From: Massalongia carnosa
Taxonomy: Eukaryota
Assembly: GCA_965645245.1 (NCBI GenBank)
Contig: OZ287086.1
Coordinates: 1,364,001 to 1,428,000, forward strand
Direction of reading: 5' to 3'
DNA length: 64,000 nt
Translations under genes and position numbers: made by a program
Part shown: one piece after another, positions 1-64,000 of the stretch
How the letters are laid out: each line of letters opens with the position of its first letter
Numbering within the stretch: the first letter of the stretch is position 1
The notes under the pieces: generated by a model
The model's database searches: none
Told to the model about the DNA's origin: nothing
Seen by the model: only the letters and a program-made list of their open reading frames with translations

Positions 1-86
1 CAGCTTCTACTCGTATGCGATCAGTGTAGAAGTTGATATCTGATGCTATTTGCTGAGTTCTGATGCTATCGTGAATTTTGATGCTA

Positions 87-2587
87 TCAAGACCCTTCCT
101 TTTTAGGCCCTTCCTGAGACGGCTGTTTAGGCCCTTCTGCCTTGACTAGTCCTAGCAGGTTGATGAATTCTTTGTGCCGCTGAATGGGTAGGGCCTTAGT
201 GAATCCATCGGCCAAAATCTGAGCTGATGGCACCGATTTGATAGAGATCGTCTTATTGATCACTTCTTGCCGTAGCCAATGTGAATAAATATCCACATGC
301 CTTAGCTTAGTCGAGAATCGGGGATTTTCTGATATTAGGGCTCTGATAGTTTGACGGTTATCACATTGAATGGTGAGATCATTTCCTAGGTCAAATTCAA
401 TCGACTCAAACAGACGGGACCACCATATGGTCTCTTTCGCGGTCTGAGAAATAGCCAGCAATTCAGCCTCAGTTGACGATAGCGTAACCGTCTTCTATTT
501 GTTGGCCTTCCAGTCTGTTAGGCCTCCGAATAGCTTCATTGCGTAGCCCTGCGAGCTGTACCTAGTCTGCAGGTCGTCTGCAAAACTGGAGTCGCTGCTC
601 ACTATCAGGACTTCTTTTGGTATGACTTCTCTTGGTATGGTTATGCGACCGTCGAACATGATTGATAAGGTCCTTGTTGAAACGAGGTAACCAATCACCC
701 TATTCACCAACTCGATGTGTCTGGGTGAGGGGTTGTTTAAATGTTCTGATAATTTGGAGGCCGAATTTGCTATATCAGGCCTTGTAATAACCGCAGGGAA
801 ATTGACGTGCCCTACTTTCGTTTGGTATTGAAATATGTCTTGTGCAGTGGCGATGCCGTTGAATTTGGGAATAGCTTCAACTGGTAGCGGCGAGGCCTTT
901 GAATTGACCCCAGTGATATTGAACTTTGCACCTATTTTGTCGATATAACTGTCCTGGCATAGCCACAGTTTCCTTGAGGCCCTATCCCTAGTGACCCGTA
1001 TGCCCAAGAACCACTCAATTTCACCTAAGGCCTTCATTTCATATTTGTTAAAGAGTTTTGCTTCGAAAGCATCAACGTATGCTGAGTAGCGTTTATCATA
1101 GATGACGCATATGTCATCCACGAAGACAAACACTATCATATAGCTGTTGGTGTAAATGCATTCGACCCCAGGGAGAGGTTCTAGCCCTAGCTCTATTAGA
1201 GTGCTTGATAAATCGTTGTGCCATAGTGCTGGTGACTGTTCTAGCCTGTAGAGGGCCCGGAGAAGATGTAATATAACGTTCGAATTGCCAGTCCATCCTA
1301 GTGGAAGCCTCCAGTATGTTGTTTCGTTTATTAGTGAATTAGCAAATGCATTCACTGCATCGTACTGCCTCGTATTTAGGTCAAATGATGCGACGAGGGC
1401 CATAAGGAATCGAAACAGGCGTGCAGCTAATGTGGCTGCATACGTATCGAAATTCGTATGTTGAAGGTCCCTTCTAGCCACCAAACGCGCCTTATGTTTA
1501 ACAAGCCAGCCGTTCTCATCAAATTTATACTTGTAGACCCACATGGTAGGAACTGATTGCTTATGTATGGCCTCATCCTTAGCCACCTCTTCCCACGTGC
1601 CATTGCGTTGTAATTCCTTTATCTCTACCCGCATTGCCTCTTTGAACGCCTCGCAGTATGGGTACCTAGCCAGTTCCTTGAACCCTTTCGGCGCGGCTGG
1701 CATATTGTCACGATGTGGACGAGTATGAGGTCGCTCCGAGGATGAAGCTATCCTGGTCGTAAATGCTAAAGCTGGACGAACATATGGTGAGGGCTGCAAA
1801 TGAGGCGTGAAAAGGGTCTGTTGATCCTTGACCAACTTCCTCCAACTGTGTTGCGTACACATTATGACGCGTGGTTCTTTGCCGTTGTGACCCTTCAGGT
1901 AAGATGTGGTCGTCGTCTAGGTCTGCTGGAATCGTTTGAGCCTGTGGTGCTATGTTCCTTGACCTCAATGGCCTCATAGCACGCGCACACCTCATTATTG
2001 GTGGGAGACCTGTAGCATCATCACTATCACCCCCCAGTATGCTTGGTGAGGGACTAAGGGACGGTGTAGGTGTAGGAAGGATGTTTGGTGCTGTGTCATG
2101 AGGCCTCTTTCTAGATGGCCCACCAAGTCCTATACCAGGCTTTTCCGTTATAACAGGCTTTTCCGTGATAGTAGGTGAATTTGCAAATAATTCGTCAAAG
2201 GTGCTACGATGTTTTTCGTCCTCACCATCTAACTCAGCTAGTGCATTTCGCATGCGATCAGTAATGATGTAGGGTGCATTATCTCCGGTGGTAGAGAGGA
2301 AATGCAACAGGTCTGGTGGATCAACAAGGCTATGGACCTCGTCCTCATCGAAAAGGACGTCCCTTGATCGTATGATTTTGCGCCTTGATGGTATCCAAAT
2401 TCTGAAGATGTTTATTGAATCATAGCCTACCAAATATCCTATATGGGCCCTAGGTTCTAGTTTTTGCTTCCTTGGTATGTGATGTTTCAACGCGTAGGCC
2501 TTACATCCGTAGACCTTCAAATGTGATAAATTAGGCTTTTGGTCGGTGACTAGTTCGTAAGGCGTCTTCCAGTTATATTTCGCCATA
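87..2587 (-). pseudogene. pol: Copia pol remnant (integrase C-terminal part, RT, RNase H)
   Basis: ORFs 87-461, 495-1862 and the part of 1708-2826 below 2587 carry Copia motifs; the integrase N-terminal part continues at 4549-4760. Confidence 0.88.
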
Positions 2588-4548
2588 GCCGTGCGACCGA
2601 GGTAAATCCGATGGACCGCATCCCGAGCTCCGCTCGGGGTGCGGCTCACCTCCATGACGCTATCATCTCCATGACGCATTTTTAAAAAATTTCTATCATC
2701 TATCATCAACCATTTATTATTCAACCACATCATGTCTGATTCGTACAAGAAACGAGAGGCTAACATTGCAAAGGCCTTAGATGCATTTGCAAAGAACACA
2801 TACAAATCAGCCGCAGCCTGTGCCAAAGAATTCGATATTTCACCTCGTCTATTTCAAAGAAGACTACATGGATATAGCAAGCGAAAAGCAGTCAATATGA
2901 GGCTGTCTGCTGCACTAGAACTAGCCCTGAAGGAGTATATTGAATTTTTTGATGATATTGAATTATCAATAAGATTGCCATTGATTCGCGGTGCAGCTAA
3001 TTATTTGTTGCAATTGCAACATCCTTCCTCGTCTTCAACTTCTCTCACCCGCGTAGGAAAATGCTGGACCGGACGATTCTTGAAAAGAAATCCCCAATTT
3101 TTCATGCAAAAAGGCAAGCCATTAGCAGCCGAAAGGAAAAACGCTCACAATGTTACGGATATTTAAACTTATTTCTCTTCATTTCAATCGACTGTAGCCC
3201 TTCTTGGTATAACTCCAGCTGATATATGGAATATGGATGAGACAGGCTTTCGAGTTGGCTGTGGGGTAACCCATTTGGTGGTGACACTATCATTACATAA
3301 ACGAATTATGATCGCTGATCCAGACAATCGAGACTATATAACTTCGGTCGAATGTATCAATGGAGTTGGCGGAAACGTTCCATCCTTTTTGATTTTGAAA
3401 GAGGTCAACATACTTCACAAATGGGCCTTAGAGAATGATTTGAAAGATGATATCGTGTTGACTACAAGCGATAGCGGCTATTCGAATGATTGTCTAGCAT
3501 TAGAGTGGTTAAAGCATTTTAATGCTCATTCAAAAAAGGTTCAAAAAGGAGCGTTTAGGCTTCTTTTGTTGGATGGATATGGATCTCATCTAACGTATGA
3601 ATTTTGGGAATATTCGAAAGAAAATAATATCTGTTTATTCAGATTAACCCCCCCCCCCCCCCCCCCCATTCATCCCGTTTGACGCAGCCATTGGACGTTG
3701 GTGTTTTTCAGCCAATGAAACATTATCATGCTGAAGCGGTCGACAACGCCATTCGGTTGGGTGACGTTGACTTCAATCGTCTGGATTTTCTGGCCGCATT
3801 CAATCAATTTTGTACAAAGGCATTCAAATCATCTACTATCAAATCAGCCTGGGAAAAAACTGGGTTGATACCTTACAATCCGGAGGTAGTCTTGTCCAAA
3901 ATTCGTGCTTTAAATCCGGCATTACTACCACTACCAATATCATCTTCGGAGACAATAATCCTACCTCATACCCCCAAAAAGCCCAAAGACGTTGCTAAGG
4001 AAGGGGAAAACATTATTCAGCGAATGAATAATAATAAAGAAATTACTCCAGAAAGAATGCGACGTTTTATCAAAGGGTCGGTTGCAAACGCTAATTTACT
4101 AGAATTGACGCAACGCGACTTGCAAGCCACACACAGCTGCATTAGCTAAAAGGGCCCGAAAAAAGCTTGCTGGTACCGCTGTTCAGAAGGGAGGAATCGT
4201 TACCGTTCGAGATGTGAGGCACAATCACCTACATCGTACCCAAGAAGAGGTGGAAAGGGAGGAGGGTCGTCAAAAGCGTGCTGAGACGGCTAGACAAAAG
4301 AAAATATTTCTCTATGGAAAAGCGATAGCTAAACGGTTTGGCTTGGTGGGTAAAAAGGCCGAAAGCTGGATAGATGAACGTCAGCCTTTGATTTTGAATA
4401 GCTTCATTTTGAAAGGGTCAATCAATGGATATAATGTAAATAGTTTGAGAAATGCGTCATGGAGATGATAGCGTCATGGAGGTGAGCCGCACCTGGAGCG
4501 TAGCTCCGGGTGCGGTCCATCGGATTTACCTCGGTTGCACGGTTAACT
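2588..4548 (+). mobile_element. pogo/Fot1-like DNA transposon with ~95-bp TIRs inserted at TA
   Basis: TIRs CCGTGCGACCGAGGTAAATCCG...ATGACGCATTT (from 2589) and their reverse complement at ~4450-4543; removing 2588-4550 restores the Copia reading NRTP-MAKYNWKTP. Confidence 0.92.
2732..4468 (+). pseudogene. Disrupted pogo/Fot1 DDE transposase
   Basis: HTH region, then MDETG, LLDGYGSH and QPLDVG motifs; stop at 3166, frameshift in the poly-C tract near 3650-3667 and a further break near 4149. Confidence 0.9.
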
Positions 4549-6209
4549 TAGGTGTGCGATTTGCTAAATAGCAAGCAGTGTGAATAGCCTTAACCCACAG
4601 GTAGTGAGGCAACTCAGCCTCTATCCGCAATGCCCTTGCCTTTATAGCCAACATCTTGCCTTTGCGTTCCGCATGCCCGTTCTGTTCCGGCGTATCAGGA
4701 CTACTAGGTTCCAAGGTGATTCCTAGGCCTTTGATTTCCTCTCTGAAAGTGGTGTCAAAAGAACGGCAAATTACTGAGATGACCCCCAAATAACCCCCCA
4801 TCTTGCCTAGGGGTTATTTGGGGGTCAATTACCGTAATATACACGTAATTTTGCTTCTGGCGCTGTCACGATGACCCCCAAGAACTGTAATTAATTGAAG
4901 GGGGTCATTTGGGGGTCATTTGGAATATTGCGACCGCACAGTTAAATGGCACGCAGGAGGAAAAGTCCATTAATCATCGGCTACCCGATAAAAGCCTTGC
5001 TACTCCAAGAAAGAAGACATGATTACGGCGATAAAAACGAGCGACTAGATATCTGTAGCCCGATGATCGTGCGATATCGGGGGGTCAATCATAGGTGAAG
5101 TGACTGAACCTACCAATTACAGCTCTATAACTTTCTGCTTTAAGTGCTATAGGCCAATGAAACTCCATAGAATGCTTAAACAAGGCATTTGGACTACGTG
5201 GCACTCGGGCTATCTAGCATTAACTCGGGACTTATTTGTGCATAACCTTCCATCATTTCTGCATACTTATGTCTCGTTCAATCTCACTATGGCCGATTCA
5301 TCAAAAATGTCGCTTTATGTCGGTCAAGAGTGGGACGATAAATATGAGACAAGACAGGCGATCACTAATTGGCTCGCAAGCAAGGGTGAGTCATGGCGTG
5401 TTGAGAAGGCCGAGAAGAATAGATATCTAGTTAAGTGCGATCATTGTGACTTTCGAATCAGAGCCAGCTTGTCCAACAAAACTGGGAGATGTAATACTTA
5501 AATGTATAAGAGCTAAGACAAAGAAATACTGACATTAGATCAGGGAAACTCACTAAAATGATCCCTCATACCTGTGCCATATCGAACCACTCCGGCCATT
5601 CAGGTAGCAATGCTGTTTAGTATTTAGCCACTAATAAGACAAATCAAGCGCTTGTGCAATCTGATCATCGGGTTAAATCGAGGCATTTAATGACCGTCGA
5701 GACTTCCAGTCGAGGAAACAACACAAACTATATGGCGATGTGGCGCTCAAAAGAGTTTCTCAAGATTAAGCGGTTTGGCAATATTAAGCTAAGCTTTCAA
5801 TATATACCTGCATTCTTGTCAGCATGCGAAGAACAATACACGAACAGCATGGACAAATCTGGAGCTAGATAAGAACGGTTGTTTCAAACGATATTAGGTA
5901 CTACCAAAGGCCACTGAGCGTGCTTTTCGTCATTGTCGTTCGGTGCCTCAGTGTGATGGTACCGCTTGCAAGACATCGGACGGGCTTGTGATCTTGTCTC
6001 TTGTTACTCAAGACGGTAACAACCAGGTATTGGAACTGGCGTGGGCATCGGTCCCAATCGAGAACAAAGATATCTGGATCTATTATTTACGGGCAATGGC
6101 ATTATATATTCGATTTCGCCCGGGACGACAAGCGGTGATTATTAGTGATCGCAACAAAGGTATCAAACATGCAGTATCTGATCATTTTCCTGTCGCTTTA
6201 AGTGCTCAT

Positions 6210-6455
6210 GGTGATGAATAGTAAAATTCACGTGTAGGTATAATAGCATGATTGTCATTGAAGGTATGGATTATATGTGAGCTATCTACTTCATTATATA
6301 GCAGTCACATTGGAGACCTTTCGGCGACCCTTTTCATAAGGAGTCAGCCGGTCCACTGAATCTCGGTCCCCGGAGGTCACCTCGGTCCCCGTGGTAGAGT
6401 CGCCGAAGATAAGCACTAGATGAATGCCCATGATGGTAGTCCCTACCATCTGACA
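6210..6455. mobile_element. Solo-LTR-like insertion in MULE-1
   Basis: Interrupts the transposase between SAH and YCKHL; ends in TGACA; only CAT is duplicated at the flanks. Confidence 0.55.
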
Positions 6456-7037
6456 CATTATTGCAAACATCTCAGAGACAATGTCGATAAAAAATGGAGA
6501 AGACATATCGGAATCTTTTCTGGGATGCGGCCAAAGCTAAAACACAGGCAAAATTCAACACTATACTCAACAGAATTAGAGCGACGAGACCTAGTTGCGC
6601 GGGCTATATTGAAGACATACCTCCAGAGCAGTGGGCTGTATATGCTTTTCCTCGTCCTCGATATGGTCAGTTATGTTCTAATGCTCAAGAGTCGCAAAAT
6701 AATATTTGGCTGGAGGCACGTCACATGCCCGCATTGCTTTGTCTCCATCAGATTTGGAACCAATGCATGGACAAACTTTATGAACGACACAAGCTTGAAC
6801 ACAAGACAGATAGAGTCACTGATTATGCTTGGAGATGGATTCAAGATGGATAGAAACAATTGGCCGAGTATACTGTTCAAAATTCTCGTCCTTTCTGCGG
6901 TATCATCACTACTGGTACTGGAAGTCATCACATCGTGGATCGGGAAGCCAACACGTGTACTTGTCATGGTTTTCAGGATTATGAGATGCCATGTGATCAT
7001 GCCGTTGCGTTGTGTATGAAGCAAGAAAGAGAACCAG

Positions 7038-7365
7038 GCACACTTTCACCCTACTAGCCGAGGAACTCCGAGACGACTATCAGGTCGTACTGGTCTATCC
7101 CGCGGGCGAGATTTCACCCAGCAATTATTGATTGTTGTCTCAGTAACGTCCTGCTCCCATGCGTCAATCCCCCAACGAATAGCTTGTAAAACGTTCGTTG
7201 TTTTAGTGGGATCAATGTCTTTTTCGTATTCAGAACAAATGTAACGCAGCATAGCTACGGGATGCTCTGCGCGGGTCCATGGTGACAAGGTTATTGTAGG
7301 GTCCTAGTGCAAGCCCGTCCGGAGGAACGAACTCGCTCTTTCTTTTCTTTCTTTTCCTTTTTTTC
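7038..7365 (+). mobile_element. SINE-like insertion with T-rich tail containing an antisense pogo transposase fragment
   Basis: Splits MULE between EREP and DFVSPIF; 3' (TTTTC)n tail; minus-strand peptide AIRWGIDAWEQDVTETTINNCW. Confidence 0.55.
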
Positions 7366-9124
7366 GGATTTTGTCAGTCCCATCTTTACAATCGCTGAGT
7401 ACAAGGCAACATACCAGTCATTTTTACATCCTATTGATCTCAATGTTCTCGCAGCGGCCGATGTGAAACCACCAGAAATTGTAGTCCAGGCTGGTCGCCC
7501 AAAAATCAGACGTGAGAGAAGAAAACGATTTGATTTATCAAAGCAGAGGATGAGATGCTCAATCTGCAAGAGTTTCAAGCATAACAGGCGTACATGTGAT
7601 CTCTCGGGACCTTCCGCGAGTGACGTTTCTGCTAGTACTGCAAGTAGTAGATCCAAAACTGCTTCTGTCTCTCAATCTTGTCACAACGAAGATGAAGTTG
7701 ATAAAGAGAATGACAATGACTCTAATGACAATAATAGCGACAGCAATCATGACGGCGAGAGCGACAATATGAGTGTTCATACTGACTTAAGTGACTGGAA
7801 TGGATTCAGTGATCGTTCTTTTGTTTTTAGGTGTCGCAGATTCTCGGCTCAAAACGATGAAGATATTGCGACCGATAGTGACAAGAGTTTTACATCTCAT
7901 CGCGACAAAAATATTACCCTCAAGAGTGAAATGAATTCCTCATCTCGATCTCAACCGTCGTCAATTGTAACAGACTCATCGGAAGAGACTAAGGAAGAGC
8001 AGAAGAACTATGCTCGTTGGGCTATTGGATGGTTAGACATGGACGAGGCACAGTTACAACAATTTCAAAGGTTTGATATGAATCAGACGTTTGCTGGAAC
8101 ACTACAGGGACATAGAAATCACAAACGTCGCTTTCCAGAGGCGGCCGAAGAAGATGCTCGCAAAAAACGAATACTTTATGCTAAACAGGTACGTACTCAC
8201 CTTAAGATTAATTCATGGCTAATCATTGAGAGCAGAGTCGAAGATATCTGACAGAGCGACAGTATCAAATTATCGTTCCTCATTTCGAGCATATAGCTCC
8301 AGCTCCATCATCGCATACTTCAGTTCTTAGAAAGTTGTTCACCCGCCCATTATGGACGTATCCTCAAAGACGATGTCCTCTTCCTCTACGCATTCCATTA
8401 GGAGAGCCAACATCACTTTCGGAAGGGGAGAGAACACCAGTGGGCTATGATTCTGATGACTTTCCGTACGGAAAAGACGATGCATTATCGGAAGAGAGAG
8501 AGGAAGTCGAGAATACATTAGCAGAAGAGCGACAAGAAGTCGAGAATAAATCAGCGGATGTTGAGCGACAGGAAGCTGATAATATACTAGCGGAGGAGCA
8601 AATTTGGAGCATGCTAGAGAAAGGTAAAGAACGTGACCGGGCACTGATCTCACCTCGTAAATCTAGATCTGAACGGATATTGAAACCTACTGTGAGAGTG
8701 CAAGAAGCTTTACACACAAAGCATGCCAACTTAGCGAAGGCAGCTTTAGAAAGCTCTAGAGAAGTTTCATTGACTGACTTAATAAACAAGTCACCTCCTC
8801 GAAAACGACAAAGGCGAGGGACAAAGCCGAGTCAATAGATGGGTCTATAGGTTATCCTTACAGAGAGAAAGGATAAGCAATCGTGTTTTCTGTCTTGAAG
8901 TAATAGAGCATCTGCGTGTTTCATGTGCCACTTCTTCGGAGGCGATTTTTTTGGTGAAGGAATGACATATCGAAACATGACAGTCTGGGGATGGAAAATT
9001 AGATCATGATATTGTATTGTGATTTTTTCCGTATATTTTTGTATAGGTATCTAGTGGCTTTCCTAGTGCTTGTCATTTAATCGTGCGGTCGCAATATTCC
9101 AAATGACCTCAAATGATTGCCTCA

Positions 9125-10466
9125 CACGCGGGTGAAAAAAAAAGGGCAAGGTGAGCCGAAACTCCCCCACCAATACTTACCCATTTTCTTCCCCTTTTTC
9201 TTCCCCATCTTCTTCCTCATTCAACATTTCAAATGCCATCCCACTACGATACACCTCAAAAGGCCAAGGTGCAGGGAGCTTATGAATTCTTCTTGCAAAA
9301 GGCATTTCCATCGATCCTCGAGAGATTTTTCAGCATTTTGGCATTCGAAGCGAGAGACAGGGCTATAAGATCATTCGAAACGGAGCATCTTCTAGAAGAA
9401 GACATCATTCGACGCTCGTTGAGACACGCGGTCGCAAATTAAAATTCACGGAAGCACAAATACAGGAGGCAGATCACATTCTACAAGATGAGAGGCTACA
9501 GTTGGAAGGAAAACGATACACATGGGAACAATTGGCTATGGAGATTGGGGCCGACGTTGTCGGTCGTACAATGCACAGTGTTATGTCGGCTGCTCTAAAC
9601 TATGAGAAATGTCTGGCCTGCGTCAAGGGGTGGCTGGCCGACCCACCTATGGAAAGACGGGTCGAATTTGCTCACATGATGCTGACCAGATATCCCAAAC
9701 CGGAGCAATGGGATCGCGTACGATTTAGTGATGAGATTCATTTTGGATATAGGCCGGAAGGACAGTTACGAATCATTCGTCAGCCCGGAACACGATATCG
9801 TTGGGATTGCATACAGCATCGTGACCCGCCTCCTGAGAAAGATCGAAAACGAAAACATTGCTGGGCTGCAATTGGCTACATTTTCAAGTCGGATATTATC
9901 TTTTATGACGTGCTGGGCAACAGCAATGGTAAAATGACTCATCAGGTGTATATTGAATCCGTTCTAGACCCCGTCGTCAAGCCCTGGCTGGAGCGTGGGG
10001 ATGACTTCGTACTTGAAGAAGATGGAGACTCTGGTCATGGCACGGGCAAGACAAGAAATGCCGTCAAGAAATGGAAGGAAGATCATCATTTAGAGCATTA
10101 TTTCAATTGTGCCTCATCACCTGATTTGTCCCCTATAGAAAATTGCTGGCAGCGAGCGAAGCAGCATGTTCGAAAGTATCCTCATTGGGACGATGTCAGC
10201 TTGAAGCAGCTGATTAGGGATGGATGGGAACGGGTGACGCAGGAATTCATCAATGAAAGAGTTCGATCAATGCCCAAACGATTGGAAGAGGTAAGTAGGG
10301 CTGAGGGGGCGATGACTGGCTATTGAATAGAATGTATGTAGAATTTCAATGGTCATACGAATTGAAATGTTGAATGGGGAAGAAGATGGGGAGAAAAAAG
10401 GGAAGAAAAGGGTGAGTTTTGGTGGGGGAATTTCGGCTCACCTTGCCCTTTTTTTTCACCCGCGTG
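9125..10466 (+). mobile_element. Tc1-like DNA transposon with ~105-bp TIRs
   Basis: TIR CACGCGGGTGAAAAAAAAAGGGCAAGGTGAGCCGAAA at 9125 and its reverse complement ending 10466; TA duplication not preserved. Confidence 0.92.
9233..10326 (+). pseudogene. Tc1-family transposase (DD38E spacing), N-terminal frameshift
   Basis: FSDE, EEDGDSGH and SPDLSPIEN motifs; ORFs 9233-9442 and 9502-10326 are in different frames. Confidence 0.88.
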
Positions 10467-10748
10467 ATGGGATAGACTAGTTTTTCATGTATAATTAGAG
10501 TTATAACTTTTATGATCTTTCTAGAGACAAGTCATAGAAACGCTAGAAACGAATACAATAAAGATGAAGAAGTAAAAGACAATCGACAATCAGAGTCTGC
10601 CCCTATATATCCTTACTGCGGTAGTACCCATGTGATATAGTCGTCATGAAACCTTCTAGTAGTTGCAGAAACGTGTTTCATTTAGGATTGCCCTAGGCGG
10701 TGCCGAAATAACCCAAGTGCCGAGGTCGTGCCGTGTAGAATCGTAACA
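10467..10748 (-). mobile_element. Possible truncated LTR
   Basis: Ends in GTAACA (TGTTAC on minus) with a TATA-like TATATA; no partner copy or TSD seen. Confidence 0.3.
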
Positions 10749-11410
10749 ATAACTGGCTTGTCAAAATTAAACACAAGAAATTTGTTTGACTGTGAAAGAA
10801 GCTCTTACAAAGTTAAATTCGTTTTATGAGGCACAGAATTCTCAAAGGCGTTTTGTGTTTTCTCGAAACTACCTTGAAATTTCGAAAGTTACAATTCATT
10901 AATGTTTCTTTCTTATATGTAAAGCGTAATGCGTGTATTCTGTCTATTCCTGATGGAACTGCAAATATTGGTATCAAATGATGTGAAGCTAAGCTTGCAT
11001 AATGTCGGATTTGTACAGATGCAAAAAAAGATAAGACGGAACTGTCGTAAGAGCAAAACATCGAGCCTGAAACTTTCGGTATAACACTGATTCGTGTCTC
11101 CGTCCTGCAAGATATCCAATCTCCCAATGGGAGGGGCACAGAACAATGTGACTAAACCTCACAAGCAACGTCTTCTCTTCCTGAGTAAGTCCAAGTTTGT
11201 CGTATCTGTTTTCCTCCCGCAGTCGCATAGATGACTCCAAGCAGTTCCTACTTTAGTCGGAGAAAAGGTATGCAACAAGATGAGTTTCCAACCGTTGTCG
11301 AAGTCGCGCAGGATGAGTTTCCCACCGTCTATCACGTTCACTCATCACCAGCGAGAGACTATCAGATGGCGTCTTTGGCCCAAAAGCCGGAGGAGAAGTT
11401 ATTAGCCTCC

Positions 11411-11695
11411 TGTCGATATTAATAGACCGTGGTTCAAGCCAATTCCCGAAGCTTCGATCTTTCAGATGCTATTTCTTTCTATGCCATATATCTGATTTCT
11501 AATACTCAATGATTTCAAAGCATTGTACCTCGCATGGGTTCCGGATCACTAATGATTTATTAGTAAATAGAAGTGGCTGGAAGATATCTAGATTATCAAA
11601 GAATGTGGCGAAATGGTCTATATAGCTAGCTAGAATTTCCAGTTTAGATAGACAAGGAGAACATCATTTTCCAGATCAATAAGAACGGTCCGACA
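11411..11695 (+). mobile_element. Solo LTR of the Copia family at 56217-61635 (with an internal deletion)
   Basis: TG...CA ends, perfect CCTCC TSD; reverse complement of the 334-bp LTR lacking about 50 bp. Confidence 0.95.
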
Positions 11696-12117
11696 CCTCC
11701 TCTCATCGGATATGTGGTGTTCGCAAAATTACCTTCTGGCTCAGCTGTACTGTAGCGATTTTACTTGTGTTGGGCACTGTAGGAGTTGGAATGACAGGTC
11801 GACTCGCAGAGAAGAGAAAGTCTAATTTAAAACCTATGTCAGGTGTCAATCGTGTGGATATATGTAAAGGATATTTTCACTGACTTGAAAACGATTTAGG
11901 CCGCAGAATACTAGTTCGCATATAATTTCATCTTCAACCTCGTCTCTGATCAGTACCTCGTATCTGTTCAGCATCCCCCCGACCACCTCGCCTCTAGGGT
12001 TAAGATCTTCGTTTTTCGATTCATTTACTTCTACATCTTCAACCATCCCTCTAACGCTATTCGTCTTCTCATCGCCATCTACCTCCTCAACAACATCTTC
12101 CTCTTTAACGTCATACG

Positions 12118-12236
12118 TGTTGGAATACTCGCTTAGCCCCATTAGTTCTAGCTCAGCCCTGCAGGCTGCCATGACTGCTATAAGCAGTCACCTCCGTAGT
12201 AATTTCAATATTATGCCGTCAACTGTTTATTTAACA
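12118..12236 (+). mobile_element. 119-bp solo LTR of the TRIM family at 43960-44850
   Basis: TGTTGG...TTAACA, ATACG TSD, near-identical to the TRIM LTRs; interrupts an acidic minus-strand ORF. Confidence 0.95.
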
Positions 12237-12842
12237 ATACGTCTTCTCATCGCTTTCTACCTCCTCACCTACTTCTAACTCTTCATCGTCATCCGCCGCT
12301 TCATCGCCATTTATCGCCCCACCGCCACCAGACTCCCTACCCCCAGCTACCTCCCCCACGCCCATTGCCATTCCGGAGCCATCGCCCAGCCAAGTCAGCG
12401 ACTGTCATACGATTCAGAGCCCCTACACAGCCTATTACAGCCAAATATTTGACATTAGCTGCGGAATCGATTATCCAGGAGGGGATTGCATCTCGTTTTA
12501 CACTCAAACATTTATTGATTGCATCGAGGCGTGTGCCAATTACAATCATGATTCTCCACGTGGCAACGCTGTGTCTGATAGGGGATGTGCGGCTGTCACT
12601 TACGATACGACGCCACATGACGATAGAAAGAACTGTTATTTGAAGGCCAAGGTTACCATGCCGAGTACTAATTCAAACATAGAAAGTGCGGTGTTGAGAA
12701 TGGCTTGAAGTATAGATGATATTGAATTAAATAAGTACGCGTTGAGAGAACATTTCATAATTTCATTTATGTTTTTCGAGTAATTCGAACTGAGACTTGA
12801 TAACAGTTATTTTAAATTTAATATCTCAAGTTCTTTATAAGG

Positions 12843-13660
12843 TGATGATGATGATGATGATGATGATAATTCTTATTCCGATGTGGTACCGGCCGAAGGC
12901 CGGCCCATGCGGGCAAGTCTATGGGATAATATAATACATGGAAAACCTTTTGAGGAAGAAAAACCAAGTAATCCGATACTTCTACGAATACTGTCCGAGT
13001 CTCCTTCGAGAGATCTTCCTAAAGAAAAGTTGACCGATGACAAGTTAAAGAAAAGAATCGACGTATTAAATCGCCAATTGTCAATGATATAAATGCTGCG
13101 CTACCAGTGAGAAGTGGGTAAGTAAGCCGGTCTCCATTAACCAAGCGGTGACTAGTTTCATCGCTCTGGATGAGTCGGTAATGAGTCGATGATTATTTGT
13201 TCCTATGGAGCATAACGTTGAATATCTGTTATTGTTGAGTTTGCAAAACATGATTAAATGTTTCGCGGTTTGTTCTGGCCAGCCACATGGACACTTCGGT
13301 GTCAAGACGTCGGGAACGCGACGTCTAAATAGGAAGTTGGCTAGATCTATCTTTTCTGAGCGTATCTGAATTGTTAGAGCGCTTTCTGCTTTGGCTAGAG
13401 TTTCGTGTAATTTGATGCGTGTTTTTGTGAGTAGGGCTGCTTGTGCTGGAGTAGGCGTAGGTAGATGTGAGGTTCTGATATGATTTCCAAGAGGTCTGCC
13501 ATGCGTCTGTATATCGTTGTTTTATTTTTGCGCTTATTTTGCCTTGAACGGCACGCACTTCTTAGATGTCTCGAGCTGTATTTGGGGGGGTTTCGGCCCA
13601 TGGTTGGTTCGCTACCGGCATAAGGCTTTTTTGTATATTCGTTGTCATTTTCTTGGCCCC
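12843..13660 (-). mobile_element. 3' fragment of a Tad1-like LINE
   Basis: C-terminal zinc motif CPCGWPEQTAKHLIMFC, 3' UTR hairpin CCGGCC-TTC-GGCCGG and a (CAT)n tail at ~12843-12870; frameshifted. Confidence 0.85.
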
Positions 13661-13677
13661 TTTATAAGATGATAATG

Positions 13678-14307
13678 ATCGGTCCTCCTCCTTCTACACC
13701 ATCGGTCCTCCTCCTTCTACACCATCGGTCCTCCTCCTTCTACACCATCGGTCCTCCTCCTTCTACACCATCGGTCCTCCTCCTTCTACACCATCGGTCC
13801 TCCTCCTTCTACACCATCGGTCCTCCTCCTTCTACACCATCGGTCCTCCTCCTTCTACACCATCGGTCCTCCTCCTTCTACACCATCGGTCCTCCTCCTT
13901 CTACACCATCGGTCCTCCTCCTTCTACACCATCGGTCCTCCTCCTTCTACACCATCGGTCCTCCTCCTTCTACACCATCGGTCCTCCTCCTTCTACACCA
14001 TCGGTCCTCCTCCTTCTACACCATCGGTCCTCCTCCTTCTACACCATCGGTCCTCCTCCTTCTACACCATCGGTCCTCCTCCTTCTACACCATCGGTCCT
14101 CCTCCTTCTACACCATCGGTCCTCCTCCTTCTACACCATCGGTCCTCCTCCTTCTACACCATCGGTCCTCCTCCTTCTACACCATCGGTCCTCCTCCTTC
14201 TACACCATCGGTCCTCCTCCTTCTACACCATCGGTCCTCCTCCTTCTACACCATCGGTCCTCCTCCTTCTACACCATCGGTCCTCCTCCTTCTACACCAT
14301 CGGTCCT
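13678..14307. repeat. Minisatellite, 23-bp unit ATCGGTCCTCCTCCTTCTACACC, about 27 copies
   Basis: Directly visible tandem array with apparently identical units. Confidence 0.97.
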
Positions 14308-14749
14308 CACCACGGAGACGCCAAAGGCCTCACCGTGGGGCGACCGTCAAACATATAGATTTGCTCCTATCTTTTCGCATCACAACAATGCTAATTTAAC
14401 GCGTTCACACGCGTCGCAGACGTACGTACGGAAGAGGATACGAAGGCCAACCGCCGGGGTGTAGAATGCGCGCGTCCCTGCACCATGCTTCTAAGGGTTC
14501 AAGTCCCTTCATGCAGTCATCAGCTGGAAGAAGATGTGGACCAAAGGAGCCGCATCATCCCCCACCCGGGCACAGTCAACACGCGTTCTAGCTCCTGAGA
14601 GTTCAAGTCTCCCCATGCAGTCATCAGCTAGGATCAACAGAACGCGTAAAGGCACCGGGGCGAATGCTGTCACCTCAAGAAAACTCCATCTCGGAGCAGA
14701 ATAACAATATCCCATTTAATAGGCCCGGCCTGTTAAATAAAATCGAGGA

Positions 14750-14900
14750 AAGCACAGAGTCACAAAACACATAGTCATCAATCACACGTTGTACAAAGCA
14801 CACAGTCACAAAGCATACAGTCACAAACATACAGTCACAAACACAGTCAAAAAACACACAGTCACAAAATACACAGTCACAAAAATCACAGTCACAAATC
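14750..14900. repeat. Degenerate ~13-15 bp tandem repeat (ACACAGTCACAAA)
   Basis: Repeated CAGTCACAAA motif. Confidence 0.75.
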
Positions 14901-15402
14901 AATAACACGTCCCTGTGAAGGGGGTTCTGCGGGGGCTCGTTAAGACAGATCTGCACCCGTTAATTTCGGAGTACATATTTTTAGAGGTTCAAGTCCTTTC
15001 TAGCAGTCTGTCAGGGTCCTGGCCTGACCCGACATGCTCTGGTGGTCACGGGACAGCGTGACTCGCCTAAGCAGTAGCGCGCGTCGCTTGACTGGCTAGC
15101 GCACCCACGGTTTAGGAGTTCAGCGATGATTATTCTTTTCTTTCCTTCCTTGTAGTTAAATTCTAGTTCATAGCTACTGAATACTATTAGGGCAAGTAGC
15201 CTGACATAATTTAACTACCTTTAATGCTTATTAGTACTCTTCCAGTCTTCTAGAACTTTCAGTACATTTAGAAAGGGACAACGACCTGCTCCTTTAGCTT
15301 TCCAGAACGACCACTCGTGAGAATCCGAGCTGGTCCTCACTCCAGAGCCTTTAGAACTTCCAGAATCGAAAGACAGAGCTCTTTCACCTCCAGAACACAG
15401 TC

Positions 15403-17006
15403 ATGAGTTCGAAAACTCCCCTGACTGCTCAAAAGGCCGGCGCTCCTCGCGAAGACGCTCAAGCAGGCCCTGCTTTAAACACTCGCGCCCGTTCCATGTC
15501 CCGTCATTCGGCTCGCTCTGATAGTATGCCAGGGACGTTCGAAGACTCCGAGCATACACCCGGTGAGCAGATGGGAGACGAGACAGAATGCACACTAGAA
15601 AAGACCCCGAAGGCTGGGTCAGGAAATGAGAAGGAAGGGGCTCGCGAGATTGACATCTCGGAACATCCATACTACGAACGAGAAACTCGGAAACATCCCG
15701 CACGATACAAAATTCGCAACCTAGAAGACTTCCGAAATGCCGTCCTAGACGAGAACGAAGGTCCTCGTTAGTATGAGTTTTTGTCTAGAGCAATTCCCTA
15801 TGACAAAACACTGTACGAAAAAAGCTTCGCGCTTCATGAGAAGCTTATCAAGACCAAGAAGCATTTAGAACAATATAAGCAGATTAATGACCGTTTCGCT
15901 GACGAAAAGGATGAAGACGAACGCCAAATCCTTCTTGCTCAGGAAGAGCTTTCGCATAAAGAATTTGAGTTGGAAGAAGCCCTCCAGGCCCAACAGGACT
16001 TACAGAAAGAGAAGGAGAAACTTGAGCGACGGCTAGCAGCTCCCGACTCCTCTCGTGGCCAACGGGAGGACACTGCTACAACCCAGAGCACCACTATAAA
16101 TCCCCAGAACTGGCGTCCACGTGGCATTCACCCCAGCAAGCCTCTGAAAGGCGAAGACGCTGAGGAATATAGTCCTTGGCAATACTCACTCCGAAACAAG
16201 CTTAAGACCGATTCTCCGCTTTACGCCAACGAGGGCGAAAAGGTCAGTTATGCTCTATCGCAAATGGAAGCGCCTATCTTTGGGGCTATGCACTCCTGGG
16301 TCGTCGACATGGGCGACTCTCTCACCATTGACGCTCTGTTCGACGAGATCAACATTATATGGGCATACATCTCCAGAGTCGAGATGCCAAGAAAGAACTC
16401 ATCACCATCACAATGAAAAGTGGTGAAAGTGTAAGCGAGTACTATCATCGAATTTTTAAGCTTTGGCAAAAGGTCAAAACCCCCATCGACGAGAGGATAG
16501 AGAAGTTTCTTGTAACATTGAAGCCAAGCATCTCTAATTCACTGATGGGTTCAGTTTTCACCGACTTTCGTCCCTTGCTCGACGAAGCTAGGAGAATCGA
16601 AGATCGACGCAAGGATGTCGCTCACTACTTTCCTCGGCCAGAGAAGTCTGGTCCGTCAAAGAACTCTGGTCGCGAAGGCAAGTCCTCGAGTGGACAAACC
16701 TCCATTTCCGATTCTCGTCAATCGAGTGCAAAAGAGAAGAAGTCGGGTGATCATCCAAACTCCAAGTTCAGCGCCACGATAGTCAAACTCGCTGGTTGGA
16801 TAGGGGTTTGGTACGATCCTGACCCCAACCCCAAAAAGTTGGAGAAGGAAGAGCGAGAGACATTGTCGCGTCAGGGACGCTGTTGGGCATGTCGGGGGTC
16901 AGGTCATCGAGGAAACGACTCGATCTGCCCTCAATTTAAAGAAAAAAAGCTTAACACTACAAGAATTGTTGAGATAGACTCTGACTCCGAGTCGGGAAAA
17001 GCTTAG
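15403..17006 (+). pseudogene. gag: Gypsy-1 gag (stop at 15771 and a frameshift near 16360)
   Basis: Retrotransposon gag-like ESVSEYYHRIFKL and zinc knuckle CWACRGSGHRGNDSIC. Confidence 0.85.
16994..17000 (+). promoter_or_regulatory. Putative -1 ribosomal frameshift heptamer G GGA AAA
   Basis: X XXY YYZ in gag frame just before the gag stop; the -1 frame is open from here into the protease. Confidence 0.65.
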
Positions 17007-20000
17007 TCCTTGATCAAAATCGCGATCAAGGACGTCTTAAGAAAGATGTCATTTGTGAAATCGGTAGCGCTGAAATGAAGACAGTAAGGGTCTCTAGTTG
17101 TGCTGTTCTCGATACTGAAAAGAAGATCGAGGGCAAGCATCTAGTATTTAAAACTAGCATAGCTGGAATTAAAACTCGTTTACTTGTTGATAATGGAAGT
17201 GAGGCTGAGCTCATTGATGAATCCTTCGCGCGTGTAAATAAACTGAACACCTCCAAATTAGAAACGGGGGTTAAACTGACCCTTGGAAACGGAGAGGTTG
17301 CCCAACTTCTCACGAGGACCGCCCTAGTCGACGTCAAAATCGGGGATCATCAAGAACAAGTCCTTTGCTATGTAGCAAAACCGGACGTGTACGCGATTAT
17401 TCTAGGAGATGGGTGGCTACAAACTCACAACCCCAGCATTGACTGGAAAGAGCGAATTATGAAGTTTAACTCTGCCGATTGCTTGGAAATGGGATGCCTT
17501 TCGCGTGGAATAACCTGCACCGAATTTGCTGTTGGAAGTAGGGCAAAGAATAGGATCGGAACAAAAGACGATATCGAAGTCCTTCCGGTCAATGCGAAAC
17601 ATTTCTTTCGGATGGTTAGGAAGAAAGATCACGAGGGATACTTATGGACTCCCCGAGAACATAAGGCCTTCTGTGCCACAACCACTGGGGCCGTCACCTC
17701 AAAGGATTACGACAAGTTTATGAAAGGCAAACCCGAGTACTCCCGCGAAGAATTGTTGAAGAAATTCCCTCAGAGTATTATAGCATGATAGAAGTCTTTA
17801 TGAAGCATAAAGCAGACGAACTACCGGAACATCGTAAGGAGGATCACGAGATCAACCTCATGGATGGAAAAGAACCCCCTTATGTCAGGAACTATAAGCC
17901 TATGTCAGAACAGGAGTTGAAAGCTGTCAAGATGTATATTGACGAACATATGGGAAAGGGATTCATTCGTCCCAGTTCGTCGACAGCAGCTGCTCCAGTC
18001 CTTCTAGTTCGAAAAAAAGGTGGTGGACTGAGATTTTGTGTGGACTATCGAGCCTTGAATGCCATCACAGTAAAGAATCGATATCCTATTCCCCTAATTA
18101 ACGAGACGCTCGGAAAACTCTCGCAGGCAAAACGCTTCACGAAACTAGACGTTATTACGGCATTCAATCGTCTTCGAATAAAAGAAGGACATGAATGGCT
18201 TACCGCTTTTAACATAAGATATGGCCAGTTCGAATATCTGGTCATGCCTTTCGGTTTATGCAATGCTCCAGGGACTTTTCAGAGTTATATAAATAATTCT
18301 GTTCGGGAATATTTAGACGTCTTTTGTACTGCTTATCTGGATGATGTCTTGATCTACAGTGATAATGAGGAAGAACATTCAGATCACGTCTTGAAGGTTC
18401 TTAAACGCTTGGGGGAACGAGGACTCCAAGTTGACATTGACAAATGTGAATTCTCGGTGACAAAAGTAATGTACCTCGGACTTATAGTCACCACTGAAGG
18501 AATACAAATGGATTCCGAGAAGATTGAAGCGATTTTGAAATGGGAAACTCCGGAGTCCGTGAAGGACGTGCAAGCTTTTTTAGGCTTTGCAAACTTCTAT
18601 CGACGATTCATATCAAAGTTCTCTCAGCGTACAAGGTCTCTGACGGAATTAACAAAAAGGGAACAAATAACGACCAAGTCGGGCAAGAAGAGAACCCGAT
18701 ATAACGTGTTCATCTGGACCGAAGATTCGAAAGAGACCTTCACTACTGCACCAGTGTTAGCGCACTATGATCCTTCTCTAGAGACATGGATAGAAACAGA
18801 CTCTTCGGATTTCGTCACTGCCGGAGTCTTATCTCAGATGCATGACGGAGTGCTCAAACCGGTAGCATATTTCTCCAAGAAGATGACACCGGCCGAATGT
18901 AATTACATGATATATGATAAGGAACTCCTCGCTATCATAAAGAGCTTCGAGGTCTGGCGGCCCGAGGCAGCAAGTGCTGCGCCTGACCAGCCAATCAAAG
19001 TTTATACTGATCATAAAAACCTGGAACACTTTATGACGACAAAGCAACTGAACCGCAGACAGGCCCGATGGGCTGAATTCCTTTTGGAGTTCAATTTCAA
19101 AATCATGTATCGACCGGGCAGACAAGGCGAAAAGCCGGACACACTTACTCGACGTTCTCAAGATCTTCCAAAAGGGTTTGACGACTCTCGACAACAACAT
19201 CAATTCCAGACATTGCTACAGGAGCATCAACTAGACGATGACGTAAAGAAGGCTTTATCAGTGATCTTCTGTGCAAACACAAGAACAAATGACACTGACG
19301 AAGAAGCTGAGGAACCTCAGGCCATCGAGGACGATGAAGAGGCTCAGAGTCAGATTTTAAATGAAAATCCGGTGAAAGAACTAGGCGACGATTCGGAAGA
19401 AGATCCATCAGCGAAACCTCTAGAAGAACTAATTGAAGAAGCTTATGAAAAAGATGAAGTAGTTCAAGACATAATCGCTGCCAAAACACGAGAACTTCGC
19501 AAGCTTCCATCGCATCTTATAAAGAAAGGGATCAAATTAGCCATGGGAGATCTCAAAGTGAAAGATGAAAGACTATATGTCAAAGATAGGCTGTATGTCC
19601 CAGATCATGAACCCCTTCAATTATGCCTGTTGCAGAAACATCACGAACCTCCTCTGCAAGGACACCCGGGATATAAAAGCATGTATCAGTCACTGATGGA
19701 AAACTACTTCTGGTTCGACATGAAGGATCACTGCATAAAATACGCAGTGAACTGCTCCATTTGTCGAAGGTCAAAATCATACAATGTCAAGGAATAGGGC
19801 TTACTGAATCCTCTACCCATACCGAACAGAAAATGGACAGACGTCTCTTTAGATTTTGTGGAGTTTTTGCCGGAATGTCGGCGAAGGAATAGAGTGTATC
19901 AACACATATTAGTGATAGTAGACCGTCTAACAAAAAGACGATTATATGAACCGCTTACGTCACTCTCCACCGACGAATTAATGGACGCCATGTCTCGACG

Positions 20001-21075
20001 ACTCTTCTCCTCGTATAGCTTTCCATTGTCAACGGTAAACGATCGAGGCAGTCAGCTGACTGCTCATCTGTGGAAAAGAATTTGTGAAAGATACGGAGTA
20101 AAGATAAAGTTCTCTTCAGCGCATCATCCAGAAACGGATGGTCAAACTGAGAATGCAAATAAAGTAATGAAGAACTACCTTCGATCATACATCAATTATG
20201 CTCAGGACAACTGGGGCGACTATCTTTCAGATGCCGAGTTCGCCGTCAACAATCATGTTAACGTTTCGACAGGAATGACACCATTCTTCGCAGATCACGG
20301 CTTTCATCCTCGTTCGGGAATAGAGCCTCCAGGAACATATGAAGAAAAGGGAAAAGCCGAGATACTTCATGCTGACAAAATAGTCGCTCGCCAGGAAGCA
20401 ATGCGAGAATGGTTAAGAAATCAGCTAACATGGGCCCAGGAAGAACAAACACGACATGCTAACAAAGATCGTCAACCGCACCCAGAATACAAAGTGGGCG
20501 GTTTAGTGTACGTTAATGCTAAACATTTCGCATCAGAGCGTCCAAGTCGTTCCCTCGGGTTTAAAAACGTTGGTCCCTGGAAAATTGTTAGGATAATCGA
20601 TAACAAGGCATATGAGCTTGACATACCACAGCATTTAAAGAACGTGGGACTCACCCCAATATTTCATCCATGGAAGTTGCATCTCGCTCCGTCCAATCCG
20701 TTCCCAGGACAAGTACTGCCTCCCGGCCCACCTGTCTTGATCACCGAGAACGATGAGGAGGCAACACATGAAGAGTGGGAAATCTTAGAGATAGTGGACT
20801 GTCGAGAGACAAGGAAATTTGGCGTACAGTATAAGGCTACATATATTGGAAATTGGGACGAATGGAACGCTGACCCACCTTGGCAACCATGGACCGACTT
20901 CAGAAAGTCTATCGAAAAGGTTCTGCAATATCATAGAGAACATCCTCGAAAACCGAAGGCGCCAGAGGACCTCACAAGGATGGATCAGACGATCGATAAC
21001 GTCAGACCATCTACGGAAACCGTAGATGGACCCGATGAGGCTAAGCTTCGAATAAGGGATTATTCGTTTCTTTAG
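16994..21075 (+). pseudogene. pol: Gypsy-1 pol (PR-RT-RH-IN-chromodomain), one frameshift and one stop
   Basis: LVDNGS protease, YLDD RT, ETDSSD RNase H, HHCC, HPETDGQTE integrase, GPW motif and WEILEIVD chromodomain. Confidence 0.92.
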
Positions 21076-22007
21076 TCAAGAATTGGTTGAACGGAGCGGA
21101 TTATTCACGACTCCGAGACGTCGTCCATAGAAGGGGGGGTAGTGTCAGGGTCCTGGCCTGACCCGACATGCTCTGGTGGTCACGAGACAGCGTGACTCGC
21201 CTAAGCAGTAGCGCGCGTCGCTTGACTGGCTAGCGCACCCACGGTAGATTATGTTTAGGAGTTCAGCGATGATTATTCTTTTCTTTCCTTCCTTGTAGTT
21301 AAATTCTAGTTCATAGCTACTGAATAATATCAGGGCAAGCTGCCTGACAGCCACCGAGTTGTGGAACAAACTGCCTCAGTATGAAGGTATTCCCACTCCG
21401 AAATAGAGCAATAGCTGGCTGGATCGGTTTAATAGACGACGAGGACTCAAACAACATATTCATCATGGCGAGTCTGGTTCAGCTGATCAAAGCGAAAATG
21501 TACAGTAGATAAAGACTGATCTTCGTAAATTAGTATCTGAATATGCTGCCAAAGACGTTTATAATATAGATGAAACAGGCTTTTTTGGAAAATGGCACCC
21601 GATCGATCTCTTGGCACTGAGAGGCACGCCGGTCAGAAGCAGGATAAGGTTTGTTTTTCACAGTAAGCTGCTTCAATTTGGCAAAGTTCTAATTATAACA
21701 GGCTAGAATCACTGCCTGTGTCAAATGTAATGCTGGTGGGTCGGATAAACCTAATATCAAGTTTATTGGTAAGGCCTAAAGGCCAAATTGTTTTCCGGAT
21801 GCCAAAATTCATGGACAAGAGAATCTGGGTGCTGTTTTGAGGTATAATCCAAGGCCTGGAATAATAATATCATCATGAGAGAATATTTGCATTGGTTAAA
21901 TATTCATATAAATGGACGATCGATTTTGTTACTGATGGATAAATTCAGTGCTCACGAATTGGCTGTGAAAATTTTGATAGATGAAGGTAAATAAATCAAT
22001 ATGTTTA

Positions 22008-23291
22008 TGTTGAAATAGGTATATGACTGTAATACGGATGGCGCTAGAGGGATACGTGATCGCCTATGGCGGTTGCGGGATTAACTAGCGTGGACCATGC
22101 CGTAGTACGAAGTCGCATAAGCCGTCGAGGCTGACACACTGCCATCTTACCCCGAAACTTCGGAGTTATTGTTATCACGTTCTTGACTACTTACAGATCA
22201 AACACCTGTCGAGGCCGTGGTGGTAGATTGCCATGGAGTGTAAGGCGGACTCCTGTGGAGACGCCAAGGAACTCTATATGGGATCTACTGGCCTACTCGG
22301 AGCTACTGGATCTCTTGATGGTTCAAGAGAGGTAGCAGGAGGCACGGCTCGCTGGACGCAGCTTGAGCTAGGCTCCCCGGTGTAAACTTCAGCTTCAACC
22401 TTTATTACTACGTTGGTAGTGATGTCGGCTGAATGAACCTACATGACCTCGTTGTCTAGACCTTGTGTCTAGAGGCAGGTCCGCAGTGTAGCGAGGTATT
22501 CAGTCGGAGGTAACCTTCCATCACTAGGTAGTGGTGACGGCGAAATGAAGCTACATAGCCTGAGGCATGTAGTGAGGGATCTAGCCGGGGGTAGAATTGT
22601 TCTACCTTGCAAGGGAAGATCTAGAAGGCTGCTCGAGGCTGACTAGATGATCCAGCGAACGCCGAGTTCGTGGATAGATCCTGAGGGATGGTTGGATGTA
22701 ATGCGATAAAGTCGGATGTGGATTGCAAGGCTGTAATGCTCGCAAGACTCCCAAGGCTCCCAAGGCTATAGGCTTGGGGTGAGTAGGATAAATATCAGAA
22801 CGAATCTTGTAGTATTCGTTAGCAATTAGTCTTTATTCTATGAACAACCTACGTTTAGGTCTCGGACGAGATCTCTTGGTCTAAGCACTTCCACATCCAT
22901 TAGTTCTTTGGATCACGTATACTCTCGGAGACTAGCACGTAGTAGCTATCTTCCTCCTCTCACGCTGAGCATTTCCCCTTTCGAGATCAGTGTCGCTCGT
23001 GATAAGCTTACTGGTCTCGTAGCCCATTACAATGACTATGGCTATATGGCTATGTAATAATAAAGGTATGTATGACCGTTTATGTTAAGGATGAAGAGTT
23101 GCTAGGCAGCAATCTTTTCCTATTACTGGTCACCCCTTTCCAAGCGAGGTGATCTTATCTTATCTTGGGACTAAGCCTAATGCGGCATCTACGGTTTTCG
23201 TAGATGATCTGTCCATCTAGGACAGCCGTAGGTGCTATGTTCATCGTACTGATAGGTGTTCATTGTGCTGGTAGGAATTGGATATTCAACA
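22008..23291. mobile_element. Solo LTR (about 275 bp net) in a transposase intron
   Basis: TGTTGAA...TTCAACA ends, near-perfect TSD GTTTA/GTTAA. Confidence 0.75.
22028..23031. mobile_element. 1004-bp solo LTR nested in the previous LTR
   Basis: TGTAAT...ATTACA ends, perfect ATGAC TSD, no long ORF. Confidence 0.85.
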
Positions 23292-24103
23292 GTTAACGTT
23301 ATAATTAATCATGACATCTTTTCTAAAACTCGTCTATCCAGGTGTTTTGCAGAATAGTCGCATTCCGTGGCTACCTGCAAATGCCACCTCATTACATCAC
23401 CCTTTGGATCAAGACATCTTACAAAACTGGAAGGTCTATGTACGAAAACAACTTGACTAGTTTATTGTAAGTTCTTTCGATGCTGGAAAAGATCCGACTG
23501 CCTCCATAAATTTTCTTCATGTCATTCGATAGGGCATTTCAGCATGGGAATACGACGTCAAACCTTCCACCATACAGAACTGCTGGGGGCGATCAGAAGT
23601 CATTGATTGGGGTTCAGCACCCTTCAATCAACTAAGAAACTCGAGATGGGTCGGTCCGAGACTGTTATACAAGAGATTACACAGGACATACGTCATATGC
23701 AGGTCATGGATAGAATAGAAGAGGTGATAAATATTTATCAATTTATAAACCCACCCGAGGAGGCTATAGGGGACACAAAATGAAGATATTATGAATGATC
23801 TCGTTTCACGATATACGGAGCAGGAAAGGTTCGCTAAGACAGATAAAGAGGTGGAAGTTACGCCTGTTGTAACGGTCTGTCAAGTACAGGAGACTTGTAG
23901 GAACCTGAGACTGCATGAAGAACAGCAGTTGAAGGGCGATATGGGCATTCTTCGTCAATTACGAAGGCATGAACGGGGGCTGTTTGAAAGACGGCAAAAC
24001 AGTCAAAAAAAATCTACTTTAAGCACTTGGGTAGTTGCTGGGGACAAGGGGGGGGAATTGGGAGTTTATAGGGGGGCAAAGTAGTAAATTTACCATGATT
24101 TTC

Positions 24104-27100
24104 TGTCACGATAATATAATATAGCATGCTTTCGTACTCTAACACTTGCTTATCTCCGTGATAAGCCCGGCTTATGATAGGAGCAGGTCCAGATTGGGAC
24201 TAGTCTAGATTAGCTGTATATAGACGAGCTTGCTCGCACATCTCAATGGACATCCTTTTACACACCCTTATTATGATGATTACCTTTACAAATGGTAGCA
24301 CTGTCTCGCAGTACCATTGATTACTGTATAGATCACCAGGAGGAGTCCTCCACCAGAAGTAGCACTTCAACCAGTCTTCCTGCCAAAGCTCACCTCGGTT
24401 GAATTCACCGTGGCGAGGCCCAACCTGGCTTCCCAATTCTCCTCTGTTTCCCCTCCACAAGGTTCACCTCCACCTCTTTCAGAAGACCTTATTCTGTTAG
24501 CCTATCAATTCTTTCATTACCGTAAGGAATACGGCTTTAGCTCGGACATCCTTCCCATTGAACGAACCATTCAGTATATAGTCCACAGCTACAGAAGTCC
24601 GGAGGAATCTCATCAGGCCTTGCCCTCCGATCAGGTCGTGCTAGATCTCAGGTCCCCGCTAACTACCCGTTTCGTTGGAAGTCAGACTCTGCGGCCCTTC
24701 GAAGGGTAGTTCTAAACTTTTCTGACCGAACAAGGAGTTTCCGAGAGACACCTCAGTTGCTACACTACCTCGACCTTGACCTTTCTCCTTCCGTAGGTGG
24801 CACCCCGGTCAGAGCCAATACACCAGTGGAGGAACCTACCCCGGAAATCCGAGATCATCTACTTGGTCTTCTCACTGCCCCAAACACAAGACAGACCTCG
24901 GCCGACGTGGAGTTCGGAAGACCAGAAAGTTCCAGAAGTCATATCAATCAGCCCGCCGTTATCATGGATAACGCTGCCCTCCAAGCTATGATAGCCGCTG
25001 CCGTAGCAGATTACTACCGGCAAAACCCACCAGTGCGTGGACCGCCTGGTCCACCTGGTCCCCAAGGCCCCCAGCCAGAGGTCGATGGACCTGCACCAGG
25101 GCAACCAAGGTGGAATGCAGCAGACGTAGGTTTCTTTGACCCTATGTACGATGATAAGTCTTCCAATACTGGAAGTTCCATTGAGCATGTTGGAAAAGAC
25201 ACATACTTTAGAGATGTTCATCTATTCATAGAAAGGGTAAAAGATATTTCCGCCATCAAGGGTGACCAGTTGATCAGAGAAAACCTGTTCACATGCCTTA
25301 GAGGCGTAGCTCTACAATGGTACACAGCCGAGCTATCTGACGAAGCTAAGCTTTTGGTAAGATATGGTCCTGGGGTTGATCATTGGACAACCCAGCTTCA
25401 CAAGCGGTTCAAAGAGGCACCCAACGTCGCCATGGCGGCTGTAATCAAAGGTAAGTACACTATGGAAGATGCTCGTCAACATCGAGAGCCCAGAGAGTAC
25501 GCTGCCACCATGCTTCGTGCAGCTAAATCGGCCGAACTTGGCTCCACCGCTAATCACATCTTCCTCATCTACAACGGCTTGGATGTGGAATTCCAGAGAG
25601 ATCTTCCATTACCTAACGTAGCCACTGATCTAGATATTTTCCTTCGCTCCCTAGATGATCATAAACACATCTGGTGGCAACTAGCCTCTCGCCAGCAGAA
25701 GACGCCTGGATTCTCCAAACCTGATCGTACTTACGACATCAGGCCTAACAACCGAATCAACAAGTCAGCTAGTAAGTTCAACATCGGTCAACAAAGGCCT
25801 TTCTTTAGTAGTTCATCAGAAAGTTGGAACTACCAGCCCCGATCCGCCAACTGGCAGAATAGTCCCTCCTACAAACAATGGAATGGTCCTAACAATCAAC
25901 AGCAGTTCCAGCAAGGTCCTGCCTTACAAGTCACCGGTCGAACCCCTCTCGCCATAACGGCTACACCCAACGCGTCAAACGCATCAGCTTCCTCATCAAA
26001 ACCAGACCGTCCTGCACAGGGATATCCAAGGTCAAACTACCGCAATCAAAGAGGAGGAAACAAACAAAATCAAGGTGGCTATAGGAGGGCGTATCAGGCT
26101 TCAGTTGAAGACGACGAAGATCTGCAGGAGAGCCCCGGAACATCCTCAGTCGAGCCAGAGGACATGCCGGTAAATTTCGCTGGGTATGATGAGCATGGGA
26201 ACGAGATGTTCTATGCAGAGCAGGATGCACCAGAGGAATCCGAGGACTTCGCTTGGTTTGTCGGCATAGACTCTTCCTGCACCAACTGTCAGGAATCCTT
26301 TCCATCGAAGAACAAACTACACAAACACCTACGGTCTGGATGTTCCAGGACATCGCCTGCCTCAAAAACCTTTGAAAAATTTGCAAATTTCACTTCTAAC
26401 AAACTGTCAGTTGACAAAGAGAATGAACACGGATCGAACGTCTATGCTACTTCCGTAGCAGACACCACTACCACTACTCCTATCATAGTCACATCCAAGG
26501 CTTCTACAGAAAACCTCGGTTTTGAACTAGGCTTTCGTAACTGGAACTTCATCGAGGGAGCGGTAAAGTTTACCCCGGAAGGTCCATCCACCGATTGCTG
26601 TCTGGACACTGGTTGTGGTTCCACTTTGGGAGATCGAGAGTGGATTAGCAGAGACATTCCTAACGCTAAGGTTCATCTTATGGCAAATCCGCTAAGAGTT
26701 CGAGCTATTGGTTCCAATACGCATGAAACAAAGGAGTACATTTTGGTTCCATTCTACATGCCGGCCTCAAAGGCGTTCGATGGAACGTCGGTTCTGGCCT
26801 GTATCACCCGTGAAATCCACATAGTGGATGGTCTCAAGGCCAATATGCTGATCGGAAACGACGTACTTGGACCAGAAGAATTTGTTATTGATATAAACAA
26901 GAAAAATGCTTACATCGGTAGCTGTGATGTAAACATCAGCCTTCAGGTCAGACCTCGTGGAACGTTCATCAGAAAGACCGTTCGCACAAAGTCCGCTGTT
27001 ACCGTCACCCCAGGTGCTGAGTTAAAAGTCCCTGTCAACATGATCTTACCAGCAGACAGAGACTTTCTTTTTAAACCTACCGATAAAGCAAATGTAACTT

Positions 27101-30100
27101 TGTACTATCACCTCGTAGATGCACTTACCCCAGAAATCGTAGTCCGAAACGACTCGCCTATACCAGTGGAACTTCCAAGAAAATTCCGCCTCGGACAGGT
27201 CTCCGAGGTCCACTATAACGAATGTTTTCACATAGCTGACAAAGACCTTGCCACCAAACCACCAAAGGCAAGTTGGTTCAAAAAAGCATTTAAAGCAGCA
27301 GCATTTCTGACTGCTGTTACTATGGATCTACCTACTCCAAGTCTTTCATCATTTCCCCCAGAAAATTCCATTAAGGTAGCTACCACAGCATCTTGCAACA
27401 AGTATGAGACCAAGCTAGCCAACGGTGTCATGACCTATGGCGACACGATAGCCACCAGGGCCTATTCAGACCTGGTAGACGAGTTTCCCTCACTATGGAA
27501 GGACGAAGGCTTCATTGATGTTCCTATAAACCAGTGGATGAAGCTACCCCTTCGCGAGGATTGGCAGTCGAAGGTCTCTGGAAAATCCAAGGTCTATCCC
27601 CTGGGAATAGAAGACAGGGAAATAGTAGATAAAACCTTTGACGAAATGCATCGACAAGGACGATTAATATGGACCAATACGCATACTCCATTCAGCTACC
27701 CTGTTTTTGTCGTTTGGAAGAAAATCGGTGACGTCCGGAAAGGCCGTGCCGTCGTAGACATCAGAGGCCTGAATGATCTTCTGGTTCCTGATGCCTACCC
27801 GGTCCATCTACAAAGTGATGTCATAGCAGACCTTCGTGGATGTACTCACATTTCTGTCCTAGACGCGAATTCTTTCTTCTATCAATGGCGCGTTCATCCG
27901 GAAGACACATATAAACAAACAATAGTCACTCACCGAGGCCAGGAGACCTTTTTGGTACCAGTGATGGGCAATCGCAACTCCATTGCTTATGTTCAAAGAC
28001 AAATGGACACCATTCTTCGGGACTTCCGTGACTTTGTCAAAGCTTACATAGATGACGTGGTAGTAAGATCAACGTCCCTAGATGAGCATTTAATGCATCT
28101 TCGGAAAATCTTCTCCTTATTCGTGAAGCTTGGAATATCCATCAAGCCCACCAAGGCTTTTTTAGGCTATTCAGACGTTGATCTTCTCGGGCAGAGGGTA
28201 AACTCCCTCGGCATGTCCACCTCCGAGGAGAAACTTCGTGCCATATCTCTGTTGAAGTTCCCCAAGGCACTGATAGACTTAGAACATTACCTCGGCCTTA
28301 CCGGCTATCTACGTTCTTTCATCTACTACTATGCAGGCATAGCCCGCCCTCTACAAGACCTAAAAACGCACCTTCTAAGGGCATCTCCGAAAGGAGGTCA
28401 ACAACGACGAAATTATACGTCTCGTACTAAGATAATCCCTACCGAAAAAGAGACTTCAGCGTTTATAACCCTTCAGAAGCTGCTTAGCAAACCCTCCATC
28501 CTCATTCATTTTAGTCCACACCGCATTCTCTGGATAGACCTAGACGCCTCCAAAGATTTTGGGTATGGTGTTATAGTCTTCCATGTCAAAGTCGGTGTTA
28601 TAGTACCAATCGGAAAATGGCCTTCAAGAAATCAAATAGAACCCATCATGTTCCTTAGCCGTCTCCTTACGGCGGCTGAAATGAACTACTGGCCTACTGA
28701 ACTAGAGATGGCAGGTCTAGTATGGACCATCAAAAAAGTCAGACACCTTGTCCAATCATCGGAGCATCCAACGATCGTTCAGACAGATCACTCCGCTATA
28801 ATCGAAATCAGTAAGCAAAAGCTAATAACGGCCACTACATCGACCATGAGAATGAACGTCCGATTGATCAGAGCTTCTCAGTTTCTGAGTCAATTCCGAC
28901 TCGACATCAGGCATAAACCAGGCAAAGAGCACATCATTCCTGATGCTCTTTCCCGACTAGCCAGCGCCAACGTGAGGCCTATCTTAGCCGATGATCACTC
29001 GGAGTTGGATGTCTTATACGTCTATAACACTACGGTCGTAGAAATGAGCAATGACTTCAGAAAACGTCTCATCGCCGGTTATTCTACAGATAAATTATGG
29101 ATCAATATAATCCAAATGATAGACACTAACGATAAACTCGACGAGGGCGCCGCTAAAATTCCTTTTGCCCGGGGAAACACTATGGAAATTCCAGTCAATC
29201 CAGCTGAGATGAACTCAACTGAAAAATCAACTCAGGACATTTTGCCAATTGGCAAAACAGACAAGGATCTCATCTATCACATAGATAGATTCTCAGGTAT
29301 CAGACGTCTCTGTATACCAGCCAGTTGTGTCAAAGACATATTTGCTATAGCGCATGGAAATGGTCATCCTGGATTTGCCAGGTGCTATGAGATATTTACT
29401 CGTTCATGGTACGTCAGGAACCTGGTACGGACATTACGAGAGTACATACGACACTGTCCAGAATGTCTAGTACTTCAGACCAGAAGACATAAACCCTGGG
29501 GAAGTCTTCAGCCCATCGACAGCCCACCGGTTCCATTTCATACTATTACTTTGGATTTTATCCTAGCAATTCCCATCACTAAGGAAGCATGGGACTCGAT
29601 AATGTCTGTAACGGATAAATTTACCAAGCAAATAACCATGATTCCTGGAAAGTCCACGTTCGGTGCAGTAAATTGGGCAGACCTTCTCTACGAACGTCTT
29701 TCTCTTATGAACTGGGGTCTGCCCAAGGTGATTATTACCGATCGGGATCCAAAGTTCCTATCTGAGCTATGGAAGGCGATCTTTCATAGACTGGGTACTT
29801 CCCTACTCTATTCCACAGCTTATCATCCTCAGACGGATGGAAGTTCGGAACGAACGAATCAAACGGCGGAAATTGCCTTACGTTTTCACATAAGCACCCT
29901 GGAGGCTCCAACTGACTGGCCAAAAGTCCTAGTTTCTATTCAGTCATCTCTGAACAACTCTTCATCTTCCACCACCGGAAAGACTCCTAATGAGCTAGCA
30001 TTTGGATTTACTCCAAACACGGCCCTGGATCTTCTCAGGGATGATGCCGAAATACAAATATCCGCAGTTAGAAATCAAGCTAGGGACGCTATCTCCTTTG

Positions 30101-31130
30101 CCAGTATGAATTATAAACGGCACTATGACCGCTTACATCAACCTTTGTTCATGAAGGAGGGAGAATGGGCCCTGCTCAAGCTTCATAAGGGATATTCCAT
30201 CCCCTCGACCACTGGAGTAACCAAGAAGCTCACTCAACAGTACGTAGGGCCTTTCAAGGTCTTACAGAAGGTCGGCCGCTTGGCTTACCGCCTTGACGTC
30301 CCTCCCCACTGGAAGGTTCATCCTGTCTTCTCGGTAGCACAGCTAGAGCCCTGTCCGCCACCAGCGACGGACCCGTTTGACCGTCCCAGGCCTGATCATC
30401 CACCCACCGTCTTCGTGGAAGGAGACACGGACTACCTCAAGTCTTACGAGATAGAAAGGATATTAAATAAACGTGTCGTCCGGAAAGGCCGCGGACAGTC
30501 CATACAGTACTTGGTAAAATGGAAGGGCTACGGACCCGAGTTCGATCAATGGTATAGCATCAAGGATCTTGACAATGCCAAGGAATTTGTCTATGACTAC
30601 GAAAAGAGCATAGGGTCCACACTGTCCATTGGCAGTCCACCTGCGTCAACACCCTCCAGTACTGCGGTAGTTACCAAGGAAACACCTGCTATCACAGCAC
30701 CAGCTGGTGAGGCAGTACAAATGTCAAAGGTGGCTCCCGCTGAAACGTCCACGATTGGTCCTACAAAGGTTACACCTACTCCACAATCCGCCTCACTAAC
30801 ACCTACTACGGGAGCTATGGTACCCGCTACAAAAGCAGTCGTGCCGGTAAAGAGGGGTCGTGGAAGACCCAGGAAAGATGGCAGAGTTAGTAAGTAATAA
30901 TATTGCTACGGGGTCGTAGCAGCTTTATTTGCTCGGGGGAAGTTGTCACGATAATATAATATAGCAAGCTTTCGTACTCTAACACTTGCTTATCTCCGTG
31001 ATAAGCCCGGCTTATGATAGGAGCAGGTCCAGATTGGGACTAGTCTAGATTAGCTGTATATAGACGAGCTTGCTCGCACATCTCAATGGACATCCTTTTA
31101 CACACCCTTATTATGATGATTACCTTTACA
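24104..31130 (+). mobile_element. Intact Ty3/Gypsy chromovirus-like element (Gypsy-2)
   Basis: 187-bp LTRs 24104-24290 and 30944-31130 with one visible mismatch, TTTTC TSD, PBS TGGTAGCA, PPT GGGGGAAG. Confidence 0.97.
24757..30897 (+). CDS. Single-ORF Gag-Pol polyprotein (C2H2 finger, PR, dUTPase-like region, RT, RH, IN, chromodomain, AT-hook); first ATG at 24964
   Basis: CTNCQESFPSKNKLHKH, CLDTGC, YIDD, DLDAS, HPQTDGSSE, GPF, YEIERIL...YLVKWKGY, KRGRGRPRK; no stops over 2046 codons. Confidence 0.95.
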   Translation: MLHYLDLDLSPSVGGTPVRANTPVEEPTPEIRDHLLGLLTAPNTRQTSADVEFGRPESSRSHINQPAVIMDNAALQAMIAAAVADYYRQNPPVRGPPGPPGPQGPQPEVDGPAPGQPRWNAADVGFFDPMYDDKSSNTGSSIEHVGKDTYFRDVHLFIERVKDISAIKGDQLIRENLFTCLRGVALQWYTAELSDEAKLLVRYGPGVDHWTTQLHKRFKEAPNVAMAAVIKGKYTMEDARQHREPREYAATMLRAAKSAELGSTANHIFLIYNGLDVEFQRDLPLPNVATDLDIFLRSLDDHKHIWWQLASRQQKTPGFSKPDRTYDIRPNNRINKSASKFNIGQQRPFFSSSSESWNYQPRSANWQNSPSYKQWNGPNNQQQFQQGPALQVTGRTPLAITATPNASNASASSSKPDRPAQGYPRSNYRNQRGGNKQNQGGYRRAYQASVEDDEDLQESPGTSSVEPEDMPVNFAGYDEHGNEMFYAEQDAPEESEDFAWFVGIDSSCTNCQESFPSKNKLHKHLRSGCSRTSPASKTFEKFANFTSNKLSVDKENEHGSNVYATSVADTTTTTPIIVTSKASTENLGFELGFRNWNFIEGAVKFTPEGPSTDCCLDTGCGSTLGDREWISRDIPNAKVHLMANPLRVRAIGSNTHETKEYILVPFYMPASKAFDGTSVLACITREIHIVDGLKANMLIGNDVLGPEEFVIDINKKNAYIGSCDVNISLQVRPRGTFIRKTVRTKSAVTVTPGAELKVPVNMILPADRDFLFKPTDKANVTLYYHLVDALTPEIVVRNDSPIPVELPRKFRLGQVSEVHYNECFHIADKDLATKPPKASWFKKAFKAAAFLTAVTMDLPTPSLSSFPPENSIKVATTASCNKYETKLANGVMTYGDTIATRAYSDLVDEFPSLWKDEGFIDVPINQWMKLPLREDWQSKVSGKSKVYPLGIEDREIVDKTFDEMHRQGRLIWTNTHTPFSYPVFVVWKKIGDVRKGRAVVDIRGLNDLLVPDAYPVHLQSDVIADLRGCTHISVLDANSFFYQWRVHPEDTYKQTIVTHRGQETFLVPVMGNRNSIAYVQRQMDTILRDFRDFVKAYIDDVVVRSTSLDEHLMHLRKIFSLFVKLGISIKPTKAFLGYSDVDLLGQRVNSLGMSTSEEKLRAISLLKFPKALIDLEHYLGLTGYLRSFIYYYAGIARPLQDLKTHLLRASPKGGQQRRNYTSRTKIIPTEKETSAFITLQKLLSKPSILIHFSPHRILWIDLDASKDFGYGVIVFHVKVGVIVPIGKWPSRNQIEPIMFLSRLLTAAEMNYWPTELEMAGLVWTIKKVRHLVQSSEHPTIVQTDHSAIIEISKQKLITATTSTMRMNVRLIRASQFLSQFRLDIRHKPGKEHIIPDALSRLASANVRPILADDHSELDVLYVYNTTVVEMSNDFRKRLIAGYSTDKLWINIIQMIDTNDKLDEGAAKIPFARGNTMEIPVNPAEMNSTEKSTQDILPIGKTDKDLIYHIDRFSGIRRLCIPASCVKDIFAIAHGNGHPGFARCYEIFTRSWYVRNLVRTLREYIRHCPECLVLQTRRHKPWGSLQPIDSPPVPFHTITLDFILAIPITKEAWDSIMSVTDKFTKQITMIPGKSTFGAVNWADLLYERLSLMNWGLPKVIITDRDPKFLSELWKAIFHRLGTSLLYSTAYHPQTDGSSERTNQTAEIALRFHISTLEAPTDWPKVLVSIQSSLNNSSSSTTGKTPNELAFGFTPNTALDLLRDDAEIQISAVRNQARDAISFASMNYKRHYDRLHQPLFMKEGEWALLKLHKGYSIPSTTGVTKKLTQQYVGPFKVLQKVGRLAYRLDVPPHWKVHPVFSVAQLEPCPPPATDPFDRPRPDHPPTVFVEGDTDYLKSYEIERILNKRVVRKGRGQSIQYLVKWKGYGPEFDQWYSIKDLDNAKEFVYDYEKSIGSTLSIGSPPASTPSSTAVVTKETPAITAPAGEAVQMSKVAPAETSTIGPTKVTPTPQSASLTPTTGAMVPATKAVVPVKRGRGRPRKDGRVSK

Positions 31131-31220
31131 TTTTCCCTATCTCCCCCGATATAACAAAAATCCCGCTATAACGAAATTATTTTGGTAAAACGCCACCATC
31201 GTTATGGCGGGGTTCGACTG

Positions 31221-31721
31221 TACTTAGTCCGTAGACCAAGCTCTATTCTACTATAAGTGGGACTCCTGTTATGTTCGCTGTTGGTCCTGCCGTCCGCACC
31301 ACGCTTGGTCGAACCGTTATACTACCGCCCGTCTAGCTGCGACTAGCCCCTAGCTGCTTCCAGTTATAGTTAGCCCCGAAGAATGGGCTCTTCTTAGCGT
31401 ACGGCCCTCGCCGATCCGACTTAGAGAGTTTTCATCCAACGCTTTCCCGTTTTGTCCTAGCTTCAGTCCGTCGAAGCAAGGCAAAAAAGCGAGGAACTTA
31501 GGTCAGGAATCGAACTCACGATTAGTACCCCAATTGGTGACTAAGTATTCAGTGACGAAGCGAGATAGTGAATAGATTTCTACCATTGCGCTACCTGTCC
31601 TTCCCGACCAAAAGGCACGATACTTAGTCCGCAGACCAAGTTCTATTCTACTATAACTGGGACTCCTGCTATGTTCGTTGTAGATCCTACCGTCCGCACC
31701 ACGCTTGGTCGAACCGTTACA
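31221..31721 (-). mobile_element. TRIM-like mini LTR element (Gypsy-type, self-priming), 3' LTR cut by the pogo insertion
   Basis: LTR 31551-31721, 230-bp internal region with PBS-position GAATACTTAGTC and PPT-like GGGCGGTAGT, partial LTR 31221-31320; an inverted LTR piece follows at 31722-31765. Confidence 0.7.
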
Positions 31722-31789
31722 GGTGGCGCAATAGTAGAAATCTATTCACTATCTCGCTTCGTCACAACTATAAGATACTTTCGTTTGAC

Positions 31790-32300
31790 CCTTCTGACGG
31801 ATCAGCTTCTTGAAAACACTACATTAACGATATGTTATTCGATTATCTGAACAAATTGTTCACGACTTATCTGAACGATTTTTGAATTTATTGCAAGTGT
31901 GACGAAGCGAGACAGTTAATAGATTTCTACAATTGCGCCACCTGTCCTCCCGACCAAAAGGCACAATACTTAGTCCGCAGACCAAGCTCTATTCTACTAT
32001 AACTGGGACTCCTGCTATGTTCGCTGTAGGTCCTGCCGTCCGCACCACGCTTGGTCGCACCGTAACAGCAAGACTTTAAAGAAATATCAAAAACACGATC
32101 GAATTTTTGTAATTAAACTTCTAAAAGCGGAATTGCAAGCAGACGCTAACAAATGCGAATTTCATGTAATTGAAATCAAATACTTGAGATTGATCATTAA
32201 CGTTGATAATATTCGCATGAATTCAATTAAAGTCAAGATTATTCAAGAATAAAAAATCACAATTTTCTTACGCGATATCAGATCGTTCATTAATATTTGC
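31790..32300 (+). pseudogene. Heavily mutated Gypsy RT fragment (RIP-like)
   Basis: TTYLNDF, LQADANKCEFHVIEIKYLRLII, IQE*, DIRSFI; AT-rich; split by a solo LTR. Confidence 0.75.
31898..32067 (-). mobile_element. 170-bp solo LTR, same family as 31551-31721
   Basis: TG...CA ends with perfect GCAAG TSD. Confidence 0.92.
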
Positions 32301-32925
32301 AGTCTAGTTCGTCTATGGCGGGAGCTAGTGCGGGACCGATGCTATTCGGCTACCAGCGGTTCTCCACGCATGACGGGGATAACAGGTGATGCAAATCCGG
32401 ATCTCTTCGGTTTTGCACGGTTATCAGCCAGGAGCTGGTTCGGATAACGACGGGGGATCGGATAGGGAAGGATGGATGACAGGGGGGAGATGGAGGCTAT
32501 ATAGAGGGCCAAAGCAGTCCTACATCTCCTTATCATCTCGGATTCGGAGGTAGCACTGCATAGTAATTTTTGACCCGCCCACCCTCTCCAGGTCTCAGCC
32601 GCAGAGGTAGAGGGAGTATCCACCGCGATCTGCACCAAGGCCCGAAAGGTGTCAAATTATAGGATAACTAGTCCTAAACATCAGTGGTAACTCAGGATGA
32701 TATATCCGAAGGGTTATTCCGGCCCGACTAGACACGTGGCCTCCCCCCTTAGATAGATTCCCACTTTTCCACATCCTCCACAATATAATCAACATCTACC
32801 CAATTCCCTGATTATGCCTTTTGACCCTTATATATTTGACAGTTATGAGCCCGGATAGTCGTAAAGACACCGCAAATCGTCAAGAGCATTAGATTCTTAA
32901 ATTCAACGAGACAGCAATCGCGAAA

Positions 32926-33978
32926 ATGGCAGCAGAATCCAAAACGATGAGGACAATCCTCGAGACATCAGAGGATTAGGAGACCTGGTATGATGAATTG
33001 AAAACGATATCAGCTAATGAGTTTTGGAATATGGCAGATCCAGACCAACCTACTGTTCTTCCTGCGGCAGCTCCCTACAAGCCGGTAGTAGCAGACATAG
33101 TACAAGGAGAGACACTATACACAAACCTCTCAGCCGCAAATCAGCGAATGTTCGATAATGCAAGAAAACATTACGAGTCGGATCAGAAAGACTATATAAG
33201 ACAAGAAACCTCGTTGACGACGATAAGAAAACACATAGTAGAAACAGTTCCGATCACAAACCGAACGAGCCTGAAAGCGAGTATGTCAGTAAAGGAGTGT
33301 CTCATTATCTTACGAAACCTTATGGCACCTCCGACGGGACATTCCATGGCGTTGGCGAAGGAGAAATATGATAAGTTGCTTAGGATGAAGGCGAAACCGC
33401 TAGACTGGTTGGATAAGTGGGAGAAGGTAGTAGCCAAGGCCCGACAACACGATTTGTCGGAGTTCAAGCACGGAATATGGCTTGGAAATATGTCGTCGTG
33501 GATGAAACCACACGCACCAGAACTATCCTATGCACTTCGATCCAGAGGCAACGACGCCGCAAGAAATGACATATCGCAATATCCAGAAGTCCTACGAGAA
33601 ATCCGAGAATACTTGAGAGATGGAGTGAAGCAGACGGTCCGGGGAGCCGCGTGCCAGACGTTAGTGGACGACGAAGACGAAGATGGCCTACTAGAAGAAT
33701 TAGCCAATACAGCCACTAAGAGAAAGAGGGCAAATACAACTGGACAATCTCACCGTGGAGGGAAAAGGCACGATAAGATATGCCCTGCGTGTGAAAGACC
33801 AGGCCATGATCTCGAGAACTGTTGGTTTATATTCCCAGAAGGGAAACCAGATGACTACACTCTAGGGAAAAGGAAAACTAAAGAGGTAAACAATAGAGTG
33901 GATAAGGACAGGAAGTTAAAAAAAGAAGTCGAAAGGATAAGGAAGGATAAAAAGAAGGTTGAGGAGATTCCACCATAG
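32926..33978 (+). pseudogene. gag: Copia-B gag (early in-frame TAG at 32977)
   Basis: ATG at 32926 in frame with ORF 32998-33978; zinc knuckle CPACERPGHDLENC. Confidence 0.85.
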
Positions 33979-36900
33979 CAAATATCGTTGGTGGACCACC
34001 AAGATCTTCACGAATCAACGTCGGTGGATCATCAGAATCAAGACGAATCAATAGACGCTGCATTCCTTCTAAATCATCAATCAGAAACATCACTTCCTTC
34101 TTCATGGCCTGACGACATCCTAGATTCCGGAGCCTCCATACATGTCTTCAATGACATAGCTCGTTTCCAGAACTTCACTAAAGCATCAAAGATCATATAC
34201 ATACAAGCCGGATCATCAAGGATTCCAATCCTTGGTTACGGTAGTGTCAGAATACCTATACTCCGAGAAGATAAATCTGAGGGGGTGATGAGACTATCGA
34301 ACGTGGCATATTGTGTGGACTTCGTGGTAAATCTAGTGTCGTTTCAACAACTAAGAAAGAGAGATATATACTGGGACACGGAAAGGAATGTTCTATACAA
34401 GAAGACTAATAAAGGACGAAGGACAATTTGTCTGATTCATCAAGTTGACGAACTTCCTGCATTCCAAAGTCAGATTCATCTAGTAAGGCCGCATTGCTAA
34501 TAACTCCAATACCTCGTCGTCGTTCAGGAAAACCTAGATCCTCCTCAAAGGGAGATGCCTTCATCTGGCATTGTCGTATGGGACATCCTGGACCAATAAG
34601 CCTTCACAAACTAGGAGAGAACTCATTAGGTGTTACACTATTAGGGCCATCGACCACTCAGTGTGAGGCGTGTAGTCTGGCAAAGATGCATAGACAAATA
34701 TCACGTCGGCCAGGAAATAGAAAAGTAACGAAGCCATTCCAGGAACTGCACATAGATTGGACGGATTTCGATAAGGCCATGGATGGTTTTATACGAACAA
34801 TGTTTATCACAGACAAATATACTGGATTAGTCATACCTTATTTCATGTCAACACACGGAGAGGAGTCAGAAACCCTCAAGATTCTCAAAGACCTAATGGC
34901 TTGGTGCAAGCAACGGAACCTACTGATAGAAAGGATACGGTCAGATTTGGAGTTGAATAGAAAGCGTACCAACAAGTGGTTGTCATCGGTAGGGATAGAA
35001 TTCGAACCTTCCGCTCCTAGAACTGCAGCACAAAATGGTGTAGCGGAACGTTCAGGGGGTGTGATAGTGACGAAGGCGAGGGCGATGTCAATAGGAGCTA
35101 AGTTACCATCAAATCTCTGGAAGGAGGTAATAGATGCGTCAACGTATTTACATAAGAGGACTCCTAGAGAGGCTCAGTCGTGGAAATCACCGTTCGAAAC
35201 ATTCTACAAAACCAACCCTCAATTGGCCCATTTAAAGGCCTATGGCTGCAGAGCATATGCGATGACTGAGGACGCTCAACTTTATAAGAACAGACGACAG
35301 AAACTCCAACCCCGTGCATATATAGGACACCTGGTAGGATACCGATCGACGAATATCTTTAGAGTGTGGATACCAGAAAGACATGGTGTCATCTCCACAC
35401 GAGACGTGATATTCGATGAGTCCAGATTCTACGAAGGACAGTTACCCGAAGAAGGAAAGTCTGAAGTAGAGAGAGAGACCATCATAAATAGGATCGAGTT
35501 GCCAGTGGCTGATGCAATAAATGAAAGCATCTTAGAGGAAGATGTGGAGATACTGGAGTATCATAATGATGAAGCAGAGGATATATCTGACGTCGATAGG
35601 CTTGATAGACCAGAAAAATTGATCGAGGATCTACGGGAACAAGAACGTGGATTACCAACACCACCACCAGATGAAGAAGACGAATTAGCCATGGCACTTC
35701 ATGCTCGGTTAGAAATTGAAGATATACATGAGGCAAGCTGCTCTCAATGTGACTTCGACGATAATATCTATATCAATAAAGAAGCACCACGCATCCAAAC
35801 ATCAGAACTCGGGGCATTTGCCGCTGGTCGGTTGTTCAGTAAGTTCCATAAGTTGAATCTACCCCCACCTCCCAAAACCATACGTGACCTGGAGGGTCAC
35901 ATGTTCGAGTCTCACTTCATCGATGCCATCAGAGAACATCTCGGTGAGAATGAGAAGATGGAGACGTTTGAACTAGTCGAAAGCAAGCATACCATAAGAC
36001 ATCAAGTGCTGGACTGCATGTGGGTTTTCACCTACAAGACAGACAGTGATGGCTATTTGGTAAAATGCAAAGCTAGATTAGTAGTATGTGGGAATCAACA
36101 AGAGGTTGGGGAACTACCAACACGAGCGACCACTTTGGCCAGCTCAGCATTCAGGTCCATGATGGCGTTAGTTGCGAAGTATGATCTAGAAACTAGACAA
36201 CTCGATGCAGTAAATGCATTTGTCAACTGGCCGCTGGACGAGGTGGTATACATACGTATTCCACCATATTATCCATTCACAGGTAGGCATTCGCATTCGC
36301 CGTCGAGCGGGCGGGCACTGAAAAGAGGACGACTCTATCAGAAGACCAAACAGCGGCGACCCCTGGTGAAATGATGACTTCTGTAAAAGGAAGGCCTTCA
36401 CACCCAAGAGTAAACGCGGCCAGTCTAGGTGAGAAACCATTCTGGAGAACTAGTCGACAAGGACTGATCACCCTTGAATCGGTATAGTCCCGGACAGTAA
36501 AGCTCAAAGGTGGAAGAGGTTAAATCAGAGATGTGGTCTAAAACAAAAATATGTGTTAAGACTGAGAAGAGCACTCTACGACCTGAGACGGTCACCATAT
36601 CTATGGCAGAAGCATCTGTCAAAAACATTTCAATCCATGGAATTTAGGGCCATACCTCAAGAATCATGTATAATGATGAGAGGCGGAATCCTAGTATTCT
36701 ATTATGTAGATGACACGGTATTTTGTTACCACAAATCGATCGAGGGTCAGGTCTTAAAAGCCATCGAGCATTTATGTTCAATATACACCATGAAATCACT
36801 GGGGGAAATCGAATGGTTCTTAGGAATCAGAGTCATAAGAGATAGGTCTAAACGACTTCTATGGCTATCCCAAGAGGCCTATATTGATAAGATAACTAAT

Positions 36901-37824
36901 AAATTCGATGCTCAACTAGATAAGAAACTACCAGATACTCCTATGATATCAACTCAATATACAGTCTCAGAAAACAAAGCCTCCCATCAGTCCATTCACT
37001 TATATCAACAAAGGATAGGAACAGCCCTATTCGCAGCCATAACCACCAGACCAGATATCGCATTCACGGTGTCCAAACTATCCCAATTCTCCATAAATCC
37101 TTCCGATGAACATCACCAGGCAGCGATGCGAGTCCTAGAATACCTATACGCCACCAAAACCCTGGCGATTCAATATGAAGGAAAACATGAGGAAGGGATA
37201 CAAGGGTTCCTATGTGCTAGCGACGCGTCCTTCGCGGACAACAAGGATAGGAAAAGTTCTCAAGGATATATAATGACGCTGTTCGGAGGACCGGTTGCAT
37301 GGAAAGCAAGCAAACAGGCGACGGTGACCACATCGAGCACTGAGGCCGAATTGCTGGCCTTGTCGGACACCACCAACGAAGCAATGTATCTAAGACGACT
37401 GTTAAAGGCCATCAAGGTGAGACTGGAGGGACCGGTGATCATCGACTGCGACAACAAACAGACTATCAACTTGATAACTAGTGAGGATATGAAGCTTCAA
37501 ACTCGGCTTCGCCATGTGGACATACATAATCACCGGTTGAGACTGGAATATCAGGCCGGTAGGGTGTCGATAAGATGGTTGGCCACAGCTAAGATGCCGG
37601 CGGACGGATTGACGAAGGCCTTATCAAGGCAGAAGCATGAGGGATTCATAAGATTGATAGGATTGGTGAACATATCGGAAAGATTGGACTCGATACGAAA
37701 GATGGAAAGTGTGAAAAATCGTCTAATGCATTCACAATCGGGCGTTCAGGTGGCGTGTTTCGGAGGACAAAGCATCAAGATGAGGAATATAAGGGATTAT
37801 ACTGGACTGATTCCAGATCTATAA
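33979..37824 (+). pseudogene. pol: Copia-B pol (PR-IN-RT-RH), frameshift near 34495 and ~260-bp insertion in RT
   Basis: ILDSGAS, WHCRMGH...CEAC, QNGVAER, KARLVV, YVDD, ADGLTK. Confidence 0.92.
36365..36472 (+). ncRNA. Candidate box C/D snoRNA-like module within the insertion in Copia-B RT
   Basis: GGTGA-AA-TGATGA ... CTGA-TCACC: terminal stem with C and D boxes in kink-turn geometry; no target identified. Confidence 0.35.
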
Positions 37825-38570
37825 ACGGTGTTTCTAGATCTGAGGGGGTGTGTCAAATTATAGGATAACTAATCCTAAACATCAGTGGTAACTCAGGATG
37901 ATATATCCGAAGGGTTATTCCGGCCCGACTAGACACGTGGCCTCCCCCCTTAGATAGATTCCCACTTTTCCACATCCTCCACAATACAATCAACATCTAC
38001 CCAATTCCCTGATTATGCCTTTTGACCCTTATATATTTGACAAAAGGGGGCGCTCGGTAGAGGCGCCGGCGAAGTGACGGCGCTAGCGAGGTGCAGATCG
38101 CTGCGTTTCCGCCAACCTTAGAAATAGAAGCAATACGAGGTCACATGAACTAGTGTTAAATTATCCTCCAAACCCCTTTATAGGTGTAGCGCAGCCCTGC
38201 GAGCCTTGGCGCGCTAGGCAGTATATAACAGCCATGTAGACAGATCTCAATAGAACACACCTTCTGCAGTCTTCTCTCCTCCCTACCTGATGTTGGAACT
38301 GTGACTGCAACAGGCGGAATGGTAGCACTGGGCAATTGATATGACTAGTTCGACAAACGAGTTCTTGCACATGCAAAACAAACTGGGAGAAACGATTGAC
38401 TTCCTACCACTACGTAGGGTAAAACTGCTCCTATTTATGCCCGTCCACCAGCGATTCCAGAAGCTTCCATTTCCATCTCATCGGTTCCTTCTTCCGATGC
38501 GCTTTCTGACTTCATACAAATTTGCCACTGCCACAAGCCTTTCCTTGCCGAGTGTAGATGCAAATTGCTT

Positions 38571-41500
38571 TGTGTAAATCTTTACTAGTAAATAGCCATT
38601 TTACTACTCATCCAGGGTGCGTACAAGCTAGCAGTTACACTACGTATTAATAATGTTGCTGTTACTGACTAAGTGTATTAAACACCTACAAATCTACCGA
38701 TTGTGATGACTTCAACTCCAAAAACTCGTCAGCCAATTGCGATACATCATCTTTTCTAGGCTTCATGGTTTTAGCCACCTTTCTCATCGCCGTTTCCTTT
38801 CTCGCTTGAGCTCTAGCCTGTTTGACTGATTTCTCGACTCTTTGCTGAGATTCCAACTCCAACTGAGCCTTTGATTTCTTCGCCACACTCCGAGACCTTC
38901 GCGTTGTTGCAGAGGAAGTAGGAAGAATTTGACTGGCGCGCACGTTTTGGCTAAGACTATAAAGAGATGGAGGCGGCGCTGCCTTAGGTAGGGCTTTTTG
39001 ACTCTGCTTGGCAAGCACATCGTCAATATCTTCGAGCGAATCCGACGAGGTTTCTGATGTAAGAATAACATCATTATCATCATCCGAAGGAAGTATAGGA
39101 TCCATAGAACGACCGAGAATGGGCTGACTGCTTATATACTGCACCTCGTCATCGTCTTCGGAGACGATAGACGCTATTTCGATTCTCTCCATAACTAAGT
39201 TTTCTCCTAAACCTATTGTACCCAATATTAGCCGACCCGAGCGCAATAACTTTGCAACATCGTGAATTTTACCTACTGTTTCATCTTCAACCTCATCGTC
39301 GCCCCCAGCACGCAATCTATTATATCTAAGCCTCCTCCCTTGTTCAATAGAGTCCCTTCGCCTAGTACGTCGCTGTTCAGTTTCTCTAACCTCAGCTGCC
39401 TCGCGACCAGTGTAGGCACGTCGACGACTCCCTTCTTTCTTATACATGAGGTTTTCTTTGTGCCGAATTTCGTCGAGGAATGTGGTGGGGATGAGAGGTC
39501 TTACCAGCTCCTTCTTTTACCATTTCTTATTGAACTTTTCAACGATGTGAGCATGCTCGCTAGCGTACTCCTCCCTTCGATGAGAATCTTCTATTGATTG
39601 ATGCAGGTCAATAGATTGATATGCCACAGAATGTAGCAAATCAAGGCCCCCGCGGCGAAATCTATCCTCACCTTACACGCCTTCTTCGAGCTCGACCTCA
39701 TCCTTATCCGCCTCAGTCTCTCCCGTCCCTTCGACCTCATCGACGATCTTTTCGACCTCGGGCTCCGAGCCGCGAGCGAAATCGAAGGTCATTTGCCAAG
39801 AGACCGCATAAGGTGGGCCATCATAAAACCAGCGGGGGTGAATGAGGGAAACGGAAATAGGGATCGAGTCGATGATGCATTTATACAATCAGCATTTGCA
39901 TGGGAGACCGTACCTTAAAGGCAATTCACAATCATAAACACAAATTCCACCATCAGGGACAATAGAATGGGTTCGTTCAGCTAATGATTTGGCGGCATCG
40001 AGTTCGCTTGAAACGAGGCCAATGCCATGATGCTTAATTTTCCCAATGAGTAGCCTGAAAGCATTTCTATCTATCAATCTAGGATTGCGTATTCGCTGTT
40101 GATTGCACAAACTCTCCTGGTCTAATTGTTTTTTCCGCACCTCATCACATATTTTCTGCACCGATTGTCTTATAGGAGTGTTTCTATTGGTCACATTTTT
40201 AACCAATGAATGTAGACCTTCTGAACGCTGTGTGCCTAAATCAGGGAGTTTAGTAGTATATGCATGCATGAATTGAATTTCTTGATGTTGATAGAAATTC
40301 ATGAGATAATCCTGCGAAAGAGGTAGCGTTAGCAGTAGCCCTAACTCGCTTGAAATTTAATTTGATATATCACTACTAACCTTTTCTGCGGGATGAAGTT
40401 CATTCAGCAACTTTCTTCGTCTCTCATCCAACTCATCAATAGTGAGGGATTTTATATAATCCCAAATCAGAGTCTCCAGCTTTTTGCGCACTTCTTGGGG
40501 ATATTTTCCTGCCTTGATCAGTCGTTTTTTTATTGCCTCGGCCGCATGCCACGTTCACAGCTGCAAAATGCATCTCTCCTCGCCCGCTTTCATCGTTGAT
40601 TGGTTTAGATTTTTGGCGACCTCTCTTGCAATGGTCAATGCAGCATCGAGATCAATTGCCGGAGCTTTAGCTTTTCTTTGCATGGCTACAGTCAATCCAG
40701 CTGCAAAATCCCCGAGAATCACCCCAGGCCCTGGGCAATCATCATAAAAAATCAACTCTTTCATACATTCGATAATAAAAGTGAAATATTCGGCCGATTT
40801 GGAAGTTATATAGCAATAAGCGACGGGAAACGAAAGGTCGGTGTTAGTGATTCCAACAAAAACGGATAAAGGCAAGTTCAATTTATTAGTATTGAACGTT
40901 GCATCCGTTTCTAATAAAAACCCATCCACGAGACGTCGAGCCAGCCTAACTTACTCTGCATTGCAAAAAAAATTGTTCTATCACCCGTCTCTCACGCACA
41001 TTATTCTTAACAATATATTTTTCCTTACACCGTACATGAAAGCCCCTGTCTTTCAACGAGCCCAAGGCAAAAAGAAGCTCTTCTTCAGGCCTGTGAGCTC
41101 CCTCTGAATGAGCGAGATTATAATAATCGCTCCTCGACAGACGGGGTCCTTGGATTCCTAATATTCTCGCTGCTTGGCCATGTTGGGTTGACGATGCACG
41201 GAGACTCTTCCCTTGATCTAGGGGATCTGTTCGATCAGGGTCCCTACTATGATGTTCTCTGAATGCAAAGGGATCAGTGCCCATCTCATAATTGTGCTCG
41301 GAGTTAGTAACTATTAGTTTCCATGCATTTTCTTTGTTTTTTTTGAGACGGAGGCGATAAGGGCACTCATTGAACGAAACTTTGGTATTGGCTCGCACCC
41401 GGTCTTCCTCCTCTACTTTTCTAGTGTTTCTAACTCTTTTGTGGTGGCGTGTGCAGTCTAATACGATTAAATGGTTTTCTTATCGTGACTTTCCGTGACC

Positions 41501-41950
41501 AACGCGAAGCCTTGGGTGAAGGCATAGTCTTGAAGACGAGTCTTTGCCTCCTCTCAAGACGAAAATAACTCATTCTCTTGCGGAGGAAGGAGGTGAGGTG
41601 GGGGTAGAAGGGCAATGGCATGTTGCTTCCGTGCATCCAAAGAAGTGGGAACGAACTCCATCGCGATGCGGAGTAGTAAAATATATAATATGAGGTATAA
41701 CATAAGTGGAAGGGGAGATTTAGGGAGGGCAAAGGGTTAGGACAAGGGCAAGGGCAAATGGTAAGTGAGGGTGAGGGTGAGGGTGAGGGGGTATGCTTTA
41801 TCAGACCGAGTAGGGTAATTATTAGTAGCAATAACACGTCATACGATTTAAACCGAAACGAGTTTAATGTGCTGTTGGCAGTTGCATTACTAGCTTGTAC
41901 GCAACCTGGATAAGCAGTGAAAGGGCTGTTTACTAGCAAAGATTTACACA
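38571..41950 (-). mobile_element. Mutator-like element (MULE-2) with ~70-bp TIRs
   Basis: TGTGTAAATCTTTACTAGTAAATAGCC at 38571 and its reverse complement ending 41950; no TSD visible. Confidence 0.88.
38686..41625 (-). pseudogene. MULE (FAR1-like) transposase pseudogene
   Basis: ECPYRL...EHN FAR1-like motif, ETDATFNTNKLNLPL, VILGD, TQRSEGLH, CELPLRYGLPC; several stops and frameshifts; start approximate. Confidence 0.85.
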
Positions 41951-42807
41951 GGAGGGGGGACGGACGGCGGGGGACTGTCCCTAAGCACCTCGCGAAGGCT
42001 AGATTATAATTTTAAAATCTTGTCAAGACATATTTGAAACCAAGGAGTTCTGATATCAGTACCACAAAGACATTGATAATCAGGTTCTGCATAAACCTGT
42101 TGCGAGTTCCTTGTTTTATATTCTCAGTTCAAAAATTCAGTCATTCTATTATCGAACTGATGACAGAACTAGTGACATTTGAGATTGAAATTGCAAGGCG
42201 CCTTGGAAACACTACGTCCTTTACGCTACATTTCTATTCTCAAGTACTACGCTTGAATGATTCATGATAATCATCATTCATATCTGAAAAAAGTGCCGCG
42301 TTCTTGTCTGGATTGTTTTTAATCTACAGCGGACTCGATTGCTATCGGCATTCATCATTCGTGGAATATGTTGAATGATCATCCGAGCGTACGAGGCAAG
42401 GCACATATCCGAGTTCTGATCAATCAGGAAAGAATAGATTCCGGGACTGTAAAGCCTAAGTCCAATAGTCGGCAATGAATATTGATTGATCTCTGGATTA
42501 GAACGGCTCGAAGGGTGAAGTTAATCTCATTCTACATAAATCTTTTAACCTTTCGAATATTTCCTTAATCTTTACTACCTCCAACTCAAACGATAGAAAG
42601 TGCTATGACGTTAGCGTAAGTAAGAAATAGTCTGACAGTGAAATAAATCCCAGCACTTCGCCTGAAGAGCTCAATCCGCTAGGAATAATTCATGGAATTC
42701 TGAATGCTGACGACGAGGATTGAAAATTTCTTGAATCATGATCCTCCCACCTCTCGCGCAGCAACTAAGATATGACGTAGCCCTCATTTTCCTAGTAGGT
42801 AGAACGG

Positions 42808-43944
42808 CTAAAGATTGGACCCCTTAGACATATGCATATTCTCTATCATTATCTTGCTGTTATGTACAGACTCTTTCCACTCCTCGAACTTAGACTTCGA
42901 GAAGTTTTCAAAGGCATTAGTACCATGCGTGGCAATATGTTGTGCTAGATCGATGCCGTCTCTTATGGCCATGTTCGCACCTTCACCACCCAGTATGGGG
43001 GTAGTATGCACCGCATCCCCTATGAGAACCACGTCATGTTTTGCAAGCCGTTGCGCCTCGCTCGGGTCTGGCATCAAGGTTCGCATCAGCCAGTGCAAGA
43101 GTCGATCGCCCCGTACTTCTTCAGCGTCAAAGATCACCTTGAACGGAGGCTCGAGATTCTGTAACAATACTAGCTCCTCAAAAAGTTATTCAGGAATGTC
43201 AGTTGCACCAGGGACGAGGCGGTCCGGTTTGTGAAGAGGATCGTTATTCTTAATGGCTGGGCGAGAGTAAGTGTAGCCTATAATGACTTGTGATCCGGAG
43301 ATATCGGTCAAATATATCTGGAGTAAAATCTCGCCTTCGAGCGCCTGTGTGAGTAAACCGTTTTGCATGTAGTCATGCATGGTTTCCAAATATTCGGTGT
43401 AAGAGATGCTTCGCTTGCCATTATAGACAACGTATGGGAGAACCTGCAACTTCATTGTAGGACTCAGGCTTTGACGAGTCATCGAGTGAGGCCCGTCGCA
43501 GCCAATTAGGCAACTGGTCCTCAGGCTAGACCCGTCATCAAAAGAAGCAGTGAGCTTTTCGGGCTGCGAAGTAAGCTGAAGGTCATTCAATCTTTTATCC
43601 CAGCTGATTGACAGATCCTTGCCGAGCAGAGCCTCGAGCCGGCCACGGTGACAGCGAAAGGAGTCGGTGGGTGCAAAACTGTTCGACCCCGAGAGGCTTC
43701 CACTGCCACCCTGTGGGGCATTGACGGCTACTTTTTCCCGAAACGTTTTTTCGTCCATATGAAGAATGCTCAGGAGTGGTCTATAGGTCGATGAGTGCAG
43801 TAATATGCCGTAGTTGTTCCGAGGTGTTGAAGTCGCGCGGTCGTATACAACAGCTGCTATTCCTCTATGCTTGAGACCCAGCCCAAGTGTAAGCCCACTG
43901 AGGCCTGCCCCAATAATGGCAATTGGAGGAAATATAGTATTCAT
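42808..43944 (-). pseudogene. FAD-dependent monooxygenase (aromatic hydroxylase type) with one in-frame stop
   Basis: IIGAGLSGL, LIGCDG and LIGDAVH...GGEGANMAIRDG fingerprints; TAA at 43186-43188 with the same frame continuing. Confidence 0.88.
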
Positions 43945-43959
43945 ATTGGATACAGTCGC

Positions 43960-44850
43960 TGTTGGAATACTCGCTTAGCCCCATTAGTTCTAGCTCAGCC
44001 CTGCAGGCTGCCATGACTGCTATAAGCAGTCACCTCCGTAGTAATTTCAACATTATGCCGTCAACTGTTTATTTAACAGGTTATGAGTCCCGGGTTTGTG
44101 CTTTGCGCCCCTCCGACGGCATCCTTCATGCATAGACTACGTACTATCATGTCGTATCAAGAAGATGGTGAGGTGAAAGTTCAGACGTGGAAAGCGCGAA
44201 AACGAAGCGGAAACGACATCGAAAGGGATGAGAAACGAAGCGGAAACGAAGCGGAAACGTCATCGAAAGTGGTGTACGTACGAAACGTGCTGAGGAGGAC
44301 ATCTACAACGGGCGGTGCCTCGAAGACTTCACATCTTGCAATACTGGTCAGATCAGCAAGGGGAGATAAAAGCCCTGCGATCAGGCCACCAACGTCAATG
44401 GTCTGCGGGAAAATGTCTAACAGAGACATCGAGAAAAGCCCTGCTCAGGCCATCAACAAAACACGTCCATAGTACTCTTCCCATCCACCCATACACTCAC
44501 AAAAGCTACGTTTCGAGAGATGGTTATGGGTTTAATGAGGCTACAAAGCAGGACAACAAAAGACATAAGAAAGAACTACGTGCTCAGGGAAAATGGAGTC
44601 AGAGGGAGCTAGATTCGTTCCGCAAGGGGAGCGAATCGGACACAGCTGGATGAATCACTTCGCAAGGGGAGTGATAAAAGCTGGATAGTTTCAATTTTGG
44701 AGGCGAAAGGGGAGCCACGCTCGAAGGGGAGTGTTGGAATACTCGCTTAGCCCCATTAGTTCTAGCTCAGCCCTGCAGGCTGCCGTGACTGCTATAAGCA
44801 GTCACCTCCGTAGTAATTTCAACATTATGCCGTCAACTGTTTATTTAACA
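43960..44850 (+). mobile_element. TRIM-like non-autonomous Copia derivative (891 bp)
   Basis: 119-bp LTRs 43960-44078 and 44732-44850 (one visible mismatch), GTCGC TSD, PBS GGTTATGAGTCCC, PPT GAAGGGGAG. Confidence 0.93.
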
Positions 44851-44889
44851 GTCGCTCCGTGTCGACATCGTTACAAGGTAATTCGACTA

Positions 44890-46649
44890 ACGTAACTCAC
44901 TAGACAACGGAACAAACCGTTCAACGGAACTAAGAAATTCCGAAAACATAACACCTTAGATGCTGAAGCCTTCACCGCATACATTTTTCATACAAATCTA
45001 GCTTTAAACATCATAATTGAACATACTCATCATTTGAAGATTGTTATAATAGGTGTTTGTAAAAAATCCACCTCACACAACCCCCTCCACATATGAACAA
45101 CGCGTTCAATCAGCCCTTCTGGCTTTGAAACAAGCTGATGGAGCTCTTTCCATCTCAAAGACAGCTAGTTTATACGCTGTTTAGAAGACTACTCTCTATT
45201 CTCGCATTCATGGCCGTCAACCACGATTTACTTCGGAAATCAAACAACTGTTGACATTCGAGGAGGAGAACGCTTTGAAGAATTGGCTTCTTCAATTGTG
45301 TGCCTGGGGCTGGCCTGCTAAAATCGCTCAGTTACGTCAGATGGCCATCGAGTTATTAAGAGCTAGGGAAAATCATACTGCATTGGGGGTCAATTGGCAA
45401 CAGCATTTTTTGAATCTTCATTCCGATTTGCAGGCTAAACACAGTCGCACCTTGGATCAAGATCGTTTATTCGCGGAGAATGAAGAGATTTTTCAGCATT
45501 GGTTTGACCTCTTTCTTTCTACCAAACAAAAACACGGAATTCTCGATGAAGACATTTACAACATGGACGAAAAGGGGTTTATGATGGGAGTAGCCGGTAG
45601 TGCAAAAGTAGTAATCTCTAAACATCTCTAAACATGAAAAGCAAGCCTTTTCAGCACAATCAGGTAACAGAGAATGGGTGTCATTAATTGAGGCTATTGG
45701 CACCACCGGTCGAAGTTTACCACTTTTTCGTCATTTTCAAAAGGGTTAACAAGCAGAAGGCCTGGTACGATGTTTTGAATGACGTCAAAAGTGAAATCGC
45801 TACCAGTGAAAATGGATGGACCGACAATGAACAGGCCTTGATTGGTTGAAAAAATGCTTTGAACCTGCTACTGAAAAATATTTACACGGTGAATATCGAC
45901 TTCTTGTGGTTGACGGTCATGCTTCCCATATTTCTACCGAATTCATCAAGTTCTGCAATGAAAAGAAAATCATTTTACTATGTTTACCTCCTCATACAAC
46001 ACATATGCTACAACCTCTAGATGTAAGTGTGTTTGGGCCTCTGTCCTGGGAGTATAAAAAACGACTGGAGGTCGTCACCCCGTTCAACCTCTGCTCGATT
46101 GACAAGATAGACTTTTTGAAGATCATTCATGAGGCAAGAAAGGAAGCAATCAGCGAGAAAAACGTACTCACTGCATGGAGAACTACCGGATTAGTACCAT
46201 TCAATCCGTCATTGGTGCTACAGAAACTGACTAATAAACAATCGGTGTTGCGAAAGACTGATAGCATTAACACCATCATCACCACTACCACTGTCACAAG
46301 AAGCTCTAGTGTTGGAATTGATACGGAGATCGCGTCTGCTTCTCATCCTGGTACTCCGATAACACTTCAGAACTCTCATGAAGCTATTATCGGAGTAGAA
46401 AAGACACCTGCAAATAGCAATCAAATAAATCAGTTGGTTTGTCGAATTCGAAAGAATGAAAATTCGGACTCGACACCCGCCCGAGCTTTAAATAAATTGA
46501 TAAAAGGGGCTAAATATGCCATTGCCGACTCTACCTTGCTACGAATTACCAACACCGAACTTCTTCAGGCCAATGTACGGCGGCATCATCGAGCCAATCG
46601 TAGCGCTCACTATGGTGGAAAGGCTCGAGTACTGAGCCTTGAAGACGTA
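44890..46649 (+). mobile_element. pogo/Fot1-like transposon, disrupted transposase, 3' end lost
   Basis: TA then ACGT-type terminus; HTH region, YNMDEKG, VVDGHASH, QPLDV; stops and frameshifts. Confidence 0.88.
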
Positions 46650-47810
46650 CAAATCGGTACCAAAAGTCACCGATCGTTGACGTCATTTTACCCCATCGAA
46701 ATAAACTCCCTCATTTTCCACCTCCCATTTCTCCACCATTTTTCTTAATTTACCTCATGCCTTCAAAACCGAAGACCAAAAGACGTGAACATTCAGCCGA
46801 GACCATTTCCACCATCATTGCCCTACATCAGCTAAAAAAATCACATGGTCAAATAGCTGACCATTTGAAATTAGCTAAATCGACCGTTACCACCATTATA
46901 CATCGTCATACCAGGTCTTCAAAAAAAATCCCCTTAAGAAAAAAAACGATTCGGTCGTCCCCCCAAGCTTGATACCCGTGCCATGCGTCAATTAATTCGT
47001 CATGTGGAGAGGTTTCCTCACGACAATCTTCTGGCTTTGGCCACCCCTTCTAAAACGGGACAGAAGACCTCTCACTCCACCGTACGAAGGTATCTGAAGG
47101 CGGCCGGTTATTTACGCCTTAAGGCTCGAAGGAAGCCCTTTCTAAATGAACGTCACAAGAAGGCTAGGCTGGCCTGGGCTCGAGAGTACAAGGAATGGAC
47201 AATGAATGTTTGGCTACGTGTTATATGGACAGATGAAGCTACGTTTGAAACGGGTTTAGACTCTCGAAGTTGCTATGTTACACGCCGAAAAAGAAATGCA
47301 TTTGAGGCTCGATACTTAAAGCCTACATTCAAAAGTGGAAGAAGCACTATAGGCATTTGGGCAGCTATAACTTTGAGTATCAAGGGACCGATGCTCGTTT
47401 TGACGAGAGGAAGACGAATGAACTCTGAAATCTACATTGAGGAGGTGCTAAAGCCGCTGGGAGTGCCCTTTTATGAAAGATGCGTGGCAAAGAAAGGTCT
47501 GATGATTTGGATGGATGATGGGGCCGGTTATCATACTTCAAAGAAGGTGCTTGATTTTGGACGAGAGGTAGGGCTTTTACGCATGAAATGGCCGGCTCAA
47601 TCACCAGACCTCAACCCCATTGAGAATCTGTGGCGTATCATCAAAATACGAGTCAGTGCCCGTCATCATCAAATTCATTCAGTTGAGGCCATGACGGAGG
47701 CATTGATGAACGAATGGGACAAGTTGACTGCGAGGGACTTTCGGAAGTGCATAGCGAGTATGCCTAAACGTTGTCACATGGTAATTAAGGCTCAGGGGGG
47801 GCCATTAACT
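46650..47810 (+). mobile_element. Tc1-like DD34E transposon inserted at TA, right end missing
   Basis: ORFs 46757-46972 and 46983-47831 with WTDE, MDDGAGYH and SPDLNPIEN (34 residues between D and E). Confidence 0.88.
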
Positions 47811-47829
47811 AGTTGTTGTTACTTTAGAT

Positions 47830-48341
47830 GATCGTCGATTTGGATAGGCCGCATCATGAATCAAACCGACCATGATTCAAGCGCTCAAACGTTCTAAGAG
47901 ATGGATTATATTACTAGCGTTCACCATCGACGGTTTCATAGCTTAGGAGGTGCATCATGGCTCTATAACATCAGATATTCTGAATGAATTCGTCAGGCTC
48001 AAGGTTTTACCATACTGCGCTGGAGGTAATGGTCCTCGTTGGGTTTTGATTATAGATAATGCCTCTATACATTGGAGTGAGGAATTGAGGATCATGTGTC
48101 AGGATGCAAATGTTTGCTGGTTCATTTGCCTCCGTATTCACCCGATTTTAATCCAATAAAGACTTCATTCTCTATTCTAAAGGCCTGGATTAAACGTCAC
48201 AGCAGTTTAATTGATTCATATACAGAGGAAACTGGTGGATTTGGGAGATTTTTAGAAGATACACTGCAGGCTATAAGTGAAGATGTTTCACATGATGCAG
48301 GTGCATTGTTTCGACAGTCTAGTATTGAATATAATCCATAA
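47830..48341 (+). pseudogene. IS630/Tc1-like transposase C-terminal fragment
   Basis: VLIIDNASIH and LPPYSPDFNPI motifs, frameshifted. Confidence 0.8.
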
Positions 48342-48476
48342 AAATCAATTTCCTCATCAGCTACTGTCTTCCGTATCATCCTCCTTGTCCTCCTCGTCCT
48401 CCTGATTTTCCTCCTCCTCCTCCTCCCCCTCGTCCTCCTCGTCTAGGTCCTCCTCCTTCTCCTCTCCCTCCTCGTA

Positions 48477-48624
48477 CGCCGCGCAACGGGTTGAGTTTTC
48501 ACCACAAATTTGCTTTTTCGCCACCAGGTTTTTCTTTCAAAACTCAACCCGGACACCAAAAATCATAGGGTTCGCCACAAACGGGTTGGGTTTTCAGTAG
48601 AGAAACCGAACCAGTTGCGCGGCA
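48477..48624. mobile_element. MITE (~148 bp)
   Basis: TIRs GCCGCGCAAC/GTTGCGCGGC flanked by TA on both sides. Confidence 0.75.
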
Positions 48625-49066
48625 TACGTCCTCGTCATTACGTACAAGCTTGCCGGGGGCTGGTGAAGTTGTCACCGTGACGGACGGCACCAGGCGTGTA
48701 AGCGGGATAGGGCCCGACGCTAGCAGGGAGGTGAAAAACTCTTCACCTCCTCCATCCCCCCATCTTTCTCTCTCTCCTTATCAACACTCATCAAAAATCG
48801 TGTTTCGCTGTTTCTCCCACCCGCCCTCTCCTACACAGTCTGTCGCTTAGATAGATGGAGTATGTCTTGACCCCAGGGTTCGCATCTACAGCGTCCATGG
48901 ACCCCGTAGCCTACCCGTTGCGGCTCCGTACCCGGCGCGGACGGCGCACGAACGGTGTCATGCCACACCCTAGGGTCAGGACTTTGCCCAAAGACTAGAA
49001 TAGCAATAAACACAAGGTGGCTGCGCTTTACTAGCAAAGCCTTTTGTGTAGTCCTAGTAGAACTAG

Positions 49067-49845
49067 TTAGCGGACGAACATTAAAGTTTGGCCGGAAATT
49101 CTTTGACAGAGATTGACTAGAGGAACGTGATTCTGATGGAGGAGGAACAATTATAGATTCAGAATCATGCTCGGATGATTGCTGCTTCAATTGTCTAGCA
49201 AATTTGCTAACATGGTGGGCCAAACGTATGCCGATGCCAGGTTCGATTCCCGTTTTCTCCCATTTTTCCTCATAAGCAGTACATTTCCACTGCTGAATGG
49301 TTTGTAAATCATAACACTTATCCTCCAGTATTTTATAGGCGTGTCTAAATTGAAACTTCAATCTAGGTGTGATTTTTATATGCCATAAAATATAATCATA
49401 CAAATCACCTTGCTCCACCGGACTGCTTGGAATAGGAACGGAGGTGAAGCTTAACGGTAGAGCGGTTGTTAATTCAGATAAGTTCTTCATCTTTTTATGC
49501 TTCTGCTTTTACCTTCTTCTCCACTTTCTCCCATTTTTCTTGCTGAATAGGCTGTGCTGAAGGCATATTCTGATATACGGAAGGGGAAGGAAGGGGAAAA
49601 TATAGTGAAGGATACAATAAGGCTGAGGGTTGTTGATATGGATATAAAAATGGATAACAAGGAGGTGGATATGCTGGACCTGCAGTCATCGAATATATTG
49701 CCGAAGGGACGGATTCTTTAACGATTGCTTTTTGCTCTTTCTTTTCGAGAGCATCGGCCTTTCGTTTTGATGAAAAAAGAACCTCTAATGTAGTCGGTAG
49801 AGGCCTTTCATGAGTGGATTTCCCTCCTCGATGGCTTGGGTCCAA
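49067..49845 (-). pseudogene. Unknown fragmented ORF, possibly a transposon accessory gene
   Basis: Proline-rich segment followed by a helical domain ending GIEPGIGIRL; frameshifted near 49492. Confidence 0.3.
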
Positions 49846-50123
49846 GAATTAATATGAGCTGTATTCAGCGGATAATGCTTTTCATTGTCAATCCAGCGAT
49901 ATTTGCCTTTGTCGAACTAATCGTCGGCTAGTCTCTCGCTTACCTCGGCCGACTCGAGGCGTTCGCCTCTAGTCGGGGAAAGCAAAGTTCGGCGGATAGC
50001 AAAGTTCGTCTTTTCAACTTTTACACGCAAAAAACCAATCAAATAACGATGGGACTTTTTTTCTACAAAGATCAAGCATGAAAAAATTTATAATATTAGT
50101 TATACTAATAATAACCCAACTGC

Positions 50124-50179
50124 ATGAGTCGGCCTTTGGCCGGTGACACAACGGCGTAAGAATAATCAAATTCAAATCA
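50124..50179 (+). mobile_element. 56-bp 5'-truncated LINE 3' end with 14-bp TSD
   Basis: AATAACCCAACTGC direct repeats at 50110 and 50180; insert resembles the LINE 3' UTR at ~12870-12910. Confidence 0.75.
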
Positions 50180-50339
50180 AATAACCCAACTGCTCCTGAA
50201 AATCAACCTCGCCGCTGTCGTCGACTTCGTCGCCTACTTCCTCTTCTATTTCAAATGTAACGAAGTCTTTTTGTAGACGAATAGAATAACCTTTACTACA
50301 CTTAATTGTTGTACGTACTTGCGAACAGAAGGGGCGACC

Positions 50340-51488
50340 ATGAACGAAAATCTCGTACCAAGAAGTGCACAGTGCGAAGGTGAGCATAGAAAGGCGAAAG
50401 AGTCTCTGGTAATTAAAATCAAAGAGTATCTTGACCGTGTGGGTAACGTAGGAGACCCGGTAGCGTTGCAAATTTTGCAGGAATCGAGAATTGTGCTGGA
50501 GGCACAAAATCAATTAGACAAAAAATCGCACGACACCACACACGTGGTATCTGCTCTAAATGATATCAAAAGCACTCTACAGAGAATTGAAAGCAGAAAG
50601 GAGATCCCAACAGCAAGAAACTATGCCGCCGTCGCCGCGGCGGGACACCTCAATGAGGGCGGATCTGTACCGGTTCGAAGCACTCTAAACAACGTAAAGA
50701 CGCAGAAAGCGAAGGAACAAACACCAAGTATGATCAAAAGGGCAAGGGAACTCACCATACGAGTGACGAAGAGCGAGGATCGAGAAAGAATAAAGCAAAC
50801 GTCCACAAAGGACTTGGTGGAGGCGCTACAGAAGAGAAATGCAGGAATAATAGGAGTATCGCGTCTCAACAGTGGAGACATTAGGATACACACCGAAACG
50901 GCAGCGATTAAGATGTCTCTGTATGACAATACGGGCTGGGTGCGTGAAGTAGCCGCATCGGCAGCGGTGCAAAGGCGTACCTTTGCCATACAGGTACGTG
51001 GCGCCAGGATGCAACACATCGACGTCACCAATCAGACGAGAGCTATTGAGTACCTACATGCCGTTAATGCACGACTGCATGCGGGACTGAAGATCGTAAA
51101 GGTCGCTTGGTCCAACAAGGCCATCAGAGAAGGAAAAGTGCACTCTACGCTGCACATGGAAGTTGAAACTGCACCGATGGCCAACCAGCTCATCAACGAA
51201 GGTCTGCTCGTAGACTACGAGATCAAGCACTGTGAAAGATTTCACAAAAATAACATACTAGTGCAATGCTTCAACTGCTATAAGTATGGGCATATCAGCA
51301 AATGGTGTAAACACCCCACGGCCTGTGGGCGTTGTGCCGGCGGACATCCTACGCACGAGTGCAATCCCGAGACGACCGGAGCCCACCCCATGTGTGCCAC
51401 GTGCGAGAAGTCTGGTCACCCAGCGTGGTCCCCTGTGTGTGTGGTTCGAGCGAAGGAGAAGAAGAAAGTAAACGACGCAAGGAAATGA
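50340..51488 (+). CDS. LINE ORF1 (gag-like, three CCHC-type knuckles); stop may be premature, tail continues at 62007-62348
   Basis: CFNCYKYGHISKWC, CGRCAGGHPTHEC, CATCEKSGHPAWSPVC; ATG at 50340. Confidence 0.85.
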   Translation: MNENLVPRSAQCEGEHRKAKESLVIKIKEYLDRVGNVGDPVALQILQESRIVLEAQNQLDKKSHDTTHVVSALNDIKSTLQRIESRKEIPTARNYAAVAAAGHLNEGGSVPVRSTLNNVKTQKAKEQTPSMIKRARELTIRVTKSEDRERIKQTSTKDLVEALQKRNAGIIGVSRLNSGDIRIHTETAAIKMSLYDNTGWVREVAASAAVQRRTFAIQVRGARMQHIDVTNQTRAIEYLHAVNARLHAGLKIVKVAWSNKAIREGKVHSTLHMEVETAPMANQLINEGLLVDYEIKHCERFHKNNILVQCFNCYKYGHISKWCKHPTACGRCAGGHPTHECNPETTGAHPMCATCEKSGHPAWSPVCVVRAKEKKKVNDARK

Positions 51489-51643
51489 AAAGCGCATCTA
51501 TACGAAGCTGAAGGGCTGGCGGTGGCGCCAGCAACCCCCCAGCAGAGGCAGGGACTACAACGGTAAACCTAGAATTACGGACGGAAGACTTACCTACCAC
51601 ATGGAGTCTTATTAATGGGAAAAAAAGGAAAATATCGCGCACA

Positions 51644-51791
51644 CTAGTTCGTGTCAATCTCGTTATATTGCTACTAAGTATGTTTGGGCTATTGCTCACA
51701 GCCCCCGGCCTCGAGAGGGGGACTCGATAAGGGCCTTGCTGTCTACTAATGTAAGACCCTCTCGCAGGCCTTGGGCTGTGAACAGACTCCC
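51644..51791 (-). repeat. Repeat B2 (148 bp)
   Basis: Appears identical to 52187-52334. Confidence 0.95.
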
Positions 51792-51830
51792 TCTATCTAA
51801 GCGACAGAAGAACTGGAGTGGGTGGGTGGG

Positions 51831-52186
51831 AAAGAAAACGTTGCAAACAGTGCTATCAAAATGCTATGCTTTTTGATTGTCTTGAGATGTGAGATGATGA
51901 GGGATACCGTCTGGGACCTCCTCTTTATATATCTTCTTCCTATTCTCCTTGTCCTACTCTACCATCCCAGTATGCCCCATCAACGCGGCCCATAGCAAGG
52001 CATACACAAATCCGAAACCTAACTATCGTCCGAAGGATCGATGCGGTGCTAAGATCTCTATGCCGTGCTGAGACATCCTTATGGTGCTGAGACATCTATG
52101 CCGTCCGAGAGATCCATGCGGTGCCGAAATCAAAGCGGGAGCTGTCTCGATTAACGACGCACTAGCTCTCAGCATAGCCGAACTAG
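51831..52186 (-). repeat. Repeat A2 (356 bp)
   Basis: Two visible mismatches to 61651-62006. Confidence 0.95.
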
Positions 52187-52334
52187 CTAGTTCGTGTCAA
52201 TCTCGTTATATTGCTACTAAGTATGTTTGGGCTATTGCTCACAGCCCCCGGCCTCGAGAGGGGGACTCGATAAGGGCCTTGCTGTCTACTAATGTAAGAC
52301 CCTCTCGCAGGCCTTGGGCTGTGAACAGACTCCC
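52187..52334 (-). repeat. Repeat B1 (148 bp)
   Basis: Appears identical to 51644-51791. Confidence 0.95.
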
Positions 52335-52370
52335 AATCCCCAACATGGAACGACCCGCTTGCGGTGTTGT

Positions 52371-53426
52371 TCAGGACCTAGTGACTGGATTGTGAGGTTC
52401 CGTGGGTAATGTTTGAAGGCGTTTTGAGGCGTTAAGAAGGTAAGTGGGGTGGGTTTGTATGTAAAGCTTGTATGCGTCTGACTTCCATCTTCCTAGCATC
52501 TGAATCTCGTCTTCGGTGAGTCCTGCCCGTCGCGCTGTTGTTGCCGCACCTCTTCTGAACGAGTGGCCAGAGAAATTTCCTATATAGCCCAAGTTCCTTA
52601 AGGTGGATTTCATCGCTGTTGTAATGTAGTCTCGAGTGAAGGACTGACCGTTTTTAAAGAGTGGTGCGGCCGGAGAACTTGGGAATCGCCTATATAAATT
52701 TGTAAGAGAAGCTAGTGCACAAGCAACATCGTTGGTAGCCGCAATTGTCAGTGTTATGCCTCGGCGAAAGGGATCGGTTTTGGAGACTGGTAGAGAGAGC
52801 TGTAGGTGATCTGCTTCGAACCTAATAGATTTTCTGGTGAGGTGCCATTGATCAAAGCTTGGGTCTAGTACATCTTGCGTTGTGTAAGTAAATTCTCCGG
52901 CTCGTAAGAAGCCTGCAAACGCTAAGCAGTACGCCGCATGTAAATTTGCGCCTTTCTCTTTCGTTTGATCAAGACGACTTAGCAATTTGATTAAGATCTC
53001 TCTAGTAATTGGTAACCTTTCACGTTTCTCGGCTTCACCGTTCTTTCGCTTTATGCCAGTAAGGATGCGATCTAACACCGGGTGATGAAATACGTCGAGA
53101 TTACCGAGGCCCATATCTATCTGGCATGATCTTATGCCCGTCAAGTAGCTCTTAATAGTTTTTGGTTGCAGGCGTCGTTCACCCAACGCTGCGATCCACG
53201 AAGACAGCGTCCGGATGTTGGCTGGAAATGGTGGCGCGTTGAGGTTTACCCTACAGTAAAGAACGTATCCCTTTCTTGCCGTTGTGTATAAAGATCTTGT
53301 CTTAGTGGCCAGGCCCCACCAGAGGTATCGTGCTGCGATTTCGTCTAGAGGTACCTCACTGTACCAAGATGGGGGTGGATCGCGTCCTATATTGCTGAGG
53401 GTAGAGCCTGAAACTGAGGGATTTTG
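52371..53426 (-). CDS. Tyrosine recombinase (frame open to 53426, no upstream ATG)
   Basis: GFLRAGEF, SKTD, GHSFRRGAAT, LGRWKSDAYKLY give the R-K-H-R-W-Y catalytic set. Confidence 0.93.
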   Translation of the reverse strand, partial: QNPSVSGSTLSNIGRDPPPSWYSEVPLDEIAARYLWWGLATKTRSLYTTARKGYVLYCRVNLNAPPFPANIRTLSSWIAALGERRLQPKTIKSYLTGIRSCQIDMGLGNLDVFHHPVLDRILTGIKRKNGEAEKRERLPITREILIKLLSRLDQTKEKGANLHAAYCLAFAGFLRAGEFTYTTQDVLDPSFDQWHLTRKSIRFEADHLQLSLPVSKTDPFRRGITLTIAATNDVACALASLTNLYRRFPSSPAAPLFKNGQSFTRDYITTAMKSTLRNLGYIGNFSGHSFRRGAATTARRAGLTEDEIQMLGRWKSDAYKLYIQTHPTYLLNASKRLQTLPTEPHNPVTRS

Positions 53427-55003
53427 TCAGCCAGTTTCTTCAAAAGTCCTCTAGACAAGAGATCAGCAATATAATTTTCTTTGGATGATATCCATCGCGC
53501 TTCTATCTGGATATCATGTAATGCAGCTAGCATTGTAATTGCCCGCAGGGCATGCATTGCTTGGCCTCGTATAGAGGTTTTATTCACTCCTTTCGTGACA
53601 GCGTAGCTATCACAATAGAGGATTAAATGACTACCCTTGCATATAGGTAGCCACTTTTTCATAGCTTGAAGAATTGCTGTCATTTCTTTGACGTTGATAT
53701 GCTTTGCCCTAAGGCGCGTAGTAAAGCGTGTGCTAAAAGCCTGCCGGGCTGCTTGTATATTATGCAAATTTTGATCCTCGCTGAGGATAAAGCCGCCCAT
53801 ACCATATGAGCCGGACGCATCTGTCCATATTCTCATAGTATGTCTAGTACGGTTGAGCAGATGTATGCCATTCCATTTAGGTAGGAAATGATGCCACCAT
53901 AGAAGATCAGCCCTCATGTCCTTGTTAAGATGGATTAGTTTAGAGGTTACGCTTGCCGTAGCATTGAAAAGACGGCGTAGAAAGGCTCTTCCTGGTTTTA
54001 CCACTCTGGCTGCAAAGCATAAGAATCCTAGAAGAGAGTCGAGTTCCTTCCTGGGTATGGCTTTTTTATTCAAGGCTGCCGATACTAGGGTCTTTGCTTT
54101 TAGTAACTTTTCGGAAGGCAAGCGTGCTTCCATGAGCGCGGTATCGATTTCAATGCCGAGGAAATCGCAAGTCGTTCCAGTTCTGTTCTTTTCGAGCTTG
54201 ATTTTCATGCCAAGATCTTTACAAATGTTGTGGAAAACTTGATCAAACTTTTCAGCATCTGGTCCGGTGCTGACTATTATTAAAAAATCATCCAAGTAAT
54301 GAATAGCGTCTTTCCAACCACAGTTGTACAATATCCAGTTGATACCCTTCGCGAACAGATCAAAAAGGAACGGCGACGTTCTCAGCCCAAAGGGTAAGTA
54401 TTTATCCATCCAAAAGGAATCCTGCCACTTGAAACCTAGTAACCACCAATCGCTTTTTGCTACTGGTATGTGGCGAAAAGCGTCCGCAAAGTCTCTTTTA
54501 ATAAGAATACACCCTGGCCCGCGTTGCTCAATCAACCTAATGGCTTCGTCGAAGCTGGTATATTCCAGGGAGCCCCAGTCTTCCGGTATGTGGTCGTTGA
54601 CTGAGCTACTCTCCGGATACGATAGATGATGGATTCGCCGCCAACCACCGTTAGCCTTTGGTACAAGGCCTAATGGGGAACATATAAAGCAAGAAGGAAT
54701 GTTGTTGACTTTCTCCAACCGATTACTAGCTATTTGTTCTTCGAGGTCATTGGTAAGAACTTCCGGTGCCTCATTTGCAGAGGCAAGATTATCGCTAATA
54801 ATGAGTTGATGTGGTCCTGTATAACCAACTTTGGCACCGTAGGTGATGATATCGATAATTGTTTGTGTGTAAGTGCGATCCGGGTGATTGGCCAAATGTT
54901 TCTCCCAGCCTTCTTTCTTCAATGGGCCCGGTGGGATCTTTGTTAGATTGTCCGTCAAGGTGTATGGAAAGGACTCCGCGATGGATAAGAATGGGGCGGT
55001 TAG
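53387..55003 (-). CDS. Reverse transcriptase-RNase H of DIRS/Ngaro type, in frame with gag after one TGA
   Basis: WRRIHHLS, LPFGLRTSP, YLDD, WTDAS, EMTA, YCDS, ADLLSR. Confidence 0.93.
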   Translation of the reverse strand, partial: LTAPFLSIAESFPYTLTDNLTKIPPGPLKKEGWEKHLANHPDRTYTQTIIDIITYGAKVGYTGPHQLIISDNLASANEAPEVLTNDLEEQIASNRLEKVNNIPSCFICSPLGLVPKANGGWRRIHHLSYPESSSVNDHIPEDWGSLEYTSFDEAIRLIEQRGPGCILIKRDFADAFRHIPVAKSDWWLLGFKWQDSFWMDKYLPFGLRTSPFLFDLFAKGINWILYNCGWKDAIHYLDDFLIIVSTGPDAEKFDQVFHNICKDLGMKIKLEKNRTGTTCDFLGIEIDTALMEARLPSEKLLKAKTLVSAALNKKAIPRKELDSLLGFLCFAARVVKPGRAFLRRLFNATASVTSKLIHLNKDMRADLLWWHHFLPKWNGIHLLNRTRHTMRIWTDASGSYGMGGFILSEDQNLHNIQAARQAFSTRFTTRLRAKHINVKEMTAILQAMKKWLPICKGSHLILYCDSYAVTKGVNKTSIRGQAMHALRAITMLAALHDIQIEARWISSKENYIADLLSRGLLKKLADKIPQFQALPSAI

Positions 55004-56158
55004 TCATTGCCTTGATGGGAGAGGCATCGAATTTGGGTTAGAGGGTTGATTTTTTCCATTTGTACAGTCCATCGCCCGATGTTGCTTTCCACATTTCTCA
55101 CACACATGTTGGAATCTACAATATACGGGACAGTCTTTGCCATAGTTGTATTTCTTACAGATAATCTTTTCGCCTGAGGTTTTGAAAGCCGTAGAATTAT
55201 CGTCCGGTTTTGCAAAGTAAGCGGACGGTTTCCGCACAAGATGCCTTTCCAAGGAATGGTCCATTTCTTTCCATCCATCCGGGTTGTCAATCCCGCGAAA
55301 GGCTCGAGATTTGTGGAAATTCAAATGAAAGATGCGAACCGAGTCCCAGGTGTAGAAGGCGTATAATGATAGAAGATGGTCCTGATAAGCCATGAAGGCT
55401 CTCATCAGGTTTATCTGGAGACCGGGGTGTGCAAAGTGTAGTAGTATCATCCAATATACCCCGAGACATCGTATCAAATGAACTATCCCTTTGATATCTT
55501 TTAAGGAGCCATCTTCTTCTCTCGTGGCGATTTCCAGACCTTCTCCGAGTTTGACGTATCTAGAGTTGGTTTGAACTCCGTCGATGTCGGTACATAGCTT
55601 GGTAATGTTGATTGGGTCAAACGTATTCTCGGAGATTTGCTTTATCCATATGGGCTTGATAGTGGGATATTCGTTCATAAGAGAAACAAAACGAGGATCC
55701 ATACCTTCTGTATACAATGAGTTTGGTCGATGCGGTGGAAATGATGTCGGAAATAATAGGGAAGGCTGTTGAGCTGAGGCTACTGGCCCAGGGACCACGT
55801 CTCGGGCACGTGCTTGTTGGGTTTCGATATCCCGCCTAAGACTTACTCTTTCTCTTTCCTCGGCTTCCCTGCGGGACATTTCGCGTTGTGCTCTAAGTTC
55901 AATAATGTCATCAGGGGTGCGAGAACGGGTTTCCGGTATAACAGGCCCTTGTGAGGAGGAATTAAACGCTGAAGATGGAAGAGGAGAAGGTTGAGGATGG
56001 CTTTGAAGGGTTGCCGTGCTGTCTTGTGAGTCGGGTACTTCGACGTCTGGGTTGGAGTTGGCTAGATTTGCCCTAGCTCTAGTTCTAGTACGGGCTAGAG
56101 TGCTGCCTTGTGTGCGGGAGGTAGGCTTGGTGATTCTGTTGGAGATGCGGGTGGCCAT
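55004..56158 (-). CDS. Gag-like ORF1 with C-terminal Cys/His zinc fingers
   Basis: CKKYNYGKDCPVYCRFQH and CEKCGKQHRAMDC; position upstream of RT. Confidence 0.85.
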   Translation of the reverse strand: MATRISNRITKPTSRTQGSTLARTRTRARANLANSNPDVEVPDSQDSTATLQSHPQPSPLPSSAFNSSSQGPVIPETRSRTPDDIIELRAQREMSRREAEERERVSLRRDIETQQARARDVVPGPVASAQQPSLLFPTSFPPHRPNSLYTEGMDPRFVSLMNEYPTIKPIWIKQISENTFDPINITKLCTDIDGVQTNSRYVKLGEGLEIATREEDGSLKDIKGIVHLIRCLGVYWMILLHFAHPGLQINLMRAFMAYQDHLLSLYAFYTWDSVRIFHLNFHKSRAFRGIDNPDGWKEMDHSLERHLVRKPSAYFAKPDDNSTAFKTSGEKIICKKYNYGKDCPVYCRFQHVCEKCGKQHRAMDCTNGKNQPSNPNSMPLPSRQ

Positions 56159-56216
56159 TTTTGGAGGAGAGGGATTTGAATAGAGTAAATTTAAGTGTAG
56201 TGGTTGTATAAATTTG

Positions 56217-59200
56217 TGTCGGACCGTTCTTATTGATCTGGAAAATGATGTTCTCCTTGTCTATCTAAACTGGAAATTCTAGCTAGCTATATAGACCATT
56301 TCGCCACATTCTTTCATAATCTAGATATCTTCCAGCCACTTCTATTTACTAATAGATCATTAGTGATCCGGAACCCATGCGAGGTACAATGCTTTGAAAT
56401 CATTGAGTATTAGAAATCAGATCTATGGCATAGAAAGAAATAGCATCTGAAAGATCGAGGCCTCGGTTATTAGTCCGAAATCACGTGCTTTTCCTTCAAC
56501 AGGATCTTACTTCGGGAATTGGCTTGAACCACGGTCTATTAATATCGACATACCCCCCCAGATTTAGCATACTATGCTGAAGCTGCTTCCTGACCTTGAT
56601 TAGCCAGTATGACTGATATGTCAGTCAAATGCAGCTGTTTGATGAAATCGTCATGTTTCTGACGAGGTAAGACCTTGGTAAATCCGTCGGCAGGCATTTC
56701 CGCTGTGGGCATCCAACTGACGTTTATACGACCAGCTTGAACTTCTTGCCTTAACCAGTGACGATGTATATCCACATGCCGAAGCTTAGTATCTAGCTTC
56801 AACATCTCTTTATCTAGGATTCTGAGGGTCTGGCGATTATCGCACCGAATGTGCAACTTTTCCATGGGATTGAACCGAATGGCTTGAAAAAACCGTTTCC
56901 ACCACATAGCTTCCTTGGCGGTCCGAGACAGGGCTAGCAACTCGGCTTCAGTGCTCGATGTGGTGACCGTGGCTTGTTTAGCTGCTCGCCAGTCTATTGG
57001 TCCACCATACAGCTGAAAAAGGTAACCATCGGAGCTTCTTCGAGTCAACTCATCATCAGCAAACGCTGCATCGCTAGCACACATCAGAATGTCAGTTTTC
57101 TGATGACCGTTATATTCTATAGCCAGGTTTTTAGTCCCATTTAGATAAGCAATAACCCGATCGGCCGCAGACAGATGATCCGGGCACGGGTTTTGTAAGA
57201 ATTGAGCTAATTTTGCAGTTGCAAAAGCTATATCGGGCCGGGATATTACCGCTGCGAAGTTCAATGAACCTACCCGTTGCTGGTACGCATATATACGTTG
57301 ACTGTCTGCTTTTTGCTCGTTTTCATTGGCTGTAGGCACCACTGTCAGTGGTGTTTTCGCGGTTTCCCCGTGCTGATTAAATTTCGCAGCCATTTTGGTA
57401 ATGTATGAGTCCTGACATAACCATATCTTCTTATTTGCTCGGTCTCGGGTAATCCTTATACCGAGAAACCATTTCAATTCCCCTAGAGCATGCATTTCGA
57501 ATCGTTTCAGGAGAGCTTTCTCAAATTCTTGTAATTTGTCCGAATTATGCTTCCTGCATATGACCACAATGTCATCGACATAGAAGAATAGGATAATCCA
57601 CTCATTGGCAAATAGACAGTTGACCCCTGGGACTGGCGCTAGTCCGAGTTCCTCTAGGGCCATGGTTAGGAGCTTATACCATAGAATCGGTGCTTGTTTT
57701 AATCCGTACAGAGCTTTTCTAAGCTTCCAACAGTATCCGGGCTTGTCAAAACCTTCTGGACACTCACAAAAGATTTCCTCATCAATCGGGCTATTTATGA
57801 AAGCACTGACCGCATCATACTGGTAGATATCAAGGTCAAATGCAGCTGAAATAGCCATTAGAGCTCGAAACGTTCTCGCTGCCAATGTTGCAGCATACGT
57901 ATCTTGCTGAGTCATCTGAAGATCTCCTCGTACACATAGACGGGCCTTGAATTTCTCAACATAGCCGTCGGTGTCATGCTTATACTTAAATACCCAGGTG
58001 AGTGGTATCCGGTCCTGTCCCTGAACCTTTTCCACTAGCTCGTACGTACCACGCTTTTCAAGCTCGGTGAGCTCTTTGATGGCCGCTAGCTGGAATTCCT
58101 GCGAAAAACGGTGATGGAGCATCTGCCTCCAATATCGGGGCTCCACCGGGATCTCATCCCGATGGAATTTCTTCAAGGTTCCGACCTGTGGCCGTTCTAG
58201 GCCGACCGAAAACGCTGCATGGAACGGGGTTAACTTGCTGACTGATGCCAGCGCAATTGCATATGCCTGTTTCCTTGATCTAGTGTTCCTGGCAATTGAT
58301 TCATCCGTTGTCTCTACCACCCGAGGCGTCCGTCTCGGCCTAGCCGACTGTCTCGGCTGGCTCGGTCCGTCCTCGGTTGATTGAACACCTGGCATTCCTT
58401 GAACGTCCGGCTCGGAGCTTAAAACCATCACGCTCCGGTGTCTTTTCAGGGGTAGGTAAGTGAGGATTGTTTTCCATATCGATATGAGGAAACATCGTCT
58501 TTTCTGACGTTTCTGTTTCACTAGGTTGATTGGTTGTTTGGTCCAATCTCGGACCTACCTCCTCATCGTCTTGCTCAATCATCACTCCTGCAAAGGATGT
58601 TTCGGGCACTTCCAACACCTGAATCACGTTTTCCACGGTTATGTTTAATAAATGTCCTATATCGAGCTCATTGGGCTCATAAAATCTTGTCTTATCAAAC
58701 ATTACATCCCTGGTCCGGATGACTTTCATATGGCTGGGAATCCATATTCGAAAGATGTTAGTGGAGTCGTACCCCACCAGGTATCCAATAAAAGCCCTTG
58801 GTTCGAGCTTCTCTTTCCTGGGAATCACCTGATTAAGCGGGAACGCTCGACAACCATACGGCTGCAGGTGAGATAGTTTCGGTTTTTCCCCGGTTAATTT
58901 ATCTATTGGTGTTTTCCACCCTAGCATCTTCTTCGGGGTCCGGTTATTTAGATAACCAACCGTTTTGAATATTTCTGGCCACATACTAGCTGGCAAATTT
59001 GCTGCTATGCGCAGGGCCCGCGCTCGGATCACCAGTACCCCCCCAGATCGCTCGGTTTGACCGTTTTGTGCTGGAGTATATGGGGCCGATCTTTCGGTGG
59101 TGATACCTCTCATTTTCATGAACTCGGCGAATTCTAAGCCGAGGGTTCGCTCGTCGTCTGTTCGAAAAAACCGAACGGTCTGATCGTATCTAGTCTTGGT

Positions 59201-61635
59201 CATTTTCAGGAATTCCTTGATCACCCCTAGAGCATCATTTTTTCGAGTATGGGTGTAGACGAAGTCCATACTGGTATAAAAACACCTGAAGTGGCTCACC
59301 CAGTTGTCCCCGTTGTATGCTTCAGTCAGCTGAATAAGGTCATACCCTACTCGACCGAGCGGAAAATTCGCTGGCTCTTCCTGTCCCGAACGTCTCGAGA
59401 TCAGGTGATGGGCTTTGGTCAGCGAGCATGTCTCGCATTGCATCGTATTCGGTGCTGACTCGGGTACTGTTACCTTAACTCCATCTACCCCCTTTTCGAG
59501 GTGAGAAATTGTTTCCGGTCCAGGATGACCGAGCATCTCGTGCCACTCTTTTCCCGTCGCTATCAATTCCGGTTTCGGACTGGTACTGGCCGCAAATGCT
59601 CTATGTGACCTTACCGTTGGTGGGTTGTCTTCTATCACCCAATGGCCCCCTATTTGCTTGGTGCGGCAGAACGTCTTTCCCTTCTGATGCAGATGAGAAT
59701 GTTCGGTGTCCCAGTGAACCCCCTTCTTTGTTAGCTTGCTTAGGCACACCAAATTGGTGAAAAATCCTGAGGATAGCGCCACATCTAGAAGCCTGATTGG
59801 CACCGGCCCATAGGTCCTTGTGCCGTGATATCTACCGTTCCATATCCATCTATGCTATAAACGGTTTTTCCGGCCATGAGCTTGTCATCAGTGTTTGCTG
59901 TACGCGTCAACTGAAACCGCTCCGGATCATTGCATACATGAATGTCTGTTCCGCAATCCAGGGTCCAACAGTTGACCAACCTATGTGGCTCCGGTTCGGA
60001 AGCAACTGCAAACGTTGAAAACGATCTAGGTGGTGCGGCAGGCAAGATCGAGACTGATGATCCGGCAGGCACTATCGAAACTGCAAATGCTGCAGGATCG
60101 GATTTTTCTGAAGACGATTTCTCTTCCCTTCCGACTTTTTCGACTTGTTTTGCGTGCTTATCTCGGACCGACTTGATGATCTTATCTAGCCGATGATTCT
60201 TAGCTAGCTTTTCTTCTATTATTTTCTCAATGCTCTTATCCGGGGTCCACCCCTCTGGCCTCAGGTCCTTGAGCAAATAGTAGCAATCCTTGAAGCGGTG
60301 CTTCTTGCCACATATGCACTTCTTCTCGGAATTTCCTTGGTCCGAGTTAGATCCCTGAGCTGATTTTTGACTCATTGTCGAGTTCGATTTTTCTTGATCT
60401 GATTGGTCAGATCCTTGAAATGTTGCAAATGCCGAATGGGTAGCCCCCTTGCTATCTAGGGCCCTGGCGGTTCGCAAATGATTCCGGAATTCTTCCAGAA
60501 GATCCCTTATCGAGAAATCTTCCTCATTCCGATGAATTTTATACTGTAATATGGCCTCTCTACCGGCCACAAACGAACCGTCCACTGTCCTTAGCGCATT
60601 CAAGAAATCATAAATGCATCTATGTCCCTGAACGTCCGGAATTTTCAGTCTATCCGCTTCTGCATAGACTTTCTCCCATTCCAACAACCAGTGATCCAGT
60701 TGCTGACTCTTGGGGGCACGTTGTAGGTCCTTATATTTCCGAATAACTTCGAGTTCTCGGATCCGGTCCGTCGGTGCAAGCCTCTTCTTTAGAGCTGATA
60801 ACTTCTTATATATCGAGTCCTGTCCCCTGAGATATAACAAATTGGTCCGATCCACGGTGGTCAATATATATGCTTCCAGGTTTTTTAGGGCTTCGGTCTT
60901 CTCCCGATACGTACGCAAGTCTTCTCTATGATCCTCTCTTCGCAATATCAGATCCCGTCGCTGTCCCTCGGTTAAGTCCTCGGATGACACGGCACCTGCT
61001 TTCATGGAAGAGAAGGTAGGGGTAATGGGTCTGATTGGCTCGTCTGGCTCAGGTTTCGCCAGGTCCACATACTGCTCGATTCCACCTCGCTTGGCCATGG
61101 ACTCCACGATAAGGATCCATTCATCCCAGTCACCGGGCTCCTTGAGGACTACCACGGTTTTCTGACTAGAAGCGGGCAAGGTAGAGAAAGACATCTTCTG
61201 TTCGATTGTCCAAAGAAGATGGAAGAAGTAACAATAAAGGTCAATAAGAACTTGGGGATACTGATCGATGAATGCAGCGATTAGGAAGCCGGGCTCATAA
61301 CTGTCGGACCGTTCTTATTGATCTGGAAAATGATGTTCTCCTTGTCTATCTAAACTGGAAATTCTAGCTAGCTATATAGACCATTTCGCCACATTCTTTC
61401 ATAATCTAGATATCTTCCAGCCACTTCTATTTACTAATAGATCATTAGTGATCCGGAACCCATGCGAGGTACAATGCTTTGAAATCATTGAGTATTAGAA
61501 ATCAGATCTATGGCATAGAAAGAAATAGCATCTGAAAGATCGAGGCCTCGGTTATTAGTCCGAAATCACGTGCTTTTCCTTCAACAGGATCTTACTTCGG
61601 GAATTGGCTTGAACCACGGTCTATTAATATCGACA
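56217..61635 (-). mobile_element. Ty1/Copia retrotransposon (Copia-C) inserted in the 5' leader of the YR element
   Basis: 334-bp LTRs 56217-56550 and 61302-61635 with no visible mismatch, ATTTG TSD, PBS GTTATGAGCCC, PPT GGGGGGG. Confidence 0.97.
56572..61194 (-). pseudogene. Copia-C gag-pol with two frameshifts (near 59800 and 58450-58520)
   Basis: CICGKKHRFKDC, TLDCGT, WHEMLGH...CETC, QNGQTER, KARLCVRG, YVDD, ADGFTK. Confidence 0.92.
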
Positions 61636-61650
61636 ATTTGAATTGGGTGA

Positions 61651-62006
61651 AAAGAAAACGTTGCAAACAGTGCTATCAAAATGCTATGCTTTTTGATTGT
61701 CTTGAGATGTGAGATGATGAGGGATACCGTCTGGGACCTCCTCTTTATATATCTTCTTCCTATTCTCCTTGTCCTACTCTACCATCCCAGTATGCCCCAT
61801 CAACGCGGCCCATAGCAAGGCATACACAAATCCGAAACCTAACTGTCGTCCGAAGGATCGATGCGGTGCTAAGATCTCTATGCCGGGCTGAGACATCCTT
61901 ATGGTGCTGAGACATCTATGCCGTCCGAGAGATCCATGCGGTGCCGAAATCAAAGCGGGAGCTGTCTCGATTAACGACGCACTAGCTCTCAGCATAGCCG
62001 AACTAG
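61651..62006 (-). repeat. Repeat A1 (356 bp)
   Basis: Matches 51831-52186; contains a TATA-like motif and ~18-20 bp internal subrepeats. Confidence 0.95.
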
Positions 62007-62344
62007 ATAACCCAATCCGCCACACAGGCGAATCAGCCGAGGAGCCTACCAGGTGCCGAGACCGGAATCACATGGAAGGACATCGAGATCATGAACCCGG
62101 CAAACAGAATAAGGGCGATGGCGAAGCCCACTCTGGGTAGACCCCCCAACGCTGTCAATAGTGCCCCCTGCCCCCCTACTACCCTATCTCCTCCCATCCC
62201 TCTCCCATCCAAACCAGCAGTCACCCTAACCGCTCCGCCCCCCACCCACCATCGCACCGCGACCGCTCCGCAAGGGGCCCATTTGGAAGTACAAATCCCT
62301 ACCCAATCGAAAACGACTCCCTCGAGAGACATGGATGAAGCTTT

Positions 62345-64000
62345 ATGAAGGACAAAAAAAATCAATTAGCATCCTACAGTACAATGTCAGAAATGATCGC
62401 GTAAGTACTATGATACCATTGCTAGCGGATTCAAATATACAGGACTACGACATCATAGCAATCCAGGAGCCGTGGCGCAACCCCCACGCTGCGAGCACGC
62501 TCAGCCCGCATCAAAGCGGCTTTAATCTACTCTATCGGCCAGGAGGTGACACGAGAGTGTGCTTCTACATCAACGATAAAATAGATCCGGAAAGCTGGAA
62601 AGTAAATTTTCCAACCGCTGACATATGCACATTGATATTGCACCCCCGCGAGAATGACGGAAGCCACAAGGAAATACACATTCACAACGTCTATAATCCA
62701 TCACCCACCTCATATTCTTCAAGAGACGGCCCCTCCACCCTCCCAGATGCTCAACGCCAGCTCTCCGCCGACGCTCATCACATCTTACTCGGGGATTTCA
62801 ATCTACACGATCCTTTCTGGAATGGAGCCACCAGACCCACGCAACACGCAGCCGCGGATCAGCTGCTAGATATAGTCGATGAAGCCAATCTGTCGCTAAC
62901 CCTGCCCAATGGAACCGTCACATGGGAAGCCCGAAACTCATTCAGCACCATCGATTTGGTTTTCATGTCAGAATTCCTAACAGAGAGGCTAATTCACTGC
63001 ATGTCAAGACCAGAACTCAATCAGTCATCCGATCACATTCCGATATCCTCCCGCATCTCTTTGGAAAGTGAGACGCTAACACAGACAAAACGCAGAGCCT
63101 GGAAGCTGCTGAACATGGAAAAGTTGAGAACAGCAGAATGCAACGCTCCCCCGATAACACTTCCTCGCACAGTGGAGGAGATTGATCGACAGACGGATAA
63201 AATACAAAAGTTCTTACATGAAATAATATCTGCGGCCGTTCCATGGGCAAGGCCTAGTGCTTATGCAAAACCATTCTGGAACGAGGACTGCAACAACGCC
63301 ATGAGAGAAACACGCAGAATTCGAAAAATTTGGACAGCCTCTCGAAATATCAATGACTGGAAAACGTACATGAAATCGAATGACAAAAAGCAAAAGATAA
63401 TCAAGAAAGCCAAAACATTGTCATTCCGAAACGAGATCAGTAAAGCGTCTGAATCATCTCAGGGCATATGGCGGCTGGCGAAATGGGCAAAGGACAAGAG
63501 TCACAAGGCGCGCGAAACACCAAAAATGCCAACACTGACTTTCAACAATCACAGCGCGAACACCTTCGAAGAGAAGGCTGAAATGCTGAAAGGCATCTTC
63601 TTTCCTGCTCCACCTCCGGCAGATCTACAGGACATACCCGGGTCGGTCTATCCGGCAGCCTCGGAGTGCCCAACAGTCATAACGAAGAAAGAGGTGCTCA
63701 CGAACATTCTACGCCTCAAACCCGACACGGCTCCTGGACCGGATGGCATACCCAATAGAGTTCTCAAAGCGTGCTCTGAGACGCTGACCGAGTTGTTAAC
63801 TCCTCTATTTCAGGCGTGCGTAAATCTGGGATATCACCCGCGAGCATTCAGAACAGCGCACACGATAACGCTGAAAAAGGCGGGCAAAGACAATTACGAA
63901 ACGCCGAAGGCCTATCGCCCGATAGCACTGCTGAATACGCTAGGCAAGGTGATGGAAGCCATCATGGCAAGCAAGATCACTCACATGGCCGAAAAGCACG
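62345..64000 (+). CDS. LINE ORF2 (APE endonuclease and start of RT), partial; frameshift in an A-run just after the ATG
   Basis: LQYNV, IAIQEPW, GDFN, SDH, APGPDGIP and YRPIALLNTLGK read in one frame; ATG overlaps the ORF1 stop (ATGA). Confidence 0.88.

Follow-up and report, generated by a model that had tools for sequence, protein, structure and literature searches.

The window, by which we mean the whole 64-kb stretch of DNA analysed here, contains a tyrosine recombinase (YR) retrotransposon on its minus strand, running from position 62006 to 51644. The element is inserted in a LINE and has itself been invaded by a second retrotransposon; once the latter is removed, it measures 4,939 bp. 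The features of the region are as follows.

50340..51643, plus strand: left part of the host LINE, ORF1-like and CCHC-rich
51644..51791, minus strand: B2, the 3′ terminal repeat, identical to B1
51792..51822, minus strand: unique 31-nt spacer between A2 and B2, read from the sequence
51823..52186, minus strand: A2, the internal copy of A1
52187..52334, minus strand: B1, adjoining A2
52371..53426, minus strand: tyrosine recombinase ORF, 351 codons from stop to stop, in the −1 frame and overlapping the end of pol by 40 nt
53387..55003, minus strand: pol ORF (reverse transcriptase and RNase H), 538 codons from stop to stop, in the gag frame directly past the TGA
55004..56158, minus strand: gag-like ORF1, 384 aa, with its ATG at 56158 and a TGA stop at 55006–55004, followed by CTA
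56217..61635, minus strand: Ty1/copia LTR retrotransposon, 5,419 bp, nested between A1 and gag
56217–56550 and 61302–61635, minus strand: LTRs of the copia element, 334 bp each, with TG..CA ends
61644..62006, minus strand: A1, the 5′ terminal repeat
62007..63999, plus strand: right part of the host LINE, ORF2 with an AP-type endonuclease (Exo_endo_phos_2, E 2.4e-19), leaving the window

Boundaries, repeats and the nested copia element

The outer ends of the YR element are defined by an empty site. Contigs of the public runs X1 and X2 run from 51643 directly into 62007, and this joint, with 0 ambiguous (shared) letters, represents a paralogous empty site within the surrounding LINE. It places the ends of B2 and A1 exactly at 51644 and 62006, the coordinates proposed in the initial annotation. 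As the joint shares no letters, the insertion took place without target duplication, which had also been claimed. A partial element was also present in runs X5 and X6, at a depth of about 2.

Read on the minus strand, the order is A1, gag, RT/RNase H, YR, B1, A2 and B2, so that both the layout and the gene order initially described are borne out by the BLAST repeats, the ORFs and the domain searches. The repeats are nearly identical, as had been noticed: in BLAST comparisons, A1 and A2 shared 98.9% identity over 364 nt (3 mismatches and 1 gap), and B1 and B2 shared 100% identity over 148 nt. A TATAAA motif, recognised by eye, lies inside A1 at 61749–61744. The B1|A2 junction forms a perfect 16-bp palindrome with the centre CTAG|CTAG, which is not kept in five relatives that have merely 4–6-bp palindromes nearby; the A2/B2 spacers of these five measure 48–333 nt. 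The target flanks have no letters in common with the B|A junction.

The nested copia element had escaped the initial annotation. BLAST shows no difference between its LTRs across 334 nt (100% identity), and it is flanked by a 5-bp target duplication, CAAAT, at 61640–61636 and 56216–56212. Contigs of X1 and X2 also contain the copia-free joint, 56210>61635, which skips 5,424 nt with 6 ambiguous letters. The domains detected were RVT_2 (E 4e-45), the integrase-associated SH3_retrovirus (E 5e-21) and weak rve_3 and Pol_BBD matches; the TG..CA LTRs, the 5-bp duplication and the RVT_2-type reverse transcriptase after the integrase identify it as a Ty1/copia element. Because it occupies the leader of the YR element, the latter is not the clean ‘complete’ copy that had been described. 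Likewise, the reported absence of integrase and protease holds for the YR element's own ORFs but not for the interval, in which the RVT_2, SH3, weak rve_3 and Pol_BBD sequences of copia reside.

Coding regions and their predicted expression

The gag-like protein features a CX2CX3HX4C knuckle close to its C-terminus and matched no Pfam family; in tblastn searches, gag sequences 22–35% identical to it were found upstream of pol in the relatives. The pol ORF matched RVT_1 (E 2.9e-14) and RT_RNaseH (E 1.4e-7). No methyltransferase domain was detected in the element at E ≤ 1, in keeping with the initial annotation. The YR ORF has the catalytic-type residues R175, K216, H288, R291, W314 and Y322, and the R, K, HxxR, W and Y are invariant or nearly so across 38 YR sequences. 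While its Phage_integrase match was under the cut-off (E 1.7e-4), the YR family profile aligned with phage P1 Cre recombinase (E 2.6e-8) across the N-terminal as well as the catalytic part, and the LRxxE arginine, HxxR and W are among the residues matched. The likeness to Cre is remote, and the element has the 16-bp palindrome at its B|A junction but no lox-like 13-8-13 site.

All three ORFs are open, but calling them uninterrupted, as the initial annotation did, calls for some qualification: the in-frame TGA splits gag from pol, and neither pol nor YR has an ATG near its conserved N-terminus. The first ATG of pol is at about codon 199, and invariant residues already occur at positions 33–191. 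Similarly, the first ATG of YR is at codon 105, and the segment ahead of this Met aligns with the N-terminal domain of Cre. Introns were considered and are not needed, the three ORFs being colinear with those of the relatives.

The TGA of gag is spanned with 0 differences by record 11 of X2 and record 3 of X1, and thus represents the family consensus rather than a private change of the window copy. We then compared the frame of the upstream ORF with that of pol at the related loci whose upstream ORF spans 200 aa or more (n = 43, partly redundant loci, for example L002 and L003 being the same in sequence, so that the counts are not independent): the two were in the same frame at 28 loci, and the upstream ORF was in the +1 frame at 9 and in the −1 frame at 6. 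Exactly one stop separates gag and pol in 19 of the 28 same-frame loci; it is followed by C in 15 of these 19, and 9 have TGA CT. The single in-frame stop is kept in relatives that are just 36–55% identical, in which all three stop codons occur at nearby, non-identical positions. As for the recombinase, 56 of the 60 cases that could be evaluated, counting the window copy, have the YR ORF in the −1 frame.

UGA CU(A) is an experimentally established leaky stop context in fungi and human cells, and the TGA CTA of the element corresponds exactly to this cellular readthrough motif, as given in the accessible part of the source (PMC4207609). The MuLV gammaretrovirus likewise has gag and pol in one frame with one stop between them. 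In contrast to MuLV-type and UGA CU(A) readthrough, the element has no evident downstream stimulatory structure, RNA structure 3′ of the TGA being no better than that of shuffled sequences (z +1.23); we infer readthrough in this case. The 40-nt pol/YR overlap lacks a slippery heptamer of the canonical X XXY YYZ form, and RNA structure after the overlap was no better than shuffles (z +0.17). A spliced subgenomic RNA for YR was considered, as most relatives have a CAG close to where the YR frame opens; the same CAG, however, encodes the Gln in a conserved motif of pol.

The lack of a recognisable frameshift signal at the pol/YR overlap could mean that the stop between gag and pol and the absence of an early ATG in YR are simply defects, and that the family is non-autonomous or dead and copied by the proteins of another element. 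This interpretation is quite improbable in our judgment, as the TGA is the family consensus, the gag-stop-pol and the −1 YR arrangements are both common to relatives just 36–55% identical, and the ORFs are otherwise open across 1,273 codons.

The mode of action that we propose is based on the split-direct-repeat model reportedly put forward by Goodwin and Poulter. The transcript would start within A1, downstream of the TATAAA motif, and end in or past B2, and a single ATG, that of gag, would serve the whole RNA. Gag-Pol would be produced by leaky termination at TGA-CTA, and the recombinase by a further −1 shift or by another non-standard start. Reverse transcription would lead to a circle in which the junction of the B end and the A start is rebuilt from the internal B1A2 copy, and the recombinase would insert the circle at this B/A junction, the putative recombination site. 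A scan for bacterial-type promoters and terminators, a method unsuited to a eukaryote, returned nothing. The TGA-CTA boundary between gag and pol is open to direct reporter testing.

Placement among YR retrotransposons

Ngaro elements are defined by split direct repeats of the form A1-[ORFs]-B1A2B2, according to the accessible text of two sources (PMC8547959, PMC13465315). The element has this arrangement, departing from it by the 31-nt spacer between A2 and B2, of which we found no mention in the accessible portions of the literature on Ngaro. It encodes a YR instead of a DDE integrase, as indicated by the Cre match and by the absence of any rve-type domain in its own ORFs; its pol consists of RVT_1 and RT_RNaseH only; and the paralogous empty site shows that it was inserted without a target site duplication (TSD). 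The repeat layout, the domains and the lack of a TSD support its assignment as a Ngaro-type element of the DIRS order, in agreement with the initial annotation, and comparison of feature lists sets it apart from PAT and DIRS1.

PAT-like elements combine split direct repeats with a methyltransferase domain in pol, and the split repeats alone would be compatible with that group. The methyltransferase is absent at E ≤ 1, however, and there is no room for one, because gag, pol and YR occupy the whole interior. DIRS1-like elements are characterized by terminal repeats in inverted orientation together with a complementary region in the interior, and by a methyltransferase; no inverted repeat pairs of at least 40 nt were found in 50000–64000. 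A PAT-like or DIRS1-like identity, in place of Ngaro, is thus most improbable.

The Ngaro-type element resembles the fungal Ngaro groups 1–4, as far as the accessible part of their survey describes them (Muszewska et al. 2013, PMC3783388), in its split repeats with B1 adjoining A2, in its order of gag, RT/RNase H and YR, and in having no DDE integrase, protease, methyltransferase or TSD. A shift of the YR frame relative to pol is reported there for all of the fungal groups. It differs from these groups in having one ATG for its whole layout and an in-frame TGA-CTA where gag meets pol, and from the survey in its host, apparently a member of Pezizomycotina. The Ngaro elements of Cafeteria burkhardae, compared by description only and from the accessible text (Hackl et al. 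2021, PMC8547959), agree with it in repeat architecture and in their set of genes and also insert into other mobile elements, but they are about 6 kb long, GC-rich and from another host kingdom.

Family, age and host

Searches with pol retrieved 1,869 homologues. The 90% cluster that includes the window copy has 24 members, and the 15 among the matches listed are 99.4–100% identical to the window copy, indicating that the family is young, as had been proposed. For the accompanying suggestion of a poorly described lineage, the support comes from literature searches. These 15 correspond to 34 placements on Mb-size contigs, a figure that is not a per-genome copy number, since the placements may come from several assemblies of one species. 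A second family, 61–63% identical (P0145, P0146 and P0148), shares this contig set, as judged from contigs of matching length; grouped with the window copy, it makes up a single 6-row clade (SH-aLRT 99) in a tree composed of unnamed database relatives. A search of 5.8 billion clusters revealed nothing above 63% identity outside the family. One pol/YR relative is labelled as a Chloroflexi MAG and is probably a mis-binned contig.

The host is apparently a Pezizomycotina-type ascomycete, as judged from one gene. In the 64-kb window, the only usable non-transposon gene encodes a FAD-monooxygenase, and among its 120 matches listed, all 19 organism-named homologues are from Pezizomycotina (lineages were confirmed for three of the organisms). 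The best of these are 60–66% identical, and the other relatives listed are graded from 99% to about 45% identity. FAD-monooxygenase-type genes often reside in secondary-metabolite clusters, which are mobile between fungi. With a single gene available, a transferred or otherwise misleading copy in a non-ascomycete could be imagined, but the uniform affiliation of the named homologues and the graded series make this improbable. The initial annotation, which had also placed the host among ascomycetes, took neighboring elements as a sign of this; the LINE, a Fot1/pogo-like DDE_1 element and Tc1/mariner are indeed compatible with such a host but are not diagnostic.

A recent horizontal arrival, for instance from a basidiomycete or an animal, would account for the near identity of the copies and for the patchy fungal distribution. 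In addition, among named Atlas clusters, those nearest to the element occur most often in Mollusca, Basidiomycota and Cnidaria, all broad taxa, and the sole ascomycete Ngaro known in 2013 was discussed as a possible horizontal transfer, according to the accessible part of the survey (PMC3783388). We nevertheless regard such an arrival as unlikely: the second family is present on contigs of matching length, the well-supported 6-row clade fits diversification within the host lineage, and the clusters searched, with no match above 63% identity beyond the family, offer no candidate donor.

Taken together, 51644..62006 is likely to be a single copy of a Ngaro-type YR retrotransposon, from a young family with multiple copies, that was inserted without a TSD between ORF1 and ORF2 of a LINE in a Pezizomycotina-type genome, and that later received the copia element in its 5′ leader. 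Ngaro-type elements are already a known kind, and what is of interest here is the host taxon. In the systematic survey of fungal YR retrotransposons, Ascomycota/Pezizomycotina were represented by a single truncated, repeat-less copy, as far as its accessible part shows (PMC3783388). A 2026 paper describes such elements mainly from Mucoromycota and Basidiomycota, and a 2023 preprint, in its accessible part, already plots LTR/Ngaro density for a lichen-fungus genome. The presence in a Pezizomycotina-type genome of an intact, high-identity, multi-copy family, accompanied by a sister family that has diverged from it, indicates that the order is alive there. We put forward, tentatively, that a Ngaro clade is resident and now transposing in Pezizomycotina, probably of a lichen type, and that it expresses all three proteins from one gag ATG through two recoding steps, UGA-CUA readthrough for Gag-Pol and then a non-canonical −1 shift for the recombinase. 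With its exact ends, empty site and many near-identical copies, the family can be used to study the expression and insertion of these poorly understood elements.

Indices of RIP gave no signal across the element; within the window they exceeded both thresholds in 14001–16000 and 30001–32000 only, both of which are repeat-rich.

Layout, ends and order of insertion

The ORF listing and repeat searches place the tyrosine-recombinase (YR) retrotransposon on the minus strand, in the A1-gag-RT/RH-YR-B1-A2-B2 order described in the initial annotation.

Features of the YR element and its insertion
62006-61644, minus: A1 (repeat search)
8 nt, minus: leader, from A1 to the foreign insertion
61635-56217: foreign insertion (copia), between the leader pieces
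58 nt, minus: leader, from the insertion to gag
56158-55004, minus: gag, 384 aa
55003-53387, minus: pol, 538 codons stop to stop
53426-52371, minus: YR, 351 codons stop to stop
52334-52187, minus: B1 (repeat search)
52186-51823, minus: A2 (repeat search)
31 nt, minus: spacer, from A2 to B2
51791-51644, minus: B2 (repeat search)

The direct repeats proved to be nearly identical, as had been claimed (A1 and A2, 98.9% over 364 nt; B1 and B2, 100% over 148 nt), and the repeat search found no inverted repeats of at least 40 nt in 50000-64000. All the structural features that define Ngaro are present, whereas the inverted repeats and methyltransferase of DIRS1-like elements and the methyltransferase of PAT-like elements are not, in support of the Ngaro-type assignment.

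We placed Logan contigs from four sequencing runs on 50000-63500. One contig each from runs X1 and X2 joined 51643 straight to 62007, a jump of 10,363 nt (0 ambiguous letters). As these contigs differ from the window flanks at several positions and carry a 19-nt insertion, they come from a paralogue of the surrounding LINE that lacks the YR element. The joint fixes the ends at 51644 and 62006, exactly where they had been drawn, and shows neither target duplication nor microhomology, consistent with the reported lack of a target-site duplication. A second joint, 56210 to 61635 (5,424 nt skipped, 6 ambiguous letters), means that sister YR copies without the copia exist. The LINE came first, the YR element next and the copia last.

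The initial annotation overlooked the nested element. The segment 56217-61635 is a Ty1/copia element with two 100% identical LTRs of 334 bp each (TG..CA ends), the 5-bp duplication CAAAT on either side, an RVT_2 domain (E 4e-45), an integrase-associated SH3 domain (E 5e-21), and weak matches to rve_3 and Pol_BBD. The statement that integrase and protease are lacking thus holds for the YR element itself, but not for the interval; the observation was real but incompletely read. The YR element measures 4,939 bp once the copia and one of the two CAAAT repeats are subtracted. Despite its identical LTRs, the copia coding region is broken into three ORFs, and contigs of its sister copies have an extra G behind 59811 and, in some, TTTCC behind 58421, suggesting that this copy was probably already defective when inserted. 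A solo LTR of its family lies at 11411-11696 in the opposite orientation (98-100% identical, with an internal gap of about 43 nt).

In the split-direct-repeat model, the outer portions of A1 and B2 are missing from the RNA, and the junction of a circular DNA is restored by the internal B1A2 copy. The YR element would follow this route, forming a circle with the junction rebuilt from B1A2, and the recombinase would insert this circle at the B/A junction, which fits the duplication-free insertion observed. A perfect palindrome of 16 bp spans the B1|A2 junction in the window's family only (the related locus L007 has the central CTAG alone) and is a candidate binding site. The target and this palindrome have no letters in common.

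A metagenome scan gave 80 related loci with pol 36-55% identical. Both repeat pairs lie inside the fetched DNA in five of them; B1 meets A2 in L007, L011, L034 and L079 (offsets of -4 to +1 nt), and L032, with A1 cut by the contig start, has an 18-nt gap. All five have a unique A2-B2 spacer (48-333 nt), so that the spacer is a family trait and not damage.

Coding capacity and expression

The pol frame contains RVT_1 (E 2.9e-14) and RT_RNaseH (E 1.4e-7) domains and nothing resembling a methyltransferase, even at E<=1, in line with the earlier statement that no such motif was noticed. Against Pfam, YR alone scored 21.8 bits, under the 27.1-bit cut-off; Phage_integrase was matched by 30 of the 38 aligned family members. 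The family profile matched Cre recombinase (E 2.6e-8) in an alignment that takes in the Cre N-terminal domain, the LRxxE arginine, HxxR and W, and YR residues R175, K216, H288, R291, W314 and Y322 are invariant or nearly so. No Pfam family was matched by gag, which has a CX2CX3HX4C knuckle at its end and 22-35% identical counterparts 5′ of pol in relatives.

Of the three frames, gag alone starts with an ATG in good context. The pol frame is without ATG until about codon 199, with invariant residues from position 33 onward; YR has none before codon 105, and the stretch ahead of that codon can be aligned to the Cre N-terminal domain. Contigs of both runs span the gag/pol TGA without differences (X1 record 3, X2 record 11), so this stop is the family consensus. 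We checked 78 loci for gag; the DNA upstream was too short in 19, and a further 16 lacked an upstream ORF of at least 200 aa. In 28 of the other 43 the upstream ORF was in the pol frame, separated by exactly one stop (19 loci) or 2-7 stops (9 loci); the rest were +1 (nine) or -1 (six). Among the 19 loci with a single stop, C comes next after it in 15, and nine have TGA CT. These counts describe the set and are no test, as the loci are not independent (L002 = L003). PMC4207609 reports experiments in which UGA CU(A) proved leaky in a fungus and in human cells. Gag-Pol would arise by readthrough at TGA-CTA.

Among 60 evaluable cases, one of them the window, YR lies in the -1 frame relative to pol in 56, in +1 in two and in the same frame in two (21 cases were not evaluable). 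Muszewska et al. 2013 (PMC3783388) note that a shifted YR frame may occur in every fungal group. YR would be made by a -1 shift inside the 40-nt overlap, or by another non-standard route. Neither a canonical slippery heptamer in the pol/YR overlap nor a stimulatory RNA structure was found, which makes this shift the weakest step. One subgroup of relatives (L034, L036, L041, L046, L051, L057 and L074) has an ATG nine codons into the YR frame, right before the conserved N-terminal motif; because it is missing in the window's family, the route to YR expression may differ between sublineages. The gag/pol/YR expression strategy is testable.

Family, host and taxonomic interest

The pol search gave 1,869 homologues among 8,000 scored candidates, and the 90% cluster of the window pol has 24 members. 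Its 15 listed members have 34 placements on Mb-size contigs; as several assemblies of one species may contribute, the figure does not give the copy number per genome. These members are 99.4-100% identical to the window copy, the 1-3 differences including one artificial first Met from the gene caller. By these identities and placements the family is young, as first proposed, and multi-copy. No RIP signature was found over the YR element. A second Ngaro family on contigs with the same lengths as this family's (P0145, P0146 and P0148; pol 61-63% identical) forms with the window copy, P0002 and P0003 a six-row clade (SH-aLRT 99) in a tree made by a quick method from unnamed rows only, leaving out loci with stops or short hits. 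Proteins of the second family are P0010, P0145, P0146, P0148, P0306 and P0406, with YR 61-65% identical.

The window consists almost wholly of transposons (copia, gypsy, Tc1/mariner, Fot1/pogo-like DDE_1, LINE). The sole ordinary gene seen encodes an FAD-dependent monooxygenase (43974-42808, minus) in two frames meeting at 43185/43186 (intron or break); a 120-bp repeat beside it is also found at 12117-12236 and 44731-44850. Among its 120 listed homologues, every one of the 19 with an organism name belongs to Pezizomycotina, which supports the proposed ascomycete host. Judged by name, 16 belong to the lichen-forming Lecanoromycetes and the other three to Truncatella or Pestalotiopsis; a lineage check covered Truncatella angustata, Stictis and Circinaria calcarea. 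The best organism-named matches among those listed are only 60-66% identical.

Muszewska et al. 2013 (PMC3783388) describe Ngaro in Basidiomycota and one truncated, repeat-less copy in Ascomycota, and a 2026 paper still assigns such elements mostly to Mucoromycota and Basidiomycota. The other literature found on Ngaro in ascomycetes or lichens, and on DIRS in lichen-forming fungi, comprised RepeatMasker-type tallies and one preprint with LTR/Ngaro density, by its figure legends, plotted for a lichen-fungus genome. No account of an intact Ngaro element from an ascomycete was found in the open-access literature. The initial interpretation was largely right but overrated; the YR element belongs to a known kind and is of some interest for taxonomy.

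Other elements in the window

An apparently intact gypsy element with a chromodomain (24104-31130) has 187-bp LTRs 99.5% identical and a single uninterrupted 2,111-codon frame. Another copia lies at 32649-38042 (193-bp LTRs, 99% identical) and another gypsy at 15009-21349 (LTRs of about 200 bp, 93% identical). At 13678-14308, a perfect tandem array of about 27 copies of a 23-nt unit (100% identity) lies beneath three overlapping open frames.

Follow-up and report, generated by a model that had tools for sequence, protein, structure and literature searches.

Probable readthrough of an in-frame UGA-CUA stop between gag and reverse transcriptase in a fungal Ngaro-type retrotransposon and its relatives

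Moloney MLV, a gammaretrovirus, produces Gag-Pol through readthrough of one in-frame gag-UAG-pol stop, with the help of a pseudoknot downstream of the UAG. For tyrosine-recombinase retrotransposons, the way in which the reverse transcriptase (RT) is expressed has, to our knowledge, hardly been studied. Fungal retroelements offer two described systems close to the one considered here. In Ty3/gypsy elements of fission yeast, GAA TGA CT(A/G) is maintained between gag and pol, the stop of Tj1 is reported to be essential for transposition, and the TGA is interpreted, in the sections of the paper available, as programmed readthrough that fixes the ratio of Gag to Gag-Pol (PMC10085805). In Tca2 of Candida albicans, the gag-UGA-pol junction alone is described as giving no readthrough in a Saccharomyces cerevisiae reporter (PMC2194720), so an in-frame stop by itself is not proof. 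Outside of retroelements, peroxisomal isoforms are reported to arise by readthrough of UGA-CU(A) in animals as well as in Ustilago maydis, and in U. maydis UGA followed by CUA is described as sufficient for efficient readthrough (PMC4207609). As for Ngaro elements, the available portions of two descriptions (PMC8547959, PMC3783388) give the architecture A1-[ORFs]-B1A2B2, with gag-like, RT/RNase H (RH), and tyrosine recombinase (YR) ORFs in that order, and those portions mention neither an in-frame gag stop nor readthrough. Nothing on readthrough in Ngaro or other tyrosine-recombinase elements was found by title, though Goodwin and Poulter 2004 and Poulter's reviews may mention it.

The window analyzed here is a stretch of 64,000 nucleotides of the Massalongia carnosa contig OZ287086.1, and it contains, on its minus strand, an element of this architecture. 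Where gag meets RT, the letters themselves read ...TCA AGG CAA TGA CTA ACC GCC..., with the TGA at 55006..55004 and the proposed readthrough site, AGG CAA TGA CTA ACC, at 54998..55012 (minus strand). From stop to stop, the upstream ORF spans 56260..55004 (418 aa) and the downstream one 55003..53387 (538 aa); they share a frame and lie one TGA apart. The upstream one holds gag-like ORF1 (55007..56158, minus strand), 384 aa from its first ATG at 56158, which matches protein cluster P0040 at 100%. A Pfam search of the 384 aa matched no family, but a CCHC-like knuckle (CEKCGKQHRAMDC) stands near its C-terminus, 19 residues ahead of the stop. The downstream ORF (53387..55003, minus strand; 538 codons) carries RT plus RNase H, as expected of a Ngaro element: Pfam finds RVT_1 at residues 153-286 (2.9e-14) and RT_RNaseH at residues 388-476 (1.4e-7), both above the curated cut-offs. 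Its earliest ATG is codon 199 (0-based index 198), downstream of the invariant N-terminal and finger residues, as positioned by the family alignment A3. Both the letters and the ORF list thus bear out what the preliminary description had seen, a gag ending AGG CAA TGA followed by CTA ACC and an RT-RH run open in the same frame, and its statement that no ATG precedes the RT core also holds, the first ATG falling behind essential RT motifs.

A third ORF (52371..53426, minus strand; 351 codons stop to stop) probably encodes the tyrosine recombinase and overlaps RT/RH by 37 nt in the -1 frame. Its match to Pfam Phage_integrase (E 4.6e-4, 20.4 bits) falls below the 27.1-bit cut-off; it has the motifs HSFRRGAAT (HxxR) and, in its tail, RWKSDAYKLY. 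PF00589 is present in relatives, and of the 26 related lineages 20 have a homologous ORF downstream; it lies in the -1 frame in all but one of these 20, with an early ATG mostly missing. No classical slippery heptamer was found in the RT/YR overlap. The statement made earlier, that DIRS/Ngaro ORFs are usually described as overlapping in different frames, has a counterpart in the available part of PMC6681497 for YR relative to RT/RH, but none there for gag relative to RT. All three ORFs of the window copy are otherwise intact.

The element is a fungal Ngaro-type tyrosine-recombinase retrotransposon (order DIRS), and the repeats around its ORFs are arranged A1-[gag, RT/RH, YR]-B1-A2-B2, in keeping with the split direct repeats that define Ngaro in the accessible text of PMC8547959. 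On the 5' side, the split direct repeat A1 (61644..62009, minus strand) matches the A2 repeat (51823..52189, minus strand) with 98.6% identity over 367 bp, and both copies terminate at ...CGTTTTCTTT. The 148-bp B1 repeat (52187..52334, minus strand) is 100% identical to B2 (51644..51791, minus strand), which forms the 3' end of the element. Membership in the DIRS1-like group, which is marked by inverted terminal repeats, an internal complementary region, and a methyltransferase domain, was considered and rejected: Pfam finds no methyltransferase domain in the three ORFs, and self-BLAST finds no inverted match within the element. Nested in the 5' leader, outside the proposed readthrough unit, is a Copia-type LTR retrotransposon (56217..61635, minus strand). 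Its LTRs (61302-61635 and 56217-56550; 334 bp, ends TG..CA) are 100% identical, a target duplication of 5 bp, CAAAT, flanks it (61640..61636 and 56216..56212), and it has internal minus-strand ORFs between 61314 and 56572. The insertion is young. The window copy of the Ngaro element, carrying Copia in its leader, may not itself be an expressed one.

The stop is found well beyond the window copy. Contigs from two other coded organisms, runs X4 (record 5, 55001-55140) and X5 (record 11, 54815-55085), show 0 differences across the junction. Coverage from run X6 does not extend to it, and in a run X7 contig, about 4.7% diverged, the indels across the junction are all in frame (9 nt, 3 nt). Among the near-identical Gag proteins listed for their 18-member cluster, 11 of 15 are 384 aa long. 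Of the 16 Gag sequences that make up alignment A2, 15 end in the same column, including P0041/P0061, at 42% identity, and P0042, at 40%. HMMER found 387 Gag homologues, and the best 150 among them are all at most 529 aa, hence none of these 150 is a gag-RT fusion.

Relatives for a census of layout were gathered by a locus scan with the RT alignment; the Gag alignment, run against metagenome contigs in the same manner, gave 81 pattern matches and 0 confirmed relatives. The 85 sequences with an RT match comprise 84 fetched loci and the window, and 7 of them run off the contig end. A simple layout, in which a long same-frame upstream ORF is followed by one stop and then RT, occurs in 39 of the 85, which fall into 26 groups less than 80% identical at the junction; it is missing in 39 of the 78 judgeable sequences. 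The 20 sequences that have a zinc-knuckle gag without the simple layout place it in frame 0 with extra stops (6), in frame +1 (5), or in frame -1 (9). Together with the 39 that have one stop, the 6 with extra stops make 45 frame-0 cases among the 59 loci with a recognized gag ORF. On an RT tree of 29 rows, built by a quick method, the layout persisted through at least 6 changes of stop identity, 5 of which well-supported branches make necessary. Recurring as it does in 26 distinct lineages, the arrangement of gag, one stop, and RT is more than chance. The alignment of copies and relatives that the preliminary description had called for thus finds a single in-frame stop, rather than a sense codon, in other copies and in relatives.

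What follows the stop is also distinctive. The stops of the 26 group representatives are TGA (18), TAA (5), and TAG (3), and the nucleotide next to them is C in 22 of 26 (background 0.28). The three nucleotides after the stop are CTN in 15 of 26, as against a background of 0.078 (7.8%), and CTA in 8 of 26, as against 0.014, although the lineages are related by descent, so that binomial values for this bias overstate their independence. Stops used as controls differ: C is next in 0 of 17 that close the RT ORF and in 6 of 11 that close the YR ORF, where CTN follows in 1 of 11. The strong C/CTN bias right after the stop indicates that the local context is a selected feature. The window itself, with TGA CTA, has the 3' context of weak termination, C at +4 within CU(A), and the earlier identification of UGA-CUA as a known readthrough context agrees with its reported sufficiency in a fungus (PMC4207609). 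The codon preceding the stop shows no conservation among the Ngaro relatives.

Across the 26 lineages, 32-179 open codons separate the stop from the first invariant RT residue. A motif, [IV][SA]E[SG]FPY, lies 6-20 codons past the stop and is maintained with synonymous changes, so the stretch carries a coding signature, though constraint on the linker is weak (pN/pS 0.51-0.90 in informative pairs). In 9 of the 26 lineages, as in readthrough of a reading frame with no start of its own, the stretch up to that first residue is free of ATG; the other 17 hold some in-frame ATG.

Folding the RNA downstream of the stop, as also proposed beforehand, did not bring out the structure on which Moloney MLV relies. 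The window has no stable downstream structure (z = +1.29; of 200 shuffles, 183 fold as well or better), nor do the 26 lineages taken together (mean z -0.28 vs -0.11 for controls, p = 0.30), and a stable stem-loop or pseudoknot a few nt past the stop is accordingly lacking. Readthrough, then, would depend on the short context only. The element therefore shares with MLV the one in-frame stop but not the pseudoknot. With Tca2, according to the available text (PMC2194720), it shares a fungal host and a gag-UGA-pol junction in a single frame; Tca2, however, belongs to the Ty1/copia elements and has a predicted pseudoknot. The peroxisomal cases have the short signal in common with it, UGA plus CUA with no required downstream structure, but as described (PMC4207609) they are cellular genes with short C-terminal extensions, whereas here the extension is an enzyme of 538 residues. 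Tj1, Tosmo1-3, and Tcry1, in the part of PMC10085805 available, also have a fungal host, an in-frame TGA followed by CT(A/G), and A-A before the stop (in GAA, as against CAA in the window element). They are LTR elements with a protease, a DDE integrase, and a cleaved fusion, whereas the window element is a Ngaro-type YR element without protease; they also have TGA where Ngaro relatives have TAA and TAG as well. The TGA-CT signal is thus already known from fission-yeast LTR elements, and the Ngaro-type case is a further instance.

Could the family normally have gag and RT in one ORF, the stop being simply a private or recent nonsense mutation of a copy now dead? Uninterrupted gag-RT ORFs do exist in some relatives (P0008, P0011, P0012, and others, NCBI fungal gene models included), P0001, P0007, and P0018 have Trp-Leu near the aligned stop (TGG, or TGA under code 4), and the window copy bears the Copia insertion. 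Yet the stop is common to other copies, to other coded organisms, and to families at 40% Gag identity, and the ORFs of this copy are otherwise sound. The comparison of copies, which on this view should have brought out sense codons at the stop, speaks strongly against such a mutation, and we give it hardly any weight; the uninterrupted ORFs indicate that a Gag-RT fusion is a viable product. Another way to such a fusion would be an in-frame intron that takes out the stop, and splicing had been named in the preliminary description as the outcome that would speak against readthrough. The window does offer one candidate, 132 nt and in frame, with donor GTGTGT at 55105, an acceptor AG ending at 54974, and TGACTAAC, which resembles a fungal branch site. 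But the acceptor is GAG, not YAG, the donor stems from the His-Val-Cys codons of the knuckle, and the intron would remove the zinc knuckle plus SIAE, which relatives conserve as protein with synonymous changes. No conserved intron spanning the stop was found across the 26 lineages: in-frame candidates of the form GTRNGY...CTRAY...AG occur in 3 of 26, as against 60 of 991 control positions. Splicing is therefore very improbable.

Two alternatives remain. Ribosomes might all terminate at the gag stop, with RT/RH made separately, by reinitiation, from a non-AUG or downstream AUG codon, or through an internal promoter and a sub-genomic RNA. One clade (L009, L010) has an ATG 12 codons past the stop, directly ahead of the conserved motif, 10 of 21 fetched RT-only proteins begin MP(S/T/A/N)SL...FPY or ML-SL...FPY, the in-frame ATGs of the 17 lineages mentioned could serve, and a minor promoter is reported in the Tca2 gag-pol junction, in the text available (PMC2194720). 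However, the window element reaches its first ATG only at RT codon 199, and in 9 of the 26 lineages none precedes the first invariant residue; moreover, separate synthesis has no need of the gag frame, which 45 of 59 loci nevertheless share with RT, and it leaves the excess of CTN unexplained. We consider this unlikely, though the least so of the four. Somewhat less probable still is a non-canonical bypass of the stop needing more than local context, such as distant RNA elements or host factors. This was the conclusion drawn for Tca2, as far as the accessible text goes (PMC2194720), and it would suit the lack of local structure here, but the strong bias directly after the stop favors local context, and the UGA-CU(A) motif alone is reported to work in U. 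maydis (PMC4207609).

Context-driven programmed readthrough yielding a Gag-RT/RH fusion is, we think, the probable explanation. The conserved stop, the context bias, and the open, ATG-poor frame all support that proposal of the preliminary description, at the level of sequence. Most ribosomes on the genomic RNA would halt at the gag UGA and release Gag alone. In a minority, a near-cognate tRNA may decode the UGA, because the stop stands in the weak-termination context UGA-CUA, and these ribosomes would go on in frame to make the Gag-RT/RNase H fusion. A high ratio of Gag to RT would thereby be set from a single RNA. Since the element has no protease, the fusion would probably be left uncleaved. 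The readthrough itself, its efficiency, and the amino acid inserted are inferred; what the sequences show is the layout of the genes, how far it is conserved, and the bias in context. With a single leaky-looking stop in many distant relatives, the enzyme is most likely made by occasional readthrough.

A bolder and rather doubtful extension is that a whole, old Ngaro-type clade may make its three proteins from one RNA by recoding twice, with no protease involved. Readthrough at a stop followed by CUN, whichever of the three codons that stop is, would give Gag-RT/RH, and a shift into the -1 frame would then add the recombinase.

If context-driven readthrough does operate, a minimal and portable signal, a stop plus CUN, controls the ratio of Gag to RT in a widespread fungal clade, and it is the same control as in unrelated fungal LTR elements. 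The clade would also supply many natural sequence variants for the study of context-only readthrough in fungi. When such elements are annotated, their gag and RT should be joined as one recoded gene rather than taken for a broken copy.

On the minus strand the gag-like frame closes with ...TCA AGG CAA TGA CTA ACC GCC..., the TGA lying at 55006..55004, just as the preliminary description had read it. The stop-to-stop ORFs on either side, 56260..55004 and 55003..53387, share one frame, and this TGA is all that divides them. From its first ATG (56158), the gag-like ORF gives a product of 384 amino acids, in which no Pfam family was found and whose C-terminus bears a CCHC-like knuckle (CEKCGKQHRAMDC) 19 residues ahead of the stop. 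The RT/RNase H (RT/RH) ORF, 538 codons long, matches Pfam RVT_1 (residues 153-286) and RT_RNaseH (388-476). Its earliest ATG, at 0-based index 198, falls in the family alignment 3' of residues invariant at the N-terminus and of the GGWRRIHHLS finger region, so the open run into RT/RH with no ATG before the RT core was also correctly described.

The probable tyrosine recombinase (YR) ORF, at 53426..52371 on the minus strand, has a weak Pfam match as well as HxxR and Tyr motifs, and overlaps the RT ORF by 37 nt in the -1 frame. Of the 20 related lineages with a YR match, 19 place YR in frame -1 with respect to RT/RH, the overlaps ranging from 37 to 1072 nt (53387-53426 in the window) and an early ATG usually missing from the YR ORF. 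No slippery heptamer common to the overlaps in the window and related loci was found; the arrangement could reflect a -1 frameshift, or the frame could merely be inherited by descent.

Self-comparison of the window located three pairs of repeats: 51644-51791 and 52187-52334 (148 bp, 100% identity), 51823-52189 and 61644-62009 (98.6% identity), and the Copia-type LTRs 56217-56550 and 61302-61635 (334 bp, 100% identity). The LTRs have TG..CA ends and are flanked by a 5-bp target duplication, CAAAT. The Copia-type element they bound (56217-61635), a very recent insertion, interrupts the window copy in its 5' leader, about 60 nt ahead of the gag ATG. The order of the host element on the minus strand, A1-[Copia]-gag-RT/RH-YR-B1-A2-B2, is the Ngaro layout, as defined in PMC8547959. 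Neither a methyltransferase domain (Pfam) nor inverted terminal repeats (self-comparison) were found in the element, hence it is not DIRS1-like. The closest named relatives of its Gag are gene models of lichen-forming ascomycetes. Elsewhere in the window, a fragment at 11411-11696, on the opposite strand and sharing 98% identity with the Copia LTR, probably represents a solo LTR or a truncated one. A 403-codon open frame at 50277-51488 (plus strand), close by the Ngaro element's 3' end, terminates in two CCHC-type knuckles (CFNCYKYGHISKWC...) and resembles a gag from a different retroelement.

Is the stop shared? At least 0.56 of sampled words were present in six sequencing runs (four coded organism labels) and 0.32 in one freshwater metagenome run. 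Four runs were compared with the window: contigs from X4 (55001-55140) and X5 (54815-55085) cover the stop with zero differences, X6 has no contig over it, and an X7 contig spans the junction, its indels there (9 nt and 3 nt) all keeping the frame. X4 also yielded 940 short contigs on 52371-56216, each at a reported depth of 25,000, which marks the family as either extremely abundant or fragmented there, and one X4 contig omits 107 nt within gag (55598-55704). The Gag proteins end alike. Clustering at 90% or higher identity puts Gag in an 18-member group, 11 of the 15 listed being exactly 384 amino acids long, and one 384-residue member was found on 20 contigs. In an alignment of 16 Gags, 15 share an end column, including such distant relatives as P0041/P0061 (42% identity, ending ...GRRE) and P0042 (40%, ending ...SRRE). 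A HMMER search over 1.84 billion representatives turned up 387 homologues of Gag, of which the best 150 are all at most 529 amino acids long, so there is no gag-RT fusion among these 150; the ends of many lie just a few residues from that of the query.

Relatives' DNA was sought in metagenomes. A scan with the Gag alignment gave zero confirmed relatives; one with the RT alignment gave 80 loci. Four further loci came from bacterial MAGs (Bacteroidetes and Kribbellaceae labels), where a fungal-type retroelement is likely binning contamination. Together with the window, the 84 loci make 85 sequences, which divide into three classes. In 39, an upstream ORF (at least 150 amino acids, or at least 40 if cut by the contig) is followed by exactly one stop and an RT ORF in the same frame; these form 26 groups with less than 80% identity across the 93-nt junction. 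Seven reach a contig end, and 39 lack the simple layout. A zinc-knuckle gag is recognisable in 20 of the latter; 10-290 nt separate its end from where the open RT frame begins, and it lies in frame 0 with additional stops (6), frame +1 (5) or frame -1 (9). These may be decayed copies or ones carrying indels; in 15 of the 20 the gag stop is followed by C. The X4 and X5 contigs, the Gag end positions and the stop-bearing DNA of relatives together speak strongly against a private nonsense mutation: judged by these alignments, the stop is not peculiar to the window copy.

The 26 representatives have TGA (18), TAA (5) or TAG (3), and the codon that follows is strongly biased. Measured against 25,358 codons of the same ORFs, it begins with C in 22 of 26 (background 0.280, at the first codon position), is CTN in 15 (0.078) and is CTA in 8 (0.014); the relatedness of the lineages inflates the significance of the binomial tails, about 8e-11 to 3e-9. 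Controls for the C context are mixed: the stop closing the RT ORF is followed by C in 0 of 17 cases, whereas that closing the YR ORF is followed by C in 6 of 11, though by CTN just once in the 11. A quick maximum-likelihood tree built from 29 RT sequences has the stop switching identity at least six times, with five of these switches required by well-supported branches, and the layout retained throughout. Within the close pair L019/L037 TGA stands against TAA, and within L052/L059 CCA stands against CTA. The last Cys of gag lies 4-19 residues before the stop in 23 of the 26 lineages.

Between the stop and the position aligned with the first invariant RT residue lie 32-179 open codons, with no ATG among them in nine of the 26 lineages, the window being one of the nine. 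The window and four loci (L001, L003, L009, L010) encode [IV][SA]E[SG]FPY 6-20 codons 3' of the stop, in codons that vary synonymously (ATC/ATA, GAG/GAA, TTT/TTC, TCG/TCA/TCT). In pairs with enough differences, pN/pS was 0.51-0.90 in this linker, 0.08-0.27 in the RT core (cleanly aligned pairs) and 0.18-0.41 in the Gag C-terminus. Constraint on the linker is weak, though its frame stays open.

A spliced mRNA could also join gag to RT, if an in-frame intron removed the stop. A single in-frame candidate, 132 nt long, exists in the window (donor GTGTGT at 55105, branch-like TGACTAAC, acceptor GAG ending at 54974), but excising it would cost the zinc knuckle together with the conserved SIAE residues, and the acceptor departs from YAG. 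Comparable candidates occur in only three of 26 lineages, against 60 of 991 control positions, which argues against splicing. Separate initiation of RT/RH is conceivable in the clade of L009 and L010, where an ATG lies 12 codons 3' of the stop, and 10 of 21 fetched RT-only proteins start at such a Met. Those sources' gene caller, which also records TTG starts as M, begins P0062 at a TTG of the window. Separate initiation fails for the window and leaves the shared gag/RT frame and the CTN bias unexplained.

Nor would readthrough here lean on structure: folding 3' of the stop, as the preliminary description had proposed, found no stable structure (z = +1.29 in the window), and the family was no different from controls. 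The three most negative values (z about -2.4 to -2.5) come from L011, L019 and L033, of which two have TGA-TAT and one TAA-CTA, a small-sample hint that structure may compensate for poor stop contexts. Some relatives (P0008, P0011 and several NCBI gene models) have uninterrupted gag-RT ORFs, so a fusion protein is viable, and the stop is not obligatory. In three long gag-RT proteins from public assemblies (P0001, P0007, P0018), Trp-Leu adjoins the aligned stop position; the Trp is either TGG replacing the stop or TGA decoded as Trp by a code-4 gene caller. P0007 and P0018 appear heavily C-to-T and G-to-A mutated yet open.

Stop readthrough has precedents. That UGA-CUA is a known readthrough context holds good: according to PMC4207609, UGA followed by CUA, the same as the window's TGA CTA, is enough for readthrough to be efficient in Ustilago maydis, and in human cells UGA-CU is functional. 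The fission-yeast Ty3/gypsy elements Tj1, Tosmo1-3 and Tcry1 keep GAA TGA CT(A/G) between gag and pol, comparable to TGA CTA here, and the Tj1 stop is reported essential for transposition (PMC10085805). A cautionary case is Candida Tca2, whose gag-UGA-pol junction directed no readthrough in an S. cerevisiae reporter (PMC2194720). No link between Ngaro and readthrough was found in the literature searched, and the words stop and readthrough are absent from a fungal Ngaro survey; the original Ngaro description lay outside that literature, and an earlier mention is possible.

The shared stop, the CTN bias and the shared frame support the earlier proposal that Gag-RT is made by programmed readthrough. 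On this comparative evidence, context-driven readthrough of the gag stop is the likeliest mechanism, and probably the one at work: the stop would mostly be obeyed, giving Gag, and its readthrough would give a minor Gag-RT/RH fusion. Recoding of this kind is already known, and the mechanism is not new; in a clade of fungal Ngaro-type elements, it seems to be long established.
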